Part shown: positions 1-64,000 of the stretch, in pieces | Position numbering within the stretch: the first letter of the stretch is position 1 | How the letters are laid out: every line of letters begins with the position of its first letter | IMG/VR virus record: IMGVR_UViG_3300032327_000792 | Length of the DNA: 64,000 nt | Source: a virus | Taxonomy: Duplodnaviria > Caudoviricetes | Strand: one strand, 5' to 3' | Notes under the pieces: model-generated | Database searches by the model: none | What the model was told of the DNA's origin: nothing | Seen by the model: the letters and a program-made list of their open reading frames with translations, nothing else | Translations under genes and position numbers: made by a program

Positions 1-1128
1 CACAGCACGTTCACCTAGTCTCTTGACCAGCTCTTGCCCAGCGGCCACACGATCTACCAACACCAGAGTATTTCCAGTTTCGTTTACTCGAGCAATCACA
101 CTGGCCATAGCATCCAATCTGCCAGACTCTTCCAACAGGTATTTTAATTCACTTTGATAGTTTGAGTATTCTACATGATCCTGTAACTGCACAATGTTCA
201 CGTGACAATTCGATAAGTGGCCCATTTCTTGTAGTTCGCTGGCTGCCAATCTTGAAATTACTGGACCAATACTGACATGTAGGCTTTGGAACTCAAACTG
301 TTCTTTGGGCACAGTACCGGTCAAGCCCCAACGAATAGGAATACGGCTCATTACACCTGTGAGCAATGACTTAAGAGCATCCGCTTTGGCCATGTGTACT
401 TCATCTACCATAACACATACCACATCCTCAATAAACTCTGTGATTGTGCAATCTTCTGCGGCAGAACCCTTCTTGGTATTCTTCAGCAACACATTCAAAC
501 TTTGCCAAGTACAGATGGTATGTGTGCGTCTCCACTCTTTTCTATCACCAAAGTAAACTCCCACATCCAAGCCCATGTTGCGATAGTCATCTTCTGTTTG
601 GGTTACTAGACTTTTGTTGGGCACAATCACAATGGTACGCCCATAGGGTTCACATCGTTGACTCAAGGCCGCTGTCATAATTGTTTTGCCAGCGCCAGTG
701 GCAATCTCTTGCAAGCACTGTGGATTTTTTAAAAAGTTGTTGACTATGGCGCATTGGTAGTCACGCATCATTATGGGTTTGCCGGCGGCAGGATGCTTCT
801 CGGGCCATAACACATGAGCAAAACTGTCTTCGGCCACAGGTTCAAAGTCAAACACAGTCTTGTATTCGCGTTGATCATCTAGCTCAATGTCGTAGTTAAA
901 CTGTTCTAGTATAGGAATAATCTCGGGCAACAAGTTTACATAAGTGCTACCGCCCAGTTGAAAATAACTGACTTTGCCATCCCACCGTCCCAGTCTCACT
1001 GCCGGAAGATATCTAGCATAAGGTACGTCGTATTTGAATTTGTTAACCAGAGCTTTGCGTGCATCAAGTTCTAGTCCTTCAATCTTGATGTTTACTTCGT
1101 CTCTGATTATAATTGTTGCTGTTCTCAT
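1..1128 (-). CDS. uvsW: UvsW-like SF2 DNA helicase (runs off the window start; absent from the ORF track)
   Basis: Manual translation from ATG at 1128: MRTATIIIRDEVNIKIEGL...RDYQ...EIATGAGKT (Walker A)...VMVDEVH (DExH)...GLTGT; ATGA overlap with the stop of the upstream gene. Confidence 0.9.
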   Translation of the reverse strand, partial: MRTATIIIRDEVNIKIEGLELDARKALVNKFKYDVPYARYLPAVRLGRWDGKVSYFQLGGSTYVNLLPEIIPILEQFNYDIELDDQREYKTVFDFEPVAEDSFAHVLWPEKHPAAGKPIMMRDYQCAIVNNFLKNPQCLQEIATGAGKTIMTAALSQRCEPYGRTIVIVPNKSLVTQTEDDYRNMGLDVGVYFGDRKEWRRTHTICTWQSLNVLLKNTKKGSAAEDCTITEFIEDVVCVMVDEVHMAKADALKSLLTGVMSRIPIRWGLTGTVPKEQFEFQSLHVSIGPVISRLAASELQEMGHLSNCHVNIVQLQDHVEYSNYQSELKYLLEESGRLDAMASVIARVNETGNTLVLVDRVAAGQELVKRLGERAV

Positions 1129-1949
1129 TGAGTTAGTCGGTTAGGGTAGTTGTTATTTTTAAATCTTTGCTGTAACTCGTCGAAGTTCAGTATGCGCCCA
1201 ATGGGTATTTTAGCACTCATTTCATCGGGATGCCAATCAGTTATTCCCCAATGTTGGCACCATTGGTCCTTATACAAAGCAAACCATTGTATAAAATCAT
1301 CAGGAATAGGTTTAGGACTTGTGGGTTGCATTGCTATGTTTAATGTAGGAATAAGATTTATCCAGGGCTTACAGACCTTGCACATAAAATCAATGTCATT
1401 GGGTTCTTGATCAAAATAGTACGTCAATGGATTCTTTCCTAGCTCTTGTTCGGTTAAAAAGCAAGTGCCCGGGATAACTGAGTGTACTGCGTATTGTAAA
1501 TAAGATCTATCAAACTTTTTGTAAAGCAATCCGGCATCGTTACGATAGTTAAACAAGATCACTGATGGTTTATTTCTGTGCTGGTTGTGTGTTTCTAATA
1601 GATGTATTGTGTCGTGGGCATAGGTCCACTTGGTATAATGTTTACGATCCTGCGTGTTACACTGTTGAAAATAGATGTCGTGTAAATAGTTTAGATAAGT
1701 TTGATTGTGTAGTTGATTAATGTCAACATCGATACCCAATTCAGTGAGCTGTGCTTGTAGTAATTGTTGAGATTGTTCAATATCATTGTTCAATGGATGG
1801 TAAGGTGTTTCTCGCGGACCAAACAATAAATCCAGTTTCTGAAGTCTACGTATGCAAGAATAATAAAAATCTGCCACTGGATTATTGGCTAACTCTAAGT
1901 CAACTGTTGTGCCATCTGTCCATTTTATTTTTAATAGTTTTGCTGTCAT
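1125..1949 (-). CDS. hypothetical phage protein (274 aa)
   Basis: Long ORF coupled to uvsW, directly behind a sigma70 promoter; no motif recognised. Confidence 0.7.
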   Translation of the reverse strand: MTAKLLKIKWTDGTTVDLELANNPVADFYYSCIRRLQKLDLLFGPRETPYHPLNNDIEQSQQLLQAQLTELGIDVDINQLHNQTYLNYLHDIYFQQCNTQDRKHYTKWTYAHDTIHLLETHNQHRNKPSVILFNYRNDAGLLYKKFDRSYLQYAVHSVIPGTCFLTEQELGKNPLTYYFDQEPNDIDFMCKVCKPWINLIPTLNIAMQPTSPKPIPDDFIQWFALYKDQWCQHWGITDWHPDEMSAKIPIGRILNFDELQQRFKNNNYPNRLTQ

Positions 1950-1955
1950 TGATTA

Positions 1956-1984
1956 AGTATATACTTATCTAATACAAAAGTCAA
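1956..1984 (-). promoter_or_regulatory. sigma70-type promoter TTGACT-17-TATACT
   Basis: -35 at 1984-1979, -10 at 1961-1956, 17-bp spacer; ATG 6 nt after the -10. Confidence 0.7.
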
Positions 1985-2014
1985 AAAAACCGGCACCTTT
2001 TTAGGGGCACCGGT
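1983..2014 (-). terminator. Rho-independent terminator downstream of the AAA ATPase
   Basis: Minus strand ACCGGTGCCCCTAAAAAGGTGCCGGT hairpin (two G-U pairs) followed by T7. Confidence 0.65.
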
Positions 2015-2054
2015 ATAAAATGAGCAGTATCTCTACTGCTCTGGAGCTAACCAA

Positions 2055-3083
2055 TTATGTTGCTTTCATACAAGTTACGCGAGCCATGTCTCTCCAACGA
2101 AGTGCAAAGCTCTTGCGTAATTGTGCTATCTTGATTGCCATACGTAGCGACACTTCACGCAATGAGTTCTTGTGCTCTTCCAAAAACTCAATCACTTCTG
2201 TCTCTGCTTCTTTGTCTAAGTCCATGTTTTCAAACAATGCACCGTCAGAAGCAATTTGTTTGATACGCAAGATCTTGTCACGCATGGTGTCCAGAGTCAA
2301 ATCCAAATAGTGACAACGACTTTGTAATGCATCCAGGTGATCCTTGAGCTTTTGGCTTTTCATCTTGTCAAACTTCAAGTTTGTGATAAAGATGATTGAA
2401 CCGTTGAAGTTAAACGAATCCGGAATTCCTTCACGACGCAAACTGCTGGATTCTGATAACCATGAAATCTTACGCTTGGAACCAGAGTCCAACGCACCTT
2501 TCAACAAGTTAAGAGCCACGTCATCTACCAAGATTGAGTCGCAATCATCAAACACCAACATACAGTTCTTGTCAGAATACTTGTACAATGTTTGATACAG
2601 GCCAATAGGTGTGGCACTACCTTTTACAACTTCTGCTCGCAATCGCTTGCCTGACAACTTGTCAAACAAACAGGCCTGTTCCACAATCTTTTCTACACCA
2701 TAACTTTTTCCCACGCCCGGGGGTCCTGACACAATCATGGCACGGATGTCGCCTGTGGTTGCTGCCTTGGTCATTTCGTCCAAGATTTGAAAACGGGTAC
2801 GAATGCGTTCAATGGCTTGCTCATCGGTTTCTTGTACAACTTCTGTATGAGCCATTGGTGCTACAAATTCACCTACAGGAACTGATTCGGCAGTAAATTC
2901 AACGTCTTCAATTGAGTCTACTTTGACACGCACTTCATCAAATTCTGGCCCAAAGTAGCCATCTGATTTAACTGTGACAAAGTTGCCCTTGGCTCCAGTT
3001 TGAAAACCTTTTACCAATTGAAAACTTACATTGGCCACAGGCTTGTTCCTATAACTGCCTGATTTAATTGTAATTGTTGACAT
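2055..3083 (-). CDS. AAA+/P-loop ATPase (probable start MSTITIK at 3083)
   Basis: Walker A GPPGVGKS, Walker B LVFDDCD, sensor-like IIFITN and SRCH; AGGAG RBS before ATG 3083. Confidence 0.8.
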   Translation of the reverse strand: MSTITIKSGSYRNKPVANVSFQLVKGFQTGAKGNFVTVKSDGYFGPEFDEVRVKVDSIEDVEFTAESVPVGEFVAPMAHTEVVQETDEQAIERIRTRFQILDEMTKAATTGDIRAMIVSGPPGVGKSYGVEKIVEQACLFDKLSGKRLRAEVVKGSATPIGLYQTLYKYSDKNCMLVFDDCDSILVDDVALNLLKGALDSGSKRKISWLSESSSLRREGIPDSFNFNGSIIFITNLKFDKMKSQKLKDHLDALQSRCHYLDLTLDTMRDKILRIKQIASDGALFENMDLDKEAETEVIEFLEEHKNSLREVSLRMAIKIAQLRKSFALRWRDMARVTCMKAT

Positions 3084-3116
3084 CTTTTTAGCTCCTACTT
3101 TAGTTAATATACTAGT

Positions 3117-3145
3117 ATTGTAACGCTGATGCCGTTTCTGGTCAA
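3117..3145 (-). promoter_or_regulatory. sigma70-type early promoter TTGACC-17-TACAAT
   Basis: -35 at 3145-3140, -10 at 3122-3117, 17-bp spacer. Confidence 0.75.
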
Positions 3146-3231
3146 CCAGAGTTGTCCATAGATCGCGCCTTAGTTTATAGCTGCGTAAGTGCTTGATTTT
3201 TAAGCGTTTTTTTATTGTTCTTTTGTTGCAG

Positions 3232-3567
3232 TTACGCAACACCGTAATACATCGCATCTAATTCTGCCATTGCTTCTGCTTGCTCACGCTCGCGTTCTTG
3301 GGACAACCACTGAGCTTGTTGGGCTAATTCTGGGTTGGGTTCTTCGATGATCCAACCTTGCTCACGCAATTGCTCACGACCTTCAAATGTCTGTTTGAGC
3401 TGGTCCATTTGATCGTGTAAAAGATTGATTTGAATCACTAGATATTGTTTACTGTTCCACTCAGTGGCGGATGCAAATCTTGGACGGAAGCCGTTGAAAT
3501 CTTTGTGTAAATCACTATAGTAACCCTGTAATTCTTCTACTGAAAAATCTTTAAATTCACGTACCAT
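3232..3567 (-). CDS. small hypothetical early protein (start MVREF at 3567)
   Basis: GGAG RBS and its own promoter; YSDLHKDFNGFRPR resembles a motif recurrent in small phage proteins. Confidence 0.7.
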   Translation of the reverse strand: MVREFKDFSVEELQGYYSDLHKDFNGFRPRFASATEWNSKQYLVIQINLLHDQMDQLKQTFEGREQLREQGWIIEEPNPELAQQAQWLSQEREREQAEAMAELDAMYYGVA

Positions 3568-3597
3568 TGTTAGCTCCAAAATCTAATTTATAACAAC

Positions 3598-3626
3598 ATT
3601 GTAACAAAAAGTCTGTTTTTGGTCAA
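3598..3626 (-). promoter_or_regulatory. sigma70-type early promoter TTGACC-17-TACAAT
   Basis: -35 at 3626-3621, -10 at 3603-3598; same GGTTGACCA...GTTACAAT frame as the 3117-3145 promoter. Confidence 0.75.
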
Positions 3627-3630
3627 CCAT

Positions 3631-3660
3631 AAAAAAACCCTTGTAAAAACAAGGGTTTGT
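3631..3660 (-). terminator. Rho-independent terminator
   Basis: AACCCTTGT-TTTT-ACAAGGGTT perfect 9-bp stem followed by a T run on the minus strand. Confidence 0.8.
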
Positions 3661-3679
3661 GATGTAATATTTTGTAGTA

Positions 3680-4396
3680 TTACGGAAGTGGTACGCCTGG
3701 CGCAATTTGAAGAGTAGCCGAAAATACATCCCCAGCTGACAATTCCCACCACCATGGTCCATTCAAATTTCCTGTACGATCAATGGGTTGGGCAACACCG
3801 TTGATAGTAGCATTGGCCCAAGTGTTACTCACTGAATCAACAAAATCGGGTAATGCTCCAAAGCCGTCGGGCCCCGAACTCAACTGGTTAATCACTGCGT
3901 TGTGAGCATTGATTATAGCCTGAACATCTGCTGGATACGGAAAACTAGTAATTGCTTGTATCTGTGCTATTTCTTCAGCGGAAAACGGAGGATTTGCAAT
4001 GTCAATTGTTACTTGTTGTTTTTGGGCAACTGTTGAATTTGGATCTGTAACAATGGCCTGTTGTGCTGGGGTCAATGCTGGGTTAAAATGCGGATCTAAA
4101 ACATAGTTTGAAATAACTGAGCCGAACCATAATGGGCCACCCGATGCCTGAATGGTTAAAGTTGCAGTACCATTATACTCAACTGGCTCGCTGATGCTGA
4201 ACAATGCTGTTTTTGATGATTCTAACTGTTGTTGTAACACGCTACGTGCATCCACGGAAACGTTTGTAACACTGATGTTTTGGTCGATTGTAGGAATTGT
4301 ACCATTGTGTACAACATTTCCGTTCAATGTAGCCACTACTGATACAGGTGTTGGGTTGTATCCTTGTCCGATTATATATATGGTTCTATTAGTCAT
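3680..4396 (-). CDS. hypothetical, probably virion-associated protein (238 aa)
   Basis: ATAAATA late motif and GGAGG RBS upstream; beta-rich N/T/V composition like the structural genes. Confidence 0.6.
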   Translation of the reverse strand: MTNRTIYIIGQGYNPTPVSVVATLNGNVVHNGTIPTIDQNISVTNVSVDARSVLQQQLESSKTALFSISEPVEYNGTATLTIQASGGPLWFGSVISNYVLDPHFNPALTPAQQAIVTDPNSTVAQKQQVTIDIANPPFSAEEIAQIQAITSFPYPADVQAIINAHNAVINQLSSGPDGFGALPDFVDSVSNTWANATINGVAQPIDRTGNLNGPWWWELSAGDVFSATLQIAPGVPLP

Positions 4397-4453
4397 GGTC
4401 TTTCCTCCATGTTTATTTATGCTGCAGATTTATTTTTGCAATCAATTGCAACA

Positions 4454-5260
4454 TTATTTCCAATTTTTTATTACCACCAAATCCTGTGTTTGATCTGGTT
4501 TGGGATCCCCGTGAAATACCAATATAGCTGTACTGTCATTGATGTTGGTGCCCGACCCTGGAGATTTCCACATTCTACGCTTGAAATCATATCCGCCATC
4601 CAAGCACTGCCAGCGCCAGCTTTTTACCAGATCTGTGTTGAAATATCTACGTTGTTGCTCCGTAATTACAGAATTAATGTAATCTTGATCTCCGTGAAAT
4701 CGTTTTATTGTTTGTGCTAGATCTAACTCTTGAAAATTACGCCATACCCAGTCAAACTGTGTGGTATCCCACCACATTATACTGGAATTAATTGATTGAT
4801 ACATTGGACGCCAAATATGCTTGAAGTCTTTGACCGCCCAAAAATGTCGGAGTTTTAATTGCCAGATCCAGTCTATGTTTTTTGTGATGACCACGTCTAA
4901 ATCAAAATATAGCAACGAGCCACGATGGTGCTCAGTGTTAAACAATTGTACTTTGTACCACCATGCTTGTTTGGGTTCAGTGATGTTCCAATCAGTTAAT
5001 TCGTGCTTGATATAAGGTGTCGGAACTGTTCTATTGCTTTCTGTGTAAACATGTAGACGCACCGGGCGAGACAGGTTTCGAGATAACATGTTATACAAAG
5101 TATCGACATATTGCCAATGATATTTGTTGCCATGGATTACACAAGCACAGTCAATAGGAGTAGTAACAGTTGGAGTTTCCAAACACGTGGGTGCAACAAC
5201 TACAGGACCATCTTTGCTGTGTCCTTTTAATTGGCGTTTTTGTTCTTTGCTTAGTGTCAA
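4454..5260 (-). CDS. GT-A fold glycosyltransferase (GT8-like); probable TTG start at 5260, not 5530
   Basis: WWYKVQLF, LYFDLDVVI (DxD), GDQDYI and VFHGDPKP motifs; the track extension overlaps the divergent gene; TAAATA lies 7 nt before TTG 5260. Confidence 0.75.
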   Translation of the reverse strand: MTLSKEQKRQLKGHSKDGPVVVAPTCLETPTVTTPIDCACVIHGNKYHWQYVDTLYNMLSRNLSRPVRLHVYTESNRTVPTPYIKHELTDWNITEPKQAWWYKVQLFNTEHHRGSLLYFDLDVVITKNIDWIWQLKLRHFWAVKDFKHIWRPMYQSINSSIMWWDTTQFDWVWRNFQELDLAQTIKRFHGDQDYINSVITEQQRRYFNTDLVKSWRWQCLDGGYDFKRRMWKSPGSGTNINDSTAILVFHGDPKPDQTQDLVVIKNWK

Positions 5261-5300
5261 GATTCTATATTTACCGTTATATACGCACATAAATATCTTT

Positions 5301-6065
5301 ATGAAAAAAATTGTATTGGTAACAGGTGGGTTTGACCCAGTCCATAGCGGACACATAGCGTATTTTAAATCTGCACGATCAATGGGCGATATGCTGATTG
5401 TGGGCTTAAACAGTGATGAATGGTTGGAACGCAAAAAAGGTCGAGCATTCATGCCCTGGAACGAACGTTTGTGTATTGTCAATAACTTGGCCATGGTCGA
5501 TGAAGTGTACACATTTGATGATGAAGACAACAGTGCCCGACATTTTATTCAACAGGTGCGAGCACACTACCCTGCGTCAGAGTTAATTTTTGCCAATGGC
5601 GGTGACCGAACTCAAGACAACATACCAGAAATGGATGTAGTAGATTCAAATTTGACTTTTGCGTTTGGAGTTGGCGGATTCAATAAAGCTAATTCTAGTT
5701 CGTGGATCCTTGAAGAATGGAAAGCACCCAAGACAGAAAGACAATGGGGATACTATCGAGTGTTACACGAAACTGCTGGTATGAAGGTAAAAGAACTCAC
5801 TGTGAATCCTGGATGCAGTTTAAGTATGCAACGACACTGGAAACGTGCTGAGTATTGGATTGTGAGTGAAGGTAGTTGCGTAGTCAACATGCGGATGGAT
5901 GGCGGCTATCAGTTGCCCAGTGTTCAATTGAACAAACACCACAGCCACAAAATACATGTTGCTGAATGGCATCAGCTGACCAATCCTGGTGATGTACCGT
6001 GTAGAATTGTAGAAGTGCAATATGGTGAAAACTGCCGTGAAGAAGACATTGAAAGACAAGCATGA
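5301..6065 (+). CDS. RfaE-II/HldE-like nucleotidyltransferase fused to a mannose-6-phosphate-isomerase-type cupin
   Basis: TGGFDPVHSGH (HxGH), GLNSDEWL.RKKG and ANGGDR; C-terminal WGYYRVL...VKELTVNPGCSLSMQRHWKRAEYWIV...WHQLTN cupin. Confidence 0.85.
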   Translation: MKKIVLVTGGFDPVHSGHIAYFKSARSMGDMLIVGLNSDEWLERKKGRAFMPWNERLCIVNNLAMVDEVYTFDDEDNSARHFIQQVRAHYPASELIFANGGDRTQDNIPEMDVVDSNLTFAFGVGGFNKANSSSWILEEWKAPKTERQWGYYRVLHETAGMKVKELTVNPGCSLSMQRHWKRAEYWIVSEGSCVVNMRMDGGYQLPSVQLNKHHSHKIHVAEWHQLTNPGDVPCRIVEVQYGENCREEDIERQA

Positions 6066-6748
6066 TCCCTATTCCAATCTTTGTTGGATATGATCCGAGA
6101 GAAGCTGTGGCCTATCATACCTGCGCTAACTCAATTATTAGACAGGCCAGTCAACCTGTGGCCATTGTGCCTTTGGCATTGAATTTGTTCACGGACTACA
6201 ACGAAACACACACAGATGGTAGCAATCAGTTTATCTACAGTAGATTTTTAGTTCCGCATTTAATGGGCTACTCGGGCTGGGCTATCTTTATAGATGGTGA
6301 CATGATTGTGCGTGACGACATTGTCAAACTTTGGAACTTACAGAAAAGCCACGTTGACGTTATGGTGGTCAAGCATGATTACAAAACACGAATGACTGAA
6401 AAATATCTTGGTTCCAAGAATGAAGACTATCCACGTAAAAATTGGTCGAGTGTGATACTGTGGAACTGTGCCAATCATCCCAACAGAAAGCTAACTCCAG
6501 AATTTGTCCAACAAGCCACTGGAGCATACCTACATCGGTTTAGTTGGATTGACGACAACCGTATTGGAGAACTACCTCCGGAATGGAACTGGTTGCCCGA
6601 CGAATACGGTGCCAACCCCGATGCCAAACTGCTACACTACACACTGGGTGCACCATGCTTTCACGAGTTTGCCACAACACCACAAGGTGACGAGTGGCAT
6701 CGCGAACACATGTTGGCTGACTATTGTTTGCAACGATCTACAGATTAA
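6062..6748 (+). CDS. glycosyltransferase, CDI-like/GT8-related
   Basis: IFVGYDPREAVAY, FIYSRFLVP, FIDGDM (DxD), YPRKNWSS, LLHYTLGAP. Confidence 0.8.
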   Translation: MIPIPIFVGYDPREAVAYHTCANSIIRQASQPVAIVPLALNLFTDYNETHTDGSNQFIYSRFLVPHLMGYSGWAIFIDGDMIVRDDIVKLWNLQKSHVDVMVVKHDYKTRMTEKYLGSKNEDYPRKNWSSVILWNCANHPNRKLTPEFVQQATGAYLHRFSWIDDNRIGELPPEWNWLPDEYGANPDAKLLHYTLGAPCFHEFATTPQGDEWHREHMLADYCLQRSTD

Positions 6749-7386
6749 ATCCAGTGAGCCTGGACCAATGAATGATAGCCCATGGTGCTGGGCTTTTGTG
6801 ATACTTTTCTAAACAGCAACATTTTTATCTGACTGAGATCTCTGCGTACATCTTTGTGGCTTGCTATGTGAAACCACTCCGCAGGGCAATGATCAGTGAG
6901 TACAGTGTGTGGAGTGTACTCACTGATGATAGCTTGATCACCATACAAAGGCGGAACGCTATACAATGACTCCCAATGGCTCAGTGGCTTGTTGACGAAT
7001 GTATTCCAGAGATTGCTGTGATCTCCGTGCCAATACATAAATGCACTGGAGTGTATGTTTTTATCTGCTTCAATCCACATCACAAATTGTTTGTGTTGAA
7101 TACGATCAATTATGTCATCAAGGTTGCCACAAATCACAGTGTCTAAATCTAAATACAAGGATGGACCTGTGAGTGCGCCAGGTTTGAACAGTTGCATTTT
7201 TGACCAAAATCCATAATCACCCGATTCAAGTTCAATTCTTTCACAGTTGACCGCACAGTCACTGAAACAAACAAATCGATGTGGTTGGGTTAAATTGCGT
7301 TGAACACCACGTTGTAATTTGTCAACCCATTCAGCTGTGTAACCTACTTTGCCGCCTTGGCGCAACACACATACAACGTTAAGCAT
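6745..7386 (-). CDS. GT-A glycosyltransferase, paralogue of 4454-5260
   Basis: FWSKMQLF, LYLDLDTVI, GDQAII. Confidence 0.75.
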   Translation of the reverse strand: MLNVVCVLRQGGKVGYTAEWVDKLQRGVQRNLTQPHRFVCFSDCAVNCERIELESGDYGFWSKMQLFKPGALTGPSLYLDLDTVICGNLDDIIDRIQHKQFVMWIEADKNIHSSAFMYWHGDHSNLWNTFVNKPLSHWESLYSVPPLYGDQAIISEYTPHTVLTDHCPAEWFHIASHKDVRRDLSQIKMLLFRKVSQKPSTMGYHSLVQAHWI

Positions 7387-7918
7387 AGCGTTCTAGTACC
7401 ACTAGTCCAGAGCCCCGATTACAGTGTTCTATGATATGCCATTCATGATTGTAATGCAAAAATGTAATCACGGCCTCAAACACTCCAGGCCACTCGGTGG
7501 GATCGTGAAGCACAATATACTTTTGAGCACGACAAGCATGACGATCTAACTCTGCCAAACAATGTTTTTTGGTATGCACAGTATCAATAAAAAGTAAATC
7601 GCAAGGCTCAATTTCTATTTCCAGACTGTTGGCTATGGCAAATTCAAAGTCAACACCACTGGTATTGGCACAATGTTTTAGTTCATCCAATATAGACAAG
7701 TAGGTGTCTGTGATATCATAACTGCGTAATTTTTTTGGACTGCCAGATAACCAGGCACAGGTACTGAGTCCGGTGTAAACACCAAACTCAACTATGCTGT
7801 CAACTTGGCTGGCATATCGTTGATAGGTATCAAACCGATCTGGACTATCGCCTAGCCAAGCAATGGGTTGAATTTTTAGTTCAATGAAATCTTTTCGAAG
7901 TTCTTGTAAGTTTCTCAT
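7379..7918 (-). CDS. class I SAM-dependent methyltransferase (start MRNLQ at 7918)
   Basis: VEFGVYTGLST, DLLFIDTVH, YIVLHD. Confidence 0.75.
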   Translation of the reverse strand: MRNLQELRKDFIELKIQPIAWLGDSPDRFDTYQRYASQVDSIVEFGVYTGLSTCAWLSGSPKKLRSYDITDTYLSILDELKHCANTSGVDFEFAIANSLEIEIEPCDLLFIDTVHTKKHCLAELDRHACRAQKYIVLHDPTEWPGVFEAVITFLHYNHEWHIIEHCNRGSGLVVLERYA

Positions 7919-7922
7919 AATT

Positions 7923-8606
7923 TTAACCAGCATATTTGTAAACAGTGTCGTGAACCCACGCAACGTGAATTTCATAATTCCACGATTTTAACAGATTGTT
8001 AATTTTTTCTTGTGACCAGCCATATTCATCACCGCTGCCATTTGTTTCCAACACAATCAATGGCCGTGATTTGGCAATGGTTTCTTTGGCTCCTAGCAAC
8101 GCAAATGCTTCAAATCCTTCTATGTCTAAATGTATTAAATCTGGATCTAGATTCAATGAATCAATTGTGATTTGTTTTATATTGCCGTGCCCTTTTATTT
8201 TTAATGCACCAGTGTTGGTTTCATTCCATCTTGGGTTGGTTTCTAGTTCAATCATTGATTCTATATCACCTAAGGCTGCTTGATACTTTACAACATTTTC
8301 TTCTGGAACATTGCGACACAAACAAGTAAAGTTTCTATGGTCTGGTTCTAGTGTTACAACTGATCGAAACAGTCGACTATACTGTTTGGGATAAAGTCCA
8401 GCATTGCCGCCGGCCTGAACAACTAAGTTTTTACGTTCACACAAGCAGGCAATTTGAACAGGCAAATCCCAATGCCCTATTTTGTTTAACCATTTCCATG
8501 CCCAGATATCTTCGCTAGGCCACAACCATGCTCCAGAATGCCTACGGCTTTCTCTATATTCTAAACCCAGCAATTCATCGGTATCTTGCACCCTGTGTTC
8601 CTTCAC
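7923..8606 (-). CDS. FkbM-family methyltransferase (true start may be GTG 8591)
   Basis: VQAGGNAG, LEPD, AALGD, IHLDIEGFE...LLGA...RPLIVLE. Confidence 0.85.
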   Translation of the reverse strand: MKEHRVQDTDELLGLEYRESRRHSGAWLWPSEDIWAWKWLNKIGHWDLPVQIACLCERKNLVVQAGGNAGLYPKQYSRLFRSVVTLEPDHRNFTCLCRNVPEENVVKYQAALGDIESMIELETNPRWNETNTGALKIKGHGNIKQITIDSLNLDPDLIHLDIEGFEAFALLGAKETIAKSRPLIVLETNGSGDEYGWSQEKINNLLKSWNYEIHVAWVHDTVYKYAG

Positions 8607-8635
8607 TATAAATAAACGACTACTATTATTTATTC
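8607..8635. promoter_or_regulatory. divergent pair of T4 gp55-type late promoter motifs
   Basis: TATAAATA on + at 8607-8614 and ATAAATA on - at about 8627-8633, between divergent genes. Confidence 0.55.
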
Positions 8636-8638
8636 ACC

Positions 8639-9481
8639 ATGAAAGCCTACATAATTTACCTTCCAGACCGTGAACACAGCGTAACGCACAGTGCGTACAT
8701 GTTGGAGACACTAAAGTCATATGGACTAGACGCTTACTTGCACAAAGGTGTACCCGGTGATCATGCGGTAAAACTTGCTGCCAGATCCAAAAAAACTCTG
8801 TATCCTTACAGCATTAAAAATCGCACCATCAACGACGCAGATCTTAAAAGACTAATTCGTCCTGAATTATACGAAGAATTCAAAAAAAGATATCACTACA
8901 CAATCATTGAACGTCAACTGATTGGCGAAAATCACATAGGCAAACTAAGTCGTCCTGGGGTAGTCGGATGTTTTTACAGTCATTATTCATTGTGGGAAAA
9001 ATGTGTTCAACTCGGCGAACCTATAATGATCTTTGAAGACGATGTTAAGTTTTATCGAGGTTGGAATCCTATATCGTTCACCGGTGTTTTAATATTGAGT
9101 CTTGGAAAATCAAGTTTTTTAACTGAGCCCAACAAAACTTATTTGGAAAATCCCACTGGTGTGCCACGTGCAGTACCATGGAGAAATTTCAGCATGCCCG
9201 GTGCCAGTGGATACGCTCTTACCCCAGACGCAGCTCTGGGCTTGATCAAGTTTTATAGACCTTATTGGTATCCTGCAGACAATGCTATCAATCAGTACAT
9301 TACACCCATGTACATACACAACTATATCATGGGCCGAAACACATTGCCCGAAGAAGGCAATATATCCATGACCAAGTCAAAGGATTGGAATCAAGCAATG
9401 GGGACTGAAATAGTCGACAATGACTACAAAGAACTGGTTATTACTGCATCAACCGATCCCGGCACCGAGATTGATCAATGA
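8639..9481 (+). CDS. glycosyltransferase family 25-like
   Basis: AYIIYL..R, GCFYSHY.LW, MIFEDD, PADN. Confidence 0.85.
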   Translation: MKAYIIYLPDREHSVTHSAYMLETLKSYGLDAYLHKGVPGDHAVKLAARSKKTLYPYSIKNRTINDADLKRLIRPELYEEFKKRYHYTIIERQLIGENHIGKLSRPGVVGCFYSHYSLWEKCVQLGEPIMIFEDDVKFYRGWNPISFTGVLILSLGKSSFLTEPNKTYLENPTGVPRAVPWRNFSMPGASGYALTPDAALGLIKFYRPYWYPADNAINQYITPMYIHNYIMGRNTLPEEGNISMTKSKDWNQAMGTEIVDNDYKELVITASTDPGTEIDQ

Positions 9482-10398
9482 AAGTAGGAATATTTTATAA
9501 CTCTATTAGCAATCCGGCTAAGTTTTCAAACAAAGTGATGTTAATGGACAACTTTCAAGCTGGAGTCATAAGTCAAGGCGATGAAGTAGTTGAATATAGA
9601 GAAAATACATTACCAGATCAGCCTCTGGATGCTGGCTTTGTATTGGGCTATACACTTGAAGATAACTTTAGAAAAAAAATTATCAACAGTTTAAAAGCTC
9701 AAAAAACTCCACAGGTGTTTGTGGACAGCAACATTTTACACTATGCAAGAAAAGAACACGAGTGGCATCGTTATAGTTTGAACAGTGTGTATCCCAACGA
9801 TGGTGCATATTTCTTTCAGGCATTAGATCGTTCTAAATGGACAACATACAGCCAATGGCATGGTGTTGAACTGCAACCTTGGAGAACTGGAGCCAACGGA
9901 CAACACATATTGATCCTGTGTCAGCGTCCCAAAGGTTGGAATATGTTTGGCAATGATCAGGATGCCTGGTTGGACAAGATGATAGACAAGATTCGCAAGA
10001 TTGAGCGTAAACGTCCAATTGTGGTTCGCATGCATCCGGGTGATGGTTCAAGATTTAAACAGATTGAAAAATTACAAAAAAGGTATGGTGCCAGTATCAA
10101 AATCTCCAACCAAGATAACATTAGAGAAGATTTGGTCAACTGTTGGTGCACTGTGGGCTACAACTCTACTCCCAATGTGATTGCTGCTATTGAAGGCGTG
10201 CCTGGATATATAGAGGATCCGCAACATAGTTGGGTTGCTGACGTGGCATTCACTGACCTTGCTCACTTACTACAGCCACCCTTGCCTGGGCGCAATGAGT
10301 GGATTCACAAAATTGCCAACATACACTGGAGCAATGAAGAAGTACGCACTGGTCAACTATGGTCGGCTATTAAGACGTATATTTCTGCTTCTCGTTGA
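9478..10398 (+). CDS. putative GT-B/capsule-polysaccharide-modification-like protein
   Basis: VVRMHP, TVGYNST...AAIEGVP; similar architecture to 11190-12023. Confidence 0.5.
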   Translation: MKVGIFYNSISNPAKFSNKVMLMDNFQAGVISQGDEVVEYRENTLPDQPLDAGFVLGYTLEDNFRKKIINSLKAQKTPQVFVDSNILHYARKEHEWHRYSLNSVYPNDGAYFFQALDRSKWTTYSQWHGVELQPWRTGANGQHILILCQRPKGWNMFGNDQDAWLDKMIDKIRKIERKRPIVVRMHPGDGSRFKQIEKLQKRYGASIKISNQDNIREDLVNCWCTVGYNSTPNVIAAIEGVPGYIEDPQHSWVADVAFTDLAHLLQPPLPGRNEWIHKIANIHWSNEEVRTGQLWSAIKTYISASR

Positions 10399-11167
10399 CA
10401 AAAACTTCTAGATCTTTTCTAGTACCTTTGGCAGTCCAGATATAACTGCTGGGTTGCATGTTCCAGTCAATGTATTCTGTTGGTAAATTTTCCCAACGAT
10501 ATTGCGGTACCAAGTCTGTCAACACGTCTTGATCAATTCCCCAATGTAAATTATCCAGTTCAATGTTGTTTTTTAATACAGCAACATACTGTTTTAAAAA
10601 TGCATAACCTTGGGTGTTGCCGGTTAGATACAAACCCCCGGCCAAAAATCTAGCCTTGCGTCCAGAGATATAGTGTATGTAAAAATCTTTGCTGTTGTCG
10701 AATTCTGGAAAACTTCTGCGCACAACAGCATCAATGTCTATGGCCAGCAATCGAGTGGTGGGTTGAATCAACTGTTGCAATCGAATAAATCTTGCAGAAG
10801 CAAAGTAGGTTCGTTGTATTCGCTGTTGTATGCTGGTATCACGGCCTTTGGTCATTGCAGTCAAAATTCTTTTGCGGCGATCTGCCATCTCTGGATCTGT
10901 AGGTACTGTTGCCCATTTCTCAGACGCTGTTTTAAACAACTCCAAAGGAACCTGCTCGTATGTGATACTGACACGTTGGATTGATCTACAATATGAAATT
11001 TGCTCTGGAGTAGGATTGTACAAGTGTAGATGTACACCAAACTGAGTATTTTTAAGCGCACTGCGGATCAATGCTGGACCGAATTCAGTGAAATAGTCGC
11101 AATCGCAGGCAACATAGATAAAGAATGATGGCTGGTCAAGGTTTCCGAGCAGTGGTGGAATAATCAT
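10370..11167 (-). CDS. nucleotide-diphospho-sugar transferase-like (GT-A)
   Basis: ASARF, LAIDIDAVV (DxD), WGIDQDVL, IWTAKG. Confidence 0.65.
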   Translation of the reverse strand: MIIPPLLGNLDQPSFFIYVACDCDYFTEFGPALIRSALKNTQFGVHLHLYNPTPEQISYCRSIQRVSITYEQVPLELFKTASEKWATVPTDPEMADRRKRILTAMTKGRDTSIQQRIQRTYFASARFIRLQQLIQPTTRLLAIDIDAVVRRSFPEFDNSKDFYIHYISGRKARFLAGGLYLTGNTQGYAFLKQYVAVLKNNIELDNLHWGIDQDVLTDLVPQYRWENLPTEYIDWNMQPSSYIWTAKGTRKDLEVFVNEKQKYTS

Positions 11168-11168
11168 A

Positions 11169-11180
11169 TTAAATATTTAA
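11169..11180. promoter_or_regulatory. palindromic bidirectional late promoter TTAAATATTTAA
   Basis: Perfect 12-bp palindrome that gives TAAATA on both strands between divergent starts 11167(-) and 11190(+). Confidence 0.6.
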
Positions 11181-11189
11181 CTATAAATT

Positions 11190-12023
11190 ATGCGTGTAAG
11201 TATTTTTGATCAGTATGGAGCTTTGAACAGTGCGCCAATCTTTGCCGCTATTCGTGCTGGTCTTGATCACATAGGTATTGAACATACCAGCATGGATAGC
11301 TCAGCCGATGTGGCTGTGATCTGGAGTCTGCTGTGGGCCGGACGAATGAAGCCCAATCAACAGATATGGGAACTGTACCGATCTACTGGGCGTCCTGTGA
11401 TTGTGGCAGAAGTAGGAATGTTGCGACGTGGCTTTACCTGGAAACTGGGCATCAACGGTACAGGGTTGACTGCTGACTATGGTCAAGAATTAATAGCCAA
11501 TCGTGCCAGTGCATTGGGACTCAGTACAAAACCTTGGAGCAACGCAGGATACAACATTGTGATTGCGTGTCAACGCAGTGACAGTGAGCAGTGGGTCGGA
11601 CAACCACCTACGGTTGCATGGTTGACAGAAACTGCACGCAAGATCAGACAATACAGTGACAAGCCCATGGTAATACGTCCGCATCCAAGACAGCGCATTG
11701 CCGACATTCCAGGTTGTGTTATTGAAAGCCCTCAACCTATTCCAGGCACCTACGACAGTTTTAATTATGATCAGTGTCTTAAAACAACATGGGCCGTGAT
11801 CAATCACAACTCAGGGCCTGGAGCTCAGGCCATTTTAAATGGTGTGCCGGCATTTGTTGGAGCCACAAGTTTGGCAGCGCCAGTGGGTAATGCAGACATT
11901 GCTGATATAGAAAATCCACTGCGTCCTGATAGAACACAATGGATTGAACAACTAGCGCACACTGAATGGACTATGCCAGAAATTGAATCTGGTATTCCAT
12001 TGTTGCGTTTATTGAAGCCCTAG
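11190..12023 (+). CDS. putative GT-B/capsule-polysaccharide-modification-like protein
   Basis: VIRPHPR, VINHNS.PG..AILNGVP, paralogous to 9478-10398. Confidence 0.5.
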   Translation: MRVSIFDQYGALNSAPIFAAIRAGLDHIGIEHTSMDSSADVAVIWSLLWAGRMKPNQQIWELYRSTGRPVIVAEVGMLRRGFTWKLGINGTGLTADYGQELIANRASALGLSTKPWSNAGYNIVIACQRSDSEQWVGQPPTVAWLTETARKIRQYSDKPMVIRPHPRQRIADIPGCVIESPQPIPGTYDSFNYDQCLKTTWAVINHNSGPGAQAILNGVPAFVGATSLAAPVGNADIADIENPLRPDRTQWIEQLAHTEWTMPEIESGIPLLRLLKP

Positions 12024-12767
12024 GTGAGACAAGCTCTTGTCGAGCCAAGACACAATCAATTCGTGTTGGCGTAGTTCCCCGTGACGCTGAACACATTCAT
12101 CCGCGGATTCGGGCAACAGTTTTCGATCAGCTAACTCATACCACGTGGTTGTTTTTGGATTCATCGGCATGTGAGAACTTTTGTACACCACTGCACTTAA
12201 CCATGGATTGTTTGACTCTTTTTTAAAAAATCCTGATCTACAATCCCACCCGGCAACCGCCAGCATATGAATCAAACTGACCATGGTGTGATGGTAATAC
12301 ACACCGTTGGGCTGATTGAACACTTGTTGTCTGGCTTGATAATTTGTTGTTTGTGGAACAACAATTGCCAACATGGCGCCATCACTGGCAATATTCCACC
12401 ATTTGCTTAGAGTTCCTATTGGATCTAGAGCATACTGGAAAGAATCATGACACCATAGCACATCAAACAATGTTTTCTGTTTGGGTATGATTGTGGTTTC
12501 AAAGTCCACGGATTGATATGTAATGTTTGAATATTTTTTTGCTATTGTCAACTGAGGGGCTAAATCGACTCCAATACAATCAATATTCAGCGGCTGAGGA
12601 GTGTCTTCTCTTGTGGTGCGAGTAGCCCACCATTCTAAATCTAAGCCAGAGCCACAACCTAGATCTACCAAGGTTCCGATACTGGCCATGAAATCGTCGT
12701 ATTCGTACAACATGTTCAACGTGTTTAAACTATGTGCGTGACTTTCTTCTGCGTTTCGAAATGTCAT
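12009..12767 (-). CDS. class I SAM-dependent methyltransferase (start MTFRN at 12767)
   Basis: LVDLGCGSG, FDVLWCHDSFQY; ATGA-coupled to uvsY. Confidence 0.85.
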   Translation of the reverse strand: MTFRNAEESHAHSLNTLNMLYEYDDFMASIGTLVDLGCGSGLDLEWWATRTTREDTPQPLNIDCIGVDLAPQLTIAKKYSNITYQSVDFETTIIPKQKTLFDVLWCHDSFQYALDPIGTLSKWWNIASDGAMLAIVVPQTTNYQARQQVFNQPNGVYYHHTMVSLIHMLAVAGWDCRSGFFKKESNNPWLSAVVYKSSHMPMNPKTTTWYELADRKLLPESADECVQRHGELRQHELIVSWLDKSLSHLGLQ

Positions 12768-13216
12768 ATTGTGATATCCTCCATTCCTGCTGTGCGTAAT
12801 CTCACAATGTGCCCCATTTGCCATTGTTTGGCATCTAACCCTTTGAGTATGCCCAGCCACTTGTTGCGTAACAGTGCTACTTCGTTGATAATGGTTTCAA
12901 AGTCAATGACTTCGTCTTCGCCGTCTACGTACTTTTCAGCATCGCGACTGGTCAGTGCTCTAGCATATGCTTCCAAATATTTTTGAAAGTGTCGACGACG
13001 AATTTTACGTAATTGTATATTGAGAAAGTTAAGCACCGCTTCAATTTCTTGTAACTGATTGAAACGATGCTCAGTGATACCCGGCAACGCAGAGATGTTT
13101 TTCTCTACCAAGCCACCTATTCTACAATCACGCTTGGCATCTCCTAACTCTCGTTCGTAGTGTTGAATAAAATCAGGAATGTTGCCCAACGATGCTACAA
13201 CTTTGCTATACCACAT
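12764..13216 (-). CDS. uvsY: UvsY-like recombination mediator protein
   Basis: Helical ~150 aa with LTSRDAEKYVDGEDEV and LKGLDAKQWQMGHIVRLR.AG.ED C-terminus typical of UvsY; near uvsX. Confidence 0.8.
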   Translation of the reverse strand: MWYSKVVASLGNIPDFIQHYERELGDAKRDCRIGGLVEKNISALPGITEHRFNQLQEIEAVLNFLNIQLRKIRRRHFQKYLEAYARALTSRDAEKYVDGEDEVIDFETIINEVALLRNKWLGILKGLDAKQWQMGHIVRLRTAGMEDITI

Positions 13217-14495
13217 AATTATCCATATATTGTTTTTCAATCTCTATAAGCCAAGGAAACAACTCTCGCCAGTTTGTGCCACGGCGTTGATCTTTTTCAT
13301 TTATGTATATTAACATTTTTTTGATTTCTTGCCAATCTCTTTGGTGATTAGCAATGCCCTTTCCTATACCTTCGATGTAGTTACAAATCACCTGATCCTC
13401 GTCAGTATCAATTGGCATGGCAGACACTATCTTTTGAAAATCTTCCTCAAACACACCAGGTCCAAAATGTTTGGGTATAAAATAAGATGGGTCTGGGGAT
13501 ATAGTTCCGCTATATAGACTTACATGACGAACCTGTCTCCACTCTTTTAATTTATGCATAAGTTCGGGCGCAGTTTTAATAGTCAGAGGACTAAAGACTT
13601 GATTCAATGCCAGTTTGATCCATTTTTGATCCAATAGATATCGAAAATTTTTCTCCCAGTGTACCAGGTCCAGTCCATATCTTACATATTCTTGTTGGGG
13701 GCCCCAACAATCAATACTGGCAAGAATTTGTAAACTTTTGAGTTTACGATTGATCAACAATTTCCTAATTTTAACAATGTACTTTTCTAACAATGCCGGC
13801 GGGATCATCAAATTAGAAACTATATTTAATTCACAATCTGCATTAGGAAACTGATCTACATAGTCTAAAATTTTGTCAAATTCTTTTTGAAAAAAAGGTT
13901 CTCCGCCTAGTATGTTCAGGCGGCGCAGATATTTAAACTCTTTTTCAAACCATTGTTGAAATGCAGGTAACAAATCTGTATAGCGAGGCTCCTCGACAAC
14001 CTCAAGAGCTGCGAATTCAATTTCCTGAATTTTAGATTGCCCAAAGCGACGATTTTCGTTGTTGATTGTACTACTCAGATCTGGAGAACAATACAAACAA
14101 CTTAGTTGACAGGTATTGTTTAAAAAAACTTCAACTACCACTGGTTTTATTTCTACAGCAGTAGAATTTTGATCTAATTCCCGAGGATACATATTTGGTA
14201 TGCTTAGATGCCACAATCGATCACTTACGCCACCAGCTGCCTCAATTTCTTTACAGTAATGGCATGTTGCTCCTTGTTTACCGCCGGGCCATTCGCCGGC
14301 TAACATTTTTTTTCTGTCTGCTATTTTTTCTGGAGTATTGTGGAAGTTATGAAAGTTTTCAGGAGTTAATTTACTTTCACTAGAGCGATAACACGACCTA
14401 GTGATACCAGAATTGAGTAGCAAGGTGCTCCAACTCCATTTGAGTTGGCAAGCGGTTTCAGTGTTAATAGGAAAGAATTTTTTTTCAGATGTCAT
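13206..14495 (-). CDS. radical SAM protein with an N-terminal twitch-like Cys region
   Basis: CQLSCLYC (CxxxCxxC), ILGGEPF, SIDCWG..QEYVRYG; N-terminal CQLKW...SCY...CHYC. Confidence 0.9.
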   Translation of the reverse strand: MTSEKKFFPINTETACQLKWSWSTLLLNSGITRSCYRSSESKLTPENFHNFHNTPEKIADRKKMLAGEWPGGKQGATCHYCKEIEAAGGVSDRLWHLSIPNMYPRELDQNSTAVEIKPVVVEVFLNNTCQLSCLYCSPDLSSTINNENRRFGQSKIQEIEFAALEVVEEPRYTDLLPAFQQWFEKEFKYLRRLNILGGEPFFQKEFDKILDYVDQFPNADCELNIVSNLMIPPALLEKYIVKIRKLLINRKLKSLQILASIDCWGPQQEYVRYGLDLVHWEKNFRYLLDQKWIKLALNQVFSPLTIKTAPELMHKLKEWRQVRHVSLYSGTISPDPSYFIPKHFGPGVFEEDFQKIVSAMPIDTDEDQVICNYIEGIGKGIANHQRDWQEIKKMLIYINEKDQRRGTNWRELFPWLIEIEKQYMDNYVV

Positions 14496-15640
14496 TGTGT
14501 TTGATTGACCCAGTCTATAAATGAGGTTGGAAATATCTGTAACGATAAATTTCTTCTTCTTGCAAATTCTTTAATGTAAGTTACAAAATTTAATTTCTGT
14601 TGCTTACTGTATCCACTGTCTAGTGCTGTTTTAATCAACGAATCGTTCCATTGATACTTAGTTAATTTTAGATTGGCAACGGAGTCTGAATCCATTACTC
14701 CAACAGCAAGATAATCAGGATCGTTACAAAACTGTACTGTGTTGTTGTCTTGTCCAAACTGATCTTCGAATTGTTGATATCCAAATAGTGTGAGATTAGT
14801 CAGAGTGACGGAAAATCTATACGGTATACCATGTTGTTTGATAATCTCCATATTTTTCAAAAAGTTCTGATAAGAATTTCCATACCGAACAAACTCATAC
14901 AAATCACCAGTGGATTCCCCGCTGATTACTAAACTTATATTGCTTTTTAATTTGTCAAGAATGGCAGAAAATCTCACTGGGTTAACTCCTAATCCTGTGA
15001 AAATTTCTATCGGACTTGAAAACTTATTTGTTAGTTCTTCTAGCCCGTTATACAAAAAAGGCTCTCCGCCGGTAATAGATATTGACCTTAGATTTTTGAG
15101 TTGCTCAGTTGAATCTAAAATGACTTTGACTACTTGACTGTTTTTAAGCTGTTTCTGCCCAAGAGCTTCAATGATACGATCTTCAATATTGATTGTGTAT
15201 CGTGCATCATTTAGATAAGATCCATTGGTCTGTATGTCTTTGTACCATGCGTTGCTATATTGTTTGCAACAATAAACACAAGTCATATTGCAGGCTGTAC
15301 TCAGTACAATGTTTAATACCTCGGGCTCGGCATAGACTGCATTGTGTGTTTGAACTTGACCATTCATGCTCGTTCGACGACTTACAGCCAACTGATCTTC
15401 TGCGGCCCAACAATTGGCTTCACATGAAGCCACACGAACTCCATTGAGCATATTTTCTCGATCTTGTACTAATTCCGGAGTATTAAATATTTTTTCTGGA
15501 TTTTGTTCAAGCCATTTTGTATTAATTGTGTAAGGACTGGCAGAACAACATGATGAAAGATTTTTACGTTCTAAATTTACAGTCAACCACCAAAATTTTT
15601 GATTACAATAAAAATCTTTAATAATCGTTTTCGTCTTCAT
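14492..15640 (-). CDS. radical SAM protein with an N-terminal twitch-like region (start about 15640)
   Basis: CNMTCVYC, ITGGEPF, YEFVRYG; N-terminal YCNQKF...SCC...CEANC. Confidence 0.9.
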   Translation of the reverse strand: MKTKTIIKDFYCNQKFWWLTVNLERKNLSSCCSASPYTINTKWLEQNPEKIFNTPELVQDRENMLNGVRVASCEANCWAAEDQLAVSRRTSMNGQVQTHNAVYAEPEVLNIVLSTACNMTCVYCCKQYSNAWYKDIQTNGSYLNDARYTINIEDRIIEALGQKQLKNSQVVKVILDSTEQLKNLRSISITGGEPFLYNGLEELTNKFSSPIEIFTGLGVNPVRFSAILDKLKSNISLVISGESTGDLYEFVRYGNSYQNFLKNMEIIKQHGIPYRFSVTLTNLTLFGYQQFEDQFGQDNNTVQFCNDPDYLAVGVMDSDSVANLKLTKYQWNDSLIKTALDSGYSKQQKLNFVTYIKEFARRRNLSLQIFPTSFIDWVNQTQ

Positions 15641-15872
15641 CATACTCGTCTTCGTAGTCTTCCTCGTCGTCCTCGTCGGCATGATCATCAAGATACTGTT
15701 TGAGTGCTTGCTTGACTTCGCTGTCGCTTTTAAACGCAGATTTGATTTCTTCGACACTGACGTCGTTGTCAATCAATACACTGACCAATGCTTCGGCAGC
15801 TTCGGCACGATCCATGCCGTTGACGTAACGTTTGATTTCTTGCCAAACTTCATTTGCTAATTCTACTGCCAT
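15618..15872 (-). CDS. small acidic hypothetical protein directly downstream of uvsX
   Basis: 84 aa with D/E-rich tail DDHADEDDEEDYEDEYDEDENDY. Confidence 0.75.
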   Translation of the reverse strand: MAVELANEVWQEIKRYVNGMDRAEAAEALVSVLIDNDVSVEEIKSAFKSDSEVKQALKQYLDDHADEDDEEDYEDEYDEDENDY

Positions 15873-15873
15873 A

Positions 15874-16938
15874 TTATGCTTCTCCTTCTAAAGTTTCTTC
15901 AGGAGTACTTACCTCAGTGTTTTGATTTTTGAAATCAGCAATAATTTTGTCCAGACAACCATCGTCGTTGGCTTCCCACTTTTTGCGGAATTGTTTGATA
16001 ATTTCGCCATCACTGGTAACAAATACTAGGCTATTGCCTTCTTTCTTGAGTAGACCTTTTTTCTCGGCCAAGTCGGTCATGCCTGAGTATGGACTCATTC
16101 CTGTGGTGTAAGGAATTTTAACTTGTACTCCTTCAAACGGTTTGGCATAACGTGTTTTCATGATCTTACAGGCTGCTCTGATGCCATTGACTTCTGAAAC
16201 TTTGTTGCCATCTTCGTCTTCTTTGAGTTTGAGTTTTTTCATAGCAACCACAATACTTGATGCATAGATAAAACCTTGACCTCCTGAAATCTTGTCATCT
16301 GGATCAAACATGTCCTGACTTGCATATGTATGGTTAGTACATACCATTCCAATATTATAACTGCCAAACATGTTGACACAGTTACGAACCAGGGCAGTAA
16401 GTGCTTTGGGTTTGCGGCCCAAGTCACCTTTCATTTCGCCTGCTTCAAACTGGTTGACATCAGTGGGAGTCAACAACATACCCAATGAGTCAATCACAAA
16501 TAATACCTTTGGACGTTCGCCATCCGGTAACGCTTTGTAATCACTCATGAATGTGGAAATCGTTTTGGCCACATCGTCGATCATGGCCATTGATAGTTTG
16601 AGCAACTTGCCTTCGCTGGTATCTACTCCCAAGGCCTGCAACCATGCTTCGTCTAGGGCATTTTCACTGTCTACCAACACAACAAAGATACCTTGCTCTT
16701 GTGCGTGTTTGACAATGTTGCCACTGCAGATGTAACTCTTGCCTGCACCAGAATCTCCCGCAAACACAGTAACCTTGCCCATTGGAATACCTTTGTTAAA
16801 GTCTCCCGAGATCAAATAGTTCAAGGCAAAATTGCCTGTTGAGATCCAGTCTGTTGGATCGTTAAATCCAATACTAAGACCGTCGATTGATTTTGTAATT
16901 TCCTTGCGGAACTTTGATACGTCAAATGGTTTTGCCAT
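15874..16938 (-). CDS. uvsX: UvsX/RecA-like recombinase (start MAKPFD at 16938)
   Basis: FAGDSGAGKS Walker A, VDSENALD, FVIDSLG, TNHTY, SGGQG...YASS. Confidence 0.95.
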   Translation of the reverse strand: MAKPFDVSKFRKEITKSIDGLSIGFNDPTDWISTGNFALNYLISGDFNKGIPMGKVTVFAGDSGAGKSYICSGNIVKHAQEQGIFVVLVDSENALDEAWLQALGVDTSEGKLLKLSMAMIDDVAKTISTFMSDYKALPDGERPKVLFVIDSLGMLLTPTDVNQFEAGEMKGDLGRKPKALTALVRNCVNMFGSYNIGMVCTNHTYASQDMFDPDDKISGGQGFIYASSIVVAMKKLKLKEDEDGNKVSEVNGIRAACKIMKTRYAKPFEGVQVKIPYTTGMSPYSGMTDLAEKKGLLKKEGNSLVFVTSDGEIIKQFRKKWEANDDGCLDKIIADFKNQNTEVSTPEETLEGEA

Positions 16939-16939
16939 G

Positions 16940-17872
16940 TTAATTTTCCTTAATAAAATTGTATAACTTTTCTGCATACTGTTGATGTTGCTTGACTCCA
17001 GGATGCAAATTGTCTGTTCCTAAATCTATAAACTTTATAGTATTTCCATTTATAATTAATCCCTGTGTTAAATCTATAAAATTGGGTAAGTCTTTTAATG
17101 CTATGCTGACCCAAGCAAAATCTAAAATATTTGCAATGTATAATTTTACTTTTATTTTTTGACAAAAATTTACAACTTGTAAAATTTCTCTCAATGAAGT
17201 TAATACTTGGGTCTCGCTTTCAAAATAATCAAGTGACCAATATTGATTTTCTTTGTCTACTGTGAAATAATCACTAATAGGTACTGGATTAAAATTCCAA
17301 TTTTTTGATATTGCAACCCTAGAAACGTTAGTTAATCCCCAAACTACTATATCTCCAGATCGTATATCGGATCTCAACAACTGATCAGCAGCCCAAAAAA
17401 TTGAGGATCCTCCTTGTGATAATGTTATCTCGGGTAAATTTAAATAGTTGGCCAGTAAACTTCCCCATCTATCATTGTAATCAACACCGTTGCCATGCGT
17501 TACAGAACACCCAGCAGTCCATAAAACTGGATTGTTATCAGTCCTTGTATTTTTTAAAAAATTAAAATCTTTTTTCCAAGTAAAAAAATTAATCTTACCA
17601 GGGTGTCTTGCAAGTTCGTTAAACAGTCTCCCATATGAAAAACAATTATCATTTGTAATATTAATATCCTCAGTGAGGTTAACCACTACAATTTCACTAG
17701 CATTGCTACATGCCACACTGATGTTTTCACAAGATAGATCTTCTACCGATGTGTGACAATTTACATCGGTGCTGCTAGCAACAATTTTATCTATGTTATG
17801 TCTGTCAAGCAGTATAGAATCGTTACCATTCCAGTCATAATTAACGGTTGAAATATATAATTTATTAATCAT
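16940..17872 (-). CDS. SGNH/GDSL-like hypothetical protein
   Basis: AGCSVTHG (block I-like), GGSS, C-terminal DNLHPG (DxxH); visibly AT-rich. Confidence 0.55.
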   Translation of the reverse strand: MINKLYISTVNYDWNGNDSILLDRHNIDKIVASSTDVNCHTSVEDLSCENISVACSNASEIVVVNLTEDINITNDNCFSYGRLFNELARHPGKINFFTWKKDFNFLKNTRTDNNPVLWTAGCSVTHGNGVDYNDRWGSLLANYLNLPEITLSQGGSSIFWAADQLLRSDIRSGDIVVWGLTNVSRVAISKNWNFNPVPISDYFTVDKENQYWSLDYFESETQVLTSLREILQVVNFCQKIKVKLYIANILDFAWVSIALKDLPNFIDLTQGLIINGNTIKFIDLGTDNLHPGVKQHQQYAEKLYNFIKEN

Positions 17873-19014
17873 TTTAATTTGTATAACTCTGTAAAAATCT
17901 TGCTGCTGTCTATTCCACGTCGTTGATCCATTGCGGCTAACTGTTCAAAAGATCCAGCTAAATCTTTTTCAAACGGTTGCTCTATATAACTCAACATATT
18001 TTTGTAGCTGTCCTCGAGCAAATAACCCGGTTGGTCAGTGATTCTTTGTTGTATTTGATACTTTATTGATTGTAACACATGTTCTGGCAAATGTCTAATA
18101 TTTAGGTATTCTGGAGTCAATAATGCACCAATGATAAAACTGTTGTTATGAAACCCTAAATTTTTCAAATAATCCACACAGTCAAACACGGAACGATGAT
18201 TTAACAGGAACCAAAGCATGTTAAAACTAATTTTATGGTTTAGTTGTTTTATCTTTTGCAAATTTTCTAAAAAATCCACCCAACGGCCGCCATATCTGAT
18301 GTATTCAAATGCATCGGTAACAGTTTCCACACTGACGGTCCAATGTACATTGGGAAATTCACAAATTCGATCAAATACCTGTGTGTCTGTTTTACTCAAA
18401 TTGGTGTTGATACGTAGGTTTACATTAGGATTGGTTTTTTGCAACAGTTCCAATAGTTCTAAATTTTCTTTCATCAACAACGGTTCGCCGCCGGCCATGT
18501 ACACATGTTTGAGTGTGGATGCATGATCAAAGATATATTGTTTAAAACTTTCCAGTTGATCAAGGCCAGGGCGCACTATTTCTTCGTTTAATTCGTCGGC
18601 CCAGCGACTGCTAAATTCGGGGCTACAGTACACACAAGAGAAATTGCACAAATTAGTCCACCGCACATCAATGGTATGCAAGTCATGTTGATTGGGTTGG
18701 TACGTATCCAATGGTATTTTTTTAAGTTCTTTTATGTAAAAAATTCTGTCACTGATAATATCAAACCCAGTTTTATTGCCTTCAAGATCATAACAAGTGT
18801 GGCAGTTTTTTCCAGGTTGATTGGTCAGCATGCGTTGTTGAGTATCAAGATTGGTGGTGCCGTGTAGAATTTCTTTGATAGTGTTATCTTTGAGATTACC
18901 TATTGTTCCTGAACTACGAATACAATTTTTTACTTTGCCGTCAACATTGTACATCAGTCCAGTCCATGGCATGGGGCAAAAATTACGATTGGTCAATACG
19001 TCTTTTGGAGTCAT
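17869..19014 (-). CDS. N-terminal twitch-domain radical SAM protein
   Basis: FCPMPW...DGKVKNC...CHTC, then CNFSCVYC, MAGGEPL, EYIRYG. Confidence 0.9.
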   Translation of the reverse strand: MTPKDVLTNRNFCPMPWTGLMYNVDGKVKNCIRSSGTIGNLKDNTIKEILHGTTNLDTQQRMLTNQPGKNCHTCYDLEGNKTGFDIISDRIFYIKELKKIPLDTYQPNQHDLHTIDVRWTNLCNFSCVYCSPEFSSRWADELNEEIVRPGLDQLESFKQYIFDHASTLKHVYMAGGEPLLMKENLELLELLQKTNPNVNLRINTNLSKTDTQVFDRICEFPNVHWTVSVETVTDAFEYIRYGGRWVDFLENLQKIKQLNHKISFNMLWFLLNHRSVFDCVDYLKNLGFHNNSFIIGALLTPEYLNIRHLPEHVLQSIKYQIQQRITDQPGYLLEDSYKNMLSYIEQPFEKDLAGSFEQLAAMDQRRGIDSSKIFTELYKLK

Positions 19015-19016
19015 TG

Positions 19017-19556
19017 TTACAACGGTCCCAGTGATATATCTGGAATTGTTAGCCCATTATTGTTGGCAAGATCCAGCAAGTTTACCAATGTTTTTGCCCA
19101 GTTATTGACATCAGCTGCTGGTGGAACAGTTTTGTCTAAACTGGTAGCTATGTTACCAGGACGAACTATGGTAATTTTTACACCAAGTCGACGGTTTCGT
19201 ATTTGTCTTACCGATTCCTCAAGTGTTACTTTTTGTATTCTATATTGATCCATGTCTAACCCCGGTAGCGTTGATACTGGATCTTGAGTCATCATAGTGC
19301 TGATCACAATGATATGTTTTTTTGTTCCTTGCCAACGTTGAGCCATTTCAAACAACAACTCAGTTTGTGCATATCCAGCTTGTGCATTGTTAACAAAAAT
19401 ATCGCATGGCTCAATTTGATCACAAATCTTGGGTGTATTCCTAATATTATTGCCTTCGCGTTTACTCAAACCAATGATCTCATAACCGTTGAGAGAGTAT
19501 TCTTGTGCAAGAGCTTGTCCTATACCCGCAGTATGTCCAGTGATTGCTATTTTCAC
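19017..19556 (-). CDS. short-chain dehydrogenase/reductase
   Basis: ITGHTAGIG Rossmann motif, FVNNA, YRIQK (YxxxK). Confidence 0.85.
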   Translation of the reverse strand: MKIAITGHTAGIGQALAQEYSLNGYEIIGLSKREGNNIRNTPKICDQIEPCDIFVNNAQAGYAQTELLFEMAQRWQGTKKHIIVISTMMTQDPVSTLPGLDMDQYRIQKVTLEESVRQIRNRRLGVKITIVRPGNIATSLDKTVPPAADVNNWAKTLVNLLDLANNNGLTIPDISLGPL

Positions 19557-20431
19557 GTGATTCCTCTCAGTTGTTTTTGTTTGCTTATGTATGCCTCTCT
19601 AGCATCGACATTGGCATTATCAACCGACAATTCAAACGGCTGTTTAAGATAAGCGTAACTGTGATCAATACTATGTTCCTTGGCAAATGCCTGTATATTG
19701 GGTAAGTCCGTGACATTCAATATACTAACTGTGGTCCATAAGTTCAACTTAATAGGCATTGTTTTATATGTCATTAAGTTATTGTAAAAAGTATCCCACT
19801 TGATAGGCCAACGCATGAATTCGTGTACTGGGCCAATGCCATCACAACTTACAGTCACAGTGACTTCTATTCCCTTATCGACAATATCTGTTAACTCATT
19901 GAGTACTACATTACAATTAGTGTTGAGCCTGAGAGTCCGCAAATTTGGTGGCAAGTTGGCCAATAATTGTTTGTAATTTTTACTGTAACTTGGCTCACCG
20001 CCGTTGATATCTAAATGTACAATACGGTCTTGCGGTAAATTCCAAAAGCGACTACTGTTGTTTACAATAGGAAAAGTTTTGCCGACAAGGGCCCCGATTC
20101 GTGTACTACATCCAGGATTACACGTTTGACAAGCAGCATTACATATGTTATCTAATACTCCGCCTACTTGTAAATAGTCTTTTTGTGTGGTTTGATTGTT
20201 CAATTGTGTGGCATATCCCCGTATGCTGTCGGGCTCAGTTTCCTGGCATCTTGCACATTCACTGGGCCATTGATCTGCTAGCATTGTTGCTTTGATTTTT
20301 GACAGCCATTCACTTGATTCCATCTGTTCCAGTGATTCAAATTGTGGTGGCGATACCATGTGCCCGCAACGACTCACTGTTCCGTTGGGATTAAATCTTA
20401 CAAAGTGATCAAGTCTTGGGCAATGCATCAA
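19553..20431 (-). CDS. radical SAM protein with an N-terminal twitch-like region
   Basis: HCPRL...RCGH...CARC, then CNAACQTC, INGGEPS, EFMRWP. Confidence 0.85.
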   Translation of the reverse strand: MMHCPRLDHFVRFNPNGTVSRCGHMVSPPQFESLEQMESSEWLSKIKATMLADQWPSECARCQETEPDSIRGYATQLNNQTTQKDYLQVGGVLDNICNAACQTCNPGCSTRIGALVGKTFPIVNNSSRFWNLPQDRIVHLDINGGEPSYSKNYKQLLANLPPNLRTLRLNTNCNVVLNELTDIVDKGIEVTVTVSCDGIGPVHEFMRWPIKWDTFYNNLMTYKTMPIKLNLWTTVSILNVTDLPNIQAFAKEHSIDHSYAYLKQPFELSVDNANVDAREAYISKQKQLRGIT

Positions 20432-21080
20432 TGATATGTTGTGTTTTTTTAAAAATTAAATCATACAGATTTGGATGTTTGAGTTGTATGTCGGTTACCA
20501 ACTCATTGACTGTCACTGACTGACCTATTCGGTCAAGCAATAATTGGTCTAGATAAAAATATAAATCAAGTTTCTTCCAGTTAAAATCGTTGATACTTTC
20601 TAAAAATTTACTTGATGGAGGATCAACCTCTGCACGAAAATTCATGTTAGCTAACCCGTCGATATCACTGATTGAACATAACTTTAACTGAGTTTCTGGG
20701 TGTAGATATTTATTGAGATTTAACAACCAAAAGAATTGTGGGCAATAGTGCCGATTCAAAAACAAATAATTATTCACAAACCATAAAATGGTTTTGTGAT
20801 CTAGCTCAGGAAAATCTCTGTTGAGATGCTGTAGATAAGTGTTAACTCCGCTGATAAATCTTTCTTTTGGTGCCCGTAAAAAAACAGTTATGGGCTGACG
20901 TATTTTTGTAATACAATCATTGGTTAAAATTTCCCAGTCAGTTCGATAACCTTTTTGAATTTGTACAAAAAATGAACTACTACCGTTTTTCATTATAGGA
21001 AAAACGTATTGCTGTGAGGAACCCAAATAGATCACCTCACAGCGTTCTGGAAAGATAGTGTTATCTATCTCACTAAACAT
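20409..21080 (-). CDS. sulfotransferase-fold protein
   Basis: PIMKNGSSS (5'-PSB-like) and FLRAPKERFISG (3'-PB-like) PAPS-binding motifs. Confidence 0.55.
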   Translation of the reverse strand: MFSEIDNTIFPERCEVIYLGSSQQYVFPIMKNGSSSFFVQIQKGYRTDWEILTNDCITKIRQPITVFLRAPKERFISGVNTYLQHLNRDFPELDHKTILWFVNNYLFLNRHYCPQFFWLLNLNKYLHPETQLKLCSISDIDGLANMNFRAEVDPPSSKFLESINDFNWKKLDLYFYLDQLLLDRIGQSVTVNELVTDIQLKHPNLYDLIFKKTQHIIDALPKT

Positions 21081-21083
21081 TGA

Positions 21084-22070
21084 TTACTTCTGTTGACGTG
21101 CTCTAATCATTGCCAAAATATCTTCGGCTTTGTTGGCACCTGCTGCTGGCGCAGACACCGGAGCAGTCGCTGCCACTGGTTCGTCATCATCAAACGAACT
21201 TGTCACTGGTGCGGCTTTGGTCACTGGTGCTGGTGTGTCTTCGTCATGATGAACCACTGAGGCAGTGCCACCTGCGGGTGCTGTAACACCGGCTGGACGG
21301 AAGTACTGACCCCAACGCTCTGTGTCATATGGTTGACCATCCACTGATGCTTCGAACATTTCTTTCATGACCTTGAGCTCAACGTCTGAGGGCTTTTTAG
21401 GTAAGAATGTTGATAGATCAAACAAACCGTGTGCTTCAATGGCTGCTTGTTCTGCTTCAGTCAATGCTGACTCTTTGCGAGCCCACTTTGAAGTTGAATA
21501 GTCTGCGTAGCCACCTTTGGCTGTTTTTGTGATACGGAAGTCTAGACCACGCATTAAGTCTGTTGGTAGTTCTTCCAGTTCTGGATCCATCAATGCTGAC
21601 TTGATAGTGGCAAAAATTTGTGGACCAATGATGAATCTACGAATTGGATTCTCTGGCGTCTTGTCTTCGTTCATTGGGTTTTCACGTACAAAGCCTTGGA
21701 AAATGTATGAACGTTTTTTCCAATACTTACGACCCATTTCTTCTAGTGATTTGTCTTTGAACCAAGTGCGTACTTCTGCTAGGATTGGACAAGCTTCTTG
21801 CCACATTTCAACGCAGGGTACTTGTACCATGACTTGTTTGGAATCCATTTCGCCTTTGATTCCGTTGAATGGCAAACGAATCATTGCTCGTTCTGCCCAG
21901 AAAAATGTGTTCTTTGGATTTGCGTCTGGTAAGAAGCGTAGTGTTGCTGATGAACCTTCTTCCATATTCCAGTGTGCGTAAATTGAATTATCGCCGCCTG
22001 ATGATTGACCGCCTGGTTTATTTGTTTCTGTAGCTGCTAGTCTTGCTCTGATTTCTGCTAATGATGCCAT
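21084..22070 (-). CDS. gp32: gp32-like single-stranded DNA-binding protein
   Basis: LRFLPD, CPIL, G.DFRITK...GYADYSTS.W, and an acidic C-tail ending EDILAMIRARQ. Confidence 0.95.
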   Translation of the reverse strand: MASLAEIRARLAATETNKPGGQSSGGDNSIYAHWNMEEGSSATLRFLPDANPKNTFFWAERAMIRLPFNGIKGEMDSKQVMVQVPCVEMWQEACPILAEVRTWFKDKSLEEMGRKYWKKRSYIFQGFVRENPMNEDKTPENPIRRFIIGPQIFATIKSALMDPELEELPTDLMRGLDFRITKTAKGGYADYSTSKWARKESALTEAEQAAIEAHGLFDLSTFLPKKPSDVELKVMKEMFEASVDGQPYDTERWGQYFRPAGVTAPAGGTASVVHHDEDTPAPVTKAAPVTSSFDDDEPVAATAPVSAPAAGANKAEDILAMIRARQQK

Positions 22071-22169
22071 TTTAAGTTGCCTTTCTAAGTTGTATAAAAT
22101 GTATGCCTATCTATTGTATAGATCTTACGTTGCCTGTGACACAATGTAAAAAGCGTATATCACTGTAGT

Positions 22170-22198
22170 AGTATATACGCCTTTTTAGGTAGCGTCAA
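22170..22198 (-). promoter_or_regulatory. sigma70-type promoter TTGACG-17-TATACT for the gp32 operon
   Basis: -35 at 22198-22193, -10 at 22175-22170. Confidence 0.75.
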
Positions 22199-22233
22199 TA
22201 GATATTTATGACGCTGTTGTTCTAAATGCAGTT

Positions 22234-24303
22234 TTACTTTGCCAATATGCCGGCCAATGATTTCATTCTGGCCAACATTGGATCCACTGACTCACTGCTC
22301 ATATTGCTGGGCTTGGTCATCATAACACCGTCGGTGTCTAAATTTTCCATGTATCCACATTCTTTCAAACCGTGCATTGGACATTGTTCACCTTCGGCAG
22401 TCATGTTGCAACGGCCTTCTTCAAATGAGCTCAAATTGTCAGCTTCCATTGGCTCAGAGCCCTTCATTGCATCGGCACGATTGGCTTGTTGATAACTGGC
22501 CAACTGAGATGCTGGAATAACTTCTGAGCCAGCAATTCGTTGAGCAATGGCTTGTGCTTGTTGTTGGTCTATAGGACCGTATGGTGATTGTCCATCATCA
22601 AACACCACAAAATAACTGCCGCCCATGCCTTCATCAAATTGATTTTCAATTTCATTACCAACGGCACTGCCAACTGCACCAGCTGCTGCTTTTTCAAGTG
22701 CACCTGCGCCTGCGCCTACTACTGCTCTGCCCAACACTGCGCCCAATACCGGAAGAATTTCGGCTAACTGTTGTTCATTGACCTGTTCAGCCAAATTGTC
22801 ATAATCGCCGGCGGCCAACATTTGAGCCGCACGTTTTACATATGCACTGACATCACTGGAGCCAATCTCGTCCACATCACCGATCATTTCAGCAACGTCT
22901 CGAGCTGCTGCCATCACAGCGGCTGGACCATATTGTTCCAACAACTCCAAATGATGGTTCATGATACGACGTATGATTGCTCCTTCAACTGGCAATACTT
23001 GGTTGTCTTCACGAAGTTCATCTGCCGGATCTTCTGTTTCAGCCGGAGTGTCTGTATCAATGTTGAGTTGATTTAGAACTTCAGCAATGCTAGAATCATC
23101 GGATAACTCTACCAACCGATCGTAAACAATCTGACGAGCATCGGCATCGGCATCTTGGTCGGCCAGTGTTTCCAATTGATCAAACAACAGATCGTCGCCC
23201 ACTAGATCATATAGTTGTTCTGTGGCATTGGTAGCATCGGCGCCCACTGGAAACTCTTTTGATAGTAGTTCTACTAACTGAGCTTGTTTTTCAGGGGTGT
23301 CTGGTGTTGCCCATGTTCCTTCTACCAGGCGATTGGCCCAGGCTTCAAATATGTGTGCTTCTTTCATAGCTTGTCCTTGTTGTTGTATTCGAGCCAACAC
23401 CGGCAGTGCTTGCTCAATCCTTGTGTCGATTGTTTCTCGCACAAATAAATTCTTGATGCTTTCAATTACCACATCTTGTTCCGTGATCTCTGCTGGGTTC
23501 CATGATTCAAAATAGTTTGAGTACCCACGATGTGTACTCAACCCTTTGAGCATTTTGTTTAGATTTTCGTAGTAGGCATTGGTTTCTGAAATTAACTCTG
23601 CTGTGTTGCCTTCAAATATCTGACCTTGGTTGGCTCTGCGAAAACGACTCAATACATTGAGTTCTTCTACCACTGACACAATGTGTTGTCCACGTAGATC
23701 ATATGGTCGACCACCATTGCGCACATGTTCTACCATGGCACGTCCACCTGCTAACTTTGTAAATGGCAGTTTGAATCTTTCACCATCTGCAGTTTCAACA
23801 TACAAACTTTCAACATAGCGATAACGGGCATCGCCTTCGCCAATGGGTTTTTTGTGACGGATCATCAAACGCACTGCTTCAGGTCGATCGTTGTAGCTCA
23901 CTGTTCGTGTGCCACGCCATGATTCAAAAAGTCCTTCTTTGATTGCTGCTTGACCTTGCATTGAGTAACGCAATCTGTTCAAATTCTTCAGACCAAAACT
24001 CATTAAGTTTCTGGTGCTGAAATGCTTTAATTGCTCTAGGAAACTGAACCACTCTCGTTTGTCTGCACCTTCCATGCTTTTTCCCACATTGTCGCCAAAG
24101 TAAACTTCAAGGTTGTTGTCGTTGCCGATCATGATGACCACTGTGCCGTAGTCATTGCCAGATTGTGTGGTAAAATCAAAACTGAATACTTCAGTTTCTG
24201 CAGGATCAGCAGCTGGTTTTCCAGCCGAATCCAGCAGCTCAGGGTCAAAGTTTCTGCTGACCAGTAGATCAAATAGTTGTTTTGCGGATGTGTTTTGCGC
24301 CAT
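22234..24303 (-). CDS. large hypothetical virion (probably internal head) protein, 689 aa
   Basis: TAAATA 7 nt before ATG; acidic C-half with many hydrophobic-x-E sites; C-terminal Cys/His motif. Confidence 0.6.
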   Translation of the reverse strand: MAQNTSAKQLFDLLVSRNFDPELLDSAGKPAADPAETEVFSFDFTTQSGNDYGTVVIMIGNDNNLEVYFGDNVGKSMEGADKREWFSFLEQLKHFSTRNLMSFGLKNLNRLRYSMQGQAAIKEGLFESWRGTRTVSYNDRPEAVRLMIRHKKPIGEGDARYRYVESLYVETADGERFKLPFTKLAGGRAMVEHVRNGGRPYDLRGQHIVSVVEELNVLSRFRRANQGQIFEGNTAELISETNAYYENLNKMLKGLSTHRGYSNYFESWNPAEITEQDVVIESIKNLFVRETIDTRIEQALPVLARIQQQGQAMKEAHIFEAWANRLVEGTWATPDTPEKQAQLVELLSKEFPVGADATNATEQLYDLVGDDLLFDQLETLADQDADADARQIVYDRLVELSDDSSIAEVLNQLNIDTDTPAETEDPADELREDNQVLPVEGAIIRRIMNHHLELLEQYGPAAVMAAARDVAEMIGDVDEIGSSDVSAYVKRAAQMLAAGDYDNLAEQVNEQQLAEILPVLGAVLGRAVVGAGAGALEKAAAGAVGSAVGNEIENQFDEGMGGSYFVVFDDGQSPYGPIDQQQAQAIAQRIAGSEVIPASQLASYQQANRADAMKGSEPMEADNLSSFEEGRCNMTAEGEQCPMHGLKECGYMENLDTDGVMMTKPSNMSSESVDPMLARMKSLAGILAK

Positions 24304-24313
24304 AGTTTAGTAT

Positions 24314-25891
24314 TTAGTTAAAGGAAGCAATGAATGGAAGTGGTTCAACAATGACATCGCCATGATCTTTCATTTGACTGTCTAATTCTCCGTGATAGCT
24401 CTGTAGTTGTTGCATCATGCGTACTGCTAGAATAGTGGCCATGACCAAGTCGTCAGTTTCGCCTATTTTGGCAGCATAGCTGGTGCCATGTGCCACAAAT
24501 GTTTTTAGCTCACTAACCAAGGGCGCACTGTGTATTCGCATGCGTCCAGATTCTATCATGACTTTGAGTTTGTTGCAGGCCGAAAGTTTTGATTTGTTTG
24601 TGGTGTTGAATCCTTTGCGATATCTACGTCCACTGGCAGTGGTCACTGAGTTGTCGCTTAGGAAATAGCCCTTGATGTTTTCTTCACCGTATTCAGCAAT
24701 GGAGATTAGGGCAGCTTCTCCAATGGTGTTGTTTTCTATTGAAAAGTAAATTGAGTTAGTATCTTTCACAATATCATTGATGTATCTACAGATGTCTGCC
24801 AAGATACGTATCTGTTCCGGAATTGTGGTTCTGTTGTGTCGCCATTCACCAATCTGTGTTGTGGTGTTGGCTTCAAATATTTGTATGGCTGCCGGGTCGC
24901 CACCTGTGCCCAAACTTGGGTCCAAGGCTACGGTATAAATCTTACCAGGTTGGGGTTGCTGGTACCAACGCACTTGTCCTGTTCTAAACACAGGTTCTGT
25001 GCCTTTTAAATCCAACAGCTTGGTAGGAGCAATTAGCGTTTCATCGTTGATGATAAACTCACAGCCAATCTCTCTACGAAAACGATCTGAGCCTAACTGT
25101 GCTTCCATGTTCTTGCCCCAGTCCTCGTCACGATCTGGGTGTTCTTGCCAGTAGCTACGATAAGCACGGAATCCGTTGGTACCTACTTCTGTGGGGTTGC
25201 CGTATTCATCTTCTTGTTTGAGGGCCATTTTCCACATCAAAGCAAACTGATCTTCATCTGAGTTGGGTGTTGACGTAATAATTGCTTTACCACCAGTGGC
25301 CAAGGTGGGTGAAATTGAAGTCCAAAACTCTTTGGCAATGCCTGGTCGCACAAATGCAAATTCGTCAGCGTATAGCAGTGTAATTGACATACCACGACCA
25401 GTAGTTTCGGTTGTTGTTGCACTTACAATACGACTGCCGTTTTCAAAGTCTATTGACCCTTTGTTGTAACTTGTGACTCCGGCACGAATAAAGTCTGGGC
25501 ATAGCTCATAGGCAAAGCGTATACGTTGCATGATTTCTTGTGCACCTGTGAACTTGTGTGCTGCAATCAAAATGGTTGAGTCGGGAACAAACATGGCGTA
25601 CCACAGCAAATAACCTGCTGCCGATGTTGATTTGCCGGTTTGTCGGGGCATCATTGATATTGAGAAACGATAATTGTGATAGGTGTGAATCAGTCTCTGT
25701 TGATATTCATAGGGATGATACAACATTTTGCCACGTGTTGGATGCTGAATATAGAAGTAGTTGTCCAAAAAGTATGCCGGTCCGGTCACAGGGTCAGCAC
25801 ACAGCATAAACTCTCGTAGTTGGTCTTCGGTGAATACTTGTTTTTTGTGTGCTGGTTTTACCAGTACACCTTCTAGACTTCTTGAACTCAT
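24314..25891 (-). CDS. gp17: terminase large subunit
   Basis: PRQTGKST Walker A, LYADEFAF Walker B, ITSTPN, ALDPSLG, DDLVMA nuclease motif. Confidence 0.97.
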   Translation of the reverse strand: MSSRSLEGVLVKPAHKKQVFTEDQLREFMLCADPVTGPAYFLDNYFYIQHPTRGKMLYHPYEYQQRLIHTYHNYRFSISMMPRQTGKSTSAAGYLLWYAMFVPDSTILIAAHKFTGAQEIMQRIRFAYELCPDFIRAGVTSYNKGSIDFENGSRIVSATTTETTGRGMSITLLYADEFAFVRPGIAKEFWTSISPTLATGGKAIITSTPNSDEDQFALMWKMALKQEDEYGNPTEVGTNGFRAYRSYWQEHPDRDEDWGKNMEAQLGSDRFRREIGCEFIINDETLIAPTKLLDLKGTEPVFRTGQVRWYQQPQPGKIYTVALDPSLGTGGDPAAIQIFEANTTTQIGEWRHNRTTIPEQIRILADICRYINDIVKDTNSIYFSIENNTIGEAALISIAEYGEENIKGYFLSDNSVTTASGRRYRKGFNTTNKSKLSACNKLKVMIESGRMRIHSAPLVSELKTFVAHGTSYAAKIGETDDLVMATILAVRMMQQLQSYHGELDSQMKDHGDVIVEPLPFIASFN

Positions 25892-25914
25892 ATGTTAATT
25901 TATGAGCTTTTTGC

Positions 25915-26619
25915 TTACTTGAGATTAAAACGCATGCCAGTGGCCTGTTCAACTTCTGTTACTGTGGTTTGATATTTGGGTAAATCTGCTACAGGAAGTG
26001 CGGCATTAGGCATCAAATAGGCCATGGTCTGACCTGATGCTTTTTCGTGGATAACTTTGTAGAGTCGTGTGGGTATGCCTAGGCCGTTGCCGGTGACAGG
26101 ATGTCCTGGATCAAAGATACCACCTGAGATGATGTAAAAGTCTCCACCTTTGGATGCCCAATCACGTTCCCAAGTTTCCAACTGCTTCCAGATACCACGA
26201 TTGTTGTTGGCCACTTGTGCTACCATGTTTGATAAGAAGAAGCTTTCGCTCATGATCTGATCATTAGTAGTGTTGTTGCCAGCTGGAGCCATGTGTCCGC
26301 GGTCGTGTGTGCGACCTACAGTGGCATAGTCAGCCAGTGTGGCACGGCATTGTTCATGCACATCTGGATCTGGTCGGAAATTGTCTCGGCGTTTGGCAGG
26401 ACCCGTCATTGATTGCACTGTTAGGTGTTCAAATACAGCCACAGGTGCTTTTACTGAGCAACGATGTATCACAGCATAGTTTGTTCTACACAGTTCTTGA
26501 TCACCTGGTTGTGCTTGATAAGCTGGAGTACCGTGGCTGGTAAATTGTGGACATTGAGCATTGATTTGTGCCAGGGCCAGAGCAGGCAGGGACAATAGGA
26601 TCAATAGTAGTTTTTTCAT
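25915..26619 (-). CDS. sugar-non-specific DNA/RNA endonuclease (NucA/Serratia/EndoG type) with a signal peptide
   Basis: DRGHMAP, SNMVAQ, NRGIWKQLE, IPTRLYKV; N-terminus MKKLLLILLSLPALALA. Confidence 0.9.
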   Translation of the reverse strand: MKKLLLILLSLPALALAQINAQCPQFTSHGTPAYQAQPGDQELCRTNYAVIHRCSVKAPVAVFEHLTVQSMTGPAKRRDNFRPDPDVHEQCRATLADYATVGRTHDRGHMAPAGNNTTNDQIMSESFFLSNMVAQVANNNRGIWKQLETWERDWASKGGDFYIISGGIFDPGHPVTGNGLGIPTRLYKVIHEKASGQTMAYLMPNAALPVADLPKYQTTVTEVEQATGMRFNLK

Positions 26620-26630
26620 TTAGTTTTTTC

Positions 26631-29282
26631 CTATGCTGTTGAGAAGATCACAGAGCCAACCAATCTGGTAGTGGCTTTGAGCCTGCTGTGCGTCAATGGA
26701 TCCATTTTGGTGTCCGAAGAACCTTGCCAAAACATGGTCACGGTGTTTCCAGATCCAGGCACAGTGCCAGACACAACATTGGTAGGTGAGTTCATGCCAG
26801 TGTAAAATGATACCGTCAGCGATCCAGTGGTGGCCGCCGTGGTGGCGGATGTAAAGGGCAAGTTGCCCATGATCACATTGCCGTTTGGTGTGGATTGGCT
26901 GGCAATGGTGATGTCAAAAGTACAGAAGGCCATGCCGCCGATCTTTTGAAAATAAGTGTTGTTTATGGTCAAACTATAAGAGCCAGTTTCAGGAACCAGA
27001 GTGGGTGTCCAAGTGCCCGACGTGCTGGCAATGTTGCCCGAACTGATCCAGTTCAAGTTGCCAGCACCATCCGTGCTCAGCAGTTGTCCGGTGCTGCCGC
27101 CGTTGATTTTTACATTGGCATTAGAATTTAGGTTGCTGATGCCAACTATGGTTAGATTGCCACCTGTGATGTTGCCAGTGGCACTGATTAGTCCGCCAGT
27201 TAGAACATTGCCACCGGTGACGTTTCCTGTGGAACTAATCAAACCACCAGTGACAAGATTACCACCTGTGACGTTGCCAGTAGATACTACACGGCCGCCA
27301 GTGACAAGATTACCACCTGTGACATTGCCCGTGGTTACCACTTCGTTGTTGATGGTGGTGTTGGGGGTCTTAAAGTAACCGTCAGTTTGAATATTACCTG
27401 TGGCCACAATACGACCACCTGTTGCAATGTTTCCGCCGGTGATGTTGCCAGTGGCCTGTATGGTAGTGGTTGTTGATACAGCACCAAACTGCACAGTGGC
27501 ATTGGTGGCTACTGATTGGCCAATACTGAACGTTACATTGCCTGTTGCGGCACTGACTGCGACACCGGTACCAGCAATGGCTGCTATTACACCTGTGTTG
27601 GTCAAGGTGATTGAGTTGCCCAGTGCCACTGTTCCAGAACCAGTGAGTCCGATACCTTGACCTGTTGTTAATGTCCAAGCAGGATTGGCCAACTTGCTGT
27701 TGACAATACTGCCTGCACTTAGAGCATTGGTTACATCACCACTGGTCAGAGTGACAGCCCCTGTTCTGGTGTTGAAACTGGCCACGCCAATGGCTGCGGG
27801 TATCTGTTGCCAAACTGCACCACTGTAGATCACAAAGTCGCCAGCAGCAAAAGTGATAGGTCCTGCTCCAAAGTTCACAGTGCCAGCGGCACTGACTGAA
27901 TATTCGTCACCAGCTGAACCCACACCGTTGGTCAATGTAGGAGTATTGTTTGCGGCACTCCAGGAACCTTTGTATATCACAGCACCGGCTGGCAGTTGTG
28001 CAGCAGTAACTTTGCCCGATCCGTCCAAGGTGGCCACACCGTTGGCCGTGCCTCGTTGTGTTAGCGGAATGGCTGCTGTGGTTTGTAGTGTGGCGTCTTT
28101 GAACTTGATGCCCACCATGTCTATTTCCATGTAGCCGGTATTGGTTCCTGCACCCACTATGAGATTGGCTCCAGAATCGGCAGCCAACAAGCTGATGCCA
28201 GTGGTGGTCATCTGCATGTTGCCAATTTGTATTTTTTGTGTGCCGTTGATCAGCAAGGCACCATTGTCAACTGTGAGTTCAGCATTGGTGCCCAATGTCT
28301 GATCTTGCATGTATATGCTGTCAGGACCAATGTACAAACTGTTCCACTTGTTGGTGGCATTGCCCAGCTGATAAAGATTGTTTACTGTGGGTATGAGATT
28401 GCCACCAAGGTCAATGCCTTCAGGTTGGAATGTGGCTGTTATGACCTGTGTGTTGCTGCCATCAGGAGTGGTGTAGATCTGTACTTTACTGCCTTGAGCA
28501 GTGGGGGTTTGATTTTCGGTGGCCACAAAGTCAATCTTGGCAAATCCAAGAGAGGTGAACACCCCGGTGCTGAGATAAGGATTGGCACCCAGACGACTGA
28601 CCACTTGATTGGCCAAAACTGGAGTAGGTGCAGAAGCCAGGCCGTTGTAGCGGCGACCCACATACACAGAATAGTTGTTGATGCCATCGTTGTAAATTCT
28701 ACTGGCTTCGTTGTTCTGTCCAGTGACGTGTAGCATGCCACCCGGATTGCCTGGAGCAACACTTAGGCCACTGGCACTGCCTACAATTTCTACTGCACCA
28801 ACATTGATGTCAGGCGTAGGCACCAACATCTTGACTTGGCCATCATTGGCTATTTGAAATGTGGCAACATTGGCAACGTTGCTGTCGGCATAGACACTGA
28901 CTGGGCCAAATAGTTGAACTATACCAGAGCCAGGTTCATTGACACCAATGGCAAGATCGGTATTGGCCAATATACCAGTTATAGTTGAACTGGTCAGGGT
29001 AATGTTGCCAATCTGCACGGTAACATTGGCAGGATCTACTGTAAAGAATGAGGAGCCACCAAACACACCATTGCCAGCATTGTATTGCACAGTGTTGGCA
29101 ACACCTCCGGGTTGTCCGGCTCCACCACCTAGTGACACTGGAATACCACCCGGGGTATTACCGTTGCTGGAGTAAAATGCGTTGGTTACTGGGTCCCACC
29201 AAAGACGATCTTGTTGACCCACATAAGTGGCGGCGTTGGCGTTGTTATCGCGGCTGGTAAAAAGATTTTGAATGAAGCTCAT
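26631..29282 (-). CDS. tail fibre-like structural protein (883 aa)
   Basis: GN(I/V)TGGN repeats, GVATLDGSGKV...YKGSW module, C-terminal GTWTPTL...KIGG. Confidence 0.75.
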   Translation of the reverse strand: MSFIQNLFTSRDNNANAATYVGQQDRLWWDPVTNAFYSSNGNTPGGIPVSLGGGAGQPGGVANTVQYNAGNGVFGGSSFFTVDPANVTVQIGNITLTSSTITGILANTDLAIGVNEPGSGIVQLFGPVSVYADSNVANVATFQIANDGQVKMLVPTPDINVGAVEIVGSASGLSVAPGNPGGMLHVTGQNNEASRIYNDGINNYSVYVGRRYNGLASAPTPVLANQVVSRLGANPYLSTGVFTSLGFAKIDFVATENQTPTAQGSKVQIYTTPDGSNTQVITATFQPEGIDLGGNLIPTVNNLYQLGNATNKWNSLYIGPDSIYMQDQTLGTNAELTVDNGALLINGTQKIQIGNMQMTTTGISLLAADSGANLIVGAGTNTGYMEIDMVGIKFKDATLQTTAAIPLTQRGTANGVATLDGSGKVTAAQLPAGAVIYKGSWSAANNTPTLTNGVGSAGDEYSVSAAGTVNFGAGPITFAAGDFVIYSGAVWQQIPAAIGVASFNTRTGAVTLTSGDVTNALSAGSIVNSKLANPAWTLTTGQGIGLTGSGTVALGNSITLTNTGVIAAIAGTGVAVSAATGNVTFSIGQSVATNATVQFGAVSTTTTIQATGNITGGNIATGGRIVATGNIQTDGYFKTPNTTINNEVVTTGNVTGGNLVTGGRVVSTGNVTGGNLVTGGLISSTGNVTGGNVLTGGLISATGNITGGNLTIVGISNLNSNANVKINGGSTGQLLSTDGAGNLNWISSGNIASTSGTWTPTLVPETGSYSLTINNTYFQKIGGMAFCTFDITIASQSTPNGNVIMGNLPFTSATTAATTGSLTVSFYTGMNSPTNVVSGTVPGSGNTVTMFWQGSSDTKMDPLTHSRLKATTRLVGSVIFSTA

Positions 29283-29293
29283 ATCAGAGCCCC

Positions 29294-29644
29294 TTAGTCG
29301 TCAAACACTTCGTCATTGCTCAATTCTTGAACGACAGCCGCACTGGGAATGCCAGCTGCACGCTTCATACGTTCTAATTCGTCTTCTTCTTCGGCTGTGG
29401 GTAGTTTGGCCTCTGCTTCTTCTTCGGCTCGGGCGACTTGATCTTCGTCATAGATATTTTCAACACCCACTGCTTTTTTCAACAATTCAATTTTCTGTTG
29501 TAGTGGAGGAACAAACAAATCGTCTGGCTCTCGGGCCAACTCTTGTCCTTCAGCATTGTGTTGAACATTGTGCTTGGGCTCTTGAGCTGTTTGGCGGTTG
29601 TTAACAAAGTCTGCTAACTGTTGTAAAATATCATTGACTTTCAT
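29294..29644 (-). CDS. hypothetical protein, possibly internal head protein
   Basis: Coupled ORF in the structural block; VPPLQQKIELLKK motif; acidic. Confidence 0.6.
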   Translation of the reverse strand: MKVNDILQQLADFVNNRQTAQEPKHNVQHNAEGQELAREPDDLFVPPLQQKIELLKKAVGVENIYDEDQVARAEEEAEAKLPTAEEEDELERMKRAAGIPSAAVVQELSNDEVFDD

Positions 29645-30027
29645 CTTGGGTATCCTTTGAAACTATTTATGGGACTTTGAGTTAACACTGATTGGGGTTC
29701 TTCACTTTTTGAACTTGACACTAAATGCTTTCCGCCTGAAGTGTTGGTCATTGCCAATGCTTGATCAATCACCTGTTCAATACTACTGTTCATTCCAACC
29801 ACGACACCGTGTTCTCCAAATGCTGTTTCAGGTGTCCACTTGGGCATATCTTTGGTTAACCCGTCGGTACCAGCATCACTTCTTGCTCGAGCCAGGGCCA
29901 CTCCAAAACGATAGTTTTTGTAAGGATCAGCAGCACTTAGTCCTGGAAGTACATAGGTGTAACGCATTGGTTCGGCCAGCTCGGGAGGAAGATTGGCCTG
30001 TTCTGTAATAAATTCTCTAGCTCTCAC
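29641..30027 (-). CDS. putative internal head protein with a capsid-targeting-like N-terminus
   Basis: MRAREFITE resembles the T4 internal-protein CTS MKTYQEFIAE. Confidence 0.6.
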   Translation of the reverse strand: MRAREFITEQANLPPELAEPMRYTYVLPGLSAADPYKNYRFGVALARARSDAGTDGLTKDMPKWTPETAFGEHGVVVGMNSSIEQVIDQALAMTNTSGGKHLVSSSKSEEPQSVLTQSPINSFKGYPR

Positions 30028-30407
30028 CTTGGGTATCCTTTGAATCCTTTGACCGGGCTTTGGGTCTGTATTTTGCCAGGTACTTCCTGACTTTGATTAT
30101 CTGGATTTGGGTGCAATACATCATCCCACCTAATACCCAAGTGCTTGTATGCTTTTTTCAACATCTTGAGCTCATGTTCTGTGTACGGAAATGCCAATGT
30201 ATTTTTTCCAGCCCAAGATTCATAGTCTAAGTCCACTTCATTGTCACCATCTGAACTGGCCACATACATCATAATTCTATTTAAATCATACAATCTATCT
30301 GCAGTACCGCCCACTCTATGAGCTCCTGGCATAGCATGATGCGCACTTAGGCGAGGAGTAAACCCATTATGTACTGTATCTTCCGTAATAAATTCCGCAG
30401 CTCTCAT
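30024..30407 (-). CDS. putative internal head protein, paralogue of 29641-30027
   Basis: MRAAEFITE; shared C-terminus QSP(I/V)xxFKGYPR. Confidence 0.6.
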   Translation of the reverse strand: MRAAEFITEDTVHNGFTPRLSAHHAMPGAHRVGGTADRLYDLNRIMMYVASSDGDNEVDLDYESWAGKNTLAFPYTEHELKMLKKAYKHLGIRWDDVLHPNPDNQSQEVPGKIQTQSPVKGFKGYPR

Positions 30408-30410
30408 CGG

Positions 30411-30707
30411 TTAGTAACTGCCTTGACCAATAACTCCGGCCTGTGCTGAACTGGCTGTGCCTAGTTCTTGTGCTGTGAAGTTTGCTCCGGTTACTGTCAA
30501 ACGATTGCCAACGCCAACATAAATTTCTTGTGTGCTTGACGCAGGAACGCTAACAGCATTTGAGTAGATATTGCCCACAGCTGCTACAGTGCCCAATGCA
30601 GTAGCATATACATTAAACGTAACTGCGGTGTTGCCAGTGCTGATACTGGCTTTGTCTGTGTACCATTGAGCATTTGCTACTGATGTATATACGTTGGCTT
30701 GTGGCAT
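30411..30707 (-). CDS. small hypothetical structural protein
   Basis: TAAATA motif and AGGA RBS upstream; A/N/T/V-rich. Confidence 0.6.
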   Translation of the reverse strand: MPQANVYTSVANAQWYTDKASISTGNTAVTFNVYATALGTVAAVGNIYSNAVSVPASSTQEIYVGVGNRLTVTGANFTAQELGTASSAQAGVIGQGSY

Positions 30708-30740
30708 AAATTTATTCCTTTGTTCTCTAATGTTGTTTAT

Positions 30741-31373
30741 TTAGTTGTGTTGGTACGCAAACTTAAAACCTTTGGTACTCTTTTGGCGGCCAGCTAAACA
30801 GTTAGCAATATCTCCCTGCCGTAATCCTAAAATTTTTGATGCTGTTATTTGATCAGTGTAAACTGTGTTAGTAGTCTTTTCAATAATAGTTTTGCGATTT
30901 AGTGCTGGCTTACCCCACATAGGATGTTTTTCTTTTTTTAAACTTTCGCTTATTGCTTTTTTGTGTTCAATAGAATAACTACCACGTTTAGTTCCAAGTA
31001 AACCATTAGATATATTCTCTCTATGTTCTTTAGAAAGTTGTTTACCTTTGTTCCAACCTGGTCTTCCTTTACATGATGGCGGTTTTGCTTCTATTTTAAG
31101 ATTTGTAAGTTTATCAAAATGATCTCTAATGTAGTTTTCTTCAAGACGGTAGGCTTCATTCTCATCTACAATATTTTCATGTAGAAGCATCACACCAGGT
31201 TGTAATCCTTCTGCTTGTATTTTTTTAATTTTATTTTCTGTTGGATTATTTTTACCGTTACCTGACCAATGGCCAAGATGACTTTTCCACCGATCGCCGG
31301 TGCCTTTGCCACAGTAAAAAACTTCGTGATTATTTCGAGGATCGGTTAAGAGATAGACATAGTATGTTTTCAT
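30741..31373 (-). mobile_element. free-standing GIY-YIG homing endonuclease with NUMOD3-like and C-terminal HTH-like motifs
   Basis: YYVYLL.DPR...FYCGKG..DRW..H; HRENISNGL and HKKAISESL repeats; IANCLAGRQK; AT-richer than its flanks. Confidence 0.85.
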
Positions 31374-31409
31374 ACTATTATTTAGTCTATTCCAATAACT
31401 TGCTTTAGT

Positions 31410-32117
31410 TTACCAAGCTCTGCAAGACCAATATCTGGCACCTGTACGAGGACCTGGATTGGCACAGTTGTGTCTTGCTCTAAAACTTTTACGTCGTGCA
31501 GGGTTAGACTTTTTGATCTTCATGGTCTTTTGACCAAGTCGTTTGGCTGTTTTGCCACCGTGTCCAAAGTTTACTTTTTTGACATTGCCAGTCTTTGGAT
31601 CTCGAACATAGACCTTGAATTTTTTTTGGTCCCCTCTAGTGGGTTTGTTGAGTGTGACACTACGACCTTGATATTCAGCTTCCATGGTGTCCACTGGAGC
31701 TTCGTCGGCAGCTTTGGCCATGACTTCGCCGGCACCTTGATCTTCATCTAACTCTGCATTGATGTTGTCCCAAAACTCACCGTTCTCTTCACCGTACTTG
31801 TCCACAAATTCATCACGACTCATCTGTTCCGCGTCTTTGTGCATCATGTGTTTTACAGCACCTTCGGTTATTGAATCATCCTCTAGTTCTGCTTCGCACT
31901 GGATACCTTCAGACAGGATGTGTTCAAAGCCCATCCACTGTTCCATCACAGCCCAGGTTTCTTCTGTGGCATCCACCAAAATTTCATCAGCTGACGCTTC
32001 AAGAATATAAGTTTCAACCGCAGTACCATCATCAAACTCAAACACAAAGTCATCACCCTTGACAGGATTGAGTGCGCGATATTCTGACTCTGCTAGATAG
32101 TCTCGTAGACTTTTCAT
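31410..32117 (-). CDS. putative internal head protein: acidic N-half and basic C-terminal SFRARHNC...YWSC domain
   Basis: MKSLRDYLAE CTS-like start; several hydrophobic-x-E sites. Confidence 0.6.
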   Translation of the reverse strand: MKSLRDYLAESEYRALNPVKGDDFVFEFDDGTAVETYILEASADEILVDATEETWAVMEQWMGFEHILSEGIQCEAELEDDSITEGAVKHMMHKDAEQMSRDEFVDKYGEENGEFWDNINAELDEDQGAGEVMAKAADEAPVDTMEAEYQGRSVTLNKPTRGDQKKFKVYVRDPKTGNVKKVNFGHGGKTAKRLGQKTMKIKKSNPARRKSFRARHNCANPGPRTGARYWSCRAW

Positions 32118-32118
32118 A

Positions 32119-34089
32119 TTAACGGGCCTTGAACTGCTTTAGTTCTGCATACAGGTTCATGCCCAACTTGTCAGCAACAGCTTGTTCGCTGACTTGACGA
32201 TCAGTTTGACTGGCAATCACTGGGATAGTTGTTTGACCTGTTGACTTAGGCTTGTTCAATCCACCTGCCCAACGGCGTAACAGCGCATCATCCTCACCTG
32301 TGGTTTCTGCATCTGTAGGATAGTCAGGTGCATTTTCAGTTGGATCTGTGTTGCCATAGGCTTCTTCAACTTTGTCGCAACCGCATGGTGTTTGACCACA
32401 GCCGCAACTGCTGGATTTCATACCAGCCAAATTCAACAACTGTGCCAATGTTTCAGCTTCAGCACCTTCGGCACTGACGGTGATATTTTTAGTTGGTTCT
32501 CCATCTGAACCCATGCTCATGTTCACTGACACATTCATGCCTTCGGCAATCATGTTTTCAACACGGCTGTTGATGCTTTCGTAAACACCTTTGCCAAATT
32601 CAATACCGCCAGTTTTTTTGGCTTTGGGTTCTGCATCAGCTTCTTTGACTTTCTTTGGCAAATCTTTTTCTTTGGTTGTGGCAAATTTCTTTAATTCACC
32701 AGCAGGCATCTTGGCCATTTCTTTTGATGCACCACGCAATTCTGATTTAGGAATTTCTCCTTTGGCAGCAGCATAGGCAATGCCAGCGGCTTTGCGTTGT
32801 GCCTGGCTCACGGCTTTTTCTGCAATGGGTTGCTCTTCGTCACGTTCAGCATCAACACTGGTCATGTAATCACTTACACCATCAATGTAGTTTTGTGCCA
32901 ACGTAATTTTCTTTTGTACCCACTCTGGCAGATTGTCGTCATCACCCAACATACCGTGCAATTGTTTGGCCGCACGCATAATAGTGTGAATCTGTTGTTT
33001 GGCCATTTCGCCTTCACGATCATATTCGCCTTTGTCTACCAAAGGAATTGTGTCGTCTTCGGAAATAGTCACTGCATTACCGCCTTGAACTTGACTGAGA
33101 ATTTTGTGTATTGCACGCAATTTAGTCATTAGTTCTTTGGGCTCAACTTGACCGTTTTGTTGCATACGGTTGATCAAGTCTGCTGCATAACCAGTGGCTC
33201 GAACTACCAAGTTCATAGTGCTATCTTCTGCAATTGACCCTTTGCTGGCCAACTTGCTTGTGCCGCGGCTTTTGGCACCAAGCTTCTTGCCTTTGCCTGC
33301 GCCCACAGTCTTGCGACCTTTTTTCTTTGGTGTATCACTGTCTTCGTCCTCGTCGGGCTCTTCCTCGTAGCGACGAGTGTACACTGTACCTGTGGAAATT
33401 TGTTTCTTGTCAAATTTGCCAGTGCCTTTTTCAGGTTCAAACATTTTACGTGCCACTTCTGGATCAAATACATTTTTTGGTTTGTCTTTTTTGGCTTTGG
33501 CTTCTTTGACAGGATATGTTTTGCCATCTACTTCAAATTCCTTGGCACCTTGAGCACGTGCCTTGACCAACTCGCCTGAAAACTCATTGCCTTCTTCCAT
33601 CTCGGCTTCATCCATCTTGTTGTGCTTGGCACGAATGCTGGCCATCTTTTGTTTGCTGGCTCCATCACGGCCAGCCTGTTGCAAGGCCTTCATACCTTGC
33701 TCACCGTATTTTTTCTTGCCCAAATATGCTTGCAATGCACTTTCGTCCATTTCAGCTTCACTGACATCTTCTTTGGCACGTAGTTTTTTCAACACAGCAC
33801 CAGCCACACGCTCACCAGCTTCTTTTGAACCATAACGTCCAGCTGCATCTTTGGCAATAGTACCAAATGCTTTGCCTGGCTTACCAATGTCTTTGCCGGC
33901 ACGAGCAGACGTAGCACTGTAACTGGCTTCGTCAAGATCTTTTTCTTTGGCAGCTTTTTTCATTGGCTCTTTACGGTCGCCGTCTTTGTCAATGTCCAAG
34001 AAGTCTGGCTTGGCCTGTTTGCCTTCTGCTAAATTTTGTTTAGTGGCCAATTCAGCCATGCGTTTGTTTAGGTCGTAAAAAAATGTCAT
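32119..34089 (-). CDS. large charged multi-module virion protein with a DUF3008-like segment
   Basis: AVSQAQRKAAGIA...KSELRGASKEM...ELKKFATTK..DLP; DIDKDGD motif; many hydrophobic-x-E sites. Confidence 0.6.
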   Translation of the reverse strand: MTFFYDLNKRMAELATKQNLAEGKQAKPDFLDIDKDGDRKEPMKKAAKEKDLDEASYSATSARAGKDIGKPGKAFGTIAKDAAGRYGSKEAGERVAGAVLKKLRAKEDVSEAEMDESALQAYLGKKKYGEQGMKALQQAGRDGASKQKMASIRAKHNKMDEAEMEEGNEFSGELVKARAQGAKEFEVDGKTYPVKEAKAKKDKPKNVFDPEVARKMFEPEKGTGKFDKKQISTGTVYTRRYEEEPDEDEDSDTPKKKGRKTVGAGKGKKLGAKSRGTSKLASKGSIAEDSTMNLVVRATGYAADLINRMQQNGQVEPKELMTKLRAIHKILSQVQGGNAVTISEDDTIPLVDKGEYDREGEMAKQQIHTIMRAAKQLHGMLGDDDNLPEWVQKKITLAQNYIDGVSDYMTSVDAERDEEQPIAEKAVSQAQRKAAGIAYAAAKGEIPKSELRGASKEMAKMPAGELKKFATTKEKDLPKKVKEADAEPKAKKTGGIEFGKGVYESINSRVENMIAEGMNVSVNMSMGSDGEPTKNITVSAEGAEAETLAQLLNLAGMKSSSCGCGQTPCGCDKVEEAYGNTDPTENAPDYPTDAETTGEDDALLRRWAGGLNKPKSTGQTTIPVIASQTDRQVSEQAVADKLGMNLYAELKQFKAR

Positions 34090-34094
34090 ATCAA

Positions 34095-34703
34095 TTATCC
34101 TCTTGGGTTTCTACCAGTTAGTGGCCGTGCTGGGCGCTTGATTGTGCTCATTGGGCTTGTGTCGCCCATGGGTAAATCGTTTGTTGTTGTTGCAGGTGGA
34201 GTCTTGCCTCCAGCAATTTCAAAGTTGCTACGATAAGCATTTTTCAACACAGCATGATCATAAGGACCAGTTGAGTAATCTTTGCTTAGAGCTTTTTGTT
34301 CTTTGTTGGGAGCAGGATAGTCTGTGTCTGTCAACAAATCTTTGTTTTGTTCTTCAACATCTACACGCTCTTGATTCATGGAATCTTCGTATGGAACTGT
34401 CAACATACGAATACGATTAGGATCTAGTCCCAACAACTGAGCAATTTGTTGTATCTGTGGCTCAATCGCAGGATAGCGGAATTCACAATCCATATGGCTC
34501 ACACGCTCGTTGTTGTAGGCTGGAAATTCTGCTGGGTTAAGTTGTACTGGAGTTGTCTTTACATCAGAGATCTTGGCAGGATCAAACTGCTTGAGTTTCT
34601 CTTCCAGTGCTTTGACAAAGCCCGATGGTACGTCCCCTACAATTTTGATGCGATAATTGTAGACTCTTTGTGATTCTGCAAGGTATTCGTTAAATTTTTT
34701 CAT
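34095..34703 (-). CDS. hypothetical virion protein with a CTS-like N-terminus
   Basis: MKKFNEYLAE; ATAAATA and AGGA upstream. Confidence 0.6.
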   Translation of the reverse strand: MKKFNEYLAESQRVYNYRIKIVGDVPSGFVKALEEKLKQFDPAKISDVKTTPVQLNPAEFPAYNNERVSHMDCEFRYPAIEPQIQQIAQLLGLDPNRIRMLTVPYEDSMNQERVDVEEQNKDLLTDTDYPAPNKEQKALSKDYSTGPYDHAVLKNAYRSNFEIAGGKTPPATTTNDLPMGDTSPMSTIKRPARPLTGRNPRG

Positions 34704-34726
34704 GTCAGTTTCCTATACGATATTTA

Positions 34727-35233
34727 TCAGTCTTTTGACTTTTGATCTCTGTTGCCAATCAAGCGTTCCAGTAGATCATTGCGACTCAGTACTTGTCCTT
34801 CTGCGGTTTCCATTGGGACATTGCCATCTGCATTGGCATTTTTTTCGCGGTCTTGATCTAGTTTTAGTTTCTTCATTTGTAGATCAACCATTTTTAGTTT
34901 TTTGTTTAGTTTGGCAGTTTTGGCTGTGAGTGCGTGTCCCAACATAGCACCAGCCACAGCAAAGATTTCGCTGGCATAACGGCTATCAACCTGCATTCCA
35001 AGATCCATCAAATCATCAAATGTTTCCGTGGCTTTTTTGGCAAGTTCATCCATTTCTTCGTCACTGCTGTCCAGGCCCTGCACACTGGGCAAAGCCGCAT
35101 CAATTTTGTCAATGGTATCGTCAATTTCTGCTAGAGCAGTTTTTGTCACAGGAACGACCACAGTATCCGCTGGAGTTTCAGAATCAAATCCGCTGGGGGG
35201 TAAATCAAACAACGATTCTAATTTTCTTGTCAT
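34727..35233 (-). CDS. probable terminase small subunit (gp16-like)
   Basis: About 170 aa, helical; DSRYASEIF...ML resembles T4 gp16 SPRHVEVF; adjacent to gp4. Confidence 0.5.
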   Translation of the reverse strand: MTRKLESLFDLPPSGFDSETPADTVVVPVTKTALAEIDDTIDKIDAALPSVQGLDSSDEEMDELAKKATETFDDLMDLGMQVDSRYASEIFAVAGAMLGHALTAKTAKLNKKLKMVDLQMKKLKLDQDREKNANADGNVPMETAEGQVLSRNDLLERLIGNRDQKSKD

Positions 35234-35266
35234 ACCATATTTATTGTGGTATAATATGGGTTATGC

Positions 35267-35698
35267 TTATTTGTTGCCGTTTTTGAACATGTCATCTTCG
35301 GTGATGACTCGGAATATCAACCCCTGCTTTTTACACCACTTGGTTGCAGAATCCCATTTGGCATAATTCACGGCCACAACAGCACGCTCATTGGCTTTCA
35401 TTTTTGATTCAACTATGCTTTGTTTTTTGGGTTTGATCTCAATTACTTCTGCTATCATTTGATTGTTGCGATTTTTGTAGGTAATCAAGAAGTCCGGAAC
35501 ATAGATACTTTGTTTGCCTGTAATGGGGTTACGATAAGGAATTGAAATTGACTCACTGGCCCACTGTAGTATGTTGTCGTTGTTGTCAAGAAATCTCATA
35601 AATGCATGTTCCCAACCAGATCTATAACGAGGTGCGCCTTTGCCCACATACTTTTGTTTGTTTTTGACTACGTAGGCGCCTTGTGCAAACTTGCTCAT
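35267..35698 (-). CDS. gp4: head completion nuclease (TnsA-like)
   Basis: KYVG....YRSGWE..FM...D...I..WASE...IPY.......YVPDF...EIKP...N.AKW. Confidence 0.9.
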   Translation of the reverse strand: MSKFAQGAYVVKNKQKYVGKGAPRYRSGWEHAFMRFLDNNDNILQWASESISIPYRNPITGKQSIYVPDFLITYKNRNNQMIAEVIEIKPKKQSIVESKMKANERAVVAVNYAKWDSATKWCKKQGLIFRVITEDDMFKNGNK

Positions 35699-36054
35699 TG
35701 TCTTACATTTCTAGCTGTGTAGTAGTTTGGCGTTGTGGGTTGTAATACTCCCAACAAGGTAGCTGGGCTACGAAGACTGTTCAAGTAATAGGCCATGGAA
35801 ATGGTCAATTGCACTGAGTTTTGACCTTCCATGCTTTGAAGCAGAGTGAGCACCGGTGTGTTGCTTTCTTCAGCCACTCTAAACAGCGACGTGGTAAAAT
35901 TCTCAGCAGCCAAGGTTGTGGTAAACACACTACGAAAATAGCTCAACACAATGTCGTATTCCATGGCAGGTACATTGGCACTGTAGTCGTAGAATCGATC
36001 AAATATTTCAACAGTTTGATCAATTTTTGGGTTGACTTCGTTTATGGTACTCAT
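35695..36054 (-). CDS. hypothetical structural-region protein
   Basis: Coupled ORF between the tube-like gene and gp4. Confidence 0.6.
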   Translation of the reverse strand: MSTINEVNPKIDQTVEIFDRFYDYSANVPAMEYDIVLSYFRSVFTTTLAAENFTTSLFRVAEESNTPVLTLLQSMEGQNSVQLTISMAYYLNSLRSPATLLGVLQPTTPNYYTARNVRQ

Positions 36055-36057
36055 GGT

Positions 36058-37230
36058 TTAACCTCGAGGGGGAGTTGGGAAAAATATACCATCCAGCAAG
36101 CCGCGTTGAGCCGGACTTCTGCTGGTTGCTGTTGTGCCAATAGCAGCTCTAGTTGCTCCGGGCAGACTTGTTTTGAGAATTGTTCTTGCACTGTCTTTGA
36201 CTTCTTGGTTAACTATGCTACGAATGTTTTTGTCTTTGAATGTTCCGTATGCTGTGCCAGCTTTTTGCAACGCTCCCACAATGCCAGCAACACCACCACT
36301 CTGTAAATCTGTAACGATGCCCACTCCGGCATCAATCAATCCACCGCGACCTAACACTGTGGCATTGCTACCCAGACGACTAATTGAACTACGCACAGTA
36401 TCATAATAGGCAGGATCTGCAAAGCCCACAACGTTGGTATCAGGTCTGACGCCGCCCACAGCACCACTCATGTATTTCACAGTTTCATAACGCATAGTCA
36501 TGCGATGAGTCATCATGCCGTTGCCCTGACTGTAATCATAGGTGTCGTGTTGCCACTCAGTAATCATTGGGTTGATCAAAACATATTCGGCAAAAGTTCG
36601 CTGGTTTAGTCCGTAAATTCTGATATCTCTAAAGAACGGTGGTTTTCCAGCATTGCTCAATGAGCCACCAGGAGGAAAGCTGTAGCCATCTGCATAACTT
36701 TCGCCAATATAGCCCCAGTCGTTGACTGTACGGCTGTTGTCGTAGATGTCTCTGGAGTTGTAGTTGAATCCAGCTGGTGTGCCAAACAACTGTGCCATGA
36801 CACCATTGGTATTGGTCACGTTGTCGTATTTTTGACTTGGATCTTTGTAATAGTATGAGAAATAGTTGTACCACATGGTACGAACTACGTCACCGCCGTC
36901 ATCATGAAACTCAACTGTGACAGGATTGTAATCAATCTTGCTCTGCACTAAACGCTTGCGATTGTATTGATTTAAGGTGTCTACTTGAATTGTGTAGTTT
37001 GGAAGCTGTACTGTTTTGACCAGCAATCCAATTGTGGCAGATTCTTGACCACCATATATGGCTCGCAACTCTGGAACTGCTGTGTTGATTGTGAAGTAAA
37101 CATGAAATAAGAACTTGGTACGAGGGGCAAGTTCGTATCCATTGGTTAAAAAGGTTTTACTGGCGTGGGCGTAATCTTTTAATCCGTCTGCGCCAATAAA
37201 TCCTTTTAAAAAGTCTTGCCCAAAGCTCAT
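36058..37230 (-). CDS. tail-tube-fold protein (gp54/gp48-like tube initiator or cap)
   Basis: VKTVQLP...YNRKR..QSKIDY.PV.V.FHDD; sits next to gp19. Confidence 0.65.
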   Translation of the reverse strand: MSFGQDFLKGFIGADGLKDYAHASKTFLTNGYELAPRTKFLFHVYFTINTAVPELRAIYGGQESATIGLLVKTVQLPNYTIQVDTLNQYNRKRLVQSKIDYNPVTVEFHDDGGDVVRTMWYNYFSYYYKDPSQKYDNVTNTNGVMAQLFGTPAGFNYNSRDIYDNSRTVNDWGYIGESYADGYSFPPGGSLSNAGKPPFFRDIRIYGLNQRTFAEYVLINPMITEWQHDTYDYSQGNGMMTHRMTMRYETVKYMSGAVGGVRPDTNVVGFADPAYYDTVRSSISRLGSNATVLGRGGLIDAGVGIVTDLQSGGVAGIVGALQKAGTAYGTFKDKNIRSIVNQEVKDSARTILKTSLPGATRAAIGTTATSRSPAQRGLLDGIFFPTPPRG

Positions 37231-37236
37231 CGGCTA

Positions 37237-37854
37237 TTAGCCTGTGGCAACATCGCCAATGGTACGACCAACCAGTGTACCAACACCTTGACCTTGCGGA
37301 GTCTGTACAGCGTTGTCAAATGCAATGGTCATTGACACTGTTGCAGCTTCACTTGATGCATAATTCATGTCGTTGTAGTTGACTGCTTTAACATAGCAAC
37401 CGTAGATTTCCCAAGTTTCCAACGCCACTGGTTCAAATGTGCCATTGCCACCATCCAACACTTCAAATCGTGTCAAGAACTTATAGTCAATACCTGAGGC
37501 AGCCGATGCTTGCTCCATAAAGTCCAATTGCTTTTGCAACTGCTCACCAACCAAACGGCTGACTTGGCCGCCTGCGTCATCGCGTAAATTACATGTTAAA
37601 TCGTCCCATGAGTGTTTACCGGCTAATTTAATCTTTGAGTTATAAATGTCCAACACCATTTCTTCAAAACTTACTGAAGGACGTGTGAAATCCATAACCT
37701 GTTTGGTTAATTCTGTTCTTGGTGTTGATACACCAAAGTTTTCAAATATCACTCTAAAGCGATATTTTAGTTTAGGCATCAACAGACCTTGGGTTGGATT
37801 ACTCTGATCACTTGCCAAAGGCACTGTCATTCTAGTTAGTGATGAAACGGCCAT
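37237..37854 (-). CDS. gp19: tail tube protein
   Basis: PKLKYRFRV, LAGKHSW, ETWEIYGC, Y...EA..VSMTIAFDN; downstream of the sheath gene. Confidence 0.9.
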   Translation of the reverse strand: MAVSSLTRMTVPLASDQSNPTQGLLMPKLKYRFRVIFENFGVSTPRTELTKQVMDFTRPSVSFEEMVLDIYNSKIKLAGKHSWDDLTCNLRDDAGGQVSRLVGEQLQKQLDFMEQASAASGIDYKFLTRFEVLDGGNGTFEPVALETWEIYGCYVKAVNYNDMNYASSEAATVSMTIAFDNAVQTPQGQGVGTLVGRTIGDVATG

Positions 37855-37897
37855 TTTGTTCTCCTGTTATACATTTATTTATGGCCTTTGTGGCCGG

Positions 37898-37927
37898 AAA
37901 AAAATAGGGCTCAAAATAGGCCCTATC
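37898..37927 (-). terminator. Rho-independent terminator after the sheath gene
   Basis: ATAGGGC/GCCCTAT stem plus T run; a new ATAAATA promoter follows before gp19. Confidence 0.7.
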
Positions 37928-37947
37928 TTCTTTACTGTCATCGTTGA

Positions 37948-40900
37948 TTAACTCGCTGTAGCCACTGTTGACAAGCTACTTGAAATTTCTCCAGTGTTCT
38001 TGATGCGCAATGGAATGTAGATAAATTCAACTGCTTTGACTGGCTCAATTGCAATGTCAACATACAATTCATTGGCATCAATACGTGTTGGTGTATTATT
38101 GGTCAAGTCACAGACCACTAGGTAATCATAGATACCGCGTTTGTTTACCAAGTCAATCATCAAACTATCAATGGAGTTCTTGATCTCATTTCTAGTGATT
38201 TGATCGTTGGGTTCAAACAAGAATGTTTTGGCAATTTCTGTCAATCTACCACGAATAAATGCTACCAAACGTGCTACGTTGATACGATCCATCGCTGTGG
38301 CCACATTAGTGACAGTCTTGTTACCAAAGTTGGTGATACCAATACCCGGTACAAATGTAATTGGATTGATATCTTGTTCGTACAGCACGTCACGTAGACC
38401 TTGACGTACACCAATTGATTCAAATTCACCTGTGGCAGAGTTAACATAACCAATACGTGCAGCATTGTCAATCACTCCACGACGTGTACCGGCCGGTGCC
38501 AACCATGGAAATGCCACTTCGTCACTGCGAATAATAGTACGGATCATCATGTGGCTTGGTGGTTGTACCACCGGTGAGCCTGATAAATCTGTTGTTTGGC
38601 AACTTGGGTAAAACACTCCCAAATACACATCAGAAACGTTTAAGCCGTCTTCTGTTGCAGTACCAGCTCCGCCATTGTTGGTTGCCCAATTGGTAATTTC
38701 TGCACTGTCTGGGCCCAATCTCAATGGTGTATCACCAATTACAAATGCTGTGTTGTTGCGTTCGTTGTTGAGTGCAACCATGTTGATCATTAGTTCTGGA
38801 TATTGCGGACATGCAATCAAGTTAAACTGACGTTGTTCCTCACGAACCTCAATGTTGGCATCAATACCGGCTTTGAGAGCCGACACTATCAAAGCACGTT
38901 GAGCTTGACGACCCATGTAGGGTGATCCATTGGCTTTGTTGCCTGATGCTGTTACCCATGCATTGGTTTGTGTGGGCAATACATCATCTGGGAAAGCAGT
39001 GGCATTGAAATAATCTACCTGGAATGATTTGACGTTGAATCCTGAACGGCGTGTGTTGAACAACAACATGCCCTGTGGAAATAGTGAAGGATCCGGTGCA
39101 TCTAGGTCCAAATAGTTTGAAGTCAACAAACTTGTGATTGTTGGAATAGCTCCTGTGATTGGATCGGTTGTGCCATTGGTTGCCCAACGTGCATCTGCAA
39201 ACAACACACCATTTTCTGTGGTTTGATCTGTGTTGTCCAAAGTTACCCACTGGTCAACTCCATCAACCAAACTCCAACGATTGATCACTGGATAGTTTTC
39301 TAAATCGCTGGTATCAATCCATAAGTCGCCATATTGCAATGGACTCTGTGCTGTGTTGTTTTGAGTTGTTGGTGCTGTTGCACTGAACTGTGGTCCTGAG
39401 GCATTGGTTAAACTCAAATTATCACCACGCACATCGTTTACAACGTTTTGATAGCCAAACCATGCTCCGTTGTTTTGAATCATGATATCAGCTTGATTTG
39501 TTGCTGAATAGTACCACAGACGTCCGTCGGCTGGATCTTGATCTGGTGCTGTTGAACTAGCAGTGTAGGAAAATCCAATGGTAGAGTCTGTAAAATTAGA
39601 AAGAACCAACTGGCCAGCTGTGGAACCACCTACTCGGACTCCTTCAATACTAGTATTGAATCCTGCTGTTGAAATTGGTGTGCCTTGGCCTGCTACCGGA
39701 GTCAACACAATTTCGCCGCCTGCACTGTGAGTGAATACAATGGCCCCATCACTGTTGACGCTTGCGCTTACATATGGTGCAAATGTTGTGGTTCCCACAG
39801 CAGCCGACACTGCTGTCACAAACGCAGAGGCTGTAGTTCCACTCAGTATGGCTGTGACCGGTGACGGTAGTGCCGATACCCCCGGAACACTGGCTGTAAT
39901 TGTGAACCGGTTACCAGATACAAATGTAGGAGCTGTGTTAGACCCAGTGATGTTCACAGACCCGGTGGCAAACGATTCAAGAATTATCAAACCCAATGTA
40001 TCAGGGCTAGCAAATGTTGGATTTAATCTTGCAAAAGTTGTACCTACTGGAATATTGACTCCGCCACCTGCAGGATCAAGAACATACAATGCCTCGTGCT
40101 GAGTAGCAAAGATTGGACACGATTGTTGAATAAATGTTCCAAGCGTTGAATTGAACTTCTTGATCACAATGTTTGCACCAAGATTTACATTGGTTGTTTT
40201 TTGCCATACTGATCCTGTTGGCTCCGGAGTTGTTTGACTAGAACCCCAGCGTGGTACTGTGTAGTGTGGGCTGGCCTGGAATGCAGGAGCAAAATAATAA
40301 GTTGAGCTGGCAGTGGCTGTAATACCCAAACTTGCCAAAGGTGTTCCTGATCCGTTGTCAATTTCAACAATGCCTTCGCCTAATGTACTGCCATCTGCTT
40401 GAGCAGTTGAGTCTGCATAGATTGTTAATTTACCATCAATTGTGGCAGCATATACACCAGTGATGCTGGCAGAGTTGATTGAGTTTGCCAAAGTGTTTAC
40501 TGTAGAACCGTTGGTGATAGTAACGGTAGTTCCATTGATGATGATACTGCCAGCACTGAGAGTTGATGGAGCCAATGTGCCTTGGATTGTAGGCCATGAT
40601 GTTTTCCATTCATTGCTGCCAACTTGTACCCAGGTATTGTATAAAACACTAATTGATGTGGCACTGGTTTGACTAGAAGTAGGGCCGCCACGTTTGAAAT
40701 ATCCAGGATTGTTCAAGTTGGTTGCTGTGATTGCATAATCTCCAATGCTACCAATGCTTTGTAAAGGCACAGTTGAACTGGGTACTAAATCTGCTGAGTC
40801 GGTAATAACTAGAGGTACTTGGTTGGTAAATGCACCAGTTGTAATGTTCCACTGAAAAATACCCCACACAGTATTTGCTGTGTCTAGCCAGTATGTTCCG

Positions 40901-41295
40901 TTATCAGGGTTACCTGTTGGACGTGTTAGTGTAGCAGTAAGTTCTGCTAGATCAATGTCTGCACGTTGAACGTAAGCACGATTAGTTACACCCAATGCTG
41001 AGTACGCGGCCAACAAGCCATATTCGTTTAGCTCGTAACCGTTGATTGGTGTACCAGCTGTGGTTTTGTAAAAGAATGGATTGCCAAATGTAGCAGCCAA
41101 ATCACGTTGACTGTCAATCAAGTACACTCTGTTAGCATTGGCGGCCAATGTACCTGCGGCAACACCTGCGCCTGTGCCAGAAATTTTGTTCTGTGCAGTG
41201 GCGATTAAAATATAGGGGACCGAGTTGGTAGCTGCAGGGATATATTGACTTTCGTCAATAACTGTTACTTCTACGCCTGGTGATAATAGTGCCAT
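37948..41295 (-). CDS. gp18: tail sheath protein with a large internal insertion (1115 aa)
   Basis: LSPGVEVTVIDES N-terminus; WLAPAG.RRG, INPI, GNKT, RINVARL, FEPND, PVKAVEFIY C-terminus. Confidence 0.95.
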   Translation of the reverse strand: MALLSPGVEVTVIDESQYIPAATNSVPYILIATAQNKISGTGAGVAAGTLAANANRVYLIDSQRDLAATFGNPFFYKTTAGTPINGYELNEYGLLAAYSALGVTNRAYVQRADIDLAELTATLTRPTGNPDNGTYWLDTANTVWGIFQWNITTGAFTNQVPLVITDSADLVPSSTVPLQSIGSIGDYAITATNLNNPGYFKRGGPTSSQTSATSISVLYNTWVQVGSNEWKTSWPTIQGTLAPSTLSAGSIIINGTTVTITNGSTVNTLANSINSASITGVYAATIDGKLTIYADSTAQADGSTLGEGIVEIDNGSGTPLASLGITATASSTYYFAPAFQASPHYTVPRWGSSQTTPEPTGSVWQKTTNVNLGANIVIKKFNSTLGTFIQQSCPIFATQHEALYVLDPAGGGVNIPVGTTFARLNPTFASPDTLGLIILESFATGSVNITGSNTAPTFVSGNRFTITASVPGVSALPSPVTAILSGTTASAFVTAVSAAVGTTTFAPYVSASVNSDGAIVFTHSAGGEIVLTPVAGQGTPISTAGFNTSIEGVRVGGSTAGQLVLSNFTDSTIGFSYTASSTAPDQDPADGRLWYYSATNQADIMIQNNGAWFGYQNVVNDVRGDNLSLTNASGPQFSATAPTTQNNTAQSPLQYGDLWIDTSDLENYPVINRWSLVDGVDQWVTLDNTDQTTENGVLFADARWATNGTTDPITGAIPTITSLLTSNYLDLDAPDPSLFPQGMLLFNTRRSGFNVKSFQVDYFNATAFPDDVLPTQTNAWVTASGNKANGSPYMGRQAQRALIVSALKAGIDANIEVREEQRQFNLIACPQYPELMINMVALNNERNNTAFVIGDTPLRLGPDSAEITNWATNNGGAGTATEDGLNVSDVYLGVFYPSCQTTDLSGSPVVQPPSHMMIRTIIRSDEVAFPWLAPAGTRRGVIDNAARIGYVNSATGEFESIGVRQGLRDVLYEQDINPITFVPGIGITNFGNKTVTNVATAMDRINVARLVAFIRGRLTEIAKTFLFEPNDQITRNEIKNSIDSLMIDLVNKRGIYDYLVVCDLTNNTPTRIDANELYVDIAIEPVKAVEFIYIPLRIKNTGEISSSLSTVATAS

Positions 41296-41391
41296 GGTAA
41301 TTCCTTTTTCTAAGTTATAGATATTTATCGTATCGTCTCAAAAGAGTGATGTATTGTTGCCCTTTGCCAAAGGTTTTGTGTTAAATACAGC

Positions 41392-41739
41392 ATGAAAAGA
41401 CCTTTGTGCCCGGCTTGTCAGCAACGATTGTGTGCTGTAAACTACTATAGCGTTGGTATACCACACTATCGCAGTAGGTGCGAGACCTGCGTCAAGAAGA
41501 ATAAAAAAATCAAGCCGCCGACTCCCACGTGGCAAGCAGCAGGCTATAAGAAAAAAACCACATGTGATCGATGTGGCTTTAGAGCAAAATATTCAGCACA
41601 GTTGTTGGTTTACTATGTGGATGGCAATTTGCACAATGCCAATTTGCGAAACTTAAAAACTGTGTGTTTGAATTGTACCATTGAGATTCCTAGGCAGGAT
41701 TTGACTTGGCGACCCGGAGACCTTGAACCAGATCTGTGA
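41392..41739 (+). CDS. Zn-finger/degenerate HNH-like protein
   Basis: CPAC, CETC, CDRC, then YYVDGNLHN...NLKTVCLNC; TAAATA 4 nt before ATG. Confidence 0.6.
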   Translation: MKRPLCPACQQRLCAVNYYSVGIPHYRSRCETCVKKNKKIKPPTPTWQAAGYKKKTTCDRCGFRAKYSAQLLVYYVDGNLHNANLRNLKTVCLNCTIEIPRQDLTWRPGDLEPDL

Positions 41740-42334
41740 TCTGAGTGTACAAGTGATCTAGAGATCCGTTGTTGTCCAACACTGTGTCAAAGTCTGTTCC
41801 AGCCCATGCAGTTTCAGAAGCATGAACTACTAGCTGTTTGAGCAGTGCTTGATCGGACGAAATTCCAGCGTTGGCGCCTACAGCAGTGTTGTACCAGGCT
41901 GGATCTGGTCCACGGGCAACACGCACCACAATTCCGCCGGCATTTTTAATACTGTTGATTTCGTTGGGGAATCTGCAATCGCTGATCACAATGTCATCGC
42001 TACTGTTACGTAGTTTGTTTTCTAAACTGGCAATCCAGATATTGTCGTGAAATGTTCGACGACATACTTCTGTGCCCCAGTATTGCAGTACCCACCGTGG
42101 AGTCAAGTTGGGCATGTCCAACCGGGAGGCCCACCAAGGATCCACTTGTTCGCGCCATTCACGTGCTTGTCTAGTACGCCCTTCAATAAGCTCACGATCC
42201 CATCCGAACACCGAGGCTACAGCATCTTTGAGAGTGTTGGCAAATGACTCTCGTCTAAATTGATGTATATTTACAAGATAGTCTGCAATAGTATCTTTGC
42301 CTGTGCCTATAAATCCGCATACTCCAATAATCAT
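41690..42334 (-). CDS. gp1: deoxynucleoside monophosphate kinase (T4 gp1-like)
   Basis: GFIGTGKDT, FANTLKDAV, PRWVLQYWGTE, ISDCRFPNE, HASE. Confidence 0.9.
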   Translation of the reverse strand: MIIGVCGFIGTGKDTIADYLVNIHQFRRESFANTLKDAVASVFGWDRELIEGRTRQAREWREQVDPWWASRLDMPNLTPRWVLQYWGTEVCRRTFHDNIWIASLENKLRNSSDDIVISDCRFPNEINSIKNAGGIVVRVARGPDPAWYNTAVGANAGISSDQALLKQLVVHASETAWAGTDFDTVLDNNGSLDHLYTQITDLVQGLRVAKSNPA

Positions 42335-42978
42335 AAAAATCCTTCTATTGACTGATAAAAATCTTGGTGCGCTTTAAGTTCATAATGCATACCATCTAAT
42401 TTGTTATAGTGTCCATTACTACAAAAATCATACCATGACTGATTGAAAACTTTCTCTTTGTTTAATAACTTAAATCGCGGATCTGTTCTTTTCTGAGGCC
42501 AATCTGTGAATACAAAAATATAATCAATTTGATTGTTAACAAGATACTGTTGCATGGCCAAAATACTGTACATATTGTAATTAAAAAACCAATCTGTATC
42601 AAATTGTTTTAAAAATATGTTTCTAGCAATGTCTTTCATAAATTTGCCATTGCGATTAATGTCTTGATCAAGTTCAGCATCTCTGCTATGGATACTAAAC
42701 CAAGGTTCATGTACTTGATGTTCTTTGTAAAAGGGGATTTGTAATTCTATTCTTTCAAAGATGGCCCACTGTATACAAACAAAATCAACTGGATTTTTTT
42801 CTAAATAATCAATAGTTGTTCGTGTGATAGCATCGTTAGAAGAACCAGCATGAGCAATATTATTAATCGACCAATTTTTGTTTAGATTTGGCCAGGTCAG
42901 TTTACAAGCTAGATCTAAATTAGGATCCAACTCTGTGCCAGCAATATGACTACAGCCATTGACCATTGTCTGAATCAT
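42331..42978 (-). CDS. SGNH-like hypothetical protein
   Basis: NGCSHIAG, GSSND, DGMHY; AT-rich; similar type to 16940-17872. Confidence 0.5.
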   Translation of the reverse strand: MIQTMVNGCSHIAGTELDPNLDLACKLTWPNLNKNWSINNIAHAGSSNDAITRTTIDYLEKNPVDFVCIQWAIFERIELQIPFYKEHQVHEPWFSIHSRDAELDQDINRNGKFMKDIARNIFLKQFDTDWFFNYNMYSILAMQQYLVNNQIDYIFVFTDWPQKRTDPRFKLLNKEKVFNQSWYDFCSNGHYNKLDGMHYELKAHQDFYQSIEGFL

Positions 42979-43499
42979 CTCATCCCCTTGACGTTTAAAT
43001 GTTTGAATGTTTGTTGTAAAATATCAATTTGCTTGCGAGTGTCTTCTAGAGCGTGGTGACTGGTAGGAGGTACAGGACGGTCTGGCCAAAGGCTCAACAC
43101 TGTTCTGCTGTCTCTAATACGGTAAAACTTCCACGGTTGTGTTTTATTGTAACTTTTGTACGCATGTTCCAGGATGTTTATATCGTATGTAGGGCCTTGT
43201 GCCCAGATATAATCGTGTTGCCAGGCTAGCCGATATAGTTCGTCTAGAGCTTGATCCAATGGAACACGATCCTCTTCGGCAAATGCTTCAGCTTGTGCTA
43301 GAGGTTGAGTTGCCCACCAAGCCAGGGTATCATCCTGTATACAACGGTTTTCCTGACTTTCCAAAGTGATACGAGCATAATAATGACGGTTATAATGACC
43401 AGTTCCAAAAGGATCAAAGCTCTGGGCAGCTATGGTCAAAATAGCGGCATCTGGACCAGTGCCCAGGCCTTCGATGTCAATCATTAAATGTGAACTCAT
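42975..43499 (-). CDS. DEDD-type 3'-5' exonuclease
   Basis: MIDIE, WAQG..YDI..L, RDSRT, HHALED. Confidence 0.85.
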   Translation of the reverse strand: MSSHLMIDIEGLGTGPDAAILTIAAQSFDPFGTGHYNRHYYARITLESQENRCIQDDTLAWWATQPLAQAEAFAEEDRVPLDQALDELYRLAWQHDYIWAQGPTYDINILEHAYKSYNKTQPWKFYRIRDSRTVLSLWPDRPVPPTSHHALEDTRKQIDILQQTFKHLNVKGMR

Positions 43500-43505
43500 A
43501 GTGCT

Positions 43506-43534
43506 ATTGTAGCACTGTTTTAGTTCTGTGTCTA
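43506..43534 (-). promoter_or_regulatory. sigma70-like promoter TAGACA-17-TACAAT
   Basis: 17-bp spacer; ATG 6 nt after the -10. Confidence 0.55.
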
Positions 43535-43541
43535 GAGTGCG

Positions 43542-44309
43542 TTAGCCGATTACCCAGGTCAGTGGCTGTGAAGAATCAACATAATTTTTAAGATCTTCAA
43601 GACACTTATCCATGGCCATCTGTCCTTCTGACTTCATAGCAGAACCGTTTAGTGTACCACCGCCCTGTGGACCAGCAATAGTACCAAACTTTTCACGAGC
43701 TTCGCCAATGATGTATTTGCAATTAGCAACCATATAATCCCGGATCCACTGGCTGATTTGAAAATCACTGAGCAAGTTGATTTCTGGTTTTAGGTTGTAG
43801 GTCCAAAGCAAGACATTTTCTCCTGAGCCTTTAGGGTCTCGAATCAGTTGAATTTTTTTGGTCACTGGATTCCAGGTATAATTCATATAGCCACCAAACA
43901 TACGTGCTGCCAGTTCTACATATTGTGTATAGAAATCGTAGGTGGCAAGTCCGCCAGCTACGTTGAAGTTCATTAAATAAACGTTCATTGAGGCCTGTGT
44001 AAACGGATCAAAGTTTGATGCAAACGGTCCGGTTGAGTCACCAAATGTCCTACGGAAAACCTGACGTACTTGAATGACTTCCTGGGGCAATGTATAGATG
44101 CTTACGTCTTTTACAAGCTCTAAATAGTTGTAACTTTCTTCATAGGCTGCTTGGGCACGCTGACGATAAGTTCCAATAGTCTTTTGATAGGCCGCTTCAA
44201 AATGTTCAGCATCTAACTCAATATCAACAATTTGATCTCCAAGTTGTAGTCGTACATACTCAATGAGATTTTGTTTTAGGGTATCAAGTGTTGATTCAGG
44301 TAAAGACAT
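43542..44309 (-). CDS. gp13: neck protein (head-tail adaptor)
   Basis: LRLQLG...VDIELD..H, WIRDY..A..K...GEAR.KF..I.GPQGG.TLNG. Confidence 0.9.
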   Translation of the reverse strand: MSLPESTLDTLKQNLIEYVRLQLGDQIVDIELDAEHFEAAYQKTIGTYRQRAQAAYEESYNYLELVKDVSIYTLPQEVIQVRQVFRRTFGDSTGPFASNFDPFTQASMNVYLMNFNVAGGLATYDFYTQYVELAARMFGGYMNYTWNPVTKKIQLIRDPKGSGENVLLWTYNLKPEINLLSDFQISQWIRDYMVANCKYIIGEAREKFGTIAGPQGGGTLNGSAMKSEGQMAMDKCLEDLKNYVDSSQPLTWVIG

Positions 44310-44313
44310 ATAT

Positions 44314-44338
44314 TAGGAACTCCAGTTCCTATTATTTA
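44314..44338 (-). promoter_or_regulatory. late promoter TAAATA plus RBS-occluding hairpin in the gp13 leader
   Basis: TAGGAAC-TGGA-GTTCCTA perfect 7-bp stem (44331-44314) covering GGAG; TAAATA at 44338-44333. Confidence 0.6.
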
Positions 44339-45477
44339 CCAGCTCTAAGGATGATCATGTTCTCAGTGCCTCTACCGTTGAATTTGGTATCTGTGGCTCG
44401 GATATCTTTGAAATACTTGCGAGCCGCTGGTTTTCCACCTGCTAACAATGCTCGTATTTGATCTGCTGGCTTACGTAGAGTTTTTTGTACTGTGACGGCT
44501 GCATCAAATCCCAACAACATATTGTTCTTAACTGTAATTTCACCAATGTGTGTGTCTGCTACAACGTAGATCAGCTTGCGTTTTTTAGTGTCGTACAACC
44601 AAGCTTCGTTTGCTCCAACCAAACGTGCTGGTGGTTCGCTTTCAAGTTTGAGTTCTTCGAATGCTTTTAGGTATTTGAACTTGCGTGCTTGCGTTTCTGG
44701 ACTCACTGCTTTTTTGGCACGTGGTTTGCGTTCTACTTTTTTGATCTGTACATATGCGTTACAATCATTGATCACTGTTTCACAGAATTTGATCATGTTG
44801 CGTAACTGTATTTTTGAAAAGTTTGAATATCCTTCTACTAGGTCGCTGTCTCGACCTTCTACTGCTTCTTCAAATTCTGACAGACGTTGTTTCCAAATAT
44901 TGCTGATATTGCTGATCATCTGTGGTGCCACATTCATTCCGCGAATGGTAGCAATGGGCTTGATGTTTGCAGACATTTTTGCACCATCGGCCACAAACTC
45001 ATCAAACACACCTTCAAGTTCGCCAGCACACTCACTAACTTTTTCTTTAAGACGATCTTGAATGGTCACTCGGTTCTGTTCTGTTTCTTCTTCGGTGACC
45101 ACAATCTTGACTTCGTCTTTGATTCGGAGCATGGTGTCAATTTGTTCATTGATTTGCAATAACTCACGATCCGTTAACTTCAAACCAACTAAATTCATTC
45201 GACACACCCAGGCCGGAGTCAGTCTTATTTGGCTGTCTGGTATTGCTCTGATCTTTCGAGCATCTTTGGAACGATCGTTGTGTTCCAACCAATGCACAAT
45301 CATGTCTTTGGCATCTTTCTTGCCATAGTGATAGTTGTACCAGGCAAATCCCGCCGACAATGCACTGACTCGGTTGTCTTCAGGCTGAACTCTCCATTCG
45401 GGTTCGCCGCCGGTATATTTGATCTCTGCGCCTTTTGGGTTAAGAAGTTTGATTTGTTGTGTTTTAGATTTGATCAT
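44332..45477 (-). CDS. conserved hypothetical protein of T4-like phages (381 aa)
   Basis: AFxWYNY-like (AGFAWYNY), WLYDTKKRKL, KTLRKP, NGRGTENMIIL; own sigma70-like promoter. Confidence 0.7.
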   Translation of the reverse strand: MIKSKTQQIKLLNPKGAEIKYTGGEPEWRVQPEDNRVSALSAGFAWYNYHYGKKDAKDMIVHWLEHNDRSKDARKIRAIPDSQIRLTPAWVCRMNLVGLKLTDRELLQINEQIDTMLRIKDEVKIVVTEEETEQNRVTIQDRLKEKVSECAGELEGVFDEFVADGAKMSANIKPIATIRGMNVAPQMISNISNIWKQRLSEFEEAVEGRDSDLVEGYSNFSKIQLRNMIKFCETVINDCNAYVQIKKVERKPRAKKAVSPETQARKFKYLKAFEELKLESEPPARLVGANEAWLYDTKKRKLIYVVADTHIGEITVKNNMLLGFDAAVTVQKTLRKPADQIRALLAGGKPAARKYFKDIRATDTKFNGRGTENMIILRAGK

Positions 45478-45484
45478 AGTTTGT

Positions 45485-45513
45485 ATTATACTTGATTATG
45501 TTAATTTAGTAAA
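45485..45513 (-). promoter_or_regulatory. sigma70-like promoter TTTACT-17-TATAAT
   Basis: 17-bp spacer; ATG 7 nt after the -10. Confidence 0.6.
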
Positions 45514-45749
45514 CTAGCAAAGGTAATATGCTTTTCCAAATGAGCCAGTAATTCTTCAAAGTTTTGAAGCAGTTCTTGATATTTGATAGTTTCTTTTCGG
45601 AGTCTACGACACTCCACACTTTCTTTGTCCAATTCAGTATAAGCTGCTTCTGTGGATCTCAGCATGATCAACAAATCTCTACGAGCTACCTTGCTTTTTA
45701 CAGAGCCAATTTGGCTGTAGGCAACATCTATGCGTTTATCGTAGTCCAT
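45501..45749 (-). CDS. small helical hypothetical protein (start MDYDK at 45749)
   Basis: Follows a TTGACC-17-TATAAT promoter. Confidence 0.65.
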   Translation of the reverse strand: MDYDKRIDVAYSQIGSVKSKVARRDLLIMLRSTEAAYTELDKESVECRRLRKETIKYQELLQNFEELLAHLEKHITFASLLN

Positions 45750-45755
45750 TTTGTA

Positions 45756-45784
45756 ATTATACATAGTTTGTCATTACTGGTCAA
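45756..45784 (-). promoter_or_regulatory. sigma70-type promoter TTGACC-17-TATAAT
   Basis: -35 at 45784-45779, -10 at 45761-45756. Confidence 0.75.
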
Positions 45785-45805
45785 TCTGCCCATAAATAGT
45801 GTACT

Positions 45806-47107
45806 ATGCCAAGACTTAGCCTTTACCGTCCCAACAGAACCAACGACTATAAGTTCTTAGATCGTACTATCAGTGAAATGTACACCGTGGGCGGACTGGA
45901 TCTTTATATCCACAAATATCTAGGTCCAAAAACAGGCGATGTAGGAGACAACGATGCTACCATACCTGTGTACGATGAGCAAAATCCCCTGTTCATTGAA
46001 GATTTGTTGTTGGGGGAAAACAGAGACCGCGCATACGATCCTGACATTTACATCCTGCGCGGCGTTTATAGAACACAAGATGTTGACTTTGATTTAACAC
46101 AGTTTGGTTTATTTTTAAACAACGACACATTGTTTATCACATTCCACTTCAACGACATGATTGACACATTTGGTCGTAAGCTCATGAGCGGTGATGTGAT
46201 AGAAGTACCAAACTTAAAAGATTACTATCCGTTGGATGCGGCTGGTATTTACAAAGCTGTGCCAAGGTACTATGTGATACAAGATGCTGCCTATGCCTCT
46301 GAAGGATTTAGTCAAACATGGTTGCCTCATCTATGGCGTGTAAAAGCCACACCCATGGTCAATGCTCAAGAATATCAGGACATTATCAATCAACCGGCTG
46401 GACCAGACAACATATGGGATCCTGGTAATTTCTATCCTGGTGGAACTATTGTCAACAACGGTGATACATGGTACATCAGTACGCAACCTGTTCCACCTGG
46501 CACAGATATTACCGATACCGATTACTGGCGCCCAACTGATCCTCCAACACAGGGAGAACAAACCAGCACTCGTCCAAGAGATTTGGCCATCAACGATGCT
46601 ATTATCACACAGGCCTATGCCGAACTTCCACTCAGTGGATACGACACTGTCAAGTTCTATATTCTTCCAACCACAGTGGATGGCCAACCTGCACAGGCTG
46701 GTGCCACAGTAGATAACACAAGAGTCACAGTTGATGGTACCGAAGGTGCAGAAGGTACTACTCCCCGAGCAGATGGATACACATTAGGATACTTAACTGG
46801 GGACGGCATTGCGCCCAATGGATTACCCGTGACTCCGGGAGTAAGTTTTCCCACAAATCCAGTTGCCGGAGATTATGCCTTACGCTTGGATTACTTTCCA
46901 AATCGATTGTTTAGATTCAACGGTCGCACATGGATCAAGATTGAAGAAAAGGTACGCACTGATCTTAACTATGCAACTGGTGCACAGACACAGCGTGCAA
47001 GTTTTGTCAACAACACAGGCAACGTGGCCACAACTGATCGTGGATCAATTCCAAGTAGACAGAGTCTTTCTGAAATACTTAAACCTAGAGCAGACAACGG
47101 CGGTTAA
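45806..47107 (+). CDS. gp14: neck/head-closure protein
   Basis: LFIEDLLLGENRDRAYD, QFGLFL, GDVIEVP, WLPHLWR; TAAATA 7 nt before ATG. Confidence 0.75.
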   Translation: MPRLSLYRPNRTNDYKFLDRTISEMYTVGGLDLYIHKYLGPKTGDVGDNDATIPVYDEQNPLFIEDLLLGENRDRAYDPDIYILRGVYRTQDVDFDLTQFGLFLNNDTLFITFHFNDMIDTFGRKLMSGDVIEVPNLKDYYPLDAAGIYKAVPRYYVIQDAAYASEGFSQTWLPHLWRVKATPMVNAQEYQDIINQPAGPDNIWDPGNFYPGGTIVNNGDTWYISTQPVPPGTDITDTDYWRPTDPPTQGEQTSTRPRDLAINDAIITQAYAELPLSGYDTVKFYILPTTVDGQPAQAGATVDNTRVTVDGTEGAEGTTPRADGYTLGYLTGDGIAPNGLPVTPGVSFPTNPVAGDYALRLDYFPNRLFRFNGRTWIKIEEKVRTDLNYATGAQTQRASFVNNTGNVATTDRGSIPSRQSLSEILKPRADNGG

Positions 47108-47109
47108 TT

Positions 47110-48504
47110 ATGGCAGGTCCAAACTTTTTTTATGATGAACAAATACGAAGATTCTTGTTGCAGTTTGCAAGAATTTTCAACAACTTTGAAGTTGAATACG
47201 GTCGCAACGAAGAAGGCACTGCACATACATTGATTCGTGTTCCGGTTAAGTATGGTGACTTTACACGACAGGCCCAAACAGTGGTGCAAAATAACTCTGC
47301 AGGATTTATGCCCAGCACTCCGCAAATGACTTTTTATATTTCCGGGTTGGACTATGATCGACCTAGAATGCAAGAGCCCTATCATATCAGTAAGATTGCT
47401 GTAAGACAACGCACCTATGATACTGCCACAGACACATACGAAGTCACTCAAGGCAATGCATTTACCATAGAACGTTTGATGCCAGTGCCTTACAAACTCA
47501 CGATCAAACTGGATATCTGGACATCCAACACCAATCAAAAAATGCAATTGTTGGAGCAGATGCTGACCTTGTTCAATCCTGCACTGGAAATACAAAGCAC
47601 AGACAACTACATTGATTGGACCAGTTTGAGTGTGGTTGAATTAGAAAGCACTCAATGGACTTCAAGGGTCATACCAGTGGGTACAGAAAATCCCATAGAC
47701 ATTGCCACATTAACATTTGCCTTGCCAATATGGATTTCAGCGCCGGCCAAAGTTAAAAAGTTGGGTGTGGTAGAACGTATTATTGCTTCGGTATATGATG
47801 CCAACGGCGATGCGTCAAACGCTGTAATGGACAACGATTTGCTGTTGGGCACCAGACAGGTGTTTACACCTTACAACTATCAGGTGTTGTTGATTGGCAA
47901 CAAACTACAGGCCTTACGTCCACAACAAGTGGTTGACCAATCAAATACCAGCTTGACTCCAGCCGACTCACCTCCTAGTAATTTATTATGGTCGGCTGTG
48001 ATTGGAGACTTTGGAGTGATACGTCCGGGGATTAGTTATATTACACTGGAACAAGAAGACGGAACCGAAGTAACAGGAACTGTTGCATTTGACCCCACAG
48101 ATGATCGCTTTTTGTTGTACAGTATCAATCAAGACACTATTCCGGCCAATACATTGTCTGCGGTAACGGCTGTTATTGATCCATTAAGATCTGGTCCCGG
48201 AGCTGGTTTAGTTGCACCTGCAACGGGTCAACGTTATCTATTGACCGAAGACACCGGTAGTGACAACGGCTATGCTGATTCCTGGGCAGGCACAGGTGGC
48301 CAACCCTTGGTAGCACAGGCCAACGACATTGTTGAGTATGACGGTCAACGATGGATAGTCAGCTTTGACAGTGAAAATTCACCCAGCAATGTACAATATG
48401 TCACAAATATCACAACCAGTATTCAATACGAATGGAATGGTACTGTATGGATCAAGAGTTACCAAGGCTTATACCCCGGAGGCACATGGAGTCTAGTGTT
48501 GTAA
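47110..48504 (+). CDS. gp15: tail sheath stabiliser/tail terminator
   Basis: FFYDEQIRRF..QF..IF, VPVKYG, PVPY.L...L.IWT, EQMLTLFNP. Confidence 0.85.
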   Translation: MAGPNFFYDEQIRRFLLQFARIFNNFEVEYGRNEEGTAHTLIRVPVKYGDFTRQAQTVVQNNSAGFMPSTPQMTFYISGLDYDRPRMQEPYHISKIAVRQRTYDTATDTYEVTQGNAFTIERLMPVPYKLTIKLDIWTSNTNQKMQLLEQMLTLFNPALEIQSTDNYIDWTSLSVVELESTQWTSRVIPVGTENPIDIATLTFALPIWISAPAKVKKLGVVERIIASVYDANGDASNAVMDNDLLLGTRQVFTPYNYQVLLIGNKLQALRPQQVVDQSNTSLTPADSPPSNLLWSAVIGDFGVIRPGISYITLEQEDGTEVTGTVAFDPTDDRFLLYSINQDTIPANTLSAVTAVIDPLRSGPGAGLVAPATGQRYLLTEDTGSDNGYADSWAGTGGQPLVAQANDIVEYDGQRWIVSFDSENSPSNVQYVTNITTSIQYEWNGTVWIKSYQGLYPGGTWSLVL

Positions 48505-48944
48505 ACGCAGTGGGTGTTTGGTTTTATTCTGTTGTTACCCAACGTTATCTATATTTGTTGCGCAATGATCCACGTCATCCAGACACTTGGGGGTTACCCG
48601 GTGGCAAGATTGAAGATGGCGAAACATTGATTGGAGCTATCACAAGAGAATGTACAGAAGAAATGGGTACTATGCCCGAATATCTACGTCTTGTTCCTGT
48701 GGAGAAGTTTACTTCAGCGGATGCAGGATTTGTATATCATACATTTTTTTGCAGTGTAGCCAAAGAATTTTGTCCTACATTGAATGAAGAGCATCATGGA
48801 TGGGCATGGATTGCCACTGGTTCATGGCCCAAACCTATGCATCCTGGACTGTGGTCAACACTGAATTTTGATGCGGTTCGTGGTAAAATTGAAACTATAG
48901 AACAGTCAATTTACACATCACAGTGTGAAATAAATTCTCTGTAG
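48486..48944 (+). CDS. NUDIX hydrolase (start MESSV at 48486)
   Basis: Nudix box GGKIEDGETLIGAITRECTEEMG. Confidence 0.9.
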   Translation: MESSVVNAVGVWFYSVVTQRYLYLLRNDPRHPDTWGLPGGKIEDGETLIGAITRECTEEMGTMPEYLRLVPVEKFTSADAGFVYHTFFCSVAKEFCPTLNEEHHGWAWIATGSWPKPMHPGLWSTLNFDAVRGKIETIEQSIYTSQCEINSL

Positions 48945-49576
48945 GTCATTCTTTCCACATTGGCAAACTCCAACCATGCATCCGGTGCGTGATGTAGCAT
49001 GCCAACTATGACAAATCTGGTTCCTGAATATGCCGACATCACTTGTGCTACCTGTGATTGCCAGGCTGAGTTTCCAGCTGCGGTATATTGATTATAACCA
49101 ATCATGAATATTTCTTTGTGTCCATCAAATGCAGCCAGATACAATGCCAGGGCCTGTTTGACCACACCCGGACTGTGGGGTATTAGATAAAAAAATCCAG
49201 GATATTTTAAACAGTTACGAGGAGTTGTATAGACCACATTGTCTTGATGGTAGTCAGTATCAATGATCTCTTTGAGACTCTGATCGTCGGTCTCAACAGC
49301 AAAATCCAATCTCATTTGATTAGCAACCAAACCCACCCCGTAGGTTTGTAATTTTTTACTGCCAAGCAGTCCACCACGATGACGCTGTAGTCGTGTGTAA
49401 TCAAATTGATCGGCGTCGTGATCAGACCCAATACACACAGCACGACCACTTATGTGTTGATTTTCAATTGGGTTTTCGACCCACTCTCGTGTCTGGCTTT
49501 TTTTTCCTGCAGCCCACTTTGATTGTGTTACAAGAAATTCGCCAGTGTAGTCAGCACGATAACGCTGAGAGATCAT
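48911..49576 (-). CDS. divergent paralogue of 61448-62032 (Maf/GT42-like fold, uncertain)
   Basis: AVCIGS, TYGVG, DFAVETD, ALYLAAFDGHKEIFMIGYN align with the 61448 pattern. Confidence 0.45.
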   Translation of the reverse strand: MISQRYRADYTGEFLVTQSKWAAGKKSQTREWVENPIENQHISGRAVCIGSDHDADQFDYTRLQRHRGGLLGSKKLQTYGVGLVANQMRLDFAVETDDQSLKEIIDTDYHQDNVVYTTPRNCLKYPGFFYLIPHSPGVVKQALALYLAAFDGHKEIFMIGYNQYTAAGNSAWQSQVAQVMSAYSGTRFVIVGMLHHAPDAWLEFANVERMTYREFISHCDV

Positions 49577-50544
49577 AGACGTCCAACAGCCACTTCAATG
49601 GTTTCAATCGTGGATGAATCAATTTCTTCCATGGCTTTGCCCAGTACGCATCCGGGTTGCCAATTTGCACCAATACGTTGTGCTACACCAGGTGTAGCAG
49701 ATGACACTAAAACATCACCTTTGCGTACAGGTCCTTGAACCTGACATGGAACCCGACCAGTTAATGCTACCGGCAACACATAGTCCCCGGCTTGAGCTGA
49801 ATTCATTAGATAACTTGGGTTGGTAGAAACAATACCGGCCACTGCTGTTGAGTGACTGCGGGTTGTGATTGTGATTTCTTGTGTGCCACCAAACTCCACC
49901 ACAGTACCCGGAAGATAATCTTGATCACTGACATACATTTCGGCTAAGTCAGCGTATTGTGCAGAAGTTGCTTTGGCAAATACAGTGTTGAAAGCATTAG
50001 TTGATGATCCAATATTACCTACGCCATTGGCATTAGCATTAACAATGCTTCCAGCTGTAAGTGATCCAGTGCCTAATGTTAAACCTGTAGTAGAGAACAC
50101 TGCTACGTTACTTGTACCGGCCACACTAATATTGGCATTGCCGCTAGGTGTTTGAATATCAATTGTGGTTGTACCATTTTGTATTCTGTCGCCAAGAATA
50201 TTACCACTTAGCGTTGCGTTACCCGATACACTTAAATCACCAGTGATTGCAACCAGTCCGGTGCTGATAGTCTGTACTGTTGTGCCAGCAATGTTGGCAC
50301 GGATATTGCCGTTTGATGCAATAATAGATACACTTGATGTTCCGGAACTGATTGAGTTGGCACTGAGCGCACCAATGGCATTGTTAACGTATGTTTGTGT
50401 TGCCAATGGGTTTCCGCCAACAGTACTGCCATTGTGAACTCGCAAGGTTAAATCAGTAGTGTCTACAGAAATTTCACCATTAGCTCCGGTAAAATTGTTG
50501 TTTTGTGCGGTTGTTCCCCGTCTGAATTGTACAACTGTTGGCAT
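49573..50544 (-). CDS. short fibre/spike protein with an Mtd-N-like start and a peptidase-G2-like autocleaving chaperone C-terminus
   Basis: VQFRRGT.....FTGA.GE; YADLAE...PGTVV.FGG...AGIVST.P.YLMN...VAL.GRVPC. Confidence 0.75.
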   Translation of the reverse strand: MPTVVQFRRGTTAQNNNFTGANGEISVDTTDLTLRVHNGSTVGGNPLATQTYVNNAIGALSANSISSGTSSVSIIASNGNIRANIAGTTVQTISTGLVAITGDLSVSGNATLSGNILGDRIQNGTTTIDIQTPSGNANISVAGTSNVAVFSTTGLTLGTGSLTAGSIVNANANGVGNIGSSTNAFNTVFAKATSAQYADLAEMYVSDQDYLPGTVVEFGGTQEITITTRSHSTAVAGIVSTNPSYLMNSAQAGDYVLPVALTGRVPCQVQGPVRKGDVLVSSATPGVAQRIGANWQPGCVLGKAMEEIDSSTIETIEVAVGRL

Positions 50545-50566
50545 AAATTCCCCTTATATCTTATAT

Positions 50567-51700
50567 TTAGCTGCCCACATAGGGTTCACCTTCACCAAGA
50601 TTGGTCACAGAAATAGTGCCTTCGTTGTTACAATCAAATGTTTGTGCCAACGAAACACCAAATGCATCTGTGGTTACTCCCTGTAAATCACCATAGTCGC
50701 CAAACGGAAAATCAGTAATTGTGCCGTAGGCTAAACTATTCCACCCAGCACCGTCAAAAGTTTCAAATACACCCACTGTTGTGTTGTATCGAATAGCACC
50801 CAGCACTTCGCTTCGTTGTGCGGTTGTTCCGACGGGTACTGCAAAACTTCCAGAATTGTCAATGATCAGGTCACCGTTTGCCGATTCAGTAATAATACTG
50901 TTGCCTAGATAAATTGTATTACCAGAAAGATATAAGTTTGCCCATCGATTCGTGGCATTTCCTAAACTGTAGGTTACGTCTTGTTTTGGTATAAGATCAG
51001 ATACTACAGTTGTTACAGACAGTCCAGCACTGGAAATATTACCAGTTATTGACATCCCACTGGGACTAAACACTGCTACGTTGCCAACACCGTTGACTCC
51101 GACTGTAACATTACCATTGGAACTAACAACATTGACATTGGAGGTTCCGTTAGATATTGAATTTAAACTGATGCCAGTTACACCAATTGTAACTGTTTTA
51201 CTAGTGTTGTTACCAACAATACTGATATTGTTGCCTGCTGACAGTGTTAGTACATCGCCCACACCGGTGGCCAACACTGCTGTATTGTTGGCATACACAT
51301 TACCGAACGCAAACGCCGAATTCTGTTGAAATACCAACGATGATGTACCGATTATAATCGGATCATTGGTTATCAGTTTCCACTGTGTGTCAGCATATGT
51401 CAATCCTTCTGTGACCATCACAATGGTTCCGGCCAGTAATTCACCAGTGACGTTAGTGTCAGAACTTCGAGTCCAGGTACCGTTGGAACCAGATCCTACT
51501 GTGTCAACATCGTAAATACCATTTTGTGATTGAGTTGTTTGACCAGTGACCAACACGCGGTCGTTTACGGAAAGATTGACTCCGTCAACCAGACTGGGTG
51601 CTCCTCCACTGAGAGCAATGTTAGAGACTGTGATTACTCGAGTGGCTTGCTTGTAATCTATGTCATAGATTTGCGAAGCACGGGGTCTAGTTAATGCCAT
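50567..51700 (-). CDS. fibre/baseplate-associated structural protein
   Basis: VDGV.L...DRVLV..Q....NGIY.V....W.R..D module; PVGTTAQR...RYNT module. Confidence 0.7.
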   Translation of the reverse strand: MALTRPRASQIYDIDYKQATRVITVSNIALSGGAPSLVDGVNLSVNDRVLVTGQTTQSQNGIYDVDTVGSGSNGTWTRSSDTNVTGELLAGTIVMVTEGLTYADTQWKLITNDPIIIGTSSLVFQQNSAFAFGNVYANNTAVLATGVGDVLTLSAGNNISIVGNNTSKTVTIGVTGISLNSISNGTSNVNVVSSNGNVTVGVNGVGNVAVFSPSGMSITGNISSAGLSVTTVVSDLIPKQDVTYSLGNATNRWANLYLSGNTIYLGNSIITESANGDLIIDNSGSFAVPVGTTAQRSEVLGAIRYNTTVGVFETFDGAGWNSLAYGTITDFPFGDYGDLQGVTTDAFGVSLAQTFDCNNEGTISVTNLGEGEPYVGS

Positions 51701-51731
51701 TGTTTTTCACCATGTTATGATATATTTAGTC

Positions 51732-51762
51732 AAAAAAATAGGACTCCGAAGAGTCCTATTTT
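51732..51762 (-). terminator. CUUCGG-tetraloop terminator
   Basis: AATAGGACTC-TTCG-GAGTCCTATT perfect 10-bp stem plus T run; the CUUCGG loop is a T4-family hallmark. Confidence 0.9.
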
Positions 51763-51780
51763 GACTAGATTAATTCTAGT

Positions 51781-54700
51781 TTAGAAGCGTCCAACTACCA
51801 CTTCTATTGTTGCATCGCCTTCGCTGTCTGCAAGAGCTTTACCAATCACAGTACCAACTTTTGGATCTGCTTCGGCACGAGCCTTACCATTTCCAGCAAC
51901 AACCATCAAATCACCTTTCTTGACTGAACCAGTGACTTGACATGGTACACGACCTGTCAACGCTACAGTTGCAACAAACTCACCAGCACATTCACTGTTC
52001 ATGATGTAACTTGGATTTGTAGACACCACGCCAGCAACCTTGCGGTCTGCATCTGCGGAAGCTAAAGTAACTTCAGCATCACCGCCAAACGATACCACTG
52101 TTCCTGGTGCATACTCTGCGTCAGCTGTGTATTTCTCAGCCAAGTCAGCGTATTGTGCTGATGTTGCTTTGGCAAATACAGTGTTGAAAGCATTAGTTGA
52201 TGATCCAATATTACCTACACCGTTGGCATTAGCATTAACAATACTTCCGGTTGTGAGTGATCCAGTGCCCAATGTTAAACCTGCAGTAGAGAACACTGCT
52301 ACGTTACTTGTGCCACCAACACTGATATTGGCATTGCCACTGGCAGTTTGGATATCAAAGCTGGTTGTACCGTTTTGGATACGATCGCCCAAGATGTTTC
52401 CACTTAGCGTTGCATTACCTGTCACACTCAAATCACCTTGAATTGCTACCAATCCTGCGCTGATTGTTTGTACAGTTGTGCCTGCTATGTTGGCGCGGAT
52501 GTTGCCACCATTGGAAACAACTGTCATGTTACTTGTGCCAGACGTGATAGCAGTACTATTGATGTTTCCGCCTATAATGGTGCCAGCAACACTAAGGTCT
52601 CCAGTAACTGCAACAACGTTACTACCGTCTTGTACGGCTACTACTGCTGTACCGGCACTGTTGCTGATACTGTAGACTTGCGTTGTTGTTACCAACACAC
52701 GAACGTCAATCAAGTCACCTGCAGCAGGAGCTTCGGTGAATGTCAATGTTGTACCTGTTACAGCATAGGCTATGGTTGGAATCTGTTGTACACCGTTGAT
52801 ACTGACAATCGATCCAGCTGTTGTGGCGTTGGCACTGAGTGTGAACACCGCAGTGGATCCATCACCGTTGAACTGTTGATCAGTAATCAATGTAAAGTCA
52901 GGTTGTCCAACTGCTACCCAAGCACTGTTGTCATACAATTCTAAACTGTTGATTGTGGTATTGAAACGGAACTGACCTGTTACACCTGCTGGACGTTGTT
53001 GAGTGTTACCAACCGGCATCAAGATTGAGTTGGTTGCATTGAACGCCACAACAGAGTTTGTGGTTTGTGTTGCTGAACCAAAACTTGCTGTTCCTGTACC
53101 TGCATCAATATAAAACACGTTGGCCACTGTGTCGCCGTTGACAGCAAAGTCAACATCACCACCGGCTGTGTTGAAGTTTACGCGACCATTGGTGTCAGTG
53201 ATATCATCACCTGAGATTACAATGTTGCCACCTTTTAATTGACCAGCTGTTGCAATATTGCCACCAGTGATGTTGCCAGTGGCACTCACTGTTCCACCTG
53301 TGTCTACATTGCCACCAGTGATTGTTGCGGTAGCACTTACTGTTCCACCTGTTGCAACGTTACCGCCTGTGATAGTTGATGTTGCACTTACCGTTCCGCC
53401 TGTGGCCAAATTACCAGTGGTTGTTGTACCAACAACACTCAAACTTGTCAATGCACCAACACTGGTTAGGCTTGAAGCAAGCACATTTGGTGCAAGGAAC
53501 ACGCCTGTCAATGTTTCAGCATTGGCTGAACTGGCTGTAACACCTGTCAACTGTGAACCATTACCAATAAAGAAGCTGGAAGGGTTGGCTGTGATATTAC
53601 CACCAGCACTTACAGTACCGCCAGTGGCAATGTTGCCACCTGTAATAGTAGCAGAACTTGTAATTGTGCTAGTTGCAGAAATTAATCCGCCGGTTAATAA
53701 GTTAGCACCAGTGATATTGCCACCTACACTTGCTGTACCACCAGTTGCTAAATTACCACCAGTTACTGTACTTGTGGCACTGATCAATCCGCCTGTTAAT
53801 ACATTTCCACCAGTGATGTTGCCTGTGCCTGATATGGTTCCACCTGTGGCAATGTTACCACCAGTGATTGTGTCGGCACTGGTGATTGTACCAGTTGCAC
53901 TTATTGTACCACCTGTTGCAACGTTGCCTGCTGTGGCTGTGCCTGTGGCACTTACTGTACCGGCAGTTGCTAAATTACCAACTGTGGCTGTTCCAACTGC
54001 TGACAAGAAACCAAGACTTGAAATGTTGCCGCCGGTGACCGTGCCAGTTACATTGGCTGTACCACTGGTTACAAGACTACCACCAGTGATTGAACCAGTG
54101 GCACTGATCAATCCGCCTGTTAATACGTTACCACCAGTTACATTACCAGTAGCACTTACTGTACCGCCAGTGGCAATGTTACCACCAGTGATTGTTGCAG
54201 TAGCACTTACTGTTCCACCAGTGGCAATGTTGCCTACTGTGGCTGTGCCAGCAGCACTTACTGTACCACCTGTTGCAATATTGCCGCCTGTGATTGTGTC
54301 GCCACCTGTGATTGTGCCAGTTACACTAGCACTTGTGCCTGTGATTACTCCACCAACCACACTAGCGGCTGTTACTGTACCAGTCACACTTACACTTGTA
54401 CCGGTTGCCGCACCAATGTTGGGTGTAGTCAAGGTAGCACCAGCTGGAATACTGATCTGTCCAGAGCCGTTAAATGCTATTGTAGTTGTGTCTACTTTGG
54501 CATTGAATACTGTACCAATCAAACTCAAACCAGCACTGGTGTTGGCTGTGTAAATTTGTGAACTGCTGAACTGAGCAAATTCAATGTCGCTGGTACCAAA
54601 TGTGATAGTGCCTGTGGGTGCGTCAACAATATAGGCTGATCCTGCGTTCACGTTACCGCTTTGTACAAAGAAGTAGTCGTTGATACTGAGAGCATTTGCA

Positions 54701-56901
54701 TCAGCCGGACCATAGGTATTTGTGTCTGTACTACGAACAATGGTTGTGGAGTTTGACCAAACATAAACACCGTTTTGCACAGCATTGGCCTGATTTTTGA
54801 CCAAGATACGTGTTCCCACAGTCTGTATGTTGGCTGTGTCAATGAGATTGAATGTACCTGTGGTAGTTAGTGTGGCTCCTTGTCCGTTGCCGGCTCCGTT
54901 GGGCTGAGCATAGGTCACAGTACCACCTGTGGCTGCGTTTAGATTGCCAACGGTGGCTGCCAACACTGCATCATGATAAGAAATTCCAGTGGTTACTTTA
55001 TTGTCAACATAGGCTTTGTTTGCGGCATCGCTGTCGTCTGTTGGAGTTGCAACACCGTGGATGTGTGCGTTATTGACTTCAATCAAGGAATTGGCACTGG
55101 CCAATACGATGTTACCAGCTGTAATTGTTAGGTTGCCAAGGCCATTAAGAGTTCTCAAACTATTAGTATCAACAGCACCGCTGGTTAAAATGTTACCACC
55201 TGTAATGTTGCCAGTAGCACTTACTGTACCACCTGTGGCCAAATTGCCACCAGTGATTGTATTGGCACTGGTAATTGTACCAGTTGCACTTACTGTGCCA
55301 CCTGTTGCAATGTTACCACCTGTGATGGTTGATGTTGCACTTACTGTTCCACCCGTTGCAATATTACCTGCTGTGGCTGTACCTGCAGCACTTACAGTAC
55401 CACCTGTGGCCAAGTTACCGCCAGTGATTGTTCCTGTGCCAGATATTGTACCACCTGTGGCTACGTTACCACCAGTGATTGTTCCTGTGGCACTTACTGT
55501 ACCACCTGTGGCTATGTTGCCACCAGTTACAGTACCAGTTGAGCTTACTAGGCCGCCTGTTAAAACATTGGCGCCTGTGATATTGCCTGTGGCACTTACT
55601 GTACCACCAGTTGCAACGTTGCCACCAGTGATTGTGTCGGCACTGGTAATTGTACCAGTAGCACTTACTGTACCGCCCGTGGCTAAATTACCCACAGTAG
55701 CTGTGCCTGCAGCACTTACTGTACCACCTGTGGCGACGTTACCACCAGTAATAGTTGATGTTGCACTCACAGTACCGCCAGTTGCAACGTTACCGCCAGT
55801 AACAGTACCAGTAGAACTTACGGTTCCACCTGTGGCTAAGTTGCCGCCAGTGATTGTTGCGGTAGCACTTACTGTTCCACCTGTTGCAATGTTACCTGCT
55901 GTGGCTGTACCAGTGGCACTTACTGTACCACCTGTGGCCAAGTTACCAGTTTGTGTTGTACCGACAACACTCAAACTTGTCAATGCACCAACACTGGTCA
56001 AACTTGATGCAAGTACATTGGGTGCAAGGAATACACCTGTCAATGTTTCAGCATTGGCTGAGCTAGCTACAACGCCTGTTAATTGTGATCCGTTACCAAT
56101 AAAGAAACTGGAAGGATTGGCTGTGATATTACCACCAGCACTTACAGTACCGCCAGTGGCAATATTGCCACCAGTTACTGTACTTGTGGCACTTACAGTA
56201 CCGCCAGTGGCTAAGTTGCCGCCAGTTACTGTACTTGTGGCACTTACAGTTGATGCAGTTACACCAGTTGTGGCATTTAGATTTGCACCGTTGATGTTGC
56301 CAGTTGTGGCAATAAGACCACTGCCTGCTGATACATTACCGCCTGTGATATTGCCAGTTGCGGAAACCAATCCGGCTGTCAATAAGTTGCCGCCTGTGAT
56401 ACTGCCTGTTACGTTTAATGCACTTGTGACGTTGCCTACCAAACTTGTTGTGCCATTGATTACTAAATTACCAGCAACGTTGGCATTGTTGGTATGAAAG
56501 TTTGCATAACTGGAGATTGTAACTACAGTATTTGTGATCAAATCTGTTGTGAAGCCTGTCACAAATTCGCCGGCGCTTTCGTCCCAAACAAATGCAATAT
56601 TTTCAGATGTACCACGCTCGCCAATAAAACCAATGTCAACAGTAGGACTTCCTGTTTGATTTGAAGCCAATACAATGATTGGATCTTCAATAACAGTACT
56701 GACTGTGTCAATGGTTGTGGTTTGACCGTTGACTGTCAAGTTACCAGTGATGGTTAAATCACTGCCGTATGTCAAATTGTTGGCAATTTTGCCAGCAGTA
56801 ATTGAGTTATCTTGAATTTTTGTGCTGGCATTGATACCAACAATTGCATTACCGGCTGAGGAGTCGGTGATCTGATTATTTTTAATTCTTGTGACGGCCA
56901 T
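51781..56901 (-). CDS. very long repeat-rich fibre protein (1706 aa) with a peptidase-G2-like C-terminus
   Basis: Dozens of ~16-aa ITGGN(L/I/V)ATGGTVSATG repeats; YADLAE chaperone domain. Confidence 0.85.
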   Translation of the reverse strand: MAVTRIKNNQITDSSAGNAIVGINASTKIQDNSITAGKIANNLTYGSDLTITGNLTVNGQTTTIDTVSTVIEDPIIVLASNQTGSPTVDIGFIGERGTSENIAFVWDESAGEFVTGFTTDLITNTVVTISSYANFHTNNANVAGNLVINGTTSLVGNVTSALNVTGSITGGNLLTAGLVSATGNITGGNVSAGSGLIATTGNINGANLNATTGVTASTVSATSTVTGGNLATGGTVSATSTVTGGNIATGGTVSAGGNITANPSSFFIGNGSQLTGVVASSANAETLTGVFLAPNVLASSLTSVGALTSLSVVGTTQTGNLATGGTVSATGTATAGNIATGGTVSATATITGGNLATGGTVSSTGTVTGGNVATGGTVSATSTITGGNVATGGTVSAAGTATVGNLATGGTVSATGTITSADTITGGNVATGGTVSATGNITGANVLTGGLVSSTGTVTGGNIATGGTVSATGTITGGNVATGGTISGTGTITGGNLATGGTVSAAGTATAGNIATGGTVSATSTITGGNIATGGTVSATGTITSANTITGGNLATGGTVSATGNITGGNILTSGAVDTNSLRTLNGLGNLTITAGNIVLASANSLIEVNNAHIHGVATPTDDSDAANKAYVDNKVTTGISYHDAVLAATVGNLNAATGGTVTYAQPNGAGNGQGATLTTTGTFNLIDTANIQTVGTRILVKNQANAVQNGVYVWSNSTTIVRSTDTNTYGPADANALSINDYFFVQSGNVNAGSAYIVDAPTGTITFGTSDIEFAQFSSSQIYTANTSAGLSLIGTVFNAKVDTTTIAFNGSGQISIPAGATLTTPNIGAATGTSVSVTGTVTAASVVGGVITGTSASVTGTITGGDTITGGNIATGGTVSAAGTATVGNIATGGTVSATATITGGNIATGGTVSATGNVTGGNVLTGGLISATGSITGGSLVTSGTANVTGTVTGGNISSLGFLSAVGTATVGNLATAGTVSATGTATAGNVATGGTISATGTITSADTITGGNIATGGTISGTGNITGGNVLTGGLISATSTVTGGNLATGGTASVGGNITGANLLTGGLISATSTITSSATITGGNIATGGTVSAGGNITANPSSFFIGNGSQLTGVTASSANAETLTGVFLAPNVLASSLTSVGALTSLSVVGTTTTGNLATGGTVSATSTITGGNVATGGTVSATATITGGNVDTGGTVSATGNITGGNIATAGQLKGGNIVISGDDITDTNGRVNFNTAGGDVDFAVNGDTVANVFYIDAGTGTASFGSATQTTNSVVAFNATNSILMPVGNTQQRPAGVTGQFRFNTTINSLELYDNSAWVAVGQPDFTLITDQQFNGDGSTAVFTLSANATTAGSIVSINGVQQIPTIAYAVTGTTLTFTEAPAAGDLIDVRVLVTTTQVYSISNSAGTAVVAVQDGSNVVAVTGDLSVAGTIIGGNINSTAITSGTSNMTVVSNGGNIRANIAGTTVQTISAGLVAIQGDLSVTGNATLSGNILGDRIQNGTTSFDIQTASGNANISVGGTSNVAVFSTAGLTLGTGSLTTGSIVNANANGVGNIGSSTNAFNTVFAKATSAQYADLAEKYTADAEYAPGTVVSFGGDAEVTLASADADRKVAGVVSTNPSYIMNSECAGEFVATVALTGRVPCQVTGSVKKGDLMVVAGNGKARAEADPKVGTVIGKALADSEGDATIEVVVGRF
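53260..56400 (-). repeat. two tracts (about 53260-54400 and 55190-56400) of degenerate ~48-bp coding tandem repeats, plus a ~200-bp internal duplication (about 53432-53640 vs 55964-56172)
   Basis: Recurring + strand gcacttactgtaccacctgt(g/t)gc; duplicated peptide NPSSFFIGNGSQLTGV.ASSANAETLTGVFLAPNVLASSLTSVGALTSLSVVGTT. Confidence 0.9.
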
Positions 56902-57146
56902 TTTATAGTCTCCAGTTGGCGTTTCCTACTATACTAGCTTTTTGAGCTAGTTTGTTAAAATCCTTTGCCGTGAAAATTCGCGGCTATGACTTATTTACCA
57001 TGGCCTGGTGATTTTGAGCTATGCTGATTGTATTTTGGTGATATTTGCTCTGGAGTGAATTGGTGTTACTGACTAGACAGCGGTGGTCTTTGAGGGTGCA
57101 ATATATTTATCGTTAGATCATAAATTCAGTGAGTTAGCTGAGATTT

Positions 57147-58151
57147 TTACAAGAATCGCACGTCTATGACATCACCAACCGCGGGTGCTTCGTTGAAAGT
57201 GAGGATATTGTTGCCTACTCCGGACACAACATATGATGCAGTAGGTAACTGCACAATACCGTTGAGCATGACCAAAGTTGCTCCGGTGGTGGATTTGCGT
57301 GCCAGTGTAAAAGCAACAGTGCTTCCGTCACCGTTGAATGTTTCATTGGTAACTCCGCCAGCAACTACATCCCATTCGGTGCCATCATAATATTCAATTC
57401 TGGTATAATCTGTGTTGAATCTCAGTGTGCCAGTGGTGCCCGGTGATGGACGTTGAACAGTGTTGCCAACCGGTAGTACTAGCCCCGTGGTTGTGTCAAT
57501 GATCACTACTCCATTACCAGTGGGTTCAATCGTGATATTGCCTATTGTTCCATCTGTGGTTATTGTGGTATTGGCAATTTGTAAATTACCAATATTGACG
57601 TTTCCGGGTTGATTTGTTACTCCTAACGCACCCACATATTCATAGCCAGAAACGTAAACCACATTTCCTGCGGTCAACACTGTGGGAATGGTTTCGCCAA
57701 TGAAGTTCAGTACCCCGGCCTGTGTGTCAAAATGATATGCACCAATACCGCCGATACCTGCAGAAAATATCTGTGTACCTGTTGCTTGTATGTTAGCGGC
57801 CGCAGCTGGGCCAACATACACTTTTGGCAACCAAGTGGATCCAAATTGTTGTGGAATCCAATAAGTTACATTGGACAGCCAAGTAGGGCGAATCCCGCCA
57901 ATGAGTGGAACTGTAGTATCTGCCACACACTGTACTGAATTACTGTTTATTCGAGCGTTTGAAATTCCTGGCACAGCTTGAGCCGTTGCGGGTATTTGAT
58001 TACTTTCCATCCAAATAATGTCACCGCGCAGGAATGCCGGCGATGCTATACTTTCGTTTGACGCACTTTTAGTTGCGGCATTGGCTGTTTTTGCAACACC
58101 TTGCAGTTCTTTAAACAGTAGGTCAACGTATTGTGCAATTGATACTGACAT
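57147..58151 (-). CDS. structural protein (baseplate/fibre-associated)
   Basis: C-terminal PVGNT.QRP...RFNT and FNGDGST..FTL...NG..Q.P...Y...F.EAP..GD.IDVR modules. Confidence 0.7.
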   Translation of the reverse strand: MSVSIAQYVDLLFKELQGVAKTANAATKSASNESIASPAFLRGDIIWMESNQIPATAQAVPGISNARINSNSVQCVADTTVPLIGGIRPTWLSNVTYWIPQQFGSTWLPKVYVGPAAAANIQATGTQIFSAGIGGIGAYHFDTQAGVLNFIGETIPTVLTAGNVVYVSGYEYVGALGVTNQPGNVNIGNLQIANTTITTDGTIGNITIEPTGNGVVIIDTTTGLVLPVGNTVQRPSPGTTGTLRFNTDYTRIEYYDGTEWDVVAGGVTNETFNGDGSTVAFTLARKSTTGATLVMLNGIVQLPTASYVVSGVGNNILTFNEAPAVGDVIDVRFL

Positions 58152-60094
58152 TATGTACTCGGATTCATTGATAAGCCAGTCACTGATTGGCCGGACGTAA
58201 GAGCTATTCTTACATAAATTTCGTTTGTTGCTGTGCTAGAACTTGAAACTGTACCAAAAGTACACGTTTTGTTTGTACTTGCTGTGAACACATTGGGTAT
58301 CACGGCACCGCCAAGACTACAGCCATCAGATCCATTTCCGGGTGCATTGACTCCCGGATAGCCTGCTCCGTTGTAGGCTGCAGTCATATCCATCCATCCA
58401 TTGGCTCCAGAACTGGAATCAATTACTGATCCGGGTAGTGCTACCCACATACCGGCCACATTGCCAGCATAGGTAATGTTAAATTTTGATACGTCGGATC
58501 TCACAAACTTGATAGTAAAATATTGTGTGCCTGATCGACCGGCGCTGAGATTGGGTCCTGCAGGAAGATAGCCAGTGGCATAGTTGGTTTGATCATGCTT
58601 GAGTATACCCTGTACTCCGCTGCCAACTACTGTGGCATCATAGATTTGTAGTGTGCCGGACTGACTGTTAAAAGCAGTTGCGTTAGCAGTATAGGGCGGA
58701 GTATTTCCTGAGCCAGGATTTACAATACGTATGGCATTTCCACTTCCGGTACCCACACCGGTTACCACAATGTTGCCTTCATCAATGGCAGTTGCGTTGC
58801 CTGATTTGTACAGCACAATGTTGGCAAGAGCCGTGGTCAAGGTCAAGGTGCCTGTGGCGTAACTGTTGTTGACACTGAGTTGTGGCCCGGTGGCACTGGC
58901 ACCAAAACCAGTGGTCACTGCGGCTGTGGTAGTAAAGCTGGCTGACTGAAAAGCATTTAGGGTGTTACTGCCAATGTTTGAAGCATTGTAGTTCACACTG
59001 GCCGGTGCTGCGAAACTTCCGCCCGATGTACCACTGGCCAACACATTTGATGTTGGGTAAGTGTTGCCGGACACATTGGCCACTGTGGTGCCAATGGCAA
59101 ATTGATTGACACTGGTATAATGAGGAATTGTACTGGAGTACAATAATGTTGTTGACCCGGGTGGAGTCATTGTGGTACTGGTAAAACTTGGTGTGCTGGG
59201 ACTGCTGTTGTCGTAGTACCAAACAGGTGTGTTGGTATTGCCTGTGGCTGAGTCAGCAATGTAAAGTTCGTTCCACCCAGCCGGAGCAGAGACTCCTGAC
59301 ACAGAAGCAGAAAACACATACCAAAAACCCGCGGCAATGTTGGCATTGGCTGAATTGTAATCAAAGTTGTTGGTTACAACCAAATTGCCACCATAGGTAC
59401 CATTGGCACTGGGATTGGCATTGGTGTTTAGTGTAACGTTGCCAACGTTGGCGCCATTGCGCACAGCAGTGATTGTGCCAGAGTCTCCCGGACCCACTGT
59501 GCTGACAGTGTTTGTGGAATATGTGGCGGCTCGACGAACCGACGTTACTGTAGCTCCGGCTGCAACAGATTTGTTTGCACCCGGAGTATTGTCTGTTTGA
59601 ACAATGTTGGCCATTCTGTAGCTAGCAAGGCTGGCAATTGAAAGAGTCTGACCGCCGGGAAAATTGCTGGGACTCTGCGGAACTAGTTTTCCCAACACTG
59701 TGTTGATTTGAACCATACCGTCTGTGATGTAGGTATTGGCAGTGAGAGTGACTGCATTGCTGATCAAGTTTCCGGCACTGGGTGTACCTAGTATAATGGC
59801 ATTACCTATTACACTGCCGCCAACGTTGCCCACTGCTTGATCTACATAAAATTTAGTAGTGGCATCTGAGTTGGCCACTGGTTGAGCCAAGTTGTTGATA
59901 TTGACATTGCCAGCACTGATATTGCCAATGTTGGAAATAGTCACATTGCCAACTTTGACAACACCAGCTACTTCAAAAGCCGATGATGGCGTTGCTGTGT
60001 TGATACCCACATTGGCGTTGGCAAAGGAAATATTGACGCCACCTCTTTCGAGTACGTCTTTTAACATTTGACCTGCAACGCGACTTATTGCCAT
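58151..60094 (-). CDS. structural protein (647 aa)
   Basis: G/S/T/N-rich; INNLAQPVANSDATTKFYVD fibre-neck motif; TAAATA upstream. Confidence 0.7.
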   Translation of the reverse strand: MAISRVAGQMLKDVLERGGVNISFANANVGINTATPSSAFEVAGVVKVGNVTISNIGNISAGNVNINNLAQPVANSDATTKFYVDQAVGNVGGSVIGNAIILGTPSAGNLISNAVTLTANTYITDGMVQINTVLGKLVPQSPSNFPGGQTLSIASLASYRMANIVQTDNTPGANKSVAAGATVTSVRRAATYSTNTVSTVGPGDSGTITAVRNGANVGNVTLNTNANPSANGTYGGNLVVTNNFDYNSANANIAAGFWYVFSASVSGVSAPAGWNELYIADSATGNTNTPVWYYDNSSPSTPSFTSTTMTPPGSTTLLYSSTIPHYTSVNQFAIGTTVANVSGNTYPTSNVLASGTSGGSFAAPASVNYNASNIGSNTLNAFQSASFTTTAAVTTGFGASATGPQLSVNNSYATGTLTLTTALANIVLYKSGNATAIDEGNIVVTGVGTGSGNAIRIVNPGSGNTPPYTANATAFNSQSGTLQIYDATVVGSGVQGILKHDQTNYATGYLPAGPNLSAGRSGTQYFTIKFVRSDVSKFNITYAGNVAGMWVALPGSVIDSSSGANGWMDMTAAYNGAGYPGVNAPGNGSDGCSLGGAVIPNVFTASTNKTCTFGTVSSSSTATNEIYVRIALTSGQSVTGLSMNPST

Positions 60095-60125
60095 AGATTA
60101 TCCTAGTGATAGGGTATTTAGTTGA

Positions 60126-60521
60126 TTAATTTTGGGTTTGAATGATGTTGATCGGTATGCCTGCCGCAGGAGCACTGGTAAACGTCAATGTAAAACTGCT
60201 GACTGTGTAGGCCACTGTGGGTTCTTGATAGATTGATCCCACAAACACAATCAACTGTGTGGGATCTGAGTATTCGTAATCCAAGGTAAAGGCCACAGTT
60301 GAACCGTTGCCAGTGGCTGTGATTACATCATAGCTTACAACTCCGCCTACACCCATATTTTGAAATATTGTGCCGTTGAAAAATTCGCAGAATCCGGTGT
60401 CGGTGTTGAATCGTATCAGGCCAAACGTTGGGTAATCTGGTCGTTGTGCTGTTGATCCTGTGGGTATTACCACACCAGTGCTGCCACTCTGCAACTGACG
60501 ATTTTTTACAAAATAGCCCAT
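60126..60521 (-). CDS. small structural protein built from shared modules
   Basis: PTGSTAQRP...IRFNT, GNGSTVAFTL, LTFTSAP. Confidence 0.7.
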   Translation of the reverse strand: MGYFVKNRQLQSGSTGVVIPTGSTAQRPDYPTFGLIRFNTDTGFCEFFNGTIFQNMGVGGVVSYDVITATGNGSTVAFTLDYEYSDPTQLIVFVGSIYQEPTVAYTVSSFTLTFTSAPAAGIPINIIQTQN

Positions 60522-60835
60522 TAAATTGTTGTGAAGCTGACCACAGTGGTAACTGAATTATTCACATTGGCATTGGCCTGCAATGTGTCCCCGTTGGACA
60601 ACAACAGTTTTTCCCCACCAACATACAACTGATAGGTGTCACCGGGTGTGATCTCTAAATTTTTAATGATCACATTAAGGTTGCCCACTGCGTTACCGTT
60701 GGGTACCACGTACACATTGGCCGTGATGTTGCCTGTGGAATAATTACACAGACTTGCAAATGTGATAGCTGTATTTCCTGTGCTGGTATACACTGCAGAG
60801 GCTGCTGTGGTTACGTTTGCTACTTGAATCGTCAT
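60521..60835 (-). CDS. small structural protein
   Basis: Beta-rich 104-aa ORF coupled to its neighbours; AGGA RBS. Confidence 0.65.
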   Translation of the reverse strand: MTIQVANVTTAASAVYTSTGNTAITFASLCNYSTGNITANVYVVPNGNAVGNLNVIIKNLEITPGDTYQLYVGGEKLLLSNGDTLQANANVNNSVTTVVSFTTI

Positions 60836-60844
60836 GATTTTTCC

Positions 60845-61447
60845 TTAAAATATAATGCTAAAAACTATGGCCGCGCTTTTGCTGACCAATTCATCTGCAG
60901 CAGCCGAACTGGTAAAATACAGACCTGTGCCTCCAGATCCAACTGCGTTGCTGTAAATAGCCACACTGTTGGCCACATTGTTTGGTTTGGGCTGATTGCC
61001 CAGTACTTGATGTCCGTTCAAAATCACTCGATTGTTGGCAATGTCAAACTCAAAATTGTTGCTGGCAGTAAATCCACCAGAGCCGTTGTTGATCTGAATG
61101 TCGTTGACGTTTCCTCCAGGAATACCTGTGCCTCCTGAAGCCAAATTTGCATAGGCCGCAATTGGTGTACCATCTTGATTTACACTGGAGCTGATTTGCC
61201 AGGCACTGGCCACGGTATCAAATCTCAGTCCTGCATAGGTGTTGACAGTTTTTTGAGCCACAATGCCCATGTCTGTTACAGTACCAGTGTTGTTGGCAGC
61301 CACAATAATAAAAGCATCATCCACCGCCAACTCACTGACAGTGGTAACATTGCCAGTGATATCTACACTGCCGTTGATGTAGACTGTTCCGGTGCCGCCA
61401 TCAACGTCGATGTACCAGTCTGAGCTGAGATTTTTGTAACTTGCCAT
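60845..61447 (-). CDS. structural protein
   Basis: ATAAATA and AAGGA upstream; G/N/V/T-rich; PGG.VNDIQIN module. Confidence 0.65.
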   Translation of the reverse strand: MASYKNLSSDWYIDVDGGTGTVYINGSVDITGNVTTVSELAVDDAFIIVAANNTGTVTDMGIVAQKTVNTYAGLRFDTVASAWQISSSVNQDGTPIAAYANLASGGTGIPGGNVNDIQINNGSGGFTASNNFEFDIANNRVILNGHQVLGNQPKPNNVANSVAIYSNAVGSGGTGLYFTSSAAADELVSKSAAIVFSIIF

Positions 61448-62032
61448 TTAAAGATCCTTTTGATTATTTATGCGGTCCAAGAAAGTGTGCATGGGCAAAT
61501 GCACAAGGTTTTTGATAGTGGCAAATTCCGCTATGTCCGCTGTGGTTTTGCCTTGCACTCGCACAAACTGTGTTTGGGGAAAATCTTCACAAATTCGACG
61601 TATTTGTTTGGTCCAGTTGCCGGTGAACACCGGGGTTGCATCAGACTTTCTGTAAAAGTCGGTGTCAGCATATACGTTGTTGAATCGATTGTTCACTGGA
61701 CCCATGTCAAACCCAATCATGTAGATTACACGATGTTGATCTATGGCTGCTATGCCTGTGGCCAACGGACCGGAACTGTAGCCGTAGTATTCGTGTGGAA
61801 CTTTTAATGCACCTTGATTTTCCGTGGGTTTTCGTGTGTAAAATTTGTTGTTGATAGCATATCCAGAATTTTGTATTTCTGCGGAAATAGGGCGATCTGT
61901 GGCAACCAATACATCGGGCACAAAATCTCTATACAAAGCATTACACCCATAAATTTTTCCAAGCGGGCGCAACAGTGCCAAATCAACTGCTTGCCTGCTC
62001 ACTCCGTTGCCTAGTACAAATGCTGTGGTCAT
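61448..62032 (-). CDS. Maf/GT42/MptE-like GNGxS-motif protein (putative glycosyltransferase)
   Basis: AFVLGNGVSR, IYGCNALYR, LVATD, SSG..A..IA....IYMIGFD. Confidence 0.5.
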   Translation of the reverse strand: MTTAFVLGNGVSRQAVDLALLRPLGKIYGCNALYRDFVPDVLVATDRPISAEIQNSGYAINNKFYTRKPTENQGALKVPHEYYGYSSGPLATGIAAIDQHRVIYMIGFDMGPVNNRFNNVYADTDFYRKSDATPVFTGNWTKQIRRICEDFPQTQFVRVQGKTTADIAEFATIKNLVHLPMHTFLDRINNQKDL

Positions 62033-62064
62033 AAAAAATCCCCACAGTACTTATTGTGGGGATT
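62033..62064 (-). terminator. terminator whose loop holds a late-promoter-like ATAAGTA
   Basis: AATCCCCACA-ATAAGTAC-TGTGGGGATT stem plus T run ending at the next ATG. Confidence 0.7.
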
Positions 62065-62080
62065 GTTTGGTTGGTCAAAA

Positions 62081-62839
62081 TTAGCTGTTGTAGTTTTCTA
62101 CAATTGCTAGATCTAAGTTACCATTGGCCAATTGCTCTGAACCGTTGGTGCCCCATGTGTCTGTTTCGGCACCAGACTTGACAGTTGTACCTTCGTCACT
62201 GAAGAAGTTGGCTGCAAATGCCACGTTGTCAACTGTGTCTGTTGCTGCCCATACATCACCTGTGTCTGCATTGCCACCCACAGCACCACCAGCAAAGTTT
62301 TGCAAGAACTTGTTGGTCAACTTGCTGATTGCTGTTTCTGTTGAGTCATTGCTGAAGTAACTGATACTCATGTTGCCAGCTGTTGGCGTCAAGTCACTGG
62401 TCAATACACACTGACCCACTGCGTTCACACGACCTGTTCCTGTGTTGGCCAATGCTGCTGTGGCAGTAAACACATCGCCTGCTGCTACATCACTACCGGC
62501 ACCATAAGTTGCCCAGTTTGTGTCACCAACCACAGTGACACGATAAGCTGATCCTGCGACCAATGCTGTACGAGCTGTGATTCCGCCCACTAGATACTTG
62601 TGTGAGCCTTTTTGACGGATAATATAACCATCTTCTTCGGCAAAGCCAGTGATGAACACACGGCATTTGACTGTGGGATATGTGGCTGTGTCCACTGTGT
62701 TTGAACCACCAACAACACCAAGATATTCTGTGTTGTTGTCAAACACTGGTGATGGTAATACTGGAGCTGTTAGCCCGGCTAATGCATTGAAACCAATGTC
62801 ACTGGTTGTAGATTTTTTGATTTTTAGAGGACGACCCAT
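62081..62839 (-). CDS. hypothetical virion protein (MGRPLKIKK... family)
   Basis: Late motif, structured leader and AAGGAG RBS; YIIRQKGSHKYLV motif. Confidence 0.7.
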   Translation of the reverse strand: MGRPLKIKKSTTSDIGFNALAGLTAPVLPSPVFDNNTEYLGVVGGSNTVDTATYPTVKCRVFITGFAEEDGYIIRQKGSHKYLVGGITARTALVAGSAYRVTVVGDTNWATYGAGSDVAAGDVFTATAALANTGTGRVNAVGQCVLTSDLTPTAGNMSISYFSNDSTETAISKLTNKFLQNFAGGAVGGNADTGDVWAATDTVDNVAFAANFFSDEGTTVKSGAETDTWGTNGSEQLANGNLDLAIVENYNS

Positions 62840-62866
62840 TTTGTTTTCTCCTTAAAGAAGTCCGAT

Positions 62867-62923
62867 CCGGGTTCTAGCCGGTACGCAGGGGTTCGAAGCC
62901 TGCATAAAACGCCGAATTGCGTT
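62867..62923 (-). ncRNA. candidate cis-regulatory structured 5' leader (three abutting hairpins)
   Basis: AACGC/GCGTT, TATGCAGG/CCTGCGTA and CCGG/CCGG stems between ATAAATA (about 62935) and the RBS. Confidence 0.5.
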
Positions 62924-62982
62924 GACAAGTATTTATGGTTGGACAAATATTTTAGTCAGTTAGGTGTTAATTAAATAAAGTT

Positions 62983-64000
62983 ATGAGTACCAAATTAGAA
63001 CTAGAGCACTTGATCAATCAAGGCAACACAGCCAGAGCCGAAAACAATCCAGAGTTGGCGTTGAGATGCTACGCTCAAGTCATGATTGAAGACCGTGGCC
63101 ATGCTGGAGCATTTTGCAACTACGGCAATGTGTTGCGCGAGTGTGGAGATCCCCAGGGTGGCATACCATTTTTACAACGAAGCATACAGTTGGATCCCAC
63201 TAACTCAATAACACAGTTTAACTTGGCTGTGGCCTATTTGTTGGCCGGAGACTATGAGCGTGGTTGGGCACAGTATGAACATCGATGGAATTTTGAACAC
63301 CTGGCCGGTGCACTGCCCCAATTTGAACAACCACGCTGGACTGGTCAAAACATACAGGGCAAAACAGTGTTGATTGTTGGTGAACAAGGTCACGGCGACA
63401 ACATACAATTTGTGAGATTTGTGGGCGACGTTGCGGCTCGCGGAGCAAAGGTTGTGCTAGTGGTTGATCCTGCATTGATACCACTGTTCCGAATTGCGGC
63501 CATCTCCGACATTGTGGCATTTAATCAACCGTTGCCGCCTTTTGATTACTGGACTCCAATCATGAGTATTCCCGGCATCATTGGATCAACCTTGCAAAAT
63601 CTTGCACTGGTACCTTGTTATCTCGGCGCTGATCCTGAACTGCAACAGGCCTGGCTGACCAAACTGGGTCCAAAAACACGATTGCGTGTGGGATTCTGTT
63701 GGTCGGGTCGTAGAGACACCTGGATCAATCGTCACAAAGGCATGCCGTTTGACACCATGTTGGCCTTGATCCAACAGAATCCCACGTATGAATGGATCAA
63801 CTTACAGTGCGACTGCACTGCAGAGGAAGAATTGGCATTGGTTCGGGCCGGAGTACGGGCTTATCCGGGCAGTATCAAAAACTTTGCTGACACAGCAGCC
63901 TTGATGATGAACACGGATGTGATATTGGCAGTGGACACTGCTGTGGCACACTTGGCTGGGGCCTTGGGTAGACCCACCGGTGTTATGCTGAGTCAGTTTG
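62983..64000 (+). CDS. TPR-repeat + GT9-like (GT-B) glycosyltransferase, truncated at the window end; absent from the ORF track
   Basis: Manual translation: MSTKLELEHL...TPRs...GWAQYEHRW...EQGHGDNIQFVRF...VGFCWSG...FADTAALM...D.I.AVDTAVAHLAGALG.P. Confidence 0.85.
   Translation, partial: MSTKLELEHLINQGNTARAENNPELALRCYAQVMIEDRGHAGAFCNYGNVLRECGDPQGGIPFLQRSIQLDPTNSITQFNLAVAYLLAGDYERGWAQYEHRWNFEHLAGALPQFEQPRWTGQNIQGKTVLIVGEQGHGDNIQFVRFVGDVAARGAKVVLVVDPALIPLFRIAAISDIVAFNQPLPPFDYWTPIMSIPGIIGSTLQNLALVPCYLGADPELQQAWLTKLGPKTRLRVGFCWSGRRDTWINRHKGMPFDTMLALIQQNPTYEWINLQCDCTAEEELALVRAGVRAYPGSIKNFADTAALMMNTDVILAVDTAVAHLAGALGRPTGVMLSQF

Follow-up and report, generated by a model that had tools for sequence, protein, structure and literature searches.

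A glycan-building island, very probably driven by late promoters, in the uvsY–uvsW gap of an uncultured freshwater jumbo phage

What does a lytic phage build with a set of sugar-transferring enzymes placed among its replication genes, when is this set transcribed, and to what is its product attached? These questions are raised by positions 4454–12023 of the window, the 64,000-nucleotide stretch of DNA analysed here, which comes from the ~310 kb contig of an uncultured, lytic, T4-related freshwater jumbo phage. The observation of a glycan-building island at these positions was confirmed: profile, fold and paralogy searches found ten soluble enzymes encoded there, and we consider it very probable that the island is driven by late promoters. 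It lies in the uvsY–uvsW gap, and its neighbours (gp32, uvsX, uvsY and uvsW) are replication and recombination genes, none of them virion genes. Four radical SAM genes adjoin the island.

The enzyme set agrees with the original prediction, which named five GT-A/GT25 transferases, two GT-B-like paralogues, two methyltransferases and a nucleotidyltransferase–cupin fusion. The five transferases are four GT8-type enzymes (g02, g04, g05 and g10) and one GT25 enzyme (g08); the paralogues g09 and g11 have the KpsC/WbbB Kdo-transferase fold; the methyltransferases are g06 (Methyltransf_24, just below the cut-off) and g07 (FkbM), and the fusion is g03 (CTP_transf_like plus a MannoseP_isomer cupin). The genes form six transcription units (g02; g03-g04; g07-g06-g05; g08-g09; g10; g11) with three divergent junctions, g02/g03, g07/g08 and g10/g11. 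No island protein carries a signal peptide or a hydrophobic segment (the maximum 19-residue Kyte-Doolittle mean is 1.45). A search of the island for a flippase, polymerase, ABC exporter, initiating transferase or membrane protein found none, and no variant slot of 55 relatives holds a flippase, polymerase, exporter or initiating transferase.

The GT8-clan GT-A glycosyltransferases g02 (4454–5260, minus strand) and g05 (6745–7386, minus) match phrog_1962 (annotated 'glycosyltransferase'; 2.5e-15 and 1.4e-21, respectively), are paralogous (blastp E 4e-9; hhalign 100%) and belong to a family in which DLD, GDQ and FHGxPKP are invariant; g02 also has a profile match to the Skp1 alpha-galactosyltransferase 6mw5 (E 0.019). 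Judging from the relatives, g02 probably starts at the TTG at 5260, 7 nt after its box, and not at 5530. The fusion protein g03 (5301–6065, plus; PF01467 6e-13 and PF01050 2e-23) joins an N-terminal HIGH-type nucleotidyltransferase, nearest to heptose-1-P adenylyltransferase, ethanolamine-P cytidylyltransferase and glycerol-3-P cytidylyltransferase, to a C-terminal cupin of the type II mannose-6-P isomerase kind. Its matches to TIGR02199 (4.6e-22) and TIGR01479 (4.5e-21) are both under the cut-off, its PDB matches are 3elb, 5x9q and 1coz, and the two-domain layout is common to more than 8000 environmental homologues; its product is probably an activated sugar or alcohol donor. Coupled to g03 is the GT8 enzyme g04 (6062–6748, plus; PF01501 28.2 bits, cut-off 24.3; phrog_28018), which is 68–91% identical in relatives and has a homologue in gp136 of the cultured Caulobacter phage CcrPW (HMM E 9e-47). 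The probable class I SAM methyltransferase g06 (7379–7975, minus) scores 25.8 bits with PF13578, just below the cut-off of 26.3, and the FkbM methyltransferase g07 (7923–8591, minus; PF05050 36.9 bits, TIGR01444 58.8 bits, phrog_8156) probably starts at the GTG at 8591, with a conserved AAGGAA upstream.

In the right half of the island, g08 (8639–9481, plus) is a GT25 glycosyltransferase of the LPS/LOS type (PF01755 4e-15, 56.6 bits). The GT8-clan retaining GT-A glycosyltransferase g10 (10370–11167, minus) has an invariant D144-x-D146, the best hits for its model (pLDDT 94) are LgtC, LARGE1, glycogenin and GlyE (E 6e-7 and weaker), and in all relatives it is a single-gene unit on the opposite strand.

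The paralogues g09 (9478–10398, plus) and g11 (11190–12023, plus) share 28% identity (blastp E 4e-16; hhalign 100%). The AF2 model of g09 (pLDDT 88.9) matches the KpsC/WbbB-type fold in Foldseek (E 3e-7), and VIA-align gives Z scores of 14.0–14.3 to KpsC and WbbB and ~12 to KrkA, against no more than 11.3 to other GT-B-type chains (generic GT-B 10–11). Thus, g09 resembles KpsC (GT107), the N-terminal module of WbbB (GT99) and KrkA (GT140) in its modified GT-B architecture. The CMP-binding (K/R)xHP and QXXXD motifs of these enzymes are defined in PMC10148158 and PMC12887879; g09 retains R-x-H186-P187 and Gln149, 37–38 residues apart as in KpsC and WbbB, and g11 retains RxHP and the Gln of QXXXD. 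The Asp nucleophile is absolutely conserved in KpsC, WbbB and KrkA, whereas it is replaced clade-wide in the alignment by Gly in the g09 clade and by Ser in the g11 clade. Because this residue is missing, g09 and g11 are not canonical retaining Kdo transferases, and the double-displacement mechanism cannot operate in them as described. They also differ from the KpsC families in being smaller (277–306 aa), phage-encoded and without a membrane anchor. Both would be expected to take a CMP-linked acidic sugar, for example CMP-Kdo; the relatives encode neither KdsA nor KdsB.

The original prediction placed TAAATA motifs at about 5268–5295, 8607–8635 and 11169–11180, and six boxes were indeed found there. 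At g02/g03 (5268–5295) they stand back-to-back, with TAAATA from 5273 to 5268 on the minus strand for g02 and at 5290–5295 on the plus strand for g03, and the spacers to the start codons (7 and 5 nt, respectively) leave no room for a ribosome-binding site. At g07/g08 (8607–8632) the boxes are again back-to-back: TATAAATA at 8607–8614 (plus), which contains TAAATA at 8609–8614, heads g08-g09 and is the sole full T4 consensus in the window, and TAAATA from 8632 to 8627 (minus) heads g07-g06-g05. The g10/g11 junction (11169–11180) consists of the palindromic, bidirectional box TTAAATATTTAA, with TAAATA at 11170–11175 (plus) for g11 and from 11179 to 11174 (minus) for g10. The units headed by g02, g03 and g10 have only 5–7 nt between box and start codon and would be transcribed almost without a leader.

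Could TAAATA be no more than an AT-rich word between genes or a feature of ribosome loading, the island being expressed early or constitutively from promoters that escape recognition? The core is just six bases, and the full octamer occurs at one site only. However, placement is strand-specific: 22 of the 45 copies in the window stand in sense orientation within the 45 nt that precede a start codon, zones that make up 2.25% of strand positions (binomial P 1.4e-24), and other AT-rich hexamers lack this bias, having 0–9 copies so placed (the top count belongs to AATAAA, which overlaps the box). Of the island genes, 7 of 11 have a box, and the 14 replication and recombination genes on the flanks have none (Fisher P 7e-4). 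Box frequency does not differ between the island and the virion module (P 0.30), where sheath and tail genes, among others, are preceded by TAAATA. A weak sigma70-like match in the g07/g08 gap could also speak for the mere-word reading; this 9/12 match (8602–8629, plus) takes its −10 hexamer from part of the reverse late box. The claim that the island has no sigma70 promoter is essentially true, with 28 weak sites between 3000 and 16000 versus 33.9 expected from shuffles.

The 55 related contigs weigh further against a mere word. In them TAAATA goes with whichever gene comes first in a unit and not with any particular gene: it is kept at unit heads and absent before the internal genes g05, g06, g09 and g12; in relatives without g03 it moves to g04. 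Of 28 distinct relatives, 26 retain the box upstream of g03; that of g07 is retained in 9 of 9, that of g10 in 30 of 32 distinct relatives and that of g11 in 32 of 36. Where g08 is the first gene of a unit (17 loci), its box is always present, and where it stands behind a co-directional gene (15 loci), the box is always absent; for g02, the box directly precedes the gene wherever it is divergent and is present only where an inversion has uncoupled g02 from g11. The relatives also encode a gp55-type late sigma factor (phrog_12791 at 1e-75), a homologue that comes from them and not from the window's own genome. These comparisons of sequence indicate that TAAATA is a genuine signal, and we regard the mere-word explanation as highly improbable.

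T4 late promoters have the consensus TATAAATA and are recognised by gp55 together with gp33 and the gp45 clamp. The boxes described here likewise consist of an A/T-rich −10-type element without a −35 element and stand before virion genes, one island site is the exact octamer, and in the relatives the gp55-family sigma gene adjoins an SbcD/gp47 homologue, as in T4. Unlike in T4, conservation is confined to a TAAATA core with a preference for A or C at −1; a spacing of 4–7 nt to the start codon at about ten sites in the window implies near-leaderless messages, and two island junctions carry back-to-back or palindromic bidirectional boxes. We infer that TAAATA is the form which the T4 late promoter takes in this lineage, where a gp55-type sigma factor would read it. 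The promoter type, together with the gp55 homologue in relatives, would place island expression late, and the comparative footprints strongly back the idea that island and virion genes share the same kind of promoter.

The relatives have a fixed frame that runs uvsY..g03 g04 [slot] g08 g09 g10 g11 g02; g05, g06 and g07 sit in the variable slot, and g05 is missing or replaced in many relatives. Depending on the relative, the slot holds methyltransferases, sugar epimerase/dehydratases, a UDP-sugar dehydrogenase, GT2, GT8 or GT32 enzymes, or a pyruvyl transferase. This swapping of the middle section resembles that of O-antigen loci and may, by analogy, reflect diversification like that of surface glycans. 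The three divergent junctions of the predicted head-to-head layout stand. In most relatives the same genes are mostly co-directional, and the layout is in part the lineage-specific outcome of an inversion.

Seven transferases and the methyltransferases could make the predicted branched, methylated oligosaccharide. In our preferred explanation, six short units, each starting at TAAATA and read by a gp55-type sigma factor, would supply a soluble cytoplasmic set of enzymes that draws on UDP-hexoses and CMP-Kdo of the host, and on an activated donor made by the island itself, to assemble a short, branched, methylated and probably acidic oligosaccharide, and the glycan would be attached to a phage-made, probably virion, protein. 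A promoter word shared with particle genes and the reshuffling between relatives point to a probable variable sugar chain on the phage's own protein; as to the acceptor, we give a virion or phage protein an about even chance. In phage CcrPW, the genes for two g09/g11 homologues, the g04 homologue and an FkbM methyltransferase stand between the tail-fibre genes, which they follow directly, and the lysozyme gene; this arrangement favours a phage-protein acceptor. Against a virion protein, the island sits among replication and recombination genes; moreover, no gene linked to it encodes a Ser/Thr-rich protein or another obvious acceptor. There are precedents: according to the citation of Freeman et al. 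2023 in PMC12619734, mycobacteriophage capsid and tail-tube proteins are glycosylated by phage-encoded transferases. With the systems of Che8, Corndog and Myrna the island shares soluble GT-A enzymes, methyltransferases and sugar-nucleotide enzymes, and it also resembles the virus-encoded soluble GT-A sets of chlorovirus PBCV-1 (A064R and related enzymes) and the Megavirinae fibril glycan clusters (PMC9614988). Such systems are described as being expressed with particle genes and varying in gene content between clades (PMC9614988; Freeman et al. 2023, as cited). Unlike them, the island lies in a recombination-gene module away from capsid and tail genes and comprises an LPS-core type set including Kdo-transferase-fold enzymes.

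Every island enzyme family is typical of LPS core assembly, which makes host lipid A-core a serious alternative acceptor, though on balance an unlikely one. From the cytoplasmic side of the inner membrane, the enzymes would attach Kdo-like, hexose and methyl groups to lipid A-core or another lipid-linked glycan, and host MsbA/Lpt would export the altered LPS, so that phage export machinery is unnecessary; masked receptors could then keep progeny or competitors from adsorbing to infected or lysed cells. GT8, GT25, the Kdo-transferase fold and the RfaE-II-like nucleotidyltransferase make up the set of the LPS core pathway, the same families occur in bacterial LPS core and LOS outer-core loci (GT8 WaaI/J/LgtC, GT25 Lic2/LpsA), and variation among relatives could track differing host cores. 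A chromosomal g09 homologue in Allorhizobium, and likewise in Agrobacterium vitis, lies beside GT25 and GT4 genes, and LPS core loci also include distal Kdo transferases such as Rhizobium LpcB (PMC11103875). Unlike those loci, the island is phage-borne, late-promoter driven and without membrane-associated partners: its proteins are predicted to be soluble, lacking the membrane-anchoring segments typical of KpsC (PMC10148158). Late virion-type promoters would give newly made LPS little chance to arrive at the surface in time, and the Caulobacter phage cassette lies between tail-fibre and lysis genes. Lysogenic O-antigen conversion is unlikely, as predicted, given the T4-type lytic phage and the missing flippase, polymerase, exporter, initiating transferase and membrane protein.

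Late timing had also been held to argue against DNA modification; alone, this argument fails, since post-replicative DNA glycosylation also occurs late according to PMC13326640. In such a scheme the transferases would build a glycan on a modified phage base after replication, as protection against host nucleases. The neighbouring replication, recombination and radical SAM genes fit, as do phage DNA hypermodification systems with GT8-like GT-A enzymes related to WaaJ/WaaO and with Kdo and heptose adducts on 5hmC (10.1101/2023.12.21.572611); clusters of this kind, in that work and in PMC13326640, combine several transferases with sugar-activating enzymes near replication genes and act late. Two of their base-hydroxylating partners, a ThyA homologue and a C5 cytosine methylase, are missing from three near-complete relatives (81%, 97% and 99% complete), which therefore lack the known routes to a hydroxylated pyrimidine, and a search of relatives for a Tet/JBP oxygenase (5mYOX), run without a positive control, found none. 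T4 beta-GT and JGT, the types to which known DNA glycosyltransferases are similar, are not among the matches listed, and seven transferases far exceed the needs of any known DNA glycan; we consider DNA an improbable acceptor. Equally doubtful is another cytoplasmic acceptor, such as a glycolipid or free oligosaccharide, some small molecule, or a phage or host protein outside the virion, serving for example host takeover or as an osmolyte- or storage-like product. GT8-clan enzymes do act on cytoplasmic proteins (glycogenin, Skp1, the targets of bacterial toxins), and no acceptor is identifiable, but a middle slot that diversifies in this way is typical of glycans that are exposed and recognised and not of metabolic products, and promoters common to virion genes fit such an acceptor poorly.

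The margins of the island differ in clarity. Downstream of g02, g01 (3680–4396, minus; 238 aa, of unknown family) has its own TAAATA (4414–4419) and a strong GGAGGA ribosome site. It gave no match in family and structure searches, it is weakly conserved, and other small genes occupy its position in relatives; its membership of the island is uncertain, and it is possibly an acceptor or partner. At the other end, a third methyltransferase, the class I SAM enzyme g12 (12009–12767, minus; PF08241, PF08242, PF13489), abuts the island. No late box precedes it, the overlap of its start with the stop codon of uvsY (ATGA) indicates translational coupling, and only about one-third of relatives have it; its membership is doubtful. 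The uvsY homologue itself (12764–13216, minus; 150 aa; phrog_231 at 1e-13) is 58–93% identical in relatives and is the fixed boundary, lying outside the island.

The source phage is an uncultured T4-related jumbo myovirus. Its large terminase (24314-25891, minus strand) shares 50% identity with that of the Pseudomonas jumbo phage PA5oct and relatives, the window has T4-type virion genes, among them one for a tail sheath of 1115 aa, together with the DNA-handling genes gp32, UvsX, UvsY and a UvsW-like helicase, and a 310,159-base contig on record encodes the exact g09 protein. With g09 as the query we collected 55 related IMG/VR loci (L001-L055), three of which come from genomes of 300-349 kb; genome-level questions were answered on three related near-complete IMG/VR genomes. 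At the nucleotide level the island matched none of the 50,697 phage records searched. The "moraphage" lineage of PMC12619734 was rejected as the identity of the source lineage, moraphages being Bacteroidota-associated.

Ten genes, g02-g11, lie within window positions 4454-12023, and the original prediction of five GT-A/GT25-type transferases, two GT-B-like proteins, two methyltransferases and a nucleotidyltransferase-cupin fusion is borne out by family, fold and motif matches. By Pfam, g04 (6062-6748, +) is a GT8 enzyme (PF01501, 28.2 bits, cut-off 24.3) and g08 (8639-9481, +) is a GT25 enzyme (PF01755, 56.6 bits, cut-off 24). The paralogues g02 (4454-5260, −) and g05 (6745-7386, −; hhalign 100%) come from a GT-A family in which DLD, GDQ and FHGxPKP are invariant; they match phrog_1962 "glycosyltransferase" and, weakly by profile, the Skp1 alpha-galactosyltransferase, and are probable GT8 enzymes by their DLD and FHGxPKP motifs together with these weak profile matches. 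For g10 (10370-11167, −) there is no sequence match, although DxD is invariant; its predicted model (pLDDT 94) matches GlyE and other retaining enzymes of the GT8 clan, with LgtC, LARGE1 and glycogenin as the top matches, and as modelled g10 has a GT8-like fold with the DxD that marks GT8. Of the methyltransferases, g07 (7923-8591, −) is of the FkbM type (PF05050, 36.9 bits, cut-off 22.7; TIGR01444, 58.8 bits, cut-off 37.7), and g06 (7379-7975, −), which falls just short of the Pfam methyltransferase cut-off, is a probable one. The fusion protein g03 (5301-6065, +) has two domains: a HIGH-type nucleotidyltransferase whose nearest matches are heptose-1-P adenylyltransferase, ethanolamine-P cytidylyltransferase and glycerol-3-P cytidylyltransferase, and a cupin of the type II mannose-6-phosphate isomerase kind. 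This layout is common to more than 8000 environmental proteins. Single-sequence searches with g09, g10 and g05 against PDB sequences returned nothing useful, and profile searches gave only weak matches, so that folds were assigned from AF2 models.

The two GT-B-like proteins, g09 (9478-10398, +) and g11 (11190-12023, +), are 28% identical (hhalign 100%) and fall in no Pfam, NCBIfam or PHROG family; their 849 homologues are all unnamed. The best matches of the g09 AF2 model (pLDDT 88.9) are the retaining beta-Kdo transferases KpsC, WbbB and KrkA (Foldseek E 3e-7). VIA-align gave Z scores of 14.0-14.3 for KpsC and WbbB, about 12 for KrkA and at most 11.3 for other GT-B-type chains, with an rmsd of 4.0 Å over 254 residues at Z 14.3. 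On this model, g09 shares the modified GT-B fold of KpsC, WbbB and KrkA. To our knowledge, this transferase group is represented so far only by retaining Kdo transferases.

The hallmarks of GT99, GT107 and GT140 are a (K/R)xHP motif that binds CMP and an invariant QXXXD, in which Gln holds the carboxylate of Kdo and Asp serves as the covalent nucleophile (PMC10148158, PMC12887879). The first motif is present as VRMHP in g09 and IRPHP in g11 and is invariant among 27 sequences; the family profile (HMM) aligns the invariant RxHP to the HP motif of WbbB. Gln149 is also invariant in the family and stands 37 residues ahead of the His of that motif, compared with 38 in KpsC (published peptide). The fourth position after the Gln, equated with the site of the Asp nucleophile by motif context and spacing, carries Gly in g09-clade proteins and Ser in those of the g11 clade. 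Judged by this position, where QXXXD has Asp, g09 and g11 are outside GT99, GT107 and GT140. Most likely they bind a CMP-linked acidic sugar and, because the residue is Gly or Ser rather than Asp, cannot run the double-displacement chemistry described for these families; such Asp-less enzymes would bring a mechanistic branch to the KpsC-fold group. Genes of the KdsB/NeuA type (PF02348) and KdsA (PF00793) were sought in the relatives and not found, and the donor would therefore be made by the host; we infer that host CMP-Kdo is the obvious candidate.

Chromosomal homologues of g09 occur in Allorhizobium and Agrobacterium vitis, adjoining GT25 and GT4 genes. Bacterial g09 homologues show weak, sub-threshold matches to TIGR04396 and to the BFO_1060 family, and BFO_1060 is named in a paper on Tannerella pseudaminic/legionaminic acid transferases (PMC5420450). 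On the Allorhizobium taibaishanense chromosome, at 5784-11488, a 345-aa g09 homologue lies among three unnamed genes, a GT25 gene and a GT4 gene; this may be an LPS-core-type locus.

Among cultured phages, Caulobacter phage CcrPW (MH588545.1, 107144-110110) carries a cassette, gp134-gp137, in which two proteins belong to the g09/g11 family, one is a g04-like GT8 and one an FkbM methyltransferase; of the four, only the methyltransferase has an annotation other than hypothetical. In CcrPW these transferase genes stand directly after tail-fibre/tail genes and before a lysozyme gene, and in the source lineage the island stands between uvsY and uvsW. Homologues are also found in CcrColossus, CcrBL9, CcrSC and Pelagibacter phage Mosig. 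The presence of a related cassette in cultured Caulobacter phages puts the question within experimental reach.

The hexamer TAAATA occurs 45 times in the window, and 22 of the 45 lie on the coding strand no more than 45 nt ahead of a start codon, a zone of 2.25% of positions (P 1.4e-24); other AT-rich hexamers have no such upstream bias. A box stands in front of the sheath gene, of tail genes and further genes of the virion module, of each of the six island units (g02; g03-g04; g07-g06-g05; g08-g09; g10; g11) and of g01 (3680..4396, −), a gene for which Pfam, PHROG and Atlas features gave no match and the Atlas model is poor. The six unit heads and g01 thus have the box, compared with 0 of 14 flanking replication/recombination genes (Fisher P 7e-4), and its frequency does not differ between the island and the virion module (Fisher P 0.30). 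A T4-type late promoter is a TATAAATA-like box without a −35 element upstream of virion genes, and TAAATA has this form and placement here; the full TATAAATA octamer is found in the window only at 8607, the other boxes being the TAAATA core. A sigma factor of the gp55 family is encoded in the three related near-complete genomes, where it adjoins an SbcD/gp47 homologue; the gp55-type ORF of one of the related genomes (G001) matches phrog_12791 at 1e-75 and phrog_234 at 2e-23.

Counted over distinct relatives, g03 retains the box in 26/28, g10 in 30/32, g11 in 32/36 and g07 in 9/9, and the box is never seen among the relatives before the internal genes g05, g06, g09 and g12. Before g08 it is present in 17 of 17 loci with a divergent upstream neighbour and in 0 of 15 with a co-directional one, and before g04 it appears exactly where g03 is missing or g04 otherwise heads the unit. 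The putative promoter tracks the unit head, and this comparative evidence is the strongest for the promoter assignment. Together with the upstream enrichment and the gp55-type sigma factor of the relatives, it upholds the reading of the TAAATA boxes as late promoters of the virion-gene type. The absence of a sigma70 promoter from the island, also part of the original prediction, essentially holds: the scan gave fewer weak sites than shuffles, and the single 9/12 match, in the g07/g08 gap, overlaps the reverse late box. That the island genes are not late at all is, in our estimate, very improbable. Outside the island, in contrast to its late boxes, there is a good sigma70-type promoter at 3598-3658 (−), TTGACC-17-TACAAT with an extended TG, before gene 3232-3567, directly preceded by a strong terminator hairpin (3658-3635), and a second good one, TTGACT-17-TATACT, before gene 1125-1949 (−).

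The spacers between box and start codon fall into two classes, one of 14-35 nt, often with GGAG-like sites, and one of 4-7 nt, which leaves no room for a ribosome-binding site. The short class comprises about 10 boxes, including those at 5260-5301, 11167-11190, 31373-31384, 35233-35243, 41382-41392 and 62972-62983, and near-leaderless messages are therefore predicted. Between g10 and g11, whose start codons are 22 nt apart, the TTAAATATTTAA palindrome (11169-11180) forms two overlapping, oppositely facing putative late boxes; in the comparison of L001-L055 the palindrome is kept in over 30 distinct relatives, and some relatives have two separate boxes instead. The comparative footprints define the late promoter of the lineage cleanly, with the near-leaderless and bidirectional forms included.

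In T4, uvsW and uvsY are adjacent; here, the island occupies the gap between them. In relatives the frame begins with uvsY, (g12), g03, g04, a variable slot, g08 and g09, continues with g10, which is on the opposite strand, and then g11 and g02, and ends in a small late gene that varies, an AAA ATPase and UvsW. The slot is filled by g05-g06-g07 in the window and is empty in some relatives; in others it holds different methyltransferases, GT2, GT8 or GT32 transferases, NAD-dependent sugar epimerase/dehydratases or a polysaccharide pyruvyl transferase. A second variable stretch lies between uvsY and g03 and contains, in some relatives, a UDP-sugar dehydrogenase. The usual state among relatives is a frame whose genes run in the direction of the flanks, with g02 overlapping the end of g11 and normally translationally coupled to it. 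In the window and eight relatives (loci L001-L006, L028 and L046), as compared with L007, L008, L024 and others, g03 to g11 are inverted relative to the flanks, the places compared in the window being 5261-5300 and 12009-12023, and in the inverted lineages g02 has its own TAAATA a few bases upstream of its start. The inversion and the gain of a g02 promoter therefore explain one of the three head-to-head junctions, and the gain of this putative late box shows selection for keeping g02 under late control. No inverted or other repeats were found at the inversion breakpoints.

The convergent pairs g04/g05 (6745-6748), g09/g10 (10370-10398) and g11/g12 (12009-12023) overlap at their 3′ ends and leave no room for a terminator; late transcription from both sides should therefore yield antisense overlap. 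The gene g12 (12009-12767, −) encodes a methyltransferase of the small-molecule type that is translationally coupled to the recombination mediator gene uvsY (12764..13216, −): its start forms an ATGA overlap with the uvsY stop at 12764-12767. As it is coupled in this way and has no box, g12 is probably expressed with the recombination genes. An alternative g12 start at 12860 was rejected, since the uvsY alignment shows that uvsY is coding there; the likelier start is 12767.

As to the acceptor of the glycan, we give a phage or virion protein an even chance, on the grounds of the late promoter common to particle genes, the soluble proteins, the diversification of the kind seen in glycan loci and the position of the CcrPW cassette by tail-fibre genes. 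Every island enzyme family is, on the other hand, an LPS-core family, and the context of the bacterial g09 homologue is likewise of the LPS-core type, so that the host envelope (lipid A-core) is a possible acceptor, if rather an unlikely one. A self-contained O-antigen or capsule pathway is ruled out: export loci of this kind have membrane proteins for initiation and export, whereas the ten island proteins are all free of hydrophobic segments and signal peptides, and no initiating phosphoglycosyl transferase, Wzx/Wzy flippase/polymerase or ABC exporter was found in the island or the sampled variant slots.

The island adjoins DNA-handling genes and radical SAM enzymes, which speaks for phage DNA as the acceptor. 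Sugar hypermodification of phage DNA, however, needs hydroxylation of the acceptor base, and the known routes to glycosylated bases require a ThyA homologue or a C5-methylase with a TET-like oxygenase (PMC13326640; 10.1101/2023.12.21.572611). A ThyA homologue (PF00303) and a C5-methylase (PF00145) are both absent from the three near-complete relatives, with positive controls detected, and a TET-like oxygenase (PF12851) was not found in relatives in a search that had no positive control. Phage DNA is accordingly disfavoured and appears improbable; some other acceptor has a similarly slim chance. The original preference for virion decoration over DNA modification or lysogenic O-antigen conversion is thus partly supported, by the missing export and membrane genes and the DNA routes missing in relatives; late timing does not discriminate for or against DNA.

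Virus-encoded glycosylation is well documented in giant algal and amoebal viruses and a few mycobacteriophages, and we know of no documented case in T4-like phages of Gram-negative hosts. The island is virus-encoded glycosylation machinery of a known kind with a mechanistically interesting transferase family; its frame is conserved across hundreds of uncultured lake phages, its middle slot is hypervariable, and it is wired to the late promoter. The fullest reading, which we hold only tentatively and consider unlikely as a whole, is that g09 and g11 stand for a KpsC-fold family that is new and mainly phage-borne, binds a CMP-linked acidic sugar and acts without an Asp nucleophile, for example as inverting alpha-Kdo or nonulosonic-acid transferases, and that, along with GT8 and GT25 enzymes of the island, they would decorate virion proteins with a methylated acidic glycan resembling an LPS core, so that the particle would mimic a bacterial surface glycan in hypervariable form. 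If the product is on the particle, lake phage surfaces would carry diversifying glycans, with consequences for how phages adsorb, decay, are grazed and are recognised by host defences.

Four radical SAM genes lie on the minus strand (13206-14495, 14492-15772, 17869-19014 and 19553-20428), interleaved with uvsY, uvsX (15874-16977) and unknown genes and lying downstream from gp32 (21084-22070); of the four, the first and second are paralogues of each other (E 1.5e-12). A start-proximal TAAATA precedes 0 of the 4, and one box is located at 22203-22208, 133 nt upstream of gp32.

What the first reader, a model, noticed from the sequence alone, without database searches (positions are those of the whole stretch)
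12009..22198. One ~10-kb operon interleaves gp32-uvsX-uvsY with four radical SAM enzymes, SDR, sulfotransferase-like, SGNH-like and methyltransferase genes
Seen in sequence: from the TTGACG-17-TATACT promoter, 12 minus-strand genes abut or overlap (for example ATGA at 17869-72, 14492-95, 12764-67, and GTGA at 19553-56). All four radical SAM proteins carry the Cys-rich twitch-like module N-terminal to CxxxCxxC, the reverse of the usual order. Established knowledge: N-terminal-twitch radical SAM proteins form a family of unknown function known mainly from uncultured aquatic sequences, and twitch enzymes BtrN and NeoN oxidise or epimerise sugar-like substrates. Inference: radical SAM + SDR + PAPS-dependent transferase + SGNH acyl enzyme + methyltransferase form a tailoring kit for an unusual sugar that feeds the adjacent GT island. 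The alternative, suggested by co-transcription with recombination genes, is DNA base hypermodification or repair.
Basis: partly seen in the sequence, partly recalled or inferred. Interest (0 to 1): 0.75.

Follow-up and report, generated by a model that had tools for sequence, protein, structure and literature searches.

The report
Phage recombination operon carrying sugar-tailoring enzymes
An uncultured giant phage has slotted a conserved set of unstudied iron-sulfur "radical SAM" enzymes, a small reductase and a sulfotransferase-like protein between its DNA-recombination genes; in relatives the same operon runs on into sugar-activating and sugar-transferring genes, so it probably tailors an unusual sugar, though the substrate is untested.

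Summary
Twelve minus-strand genes (22070 to 12009) are packed with no gap over 3 nt, behind a sigma70-like promoter that is conserved in relatives. All four radical SAM (rSAM) proteins best match NCBIfam NF033640. Their N-terminal four-Cys module aligns to the C-terminal twitch domain of BtrN.

New here:
- Cultured relatives have TerL-gp32-UvsX-UvsY contiguous, so the enzymes are AT-richer insertions into a core module.
- Only the quartet sulfotransferase-like/rSAM/mini-SDR/rSAM is fixed (43 of 44 loci). The SGNH-like gene, the two rSAMs before uvsY and the methyltransferase are optional.
- In 22 of 28 relatives the operon continues, on the same strand right after uvsY or the methyltransferase, into a cytidylyltransferase-cupin fusion, followed by GT8 in 14 loci. 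In this window that block (5304-12023) is inverted.
- Relatives carry 12-16 NF033640 matches per record.

Best reading (about 0.6): a sugar or polyol-nucleotide tailoring pathway. DNA modification and peptide modification remain possible. The substrate is untested.

This scan noted the same cassette in at least six other genomes, and one follow-up there reached a similar reading.

The parts
22170..22198 (-). sigma70-like promoter TTGACG-17-TATACT upstream of gp32
   Evidence: A match of at least 10/12 is present in 22 of 27 distinct upstream regions of relatives, against a shuffle mean of 2.4.
21084..22070 (-). gp32-type single-stranded DNA-binding protein
   Evidence: phrog_1192 at 2.3e-68. 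Pfam gp32 scores 24.5 bits, just under its cut-off.
20409..21080 (-). o223, sulfotransferase-like protein (core of the cassette)
   Evidence: Invariant K31-N32-G33 and R69-x-P71-x-x-R74-x-x-S77. Pfam Sulfotransfer_2 hits 4 of 17 orthologues, best E 0.0015. The AF2 model has pLDDT 85. Sulfotransferases top the AFDB search (prob 0.97, E 1e-2) and the VIA search (Z 4.8-3). All matches are weak.
19553..20428 (-). rsA, short N-terminal-twitch radical SAM protein (core)
   Evidence: NF033640 at 140.8 bits, under the 170 cut-off but the best hit. The four N-terminal Cys and CxxxCxxC are present. It sits in 44 of 44 loci that cover the slot.
19017..19556 (-). 179-aa mini short-chain dehydrogenase/reductase (core)
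   Evidence: Pfam Epimerase and adh_short. TGxxxGIG, NNAQ, S86, Y105xxxK109 and P133-G134 are invariant or nearly so in 16 orthologues.
17869..19014 (-). rsB, N-terminal-twitch radical SAM protein (core)
   Evidence: NF033640 at 258 bits. Pfam SPASM matches residues 13-75 and Radical_SAM residues 119-267. The AF2 model has pLDDT 95.4.
16940..17872 (-). o310, SGNH-hydrolase-like protein (accessory)
   Evidence: Invariant G121-C-S123, G155, G179-x-T181 and D287-x-x-H290 in 6 orthologues. There is no Pfam hit. It is present in 3 of 44 loci.
15874..16977 (-). UvsX recombinase (probable start at ATG 16938)
   Evidence: phrog_97 at 1.2e-67 and RecA at 3e-14. 60-68% identical to jumbo phages 2.275.O, Phosso, CBB and GAP32.
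15618..15872 (-). o84, small acidic protein of the ancestral recombination block
   Evidence: Conserved between UvsX and UvsY in most loci. A small ORF occupies the same place in phage Phosso.
14492..15643 (-). rsC, N-terminal-twitch radical SAM protein (accessory)
   Evidence: NF033640 at 147.8 bits. An rSAM sits between UvsX and UvsY in only 23 of 55 loci.
13206..14495 (-). rsD, N-terminal-twitch radical SAM protein (accessory)
   Evidence: NF033640 at 209.7 bits. An ATGA overlap joins it to rsC.
12764..13216 (-). UvsY recombination mediator
   Evidence: phrog_231 at 1e-13.
12009..12767 (-). class I SAM-dependent methyltransferase (accessory)
   Evidence: Pfam Methyltransf_11 over its cut-off, Methyltransf_12, _23, _25 and _31 just under theirs. 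It follows UvsY in 23 of 35 loci.
5304..6065 (+). cytidylyltransferase-like + cupin fusion, displaced here by an inversion
   Evidence: Pfam CTP_transf_like plus MannoseP_isomer. 77% identical to the G001 gene that abuts MT in the operon. It lies on the same strand right after UvsY or MT in 22 of 28 loci.
6062..6748 (+). GT8 glycosyltransferase that follows the fusion
   Evidence: Pfam Glyco_transf_8. It lies directly after the fusion on the operon strand in 13 of the 14 loci that have it; L028 has GT8 but no fusion.
5304..12023 (.). glycan island, inverted relative to loci L002 and L004
   Evidence: The gene order and relative strands match L002/L004 (CTcupin, GT8, m213, MT24, FkbM in L004, GT25, p306, m265, p277). 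uvsY lies on the opposite side and strand.

Best explanation
The stretch is one tightly packed transcription unit, probably expressed early, of an uncultured jumbo phage. Its ancestral block TerL-x-gp32-UvsX-o84-UvsY has been invaded by AT-richer accessory enzyme genes.

The fixed insert, between gp32 and uvsX, has four genes:
- a sulfotransferase-fold protein;
- two radical SAM enzymes with a circularly permuted (N-terminal) twitch domain;
- a minimal NAD(P)-dependent SDR.

Optional inserts add an SGNH-like enzyme, one or two further N-twitch radical SAM enzymes before uvsY, and a methyltransferase after it.

In most relatives the same operon then continues into a cytidylyltransferase-cupin fusion and a GT8 glycosyltransferase. 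In this window that continuation has been inverted and lies at 5304-12023.

Most likely mechanism (every step is inferred):
1. The nucleotidyltransferase-cupin enzyme activates a sugar phosphate or polyol phosphate.
2. The twitch radical SAM enzymes abstract a carbinol hydrogen and give keto or deoxy-keto intermediates, as BtrN does by oxidation and AprD4 by dehydration. The auxiliary cluster serves as electron conduit.
3. The mini-SDR reduces the ketone, for a net epimerisation or deoxygenation.
4. The sulfotransferase-like protein, the SGNH-like enzyme and the methyltransferase decorate hydroxyl groups.
5. GT8, GT25 and the other transferases install the product on an unknown acceptor, such as host LPS core, a virion protein or something else.

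The neighbourhood with recombination genes is positional rather than functional.
For: - Packing and overlaps.
- A promoter conserved far above shuffles.
- Cultured relatives have SSB-UvsX-UvsY contiguous with nothing inserted.
- The inserted genes have 31-40% GC against 42-46% for gp32, UvsX, o84 and UvsY.
- The quartet is present in 43 of 44 loci.
- The cytidylyltransferase-cupin fusion is 77% identical to the gene abutting MT in the complete relative G001.
- That fusion lies on the operon strand 15-31 nt after UvsY, or directly after MT, in 22 of 28 loci. GT8 lies next to it in 13 of the 14 loci that carry GT8.
- The family's N-terminal module aligns to the twitch domain of BtrN, a sugar-type dehydrogenase, with all four Cys matched.
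- All SDR catalytic motifs are invariant.
- The radical SAM plus NADPH-reductase pair AprD4/AprD3 deoxygenates an aminosugar (PMC5461906).
- Relatives G002 and G003 have GT8/GT25/GT2 next to the cassette.
- G001 has five GDP_Man_Dehyd-family genes.
- Neighbours of cellular N-twitch arrays include PGM/PMM, DegT, an NAD-dependent epimerase, a carbamoyltransferase and a UbiA-GT fusion.
Against: - No enzyme here has a characterised close homologue.
- The sulfotransferase-fold evidence is weak (Z below 5, HMM E 0.0015).
- The radical SAM core is closest in sequence to the peptide-modifying enzyme SkfB.
- Foldseek gives only generic radical SAM cores, with TM about 0.4.
- Six of 28 loci show no cytidylyltransferase-cupin gene within reach.
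- G001 lacks GT2, GT8 and GT25 matches and has only one GT1, 100 kb away.
- In this window the sugar genes are no longer on the operon strand.
- Cellular contexts are heterogeneous: P450, an LpxO-like hydroxylase, a beta-lactamase-family protein.
Confidence: 0.6

Rival explanations
1. DNA or nucleotide hypermodification, or radical-based DNA repair. The quartet is co-expressed with gp32/UvsX/UvsY because it acts on replicating DNA or on dNTP pools. One version has the tailored sugar itself transferred to a DNA base, as T4 glucosylates hydroxymethylcytosine.
For: - The quartet sits strictly between gp32 and uvsX under a conserved early-type promoter.
- The sulfotransferase fold is related to P-loop kinases, and an adenylate kinase appears among the weak VIA matches.
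- From general knowledge: radical SAM enzymes take part in thymidine hypermodification in phages ViI and M6, and T4 DNA glucosyltransferases are early genes.
- A non-specific nuclease is encoded nearby.
Against: - Cultured relatives with the same recombination block lack the insert.
- The complete relative G001 has no TGT/DpdA match and only one ThyA-family gene. It scores 352 bits over the full profile, as a canonical thymidylate synthase would.
- The conserved downstream partners are a cytidylyltransferase-cupin fusion and a GT8 of LPS type.
- No cellular N-twitch neighbourhood showed DNA-metabolism genes.
- Spore photoproduct lyase was not among the 50 best fold matches.
- All cassette enzymes are mildly acidic, pI 5.0-7.8. 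This is weak evidence.
Confidence: 0.17
2. Protein or peptide modification. Like most SPASM/twitch radical SAM enzymes, the N-twitch paralogues cross-link, epimerise or oxidise residues of a phage or host protein or a small precursor peptide. The sulfotransferase-like protein would then act as a tyrosine or serine sulfotransferase.
For: - The best sequence match of the radical SAM core is the RiPP (modified-peptide) maturase SkfB, at 3.8e-14. CteB, SuiB and anSME are among the best fold matches.
- One homologue is fused to TPR repeats.
- Each phage record carries 12-16 NF033640 matches, as in diversifying systems.
- An LpxO/Asp-hydroxylase-family gene lies beside a bacterial array.
Against: - No RRE/PqqD domain, no leader-peptidase or export genes and no obvious precursor ORF lie next to the quartet.
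- o84 belongs to the ancestral block and is also present in phage Phosso, which lacks the enzymes.
- The conserved neighbours are sugar-activating and sugar-transferring genes.
- The twitch module matches BtrN best.
Confidence: 0.13
3. There is no single pathway. The inserted genes are independent accessory genes that accumulated in permissive gaps between core genes, each with its own unrelated substrate. The tight packing reflects only phage genome economy.
For: - The content of the UvsX-UvsY slot and the post-UvsY slot varies (0-2 radical SAM genes; MT present or absent), and o310 is rare.
- N-twitch radical SAM genes are scattered at about eight places in G001.
- The inserted genes are AT-richer.
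Against: - The four-gene order o223-rsA-SDR-rsB is kept in 43 of 44 loci, across lineages whose rsB is only 60-85% identical to this window's.
- The downstream cytidylyltransferase-cupin/GT8 pair is also retained.
- Natural fusions of two N-twitch modules show that neighbouring paralogues work together.
Confidence: 0.1

Closest known systems
NCBIfam NF033640, N_Twi_rSAM (twitch domain-containing radical SAM protein)
   Same: It is the best family hit for all four proteins, and rsB and rsD exceed the curated cut-off. The architecture is the same: a four-Cys module, then CxxxCxxC and GGEP.
   Different: The family has no known function and I found no literature on it. rsA and rsC score under the cut-off. 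rsA is a short form that matches only profile positions 12-335 of 398.
BtrN (2-deoxy-scyllo-inosamine dehydrogenase), the twitch radical SAM prototype; PDB 4m7s/4m7t
   Same: The family profile's positions 8-89 align to BtrN residues 165-251 with all four Cys in register (domain E 8.6e-5). By general knowledge these Cys bind BtrN's auxiliary [4Fe-4S] cluster. BtrN's substrate is sugar-like.
   Different: The domain order is reversed: the twitch precedes the radical SAM core. The cores are only weakly similar. An extra helical C-terminal domain of about 130 aa is present. Activity is untested.
AprD4/AprD3, a radical SAM diol dehydratase with an NADPH-dependent reductase partner (apramycin C3' deoxygenation; PMC5461906)
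   Same: The logic is a radical SAM enzyme next to a small NAD(P)H reductase acting on an aminosugar. This is the model for the rsA-SDR-rsB triad.
   Different: No detectable specific homology was tested or found. It is an analogy of pathway logic only.
T4-type gp32-UvsX-UvsY module of the jumbo phages Vibrio phage 2.275.O, Sinorhizobium phage Phosso, CBB, GAP32 and Atu_ph07
   Same: UvsX is 60-68% identical. In 2.275.O and Phosso, whose flanks I read, the order is also TerL-x-SSB-UvsX-(small ORF)-UvsY.
   Different: In 2.275.O and Phosso nothing lies between these genes. Among 50,697 phage records, only RsoM2USA and two weak Vibrio phage hits showed N-twitch-like radical SAM genes.
Marine T4-like environmental viral genome with 12 radical SAM genes plus Fe-S assembly genes (Nishimura et al. 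2017, PMC5332604)
   Same: It is an uncultured aquatic T4-like phage with about a dozen radical SAM genes. The relatives here carry 12-16 NF033640 matches.
   Different: That paper treats them as Fe-S clients without subfamily, cassette structure or function. I did not compare the sequences.
Carbohydrate sulfotransferases (Pfam Sulfotransfer_2; heparan sulfate 3-OST, 2-OST and NDST; StaL)
   Same: o223 keeps a PKxGxT-like loop (K31-N-G-S-S-S) and an RxPxxRxxS motif, and its model ranks sulfotransferases first in two fold searches.
   Different: The matches are weak (Z 4.8, TM below 0.5, HMM E 0.0015). At 223 aa it is compact. PAPS binding is untested.

Membership tests
NF033640 N_Twi_rSAM | HMM score at or above the curated cut-off of 170 bits | tested here: met
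   rsB scores 258.1 and rsD 209.7 bits. rsC (147.8) and rsA (140.8) fall below the cut-off but have this family as their best hit by far.
NF033640 N_Twi_rSAM | Cys-rich twitch-like module N-terminal to the CxxxCxxC radical SAM motif | tested here: met
   C13, C31, C71, C74 and then C123xxxC127xxC130 are invariant in all four proteins. In 51 family members C31 is nearly invariant and the others invariant. Pfam SPASM matches residues 13-75 of rsB.
Twitch domain (truncated SPASM, one auxiliary cluster; Grell, Goldman and Drennan 2015) | Homology to a solved twitch domain, with the cluster-ligating Cys conserved | tested here: met
   The profile aligns to BtrN residues 165-251 with all four Cys aligned. 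That these Cys ligate the cluster in BtrN is from general knowledge.
Twitch domain (truncated SPASM, one auxiliary cluster; Grell, Goldman and Drennan 2015) | Position C-terminal to the radical SAM core | tested here: not met
   The module is N-terminal in all members examined. This is a permuted variant.
Twitch domain (truncated SPASM, one auxiliary cluster; Grell, Goldman and Drennan 2015) | Actually binds an auxiliary [4Fe-4S] cluster | not testable with these tools
   This needs reconstitution with EPR or Moessbauer spectroscopy, or a structure.
Radical SAM superfamily | CxxxCxxC motif, GGE SAM-binding motif and partial TIM barrel | tested here: met
   Pfam Radical_SAM scores 66.2 bits for rsB and 49.1 for rsC, but only 18.6 bits (under the cut-off) for rsD and gives no hit for rsA. 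GGEP is invariant. The AF2 model has pLDDT 95.4 and matches MoaA, anSME, BlsE and viperin cores at probability 1.00.
Classical short-chain dehydrogenase/reductase | TGxxxGxG, NNAG, and catalytic Ser plus YxxxK | tested here: met
   T6-G7...G11-I12-G13, N57-A58-Q59, S86 and Y105xxxK109 are invariant or nearly so in 16 orthologues. Pfam Epimerase exceeds its cut-off. At 179 aa it is unusually short.
PAPS-dependent sulfotransferase (Sulfotransfer_2-like) | 5'-phosphosulfate-binding loop (PKxGxT) and 3'-phosphate-binding RxxxxRxxS motif on a P-loop-like fold | tested here: inconclusive
   The motif-like residues are invariant and sulfotransferases top the fold searches. But Z is at most 4.8 and the Foldseek E-value at best 1e-2. 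Pfam is hit by only 4 of 17 orthologues, at E 0.0015 or weaker.
SGNH/GDSL hydrolase | Blocks I (GDS), II (G), III (GxND) and V (DxxH) | tested here: inconclusive
   GCS, G155, GxT and D287xxH290 are invariant in 6 orthologues. There is no HMM hit and no structure was made. The Atlas gives only a Lipase_GDSL lead, on 15% of the members of a cluster ranked 72nd.
T4-type recombination module (gp32, UvsX, UvsY) | All three families present and syntenic | tested here: met
   phrog_1192 at 2.3e-68, phrog_97 at 1.2e-67 and phrog_231 at 1e-13. The order is the same as in cultured jumbo phages.

The most novel reading that the evidence does not exclude
The conserved quartet (sulfotransferase-fold protein, two permuted-twitch radical SAM enzymes, mini-SDR), together with the downstream nucleotidyltransferase-cupin and GT8 genes, makes a radical-tailored and possibly sulfated sugar. 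That sugar is attached to the phage's own DNA during replication. This would be a new kind of glycosyl DNA hypermodification, and would explain why the genes are welded into the gp32-uvsX-uvsY operon under an early promoter.
Probability: 0.08. Interest if true: 0.92.

Novelty: new variant of a known kind. Interest (0 to 1): 0.6.

Why it matters
N-terminal-twitch radical SAM proteins form a very large family: 3,593 clusters at 50% identity reach E <= 1e-10. I found no assigned chemistry and no literature for them. They are almost absent from cultured phages, yet these uncultured jumbo phages carry 12-16 NF033640 matches per record.

This cassette offers the cleanest handle on the family so far:
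- a four-gene unit fixed across lineages whose rsB is only 60-85% identical to this window's;
- a minimal reductase partner;
- a conserved physical link to a sugar or polyol nucleotidyltransferase and a glycosyltransferase.

Together these narrow the search for a substrate to a short, testable list. Finding the product would assign a function to thousands of orphan enzymes. It would also show what these phages spend a dozen oxygen-sensitive Fe-S enzymes on: cell-surface remodelling, virion glycans or DNA.

Tried and rejected
- Megablast of the 10-kb stretch against 50,697 phage records gave no match.
- No whole genome is held for the window.
Co-transcription and an rsC-rsD complex could therefore not be examined.
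- The search for related loci with the four-paralogue alignment failed because it has no conserved stretch.
- A profile of o223 against PDB sequences gave nothing meaningful. Foldseek of o223 against PDB gave no match at E <= 0.001.
- Foldseek of the rsB model gave only generic radical SAM cores, so it carries no substrate hint.
- Three distant N-twitch members looked up by identity lie on short contigs that look viral (HNH, thioredoxin, further rSAM genes) and have uninformative neighbours.
- The genes flanking the five-gene N-twitch array in G001 are almost all without Pfam hits.
- Long homologues of 790-1106 aa are tandem duplications of the same module, one with TPR repeats. They are not fusions to a substrate-revealing domain.
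- The T4 late-promoter motif TATAAATA occurs once in the window, which is not above chance.
- No inverted repeats above chance level flank the inverted island.
- A GDP-mannose dehydratase gene directly after uvsY, noted by this scan in another genome, was not found next to the cassette in 25 related records.
- Literature searches for the family, and for radical SAM genes in jumbo phages, found nothing specific.
- The idea that the cassette depends on this window's particular GT island was rejected. G001 keeps the cassette without GT2, GT8 or GT25 matches; of the island genes, only the cytidylyltransferase-cupin gene was shown to recur there.

Full report
WHAT IS THERE

Between 22070 and 12009 the minus strand carries twelve ORFs. 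With the most plausible start codons no intergenic gap exceeds 3 nt.
- Some automatic starts are too long. rsC most likely begins at ATG 15643/15640, UvsX at 16938, UvsY at 13216, the methyltransferase at 12767 and rsA at 20428.
- The quoted promoter TTGACG-17-TATACT is at 22198-22170. Promoter-like sites in the region as a whole are not above chance (41 against 34.8 +/- 5.4).
- This one site, however, is conserved. Of 27 distinct gp32-upstream regions in related contigs, 22 hold a match of at least 10/12 and 9 a match of at least 11/12. Shuffles give means of 2.4 and 0.2. Most read TTGACA-17/18-TATACT, 60-150 nt before the ATG.
- Co-transcription is therefore a strong inference from packing and a conserved promoter, but it was not observed.

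IDENTITIES

The recombination genes are secure: gp32 (phrog_1192, 2.3e-68), UvsX (phrog_97, 1.2e-67; RecA 3e-14) and UvsY (phrog_231, 1e-13).

All four radical SAM (rSAM) proteins have NCBIfam NF033640 (N_Twi_rSAM) as their best hit. rsB scores 258 and rsD 210 bits, over the 170 cut-off. rsC scores 148 and rsA 141 bits, under it.
- They share four invariant Cys (13, 31, 71 and 74 in rsB) ahead of C123xxxC127xxC130 and GGEP. The same holds in 51 diverse family members.
- A profile of those 51 sequences, searched against PDB sequences, aligns its N-terminal positions 8-89 to residues 165-251 of BtrN. That is BtrN's C-terminal twitch domain, and all four Cys are in register (domain E 8.6e-5). It aligns more weakly to the C-terminal auxiliary domains of SkfB and 8vpo.
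- The radical SAM core matches SkfB best, at 3.8e-14.
- The 'reversed order' claim is thus supported by homology, not only by Cys counting.
- The AF2 model of rsB is confident (pLDDT 95.4). It resembles solved structures only through the generic radical SAM core (TM about 0.4: SkfB, MoaA, CteB, anSME, BlsE, viperin), so the fold gives no substrate.

The other enzymes:
- The 179-aa SDR keeps TGxxxGIG, NNAQ, Ser86, Y105xxxK109 and PG in 16 orthologues.
- o223 has no significant HMM hit of its own. Its orthologues keep a K-N-G-S-S-S loop and an RxPxxRxxS motif, and four of 17 touch Pfam Sulfotransfer_2 (best E 0.0015). Its model (pLDDT 85) puts sulfotransferases first in AFDB (probability 0.97, E 1e-2) and in an exhaustive PDB alignment (Z 4.8-3.0, nearly all of the first 13 rows). 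I read it as sulfotransferase-like, not as proven.
- o310 keeps GCS, G, GxT and DxxH in the order of SGNH blocks I, II, III and V but has no HMM support.
- The last gene is a class I SAM methyltransferase.

COMPARATIVE ANATOMY

rsB has 177 relatives in IMG/VR, including contigs of 357, 213 and 183 kb. UvsX is 60-68% identical to cultured jumbo phages (Vibrio phage 2.275.O, Phosso, CBB, GAP32, Atu_ph07).
- In 2.275.O and Phosso the order is TerL, one ORF, SSB, UvsX, (small ORF), UvsY, with nothing between. The enzymes are therefore insertions into a conserved core block.
- GC content agrees. The inserted genes have 31-40% GC, against 42-46% for gp32, UvsX, o84 and UvsY.
- Among 44 loci that span gp32 to UvsX, 43 hold o223-rsA-SDR-rsB in that order. 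Three also have o310.
- Among 55 loci that span UvsX to UvsY, 32 have no radical SAM gene there and 23 have one or two.
- The methyltransferase follows UvsY in 23 of 35 loci.
- This window therefore shows the maximal configuration. Only the quartet is fixed.

THE LINK TO SUGAR GENES

In the complete relative G001 (356,865 bp, CheckV 100%) the gene abutting the methyltransferase is a CTP_transf_like + mannose-6-P-isomerase-type cupin fusion. It is 77% identical to window 5304-6065, which lies on the plus strand.
- Of 28 loci with at least 2.5 kb after UvsY, 22 have this fusion on the operon strand. It lies 15-31 nt after UvsY, or directly after the methyltransferase. In 14 loci a GT8 gene is also present, directly after the fusion in 13 of them.
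- In the closest relatives (L002, L004) the order after UvsY is fusion, GT8, three minus-strand genes, GT25, p306, m265, p277. That is exactly the window's 5304-12023 block, but with uvsY on the other side and strand.
- The window's 'adjacent GT island' is therefore the inverted continuation of the operon.
- The nucleotidyltransferase half resembles ethanolamine-phosphate and glycerol-3-phosphate cytidylyltransferases and an LPS-core enzyme. It is about 50% identical to cyanophage genes annotated in the same way.
- The rest of the island is lineage-specific. G001 has no match to GT2, GT8 or GT25 and one GT1 100 kb away, although it has five GDP_Man_Dehyd-family genes.

WIDER FAMILY

- The three large related records carry 16, 12 and 14 NF033640 matches, most of them over the cut-off. 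These include tandem arrays of five or six.
- A phmmer search of 1.84 billion cluster representatives finds 3,593 clusters at E <= 1e-10. Proteins of 790-1106 aa in that list are tandem fusions of two modules, one with TPR repeats.
- Cultured phages almost lack the family. RsoM2USA has two copies and two Vibrio phages give weak hits.
- Bacterial homologues exist on large chromosomal contigs, notably in Bdellovibrionia, where one locus has about ten radical SAM genes in a row.
- Neighbours of the bacterial genes include PGM/PMM, DegT, an NAD-dependent epimerase, a carbamoyltransferase, a UbiA-glycosyltransferase fusion, P450, a methyltransferase and an LpxO-like hydroxylase. None is a DNA-metabolism gene or a RiPP (modified-peptide) export or leader gene.
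- I found no paper on the family. The nearest published observation is a marine T4-like viral genome with 12 radical SAM genes (PMC5332604).

MECHANISM

I commit to a sugar or polyol-nucleotide tailoring pathway, at about 0.6. Every step is inferred.
1. The nucleotidyltransferase-cupin enzyme makes an activated donor.
2. The permuted-twitch radical SAM enzymes generate keto or deoxy-keto intermediates, as BtrN does by oxidation and AprD4 by dehydration.
3. The mini-SDR reduces them, as AprD3 does for AprD4 (PMC5461906). The net result is epimerisation or deoxygenation.
4. The sulfotransferase-like protein, the SGNH-like enzyme and the methyltransferase decorate the product.
5. GT8, GT25 and the other transferases install it on an unknown acceptor.

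The interleaving with recombination genes is best explained by insertion into permissive junctions of a strongly expressed early operon.

Rivals:
- DNA or nucleotide modification (0.17). For it: the position and the early promoter. Against it: the absence of DpdA, the lack of any ThyA-family gene beyond one canonical-looking ThyA in G001, and the sugar partners.
- Peptide or protein modification (0.13). For it: SkfB-like cores. Against it: no RRE domain, precursor or export genes.
- Unrelated accessory genes (0.10). Against it: the fixed four-gene order.

RELATION TO EARLIER NOTES OF THIS SCAN

The same cassette was noted in at least six other genomes, and one follow-up there reached a similar 'sugar-like, substrate unknown' reading. 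A follow-up on another part of this genome describes a glycosyltransferase-rich operon with six N-twitch radical SAM genes.

I used these as leads only. The cytidylyltransferase-cupin lead was tested here and holds. The gmd-after-uvsY lead was not reproduced in my 25 records.

Noticed in passing
window 22072-22140 (minus strand, gp32 leader): The leader between the promoter and the gp32 ATG holds two AGGCAAC repeats plus an AGGCATA. Orthologous leaders keep 2-3 (T)AGGCAAC copies even though they are otherwise divergent. The motif occurs 20 times in the window against 10.3 +/- 3.4 expected. It may be an operator for gp32 translational autoregulation or a phage-specific regulatory box.
   Followed up: partly
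window 5304-12023: The whole glycan island is inverted relative to its arrangement in the closest relatives L002 and L004, where it follows uvsY on the operon strand. No flanking inverted repeats above chance were found.
   Followed up: yes
window 4454-5530 (-) versus 5124-6065 (+): The long minus-strand ORF (358 aa, TTG start, no family) overlaps the real cytidylyltransferase-cupin gene, whose true start is ATG 5304 by homology. The minus ORF is probably shorter than listed, or spurious at its 5' end.
   Followed up: partly
L085 8202-14752 (G001:318202-324752): A tandem array of five N-twitch radical SAM genes (405-460 aa) lies in the complete 357-kb relative. It is preceded by a non-twitch radical SAM gene and by eight ORFs with almost no Pfam hits, one of them DUF6071.
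   Followed up: partly
L111 3731-17583 (Bdellovibrionia MAG, 917-kb contig): A bacterial chromosome carries at least seven, probably about ten, radical SAM genes in a row. At least two are N-twitch type, and an Asp/Arg (LpxO-family) hydroxylase gene lies next to them.
   Followed up: partly
L022 1316-3822: The TerL match is split into two pieces about 935 nt apart in this relative. This suggests an intron, intein or homing-endonuclease insertion in the terminase gene.
   Followed up: no
L101 4349-5347, 10105-11058 and 18613-19527 (G001:184-200 kb): The complete relative encodes DctP-type and TctC-type periplasmic solute-binding proteins, plus AhpC and CMD-family redox genes just downstream of the operon. 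These are unusual cargo for a phage.
   Followed up: no
window 25915-26619 (-): A DNA/RNA non-specific endonuclease (Endonuclease_NS, 2.6e-39) lies directly upstream of the large terminase gene.
   Followed up: no
L152 4772-8329 (Ralstonia phage RsoM2USA genes 202 and 204): This is the only cultured phage found with clear N-twitch-type radical SAM homologues (24% identity over 96% of rsD, E 3e-21). All neighbouring genes are annotated as hypothetical. It is a possible experimental model.
   Followed up: partly

Follow-up and report, generated by a model that had tools for sequence, protein, structure and literature searches.

Closest described leader RNAs and identity of the motif

In the rpsO operator of E. 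coli, a hairpin loop pairs at the start codon, initiation depends on the state of the resulting pseudoknot, and S15 acts as the repressor. The E. coli thrS operator is an anticodon-arm mimic. Among phage leaders, that of T4 gene 32 contains a pseudoknot that lies far upstream and nucleates the binding of gp32. The locks of T4 soc, e and 49 are single hairpins over the Shine-Dalgarno (SD) sequence, which late transcripts avoid. A further leader motif, freshwater-2 (Rfam family RF02980), is to our knowledge only found in aquatic metagenomes and not in classified organisms; it is located upstream of genes of unknown function, and we know of no mechanism that has been proposed for it so far. It reportedly originates from the comparative screen of 224 motifs by Weinberg et al. 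in 2017. The motif is not named in the main text of that screen (PMC5737381), and our literature search found no paper that discusses it.

The leader analyzed here precedes a gene for a protein starting with MGRPLKIKK (hereafter the MGRP gene) in a viral DNA stretch of 64,000 nucleotides (IMG/VR record IMGVR_UViG_3300032327_000792), which was analyzed as a whole and is called the window below. It is a full-length copy of the already catalogued motif of unknown function RF02980. A cmscan search against Rfam 15 matched freshwater-2 (type Cis-reg) at 62924..62837 on the minus strand with 67.5 bits, against a gathering score of 49.9, and the match extends over all 84 positions of the model (1-84), with an E-value of 1.3e-9 for a search of 2 kb and of 4e-8 for the whole window. 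RF02980 is the sole Rfam family above threshold in the 64 kb. Its consensus alignment has three consecutive hairpins with an invariant UAUGC...GCGUA and CUAGAAC, as in the window. The SD and the AUG lie inside the model, which ends at the AUG (62839-62837), an arrangement common to about 180 copies. The window leader and freshwater-2 thus belong to the same family without any difference in kind, both with an A-rich SD region followed by the AUG.

The first-pass annotation of this DNA had proposed a candidate undescribed cis-regulatory RNA and had named a match of Infernal against Rfam as the outcome that removes its novelty. That match was found, so the novelty is removed and ‘undescribed’ has to be dropped, the leader being RF02980 at full length and above the gathering score. 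The designation as a cis-regulatory leader stands and is supported by covariation, by a fixed position between promoter and SD, and by strict linkage to one gene family. Taken alone, the locus therefore matters little, as the motif is already catalogued and novelty is low. What the relatives described below add to RF02980 is a context, consisting of T4-like jumbo phage carriers, a late promoter box before the first hairpin and the MGRP/MAR gene family.

Organization of the locus

The MGRP gene is separated from a divergent TPR/GT9-like gene by a gap of 143 nt. On the minus strand, this gap consecutively contains ATAAATA, six bases, hairpin P1, UU, hairpins P2 and P3, a linker of 13 nt, AAGGAG and the AUG. 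The features are as follows.

62930..62936, minus strand: T4-type late-promoter-like box ATAAATA, predicted from the enrichment of TAAATA at gene starts and the fixed spacing to P1
62923-62919 / 62912-62908, minus strand: hairpin P1, 5 bp with a 6-nt loop, AACGC-AAUUCG-GCGUU
62906-62899 / 62889-62882, minus strand: hairpin P2, 8 bp, UAUGCAGG-CUUCGAACC-CCUGCGUA
62881-62878 / 62870-62867, loop 62877-62871, minus strand: hairpin P3, 4 bp, CCGG-CUAGAAC-CCGG
62854..62866, minus strand: linker AUCGGACUUCUUU, containing CUUCU at 62860-62856 and conserved only in the clade of the window
62848..62853, minus strand: SD sequence AAGGAG, 8 nt before the AUG, read from the sequence and nearly universal in the family
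62839-62837, minus strand: AUG start codon of the MGRP gene
62081..62839, minus strand: MGRPLKIKK gene, 252 aa
62031..62064, minus strand: intrinsic-terminator-like hairpin and T run directly after the MGRP gene, from a sequence scan

The window is 93% coding, and 22 of its 45 TAAATA sequences precede a gene on the same strand at a distance of 5-130 nt from its start, an enrichment that fits T4-type late promoters. The distance between box and ATG is mostly 5-31 nt (66 nt in one case) for the other late genes with a TAAATA box; a distance of 91 nt is found only for the MGRP gene and for a gene encoding a 1706-aa protein. Among 144 distinct relatives, the end of the box is mostly 6-9 nt away from P1. 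The T4 late promoter box spans positions -13 to -6. By analogy with this geometry, the predicted transcription start lies around 62924, 0-1 nt before P1, and given the spacing of the box P1 would form the very 5' end of the mRNA.

At the other end of the gene, terminator-like sites are present 3' of the coding sequence in 89 of 136 distinct relatives. The terminator hairpin of the window (62031-62064) scores on both strands in the scan. A sub-threshold match to the ‘trpB motif’ at 62028-62104 (29.6 bits versus 59) was rejected, as it merely reflects this terminator hairpin.

Structure and covariation of the three hairpins

The three hairpins had been described at these coordinates before, and they are correct as placed, on the minus strand. 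They had also been said to follow each other with essentially no spacers and to be GC-rich inside AT-rich surroundings. Indeed, the spacer between P1 and P2 is only UU and P3 follows P2 directly, and the G+C content of P1-P3 is 57.9% compared to 25.4% for the rest of the intergenic gap. The folding energy of the single sequence is no better than that of shuffles (z = -0.32). Since the single-sequence fold does not go beyond chance, the case for a structure rests on comparison.

For this comparison, 97 distinct copies were aligned with a covariance model (CM). In this set, 93.4% of the alignment cells are paired, with 86.9% for P1 and 96.4% for P3, and the covariation score is 0.498, compared to 0.125 for shuffled alignments and at most 0.096 in slid registers. 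Compensatory changes are present in all five pairs of P1, all four pairs of P3 and both variable pairs of P2, and this is also the case in a MAFFT alignment; pair 6 of P2, for instance, is GC in 58 copies, AU in 27 and UA in 12. Covariation among homologues, which the first-pass annotation had put forward as a check, is thus found for all three stems, the about 180 copies being derived from uncultured phage contigs. A scan for mutual information (MI) ranks the pairs of P1-P3 on top and yields no further helices beyond them. In addition, 126 of 144 distinct upstream regions have a hairpin with 5 bp or more immediately next to P2, where 24.6 are expected from shuffles.

The base of P2 (UAUGC/GCGUA, including a U.G pair) and the P3 loop CUAGAAC are invariant in all copies, an invariance that exists by construction in the loci found by pattern and is an independent observation in those found by protein. 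The apical loop of P2 carries CC(C) on its 3' side. The strand is fixed by the invariant U.G pair of P2, because the opposite strand would have an A.C mismatch in its place. Compared across the copies, the sequences demonstrate a conserved three-hairpin RNA on the sense strand with a fixed place between the promoter box and the SD.

Distribution and carrier phages

Among the products of the window are a tail sheath (phrog_10581, E = 2.7e-211), a tail tube, a large terminase and several fibre-like proteins, and a protein identical to the MGRPLKIKK protein is on record in a contig of 310 kb. These virion genes and the 310-kb contig identify the carrier as an uncultured jumbo myophage. It is a T4-like lake phage with a genome of about 310 kb. 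No match to the DNA of the locus or its protein was found among the INPHARED phages (blastn, tblastn).

A protein-based scan of IMG/VR yielded 80 loci with 53-90% identity, and the leader is present in all 63 protein-found loci with enough upstream DNA. A pattern scan on the invariant core yielded 120 stretches. About 117 of these represent true copies, and in each of them an SD and ATG GGN (CGN/AGA) CCN come next. Altogether, every one of the about 180 copies has a T4-type late promoter box (TAAATA) just upstream, and a strong ribosome-binding site and an MGRP/MAR gene downstream. Each of five complete or near-complete phage genomes, with a size between 318 and 525 kb, contains one copy. A 64-kb viral contig (L087) has two freshwater-2 copies at 1427-1515 and 3145-3232, 1.7 kb apart, which precede paralogues of 297 aa (MGNALKIRK) and 460 aa (MGRPLKIAK).

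In a collection of prokaryotes with one genome per species (185,579 species), only two true copies were found, both in one metagenome-assembled genome (MAG) of Haliscomenobacter. These copies, L249 and L276, are located on NZ_JBBAKG010000001.1 and NZ_JBBAKG010000003.1 of Haliscomenobacter sp., contigs of 183 and 148 kb. As these are the only two copies in the prokaryote collection and both lie on large MAG contigs, the motif belongs to phages. The two contigs are probably a jumbo phage in the bin and are at most a weak hint to a host.

Probable pairing of the P2 loop with the start codon

The loop of P2 can pair with the start codon and the codon following it. This pairing is absent from the RF02980 covariance model as used, and its two strands in the window are proposed from the covariation between the loop and codon 2.

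62889..62892, minus strand: ACCC of the P2 loop plus the first stem base, proposed 5' strand of the pseudoknot
62834..62837, minus strand: GGGU (the G of the AUG plus codon 2), proposed 3' strand of the pseudoknot

The pairs in the window would be A62892-U62834, C62891-G62835, C62890-G62836 and C62889-G62837, giving a duplex of -5.8 kcal/mol; the last of them requires opening of the top pair of P2. In most relatives, CCCA can pair with UGGG, including the U and the G of the AUG. The proposed pseudoknot is thus short (3-5 bp).

The loop changes together with the second codon. Among leaders of the GGG type (n = 129), the trinucleotide of the P2 loop is CCC in 104, GCC in one and AGC in one, versus CCC in five, GCC in 11 and AGC in 14 of the leaders of the GCN type (n = 31, targeted scan). 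A scan for second codons of the form G[ACT]N gave 50 loci, all of them encoding ‘MAR...’ with GCA or GCU, and no copy was found in a scan for second codons that do not start with G. In one clade, the loop changes from UCC to AGC exactly where GGA changes to GCU. Three lineages hold both GGG and GCN types, with matching loop switches. Across 45 lineages, nine GCN states are compensated and four are not, the latter including the UCCA clade and locus L322, and these counts overstate the number of events because related sequences are not independent. The comparison hence shows covariation of the P2 loop with codon 2, with support that is good and not unanimous, and the loop probably pairs with the start codon. 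This covariation points to a pseudoknot over the start codon and, with it, to translational control.

The first-pass annotation had suggested a translational operator as well, with CUUCU pairing over the SD. An operator is plausible, albeit through a different pairing, namely that of the P2 loop with the start codon. CUUCU (62860-62856) can indeed pair with AGGAG of the SD (62853-62848), but the helix is weak (-1.1 kcal/mol), is confined to one clade and never varies there. It is absent from the minimum free energy (MFE) fold of the predicted transcript, in which the SD is unpaired. In an alignment of 141 rows, it is present and invariant in about 76-86 rows, all of one clade, and is gapped or absent elsewhere; it has no informative covariation in these rows and is missing in the short-linker clades. 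The linkers of other clades are unrelated or very short. Two other pairings involve the linker. The P3 loop AGAA can pair with UUCU of the linker (-1.5 kcal/mol), with a loop that never varies and a UUCU that is missing in several clades. Pairing of GGAC/GGGC in the linker with codons 3-4 (GUCC), which occurs in the MFE fold, was rejected because it is lost in relatives with AGA as their Arg codon; the MI signal linking columns 54 and 110/111 of the alignment resembles clade structure.

Proposed mechanism and alternative explanations

We consider it rather likely that the RF02980 copy is the 5' leader of a monocistronic late mRNA, in which a pseudoknot formed by the P2 loop with the start codon gates translation of the MGRP gene. 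Transcription from the TAAATA late box would start immediately before P1, which would then cap the 5' end of the message. Terminal hairpins of this kind protect mRNAs from 5'-end-dependent decay, and a terminal P1 may protect this mRNA likewise. P2 and P3 would stack directly on each other, and their invariant nucleotides are a candidate binding site for a specific partner. CCC of the P2 loop would pair with the G of the AUG and the Gly codon, forming a pseudoknot that encloses P3, the linker and the SD. In doing so, the pseudoknot would hold the start codon and thereby control the initiation of translation of the MGRP gene.

Provided that the pseudoknot exists, the leader would work like the rpsO operator, its nearest working analogue. 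The sequences of the two are unrelated, and S15 is the known repressor there, whereas a phage late gene with a candidate partner only is concerned here. The leaders of T4 gene 32 and of soc, e and 49 are comparable in that all are phage leaders in which RNA structure close to the initiation region governs translation and folding depends on which promoter is used. Unlike with the soc, e and 49 locks, the late transcript of the window itself contains the structure. An orphan Rfam family would thereby be placed as the leader of one family of late genes, mostly with one copy per genome; this leader is predicted to start at the late transcription start and probably closes over its own start codon.

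The partner of such a leader might be the product itself, which would bind the P2 base and the P3 loop and lock the pseudoknot, resulting in S15-style autogenous control of an abundant virion-region protein in aquatic jumbo phages. We regard this extension as tentative and, on balance, unlikely. The product is a candidate factor only because the MGRP gene is the one constant neighbour of the motif, and the constant parts it could contribute are only its basic, AT-hook-like N-terminus MGRPxxK and an SH3/Tudor-like barrel.

A constitutive leader with neither switch nor partner, in which the hairpins stabilize a very abundant late mRNA and keep the SD free, is doubtful as an explanation, although several features of the locus agree with it: P1 is located where the 5' end is predicted, the SD is strong and remains unpaired in the MFE fold, and both a promoter box and a terminator are dedicated to the gene. 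Yet a generic stabilizer needs neither an invariant 7-nt loop, nor an invariant stem base with a U.G pair, nor a loop that covaries with codon 2, and these persist across phages whose proteins share less than 30% identity.

We find it quite improbable that the leader is instead an operator for a trans-acting protein other than the product, such as a late regulator of the phage or a host protein, with the pseudoknot being secondary. The concentration of the invariant nucleotides in P2 and P3 would suit such an operator, as would the short-linker clades, in which P3 ends 2-5 nt before the SD and thus within reach of the 30S footprint. No regulator is linked to the motif, however, and the MGRP gene is its only constant neighbour.

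A riboswitch sensing a small molecule is very unlikely. Like a riboswitch, the 5' leader is conserved and structured and has invariant nucleotides beside the SD, but its three simple hairpins merely follow one another, without a multi-helix junction or internal loops that could form a pocket. Moreover, it precedes a late virion-region gene of a phage and not a metabolic or transport gene, and nothing suggests a ligand.

Recognition of the leader by a tRNA-binding enzyme, as a mimic of a tRNA or an anticodon arm, is largely refuted and hardly credible anymore. The P3 loop C-U-AGA-A-C had been noted for its likeness to a 7-nt anticodon loop, and this part holds, as the loop is invariant and fits the pattern Y32-U33-NNN-R37-N38; its stem, however, has 4 bp instead of 5. 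A second likeness, that of UUCGAA in the P2 loop to a T-loop, turned out to be peculiar to this phage, as its relatives have other loops. ARAGORN detected no tRNA or tmRNA (0 tRNA genes), and the leader, which has no closing or acceptor-like stem, does not have the make-up of a tRNA, namely a cloverleaf with an acceptor stem, a T arm with a conserved T loop and a 5-bp anticodon stem. The tRNA-mimic fragment of the first-pass annotation is therefore abandoned, and the Rfam match is likewise to a cis-regulatory leader and not to the tRNA clan. The thrS operator resembles the leader in having a 7-nt loop with the U33/R37 pattern close to the SD; in contrast to thrS, the window leader has no downstream synthetase or tRNA-related gene, a stem of 4 bp and no other tRNA-like feature.

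Finally, a protein-binding or recombination site acting at the level of DNA would account for the high conservation of the primary sequence, which extends to the neighbouring promoter box and the initial codons, but it has almost no chance of being correct given that compensatory changes preserve pairing and that G.U pairs, among them the invariant one of P2, can form only in RNA of the sense strand.

The downstream MGRP protein and its gene neighbourhood

The 252-aa protein has 2977 relatives at E <= 0.001, and the open reading frames downstream of the copies encode between 117 and 512 aa. Even where these proteins are less than 30% identical between phages, the leader is kept. They share only the N-terminus MGRPxxK, a stretch ‘[IV][IV]xQxG..[FY]xV’ and a stretch ‘KL..R’. 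For the MGRP protein, no Pfam family was found even at E <= 10 and no PHROG family; a sequence search of the PDB, Foldseek against the PDB, VIA-align and the ESM Atlas gave nothing specific, and a BFVD search returned uncharacterised phage proteins only. Its AF2 model has a pLDDT of 82.6 and no PDB match. In the short form of the protein, the conserved core of about 45 residues resembles a small barrel of the SH3/Tudor type (Z 5-5.9), a common arrangement that proves nothing on function. Some relatives carry the JGI label ‘HicA/YcfA-like’, which reflects only a short KGSH-like stretch, the His of which is not conserved in the family. One family member of 373 aa (L137:993-2111, minus strand) has a C-terminal PA14/GLEYA carbohydrate-binding domain (E = 5.4e-13), which suggests that the variable C-termini are displayed outside the particle.

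Two further genes flank the MGRP gene in the clade of the window: a Maf-like gene follows 49-55 nt after it in 114 loci, and a TPR/GT9-like gene divergently precedes it in 82 loci. In the window they are located as follows.

61448-62032, minus strand: Maf/DUF115-like gene (phrog_30607)
62983-63999, plus strand: TPR and GT9-like gene

As no separate TAAATA box precedes the Maf-like gene, it may be transcribed by read-through of the terminator. The MGRP protein is a possible target of glycosylation.

The gene encoding the 1706-aa fibre-like protein has the second long leader of the window, at 56902-56997 on the minus strand, with its TAAATA box 91 nt before the gene. It has no Rfam match. With a folding energy of -22.4 kcal/mol (z = -2.44; 4 of 200 shuffles are as good), this region may represent a separate conserved leader RNA.
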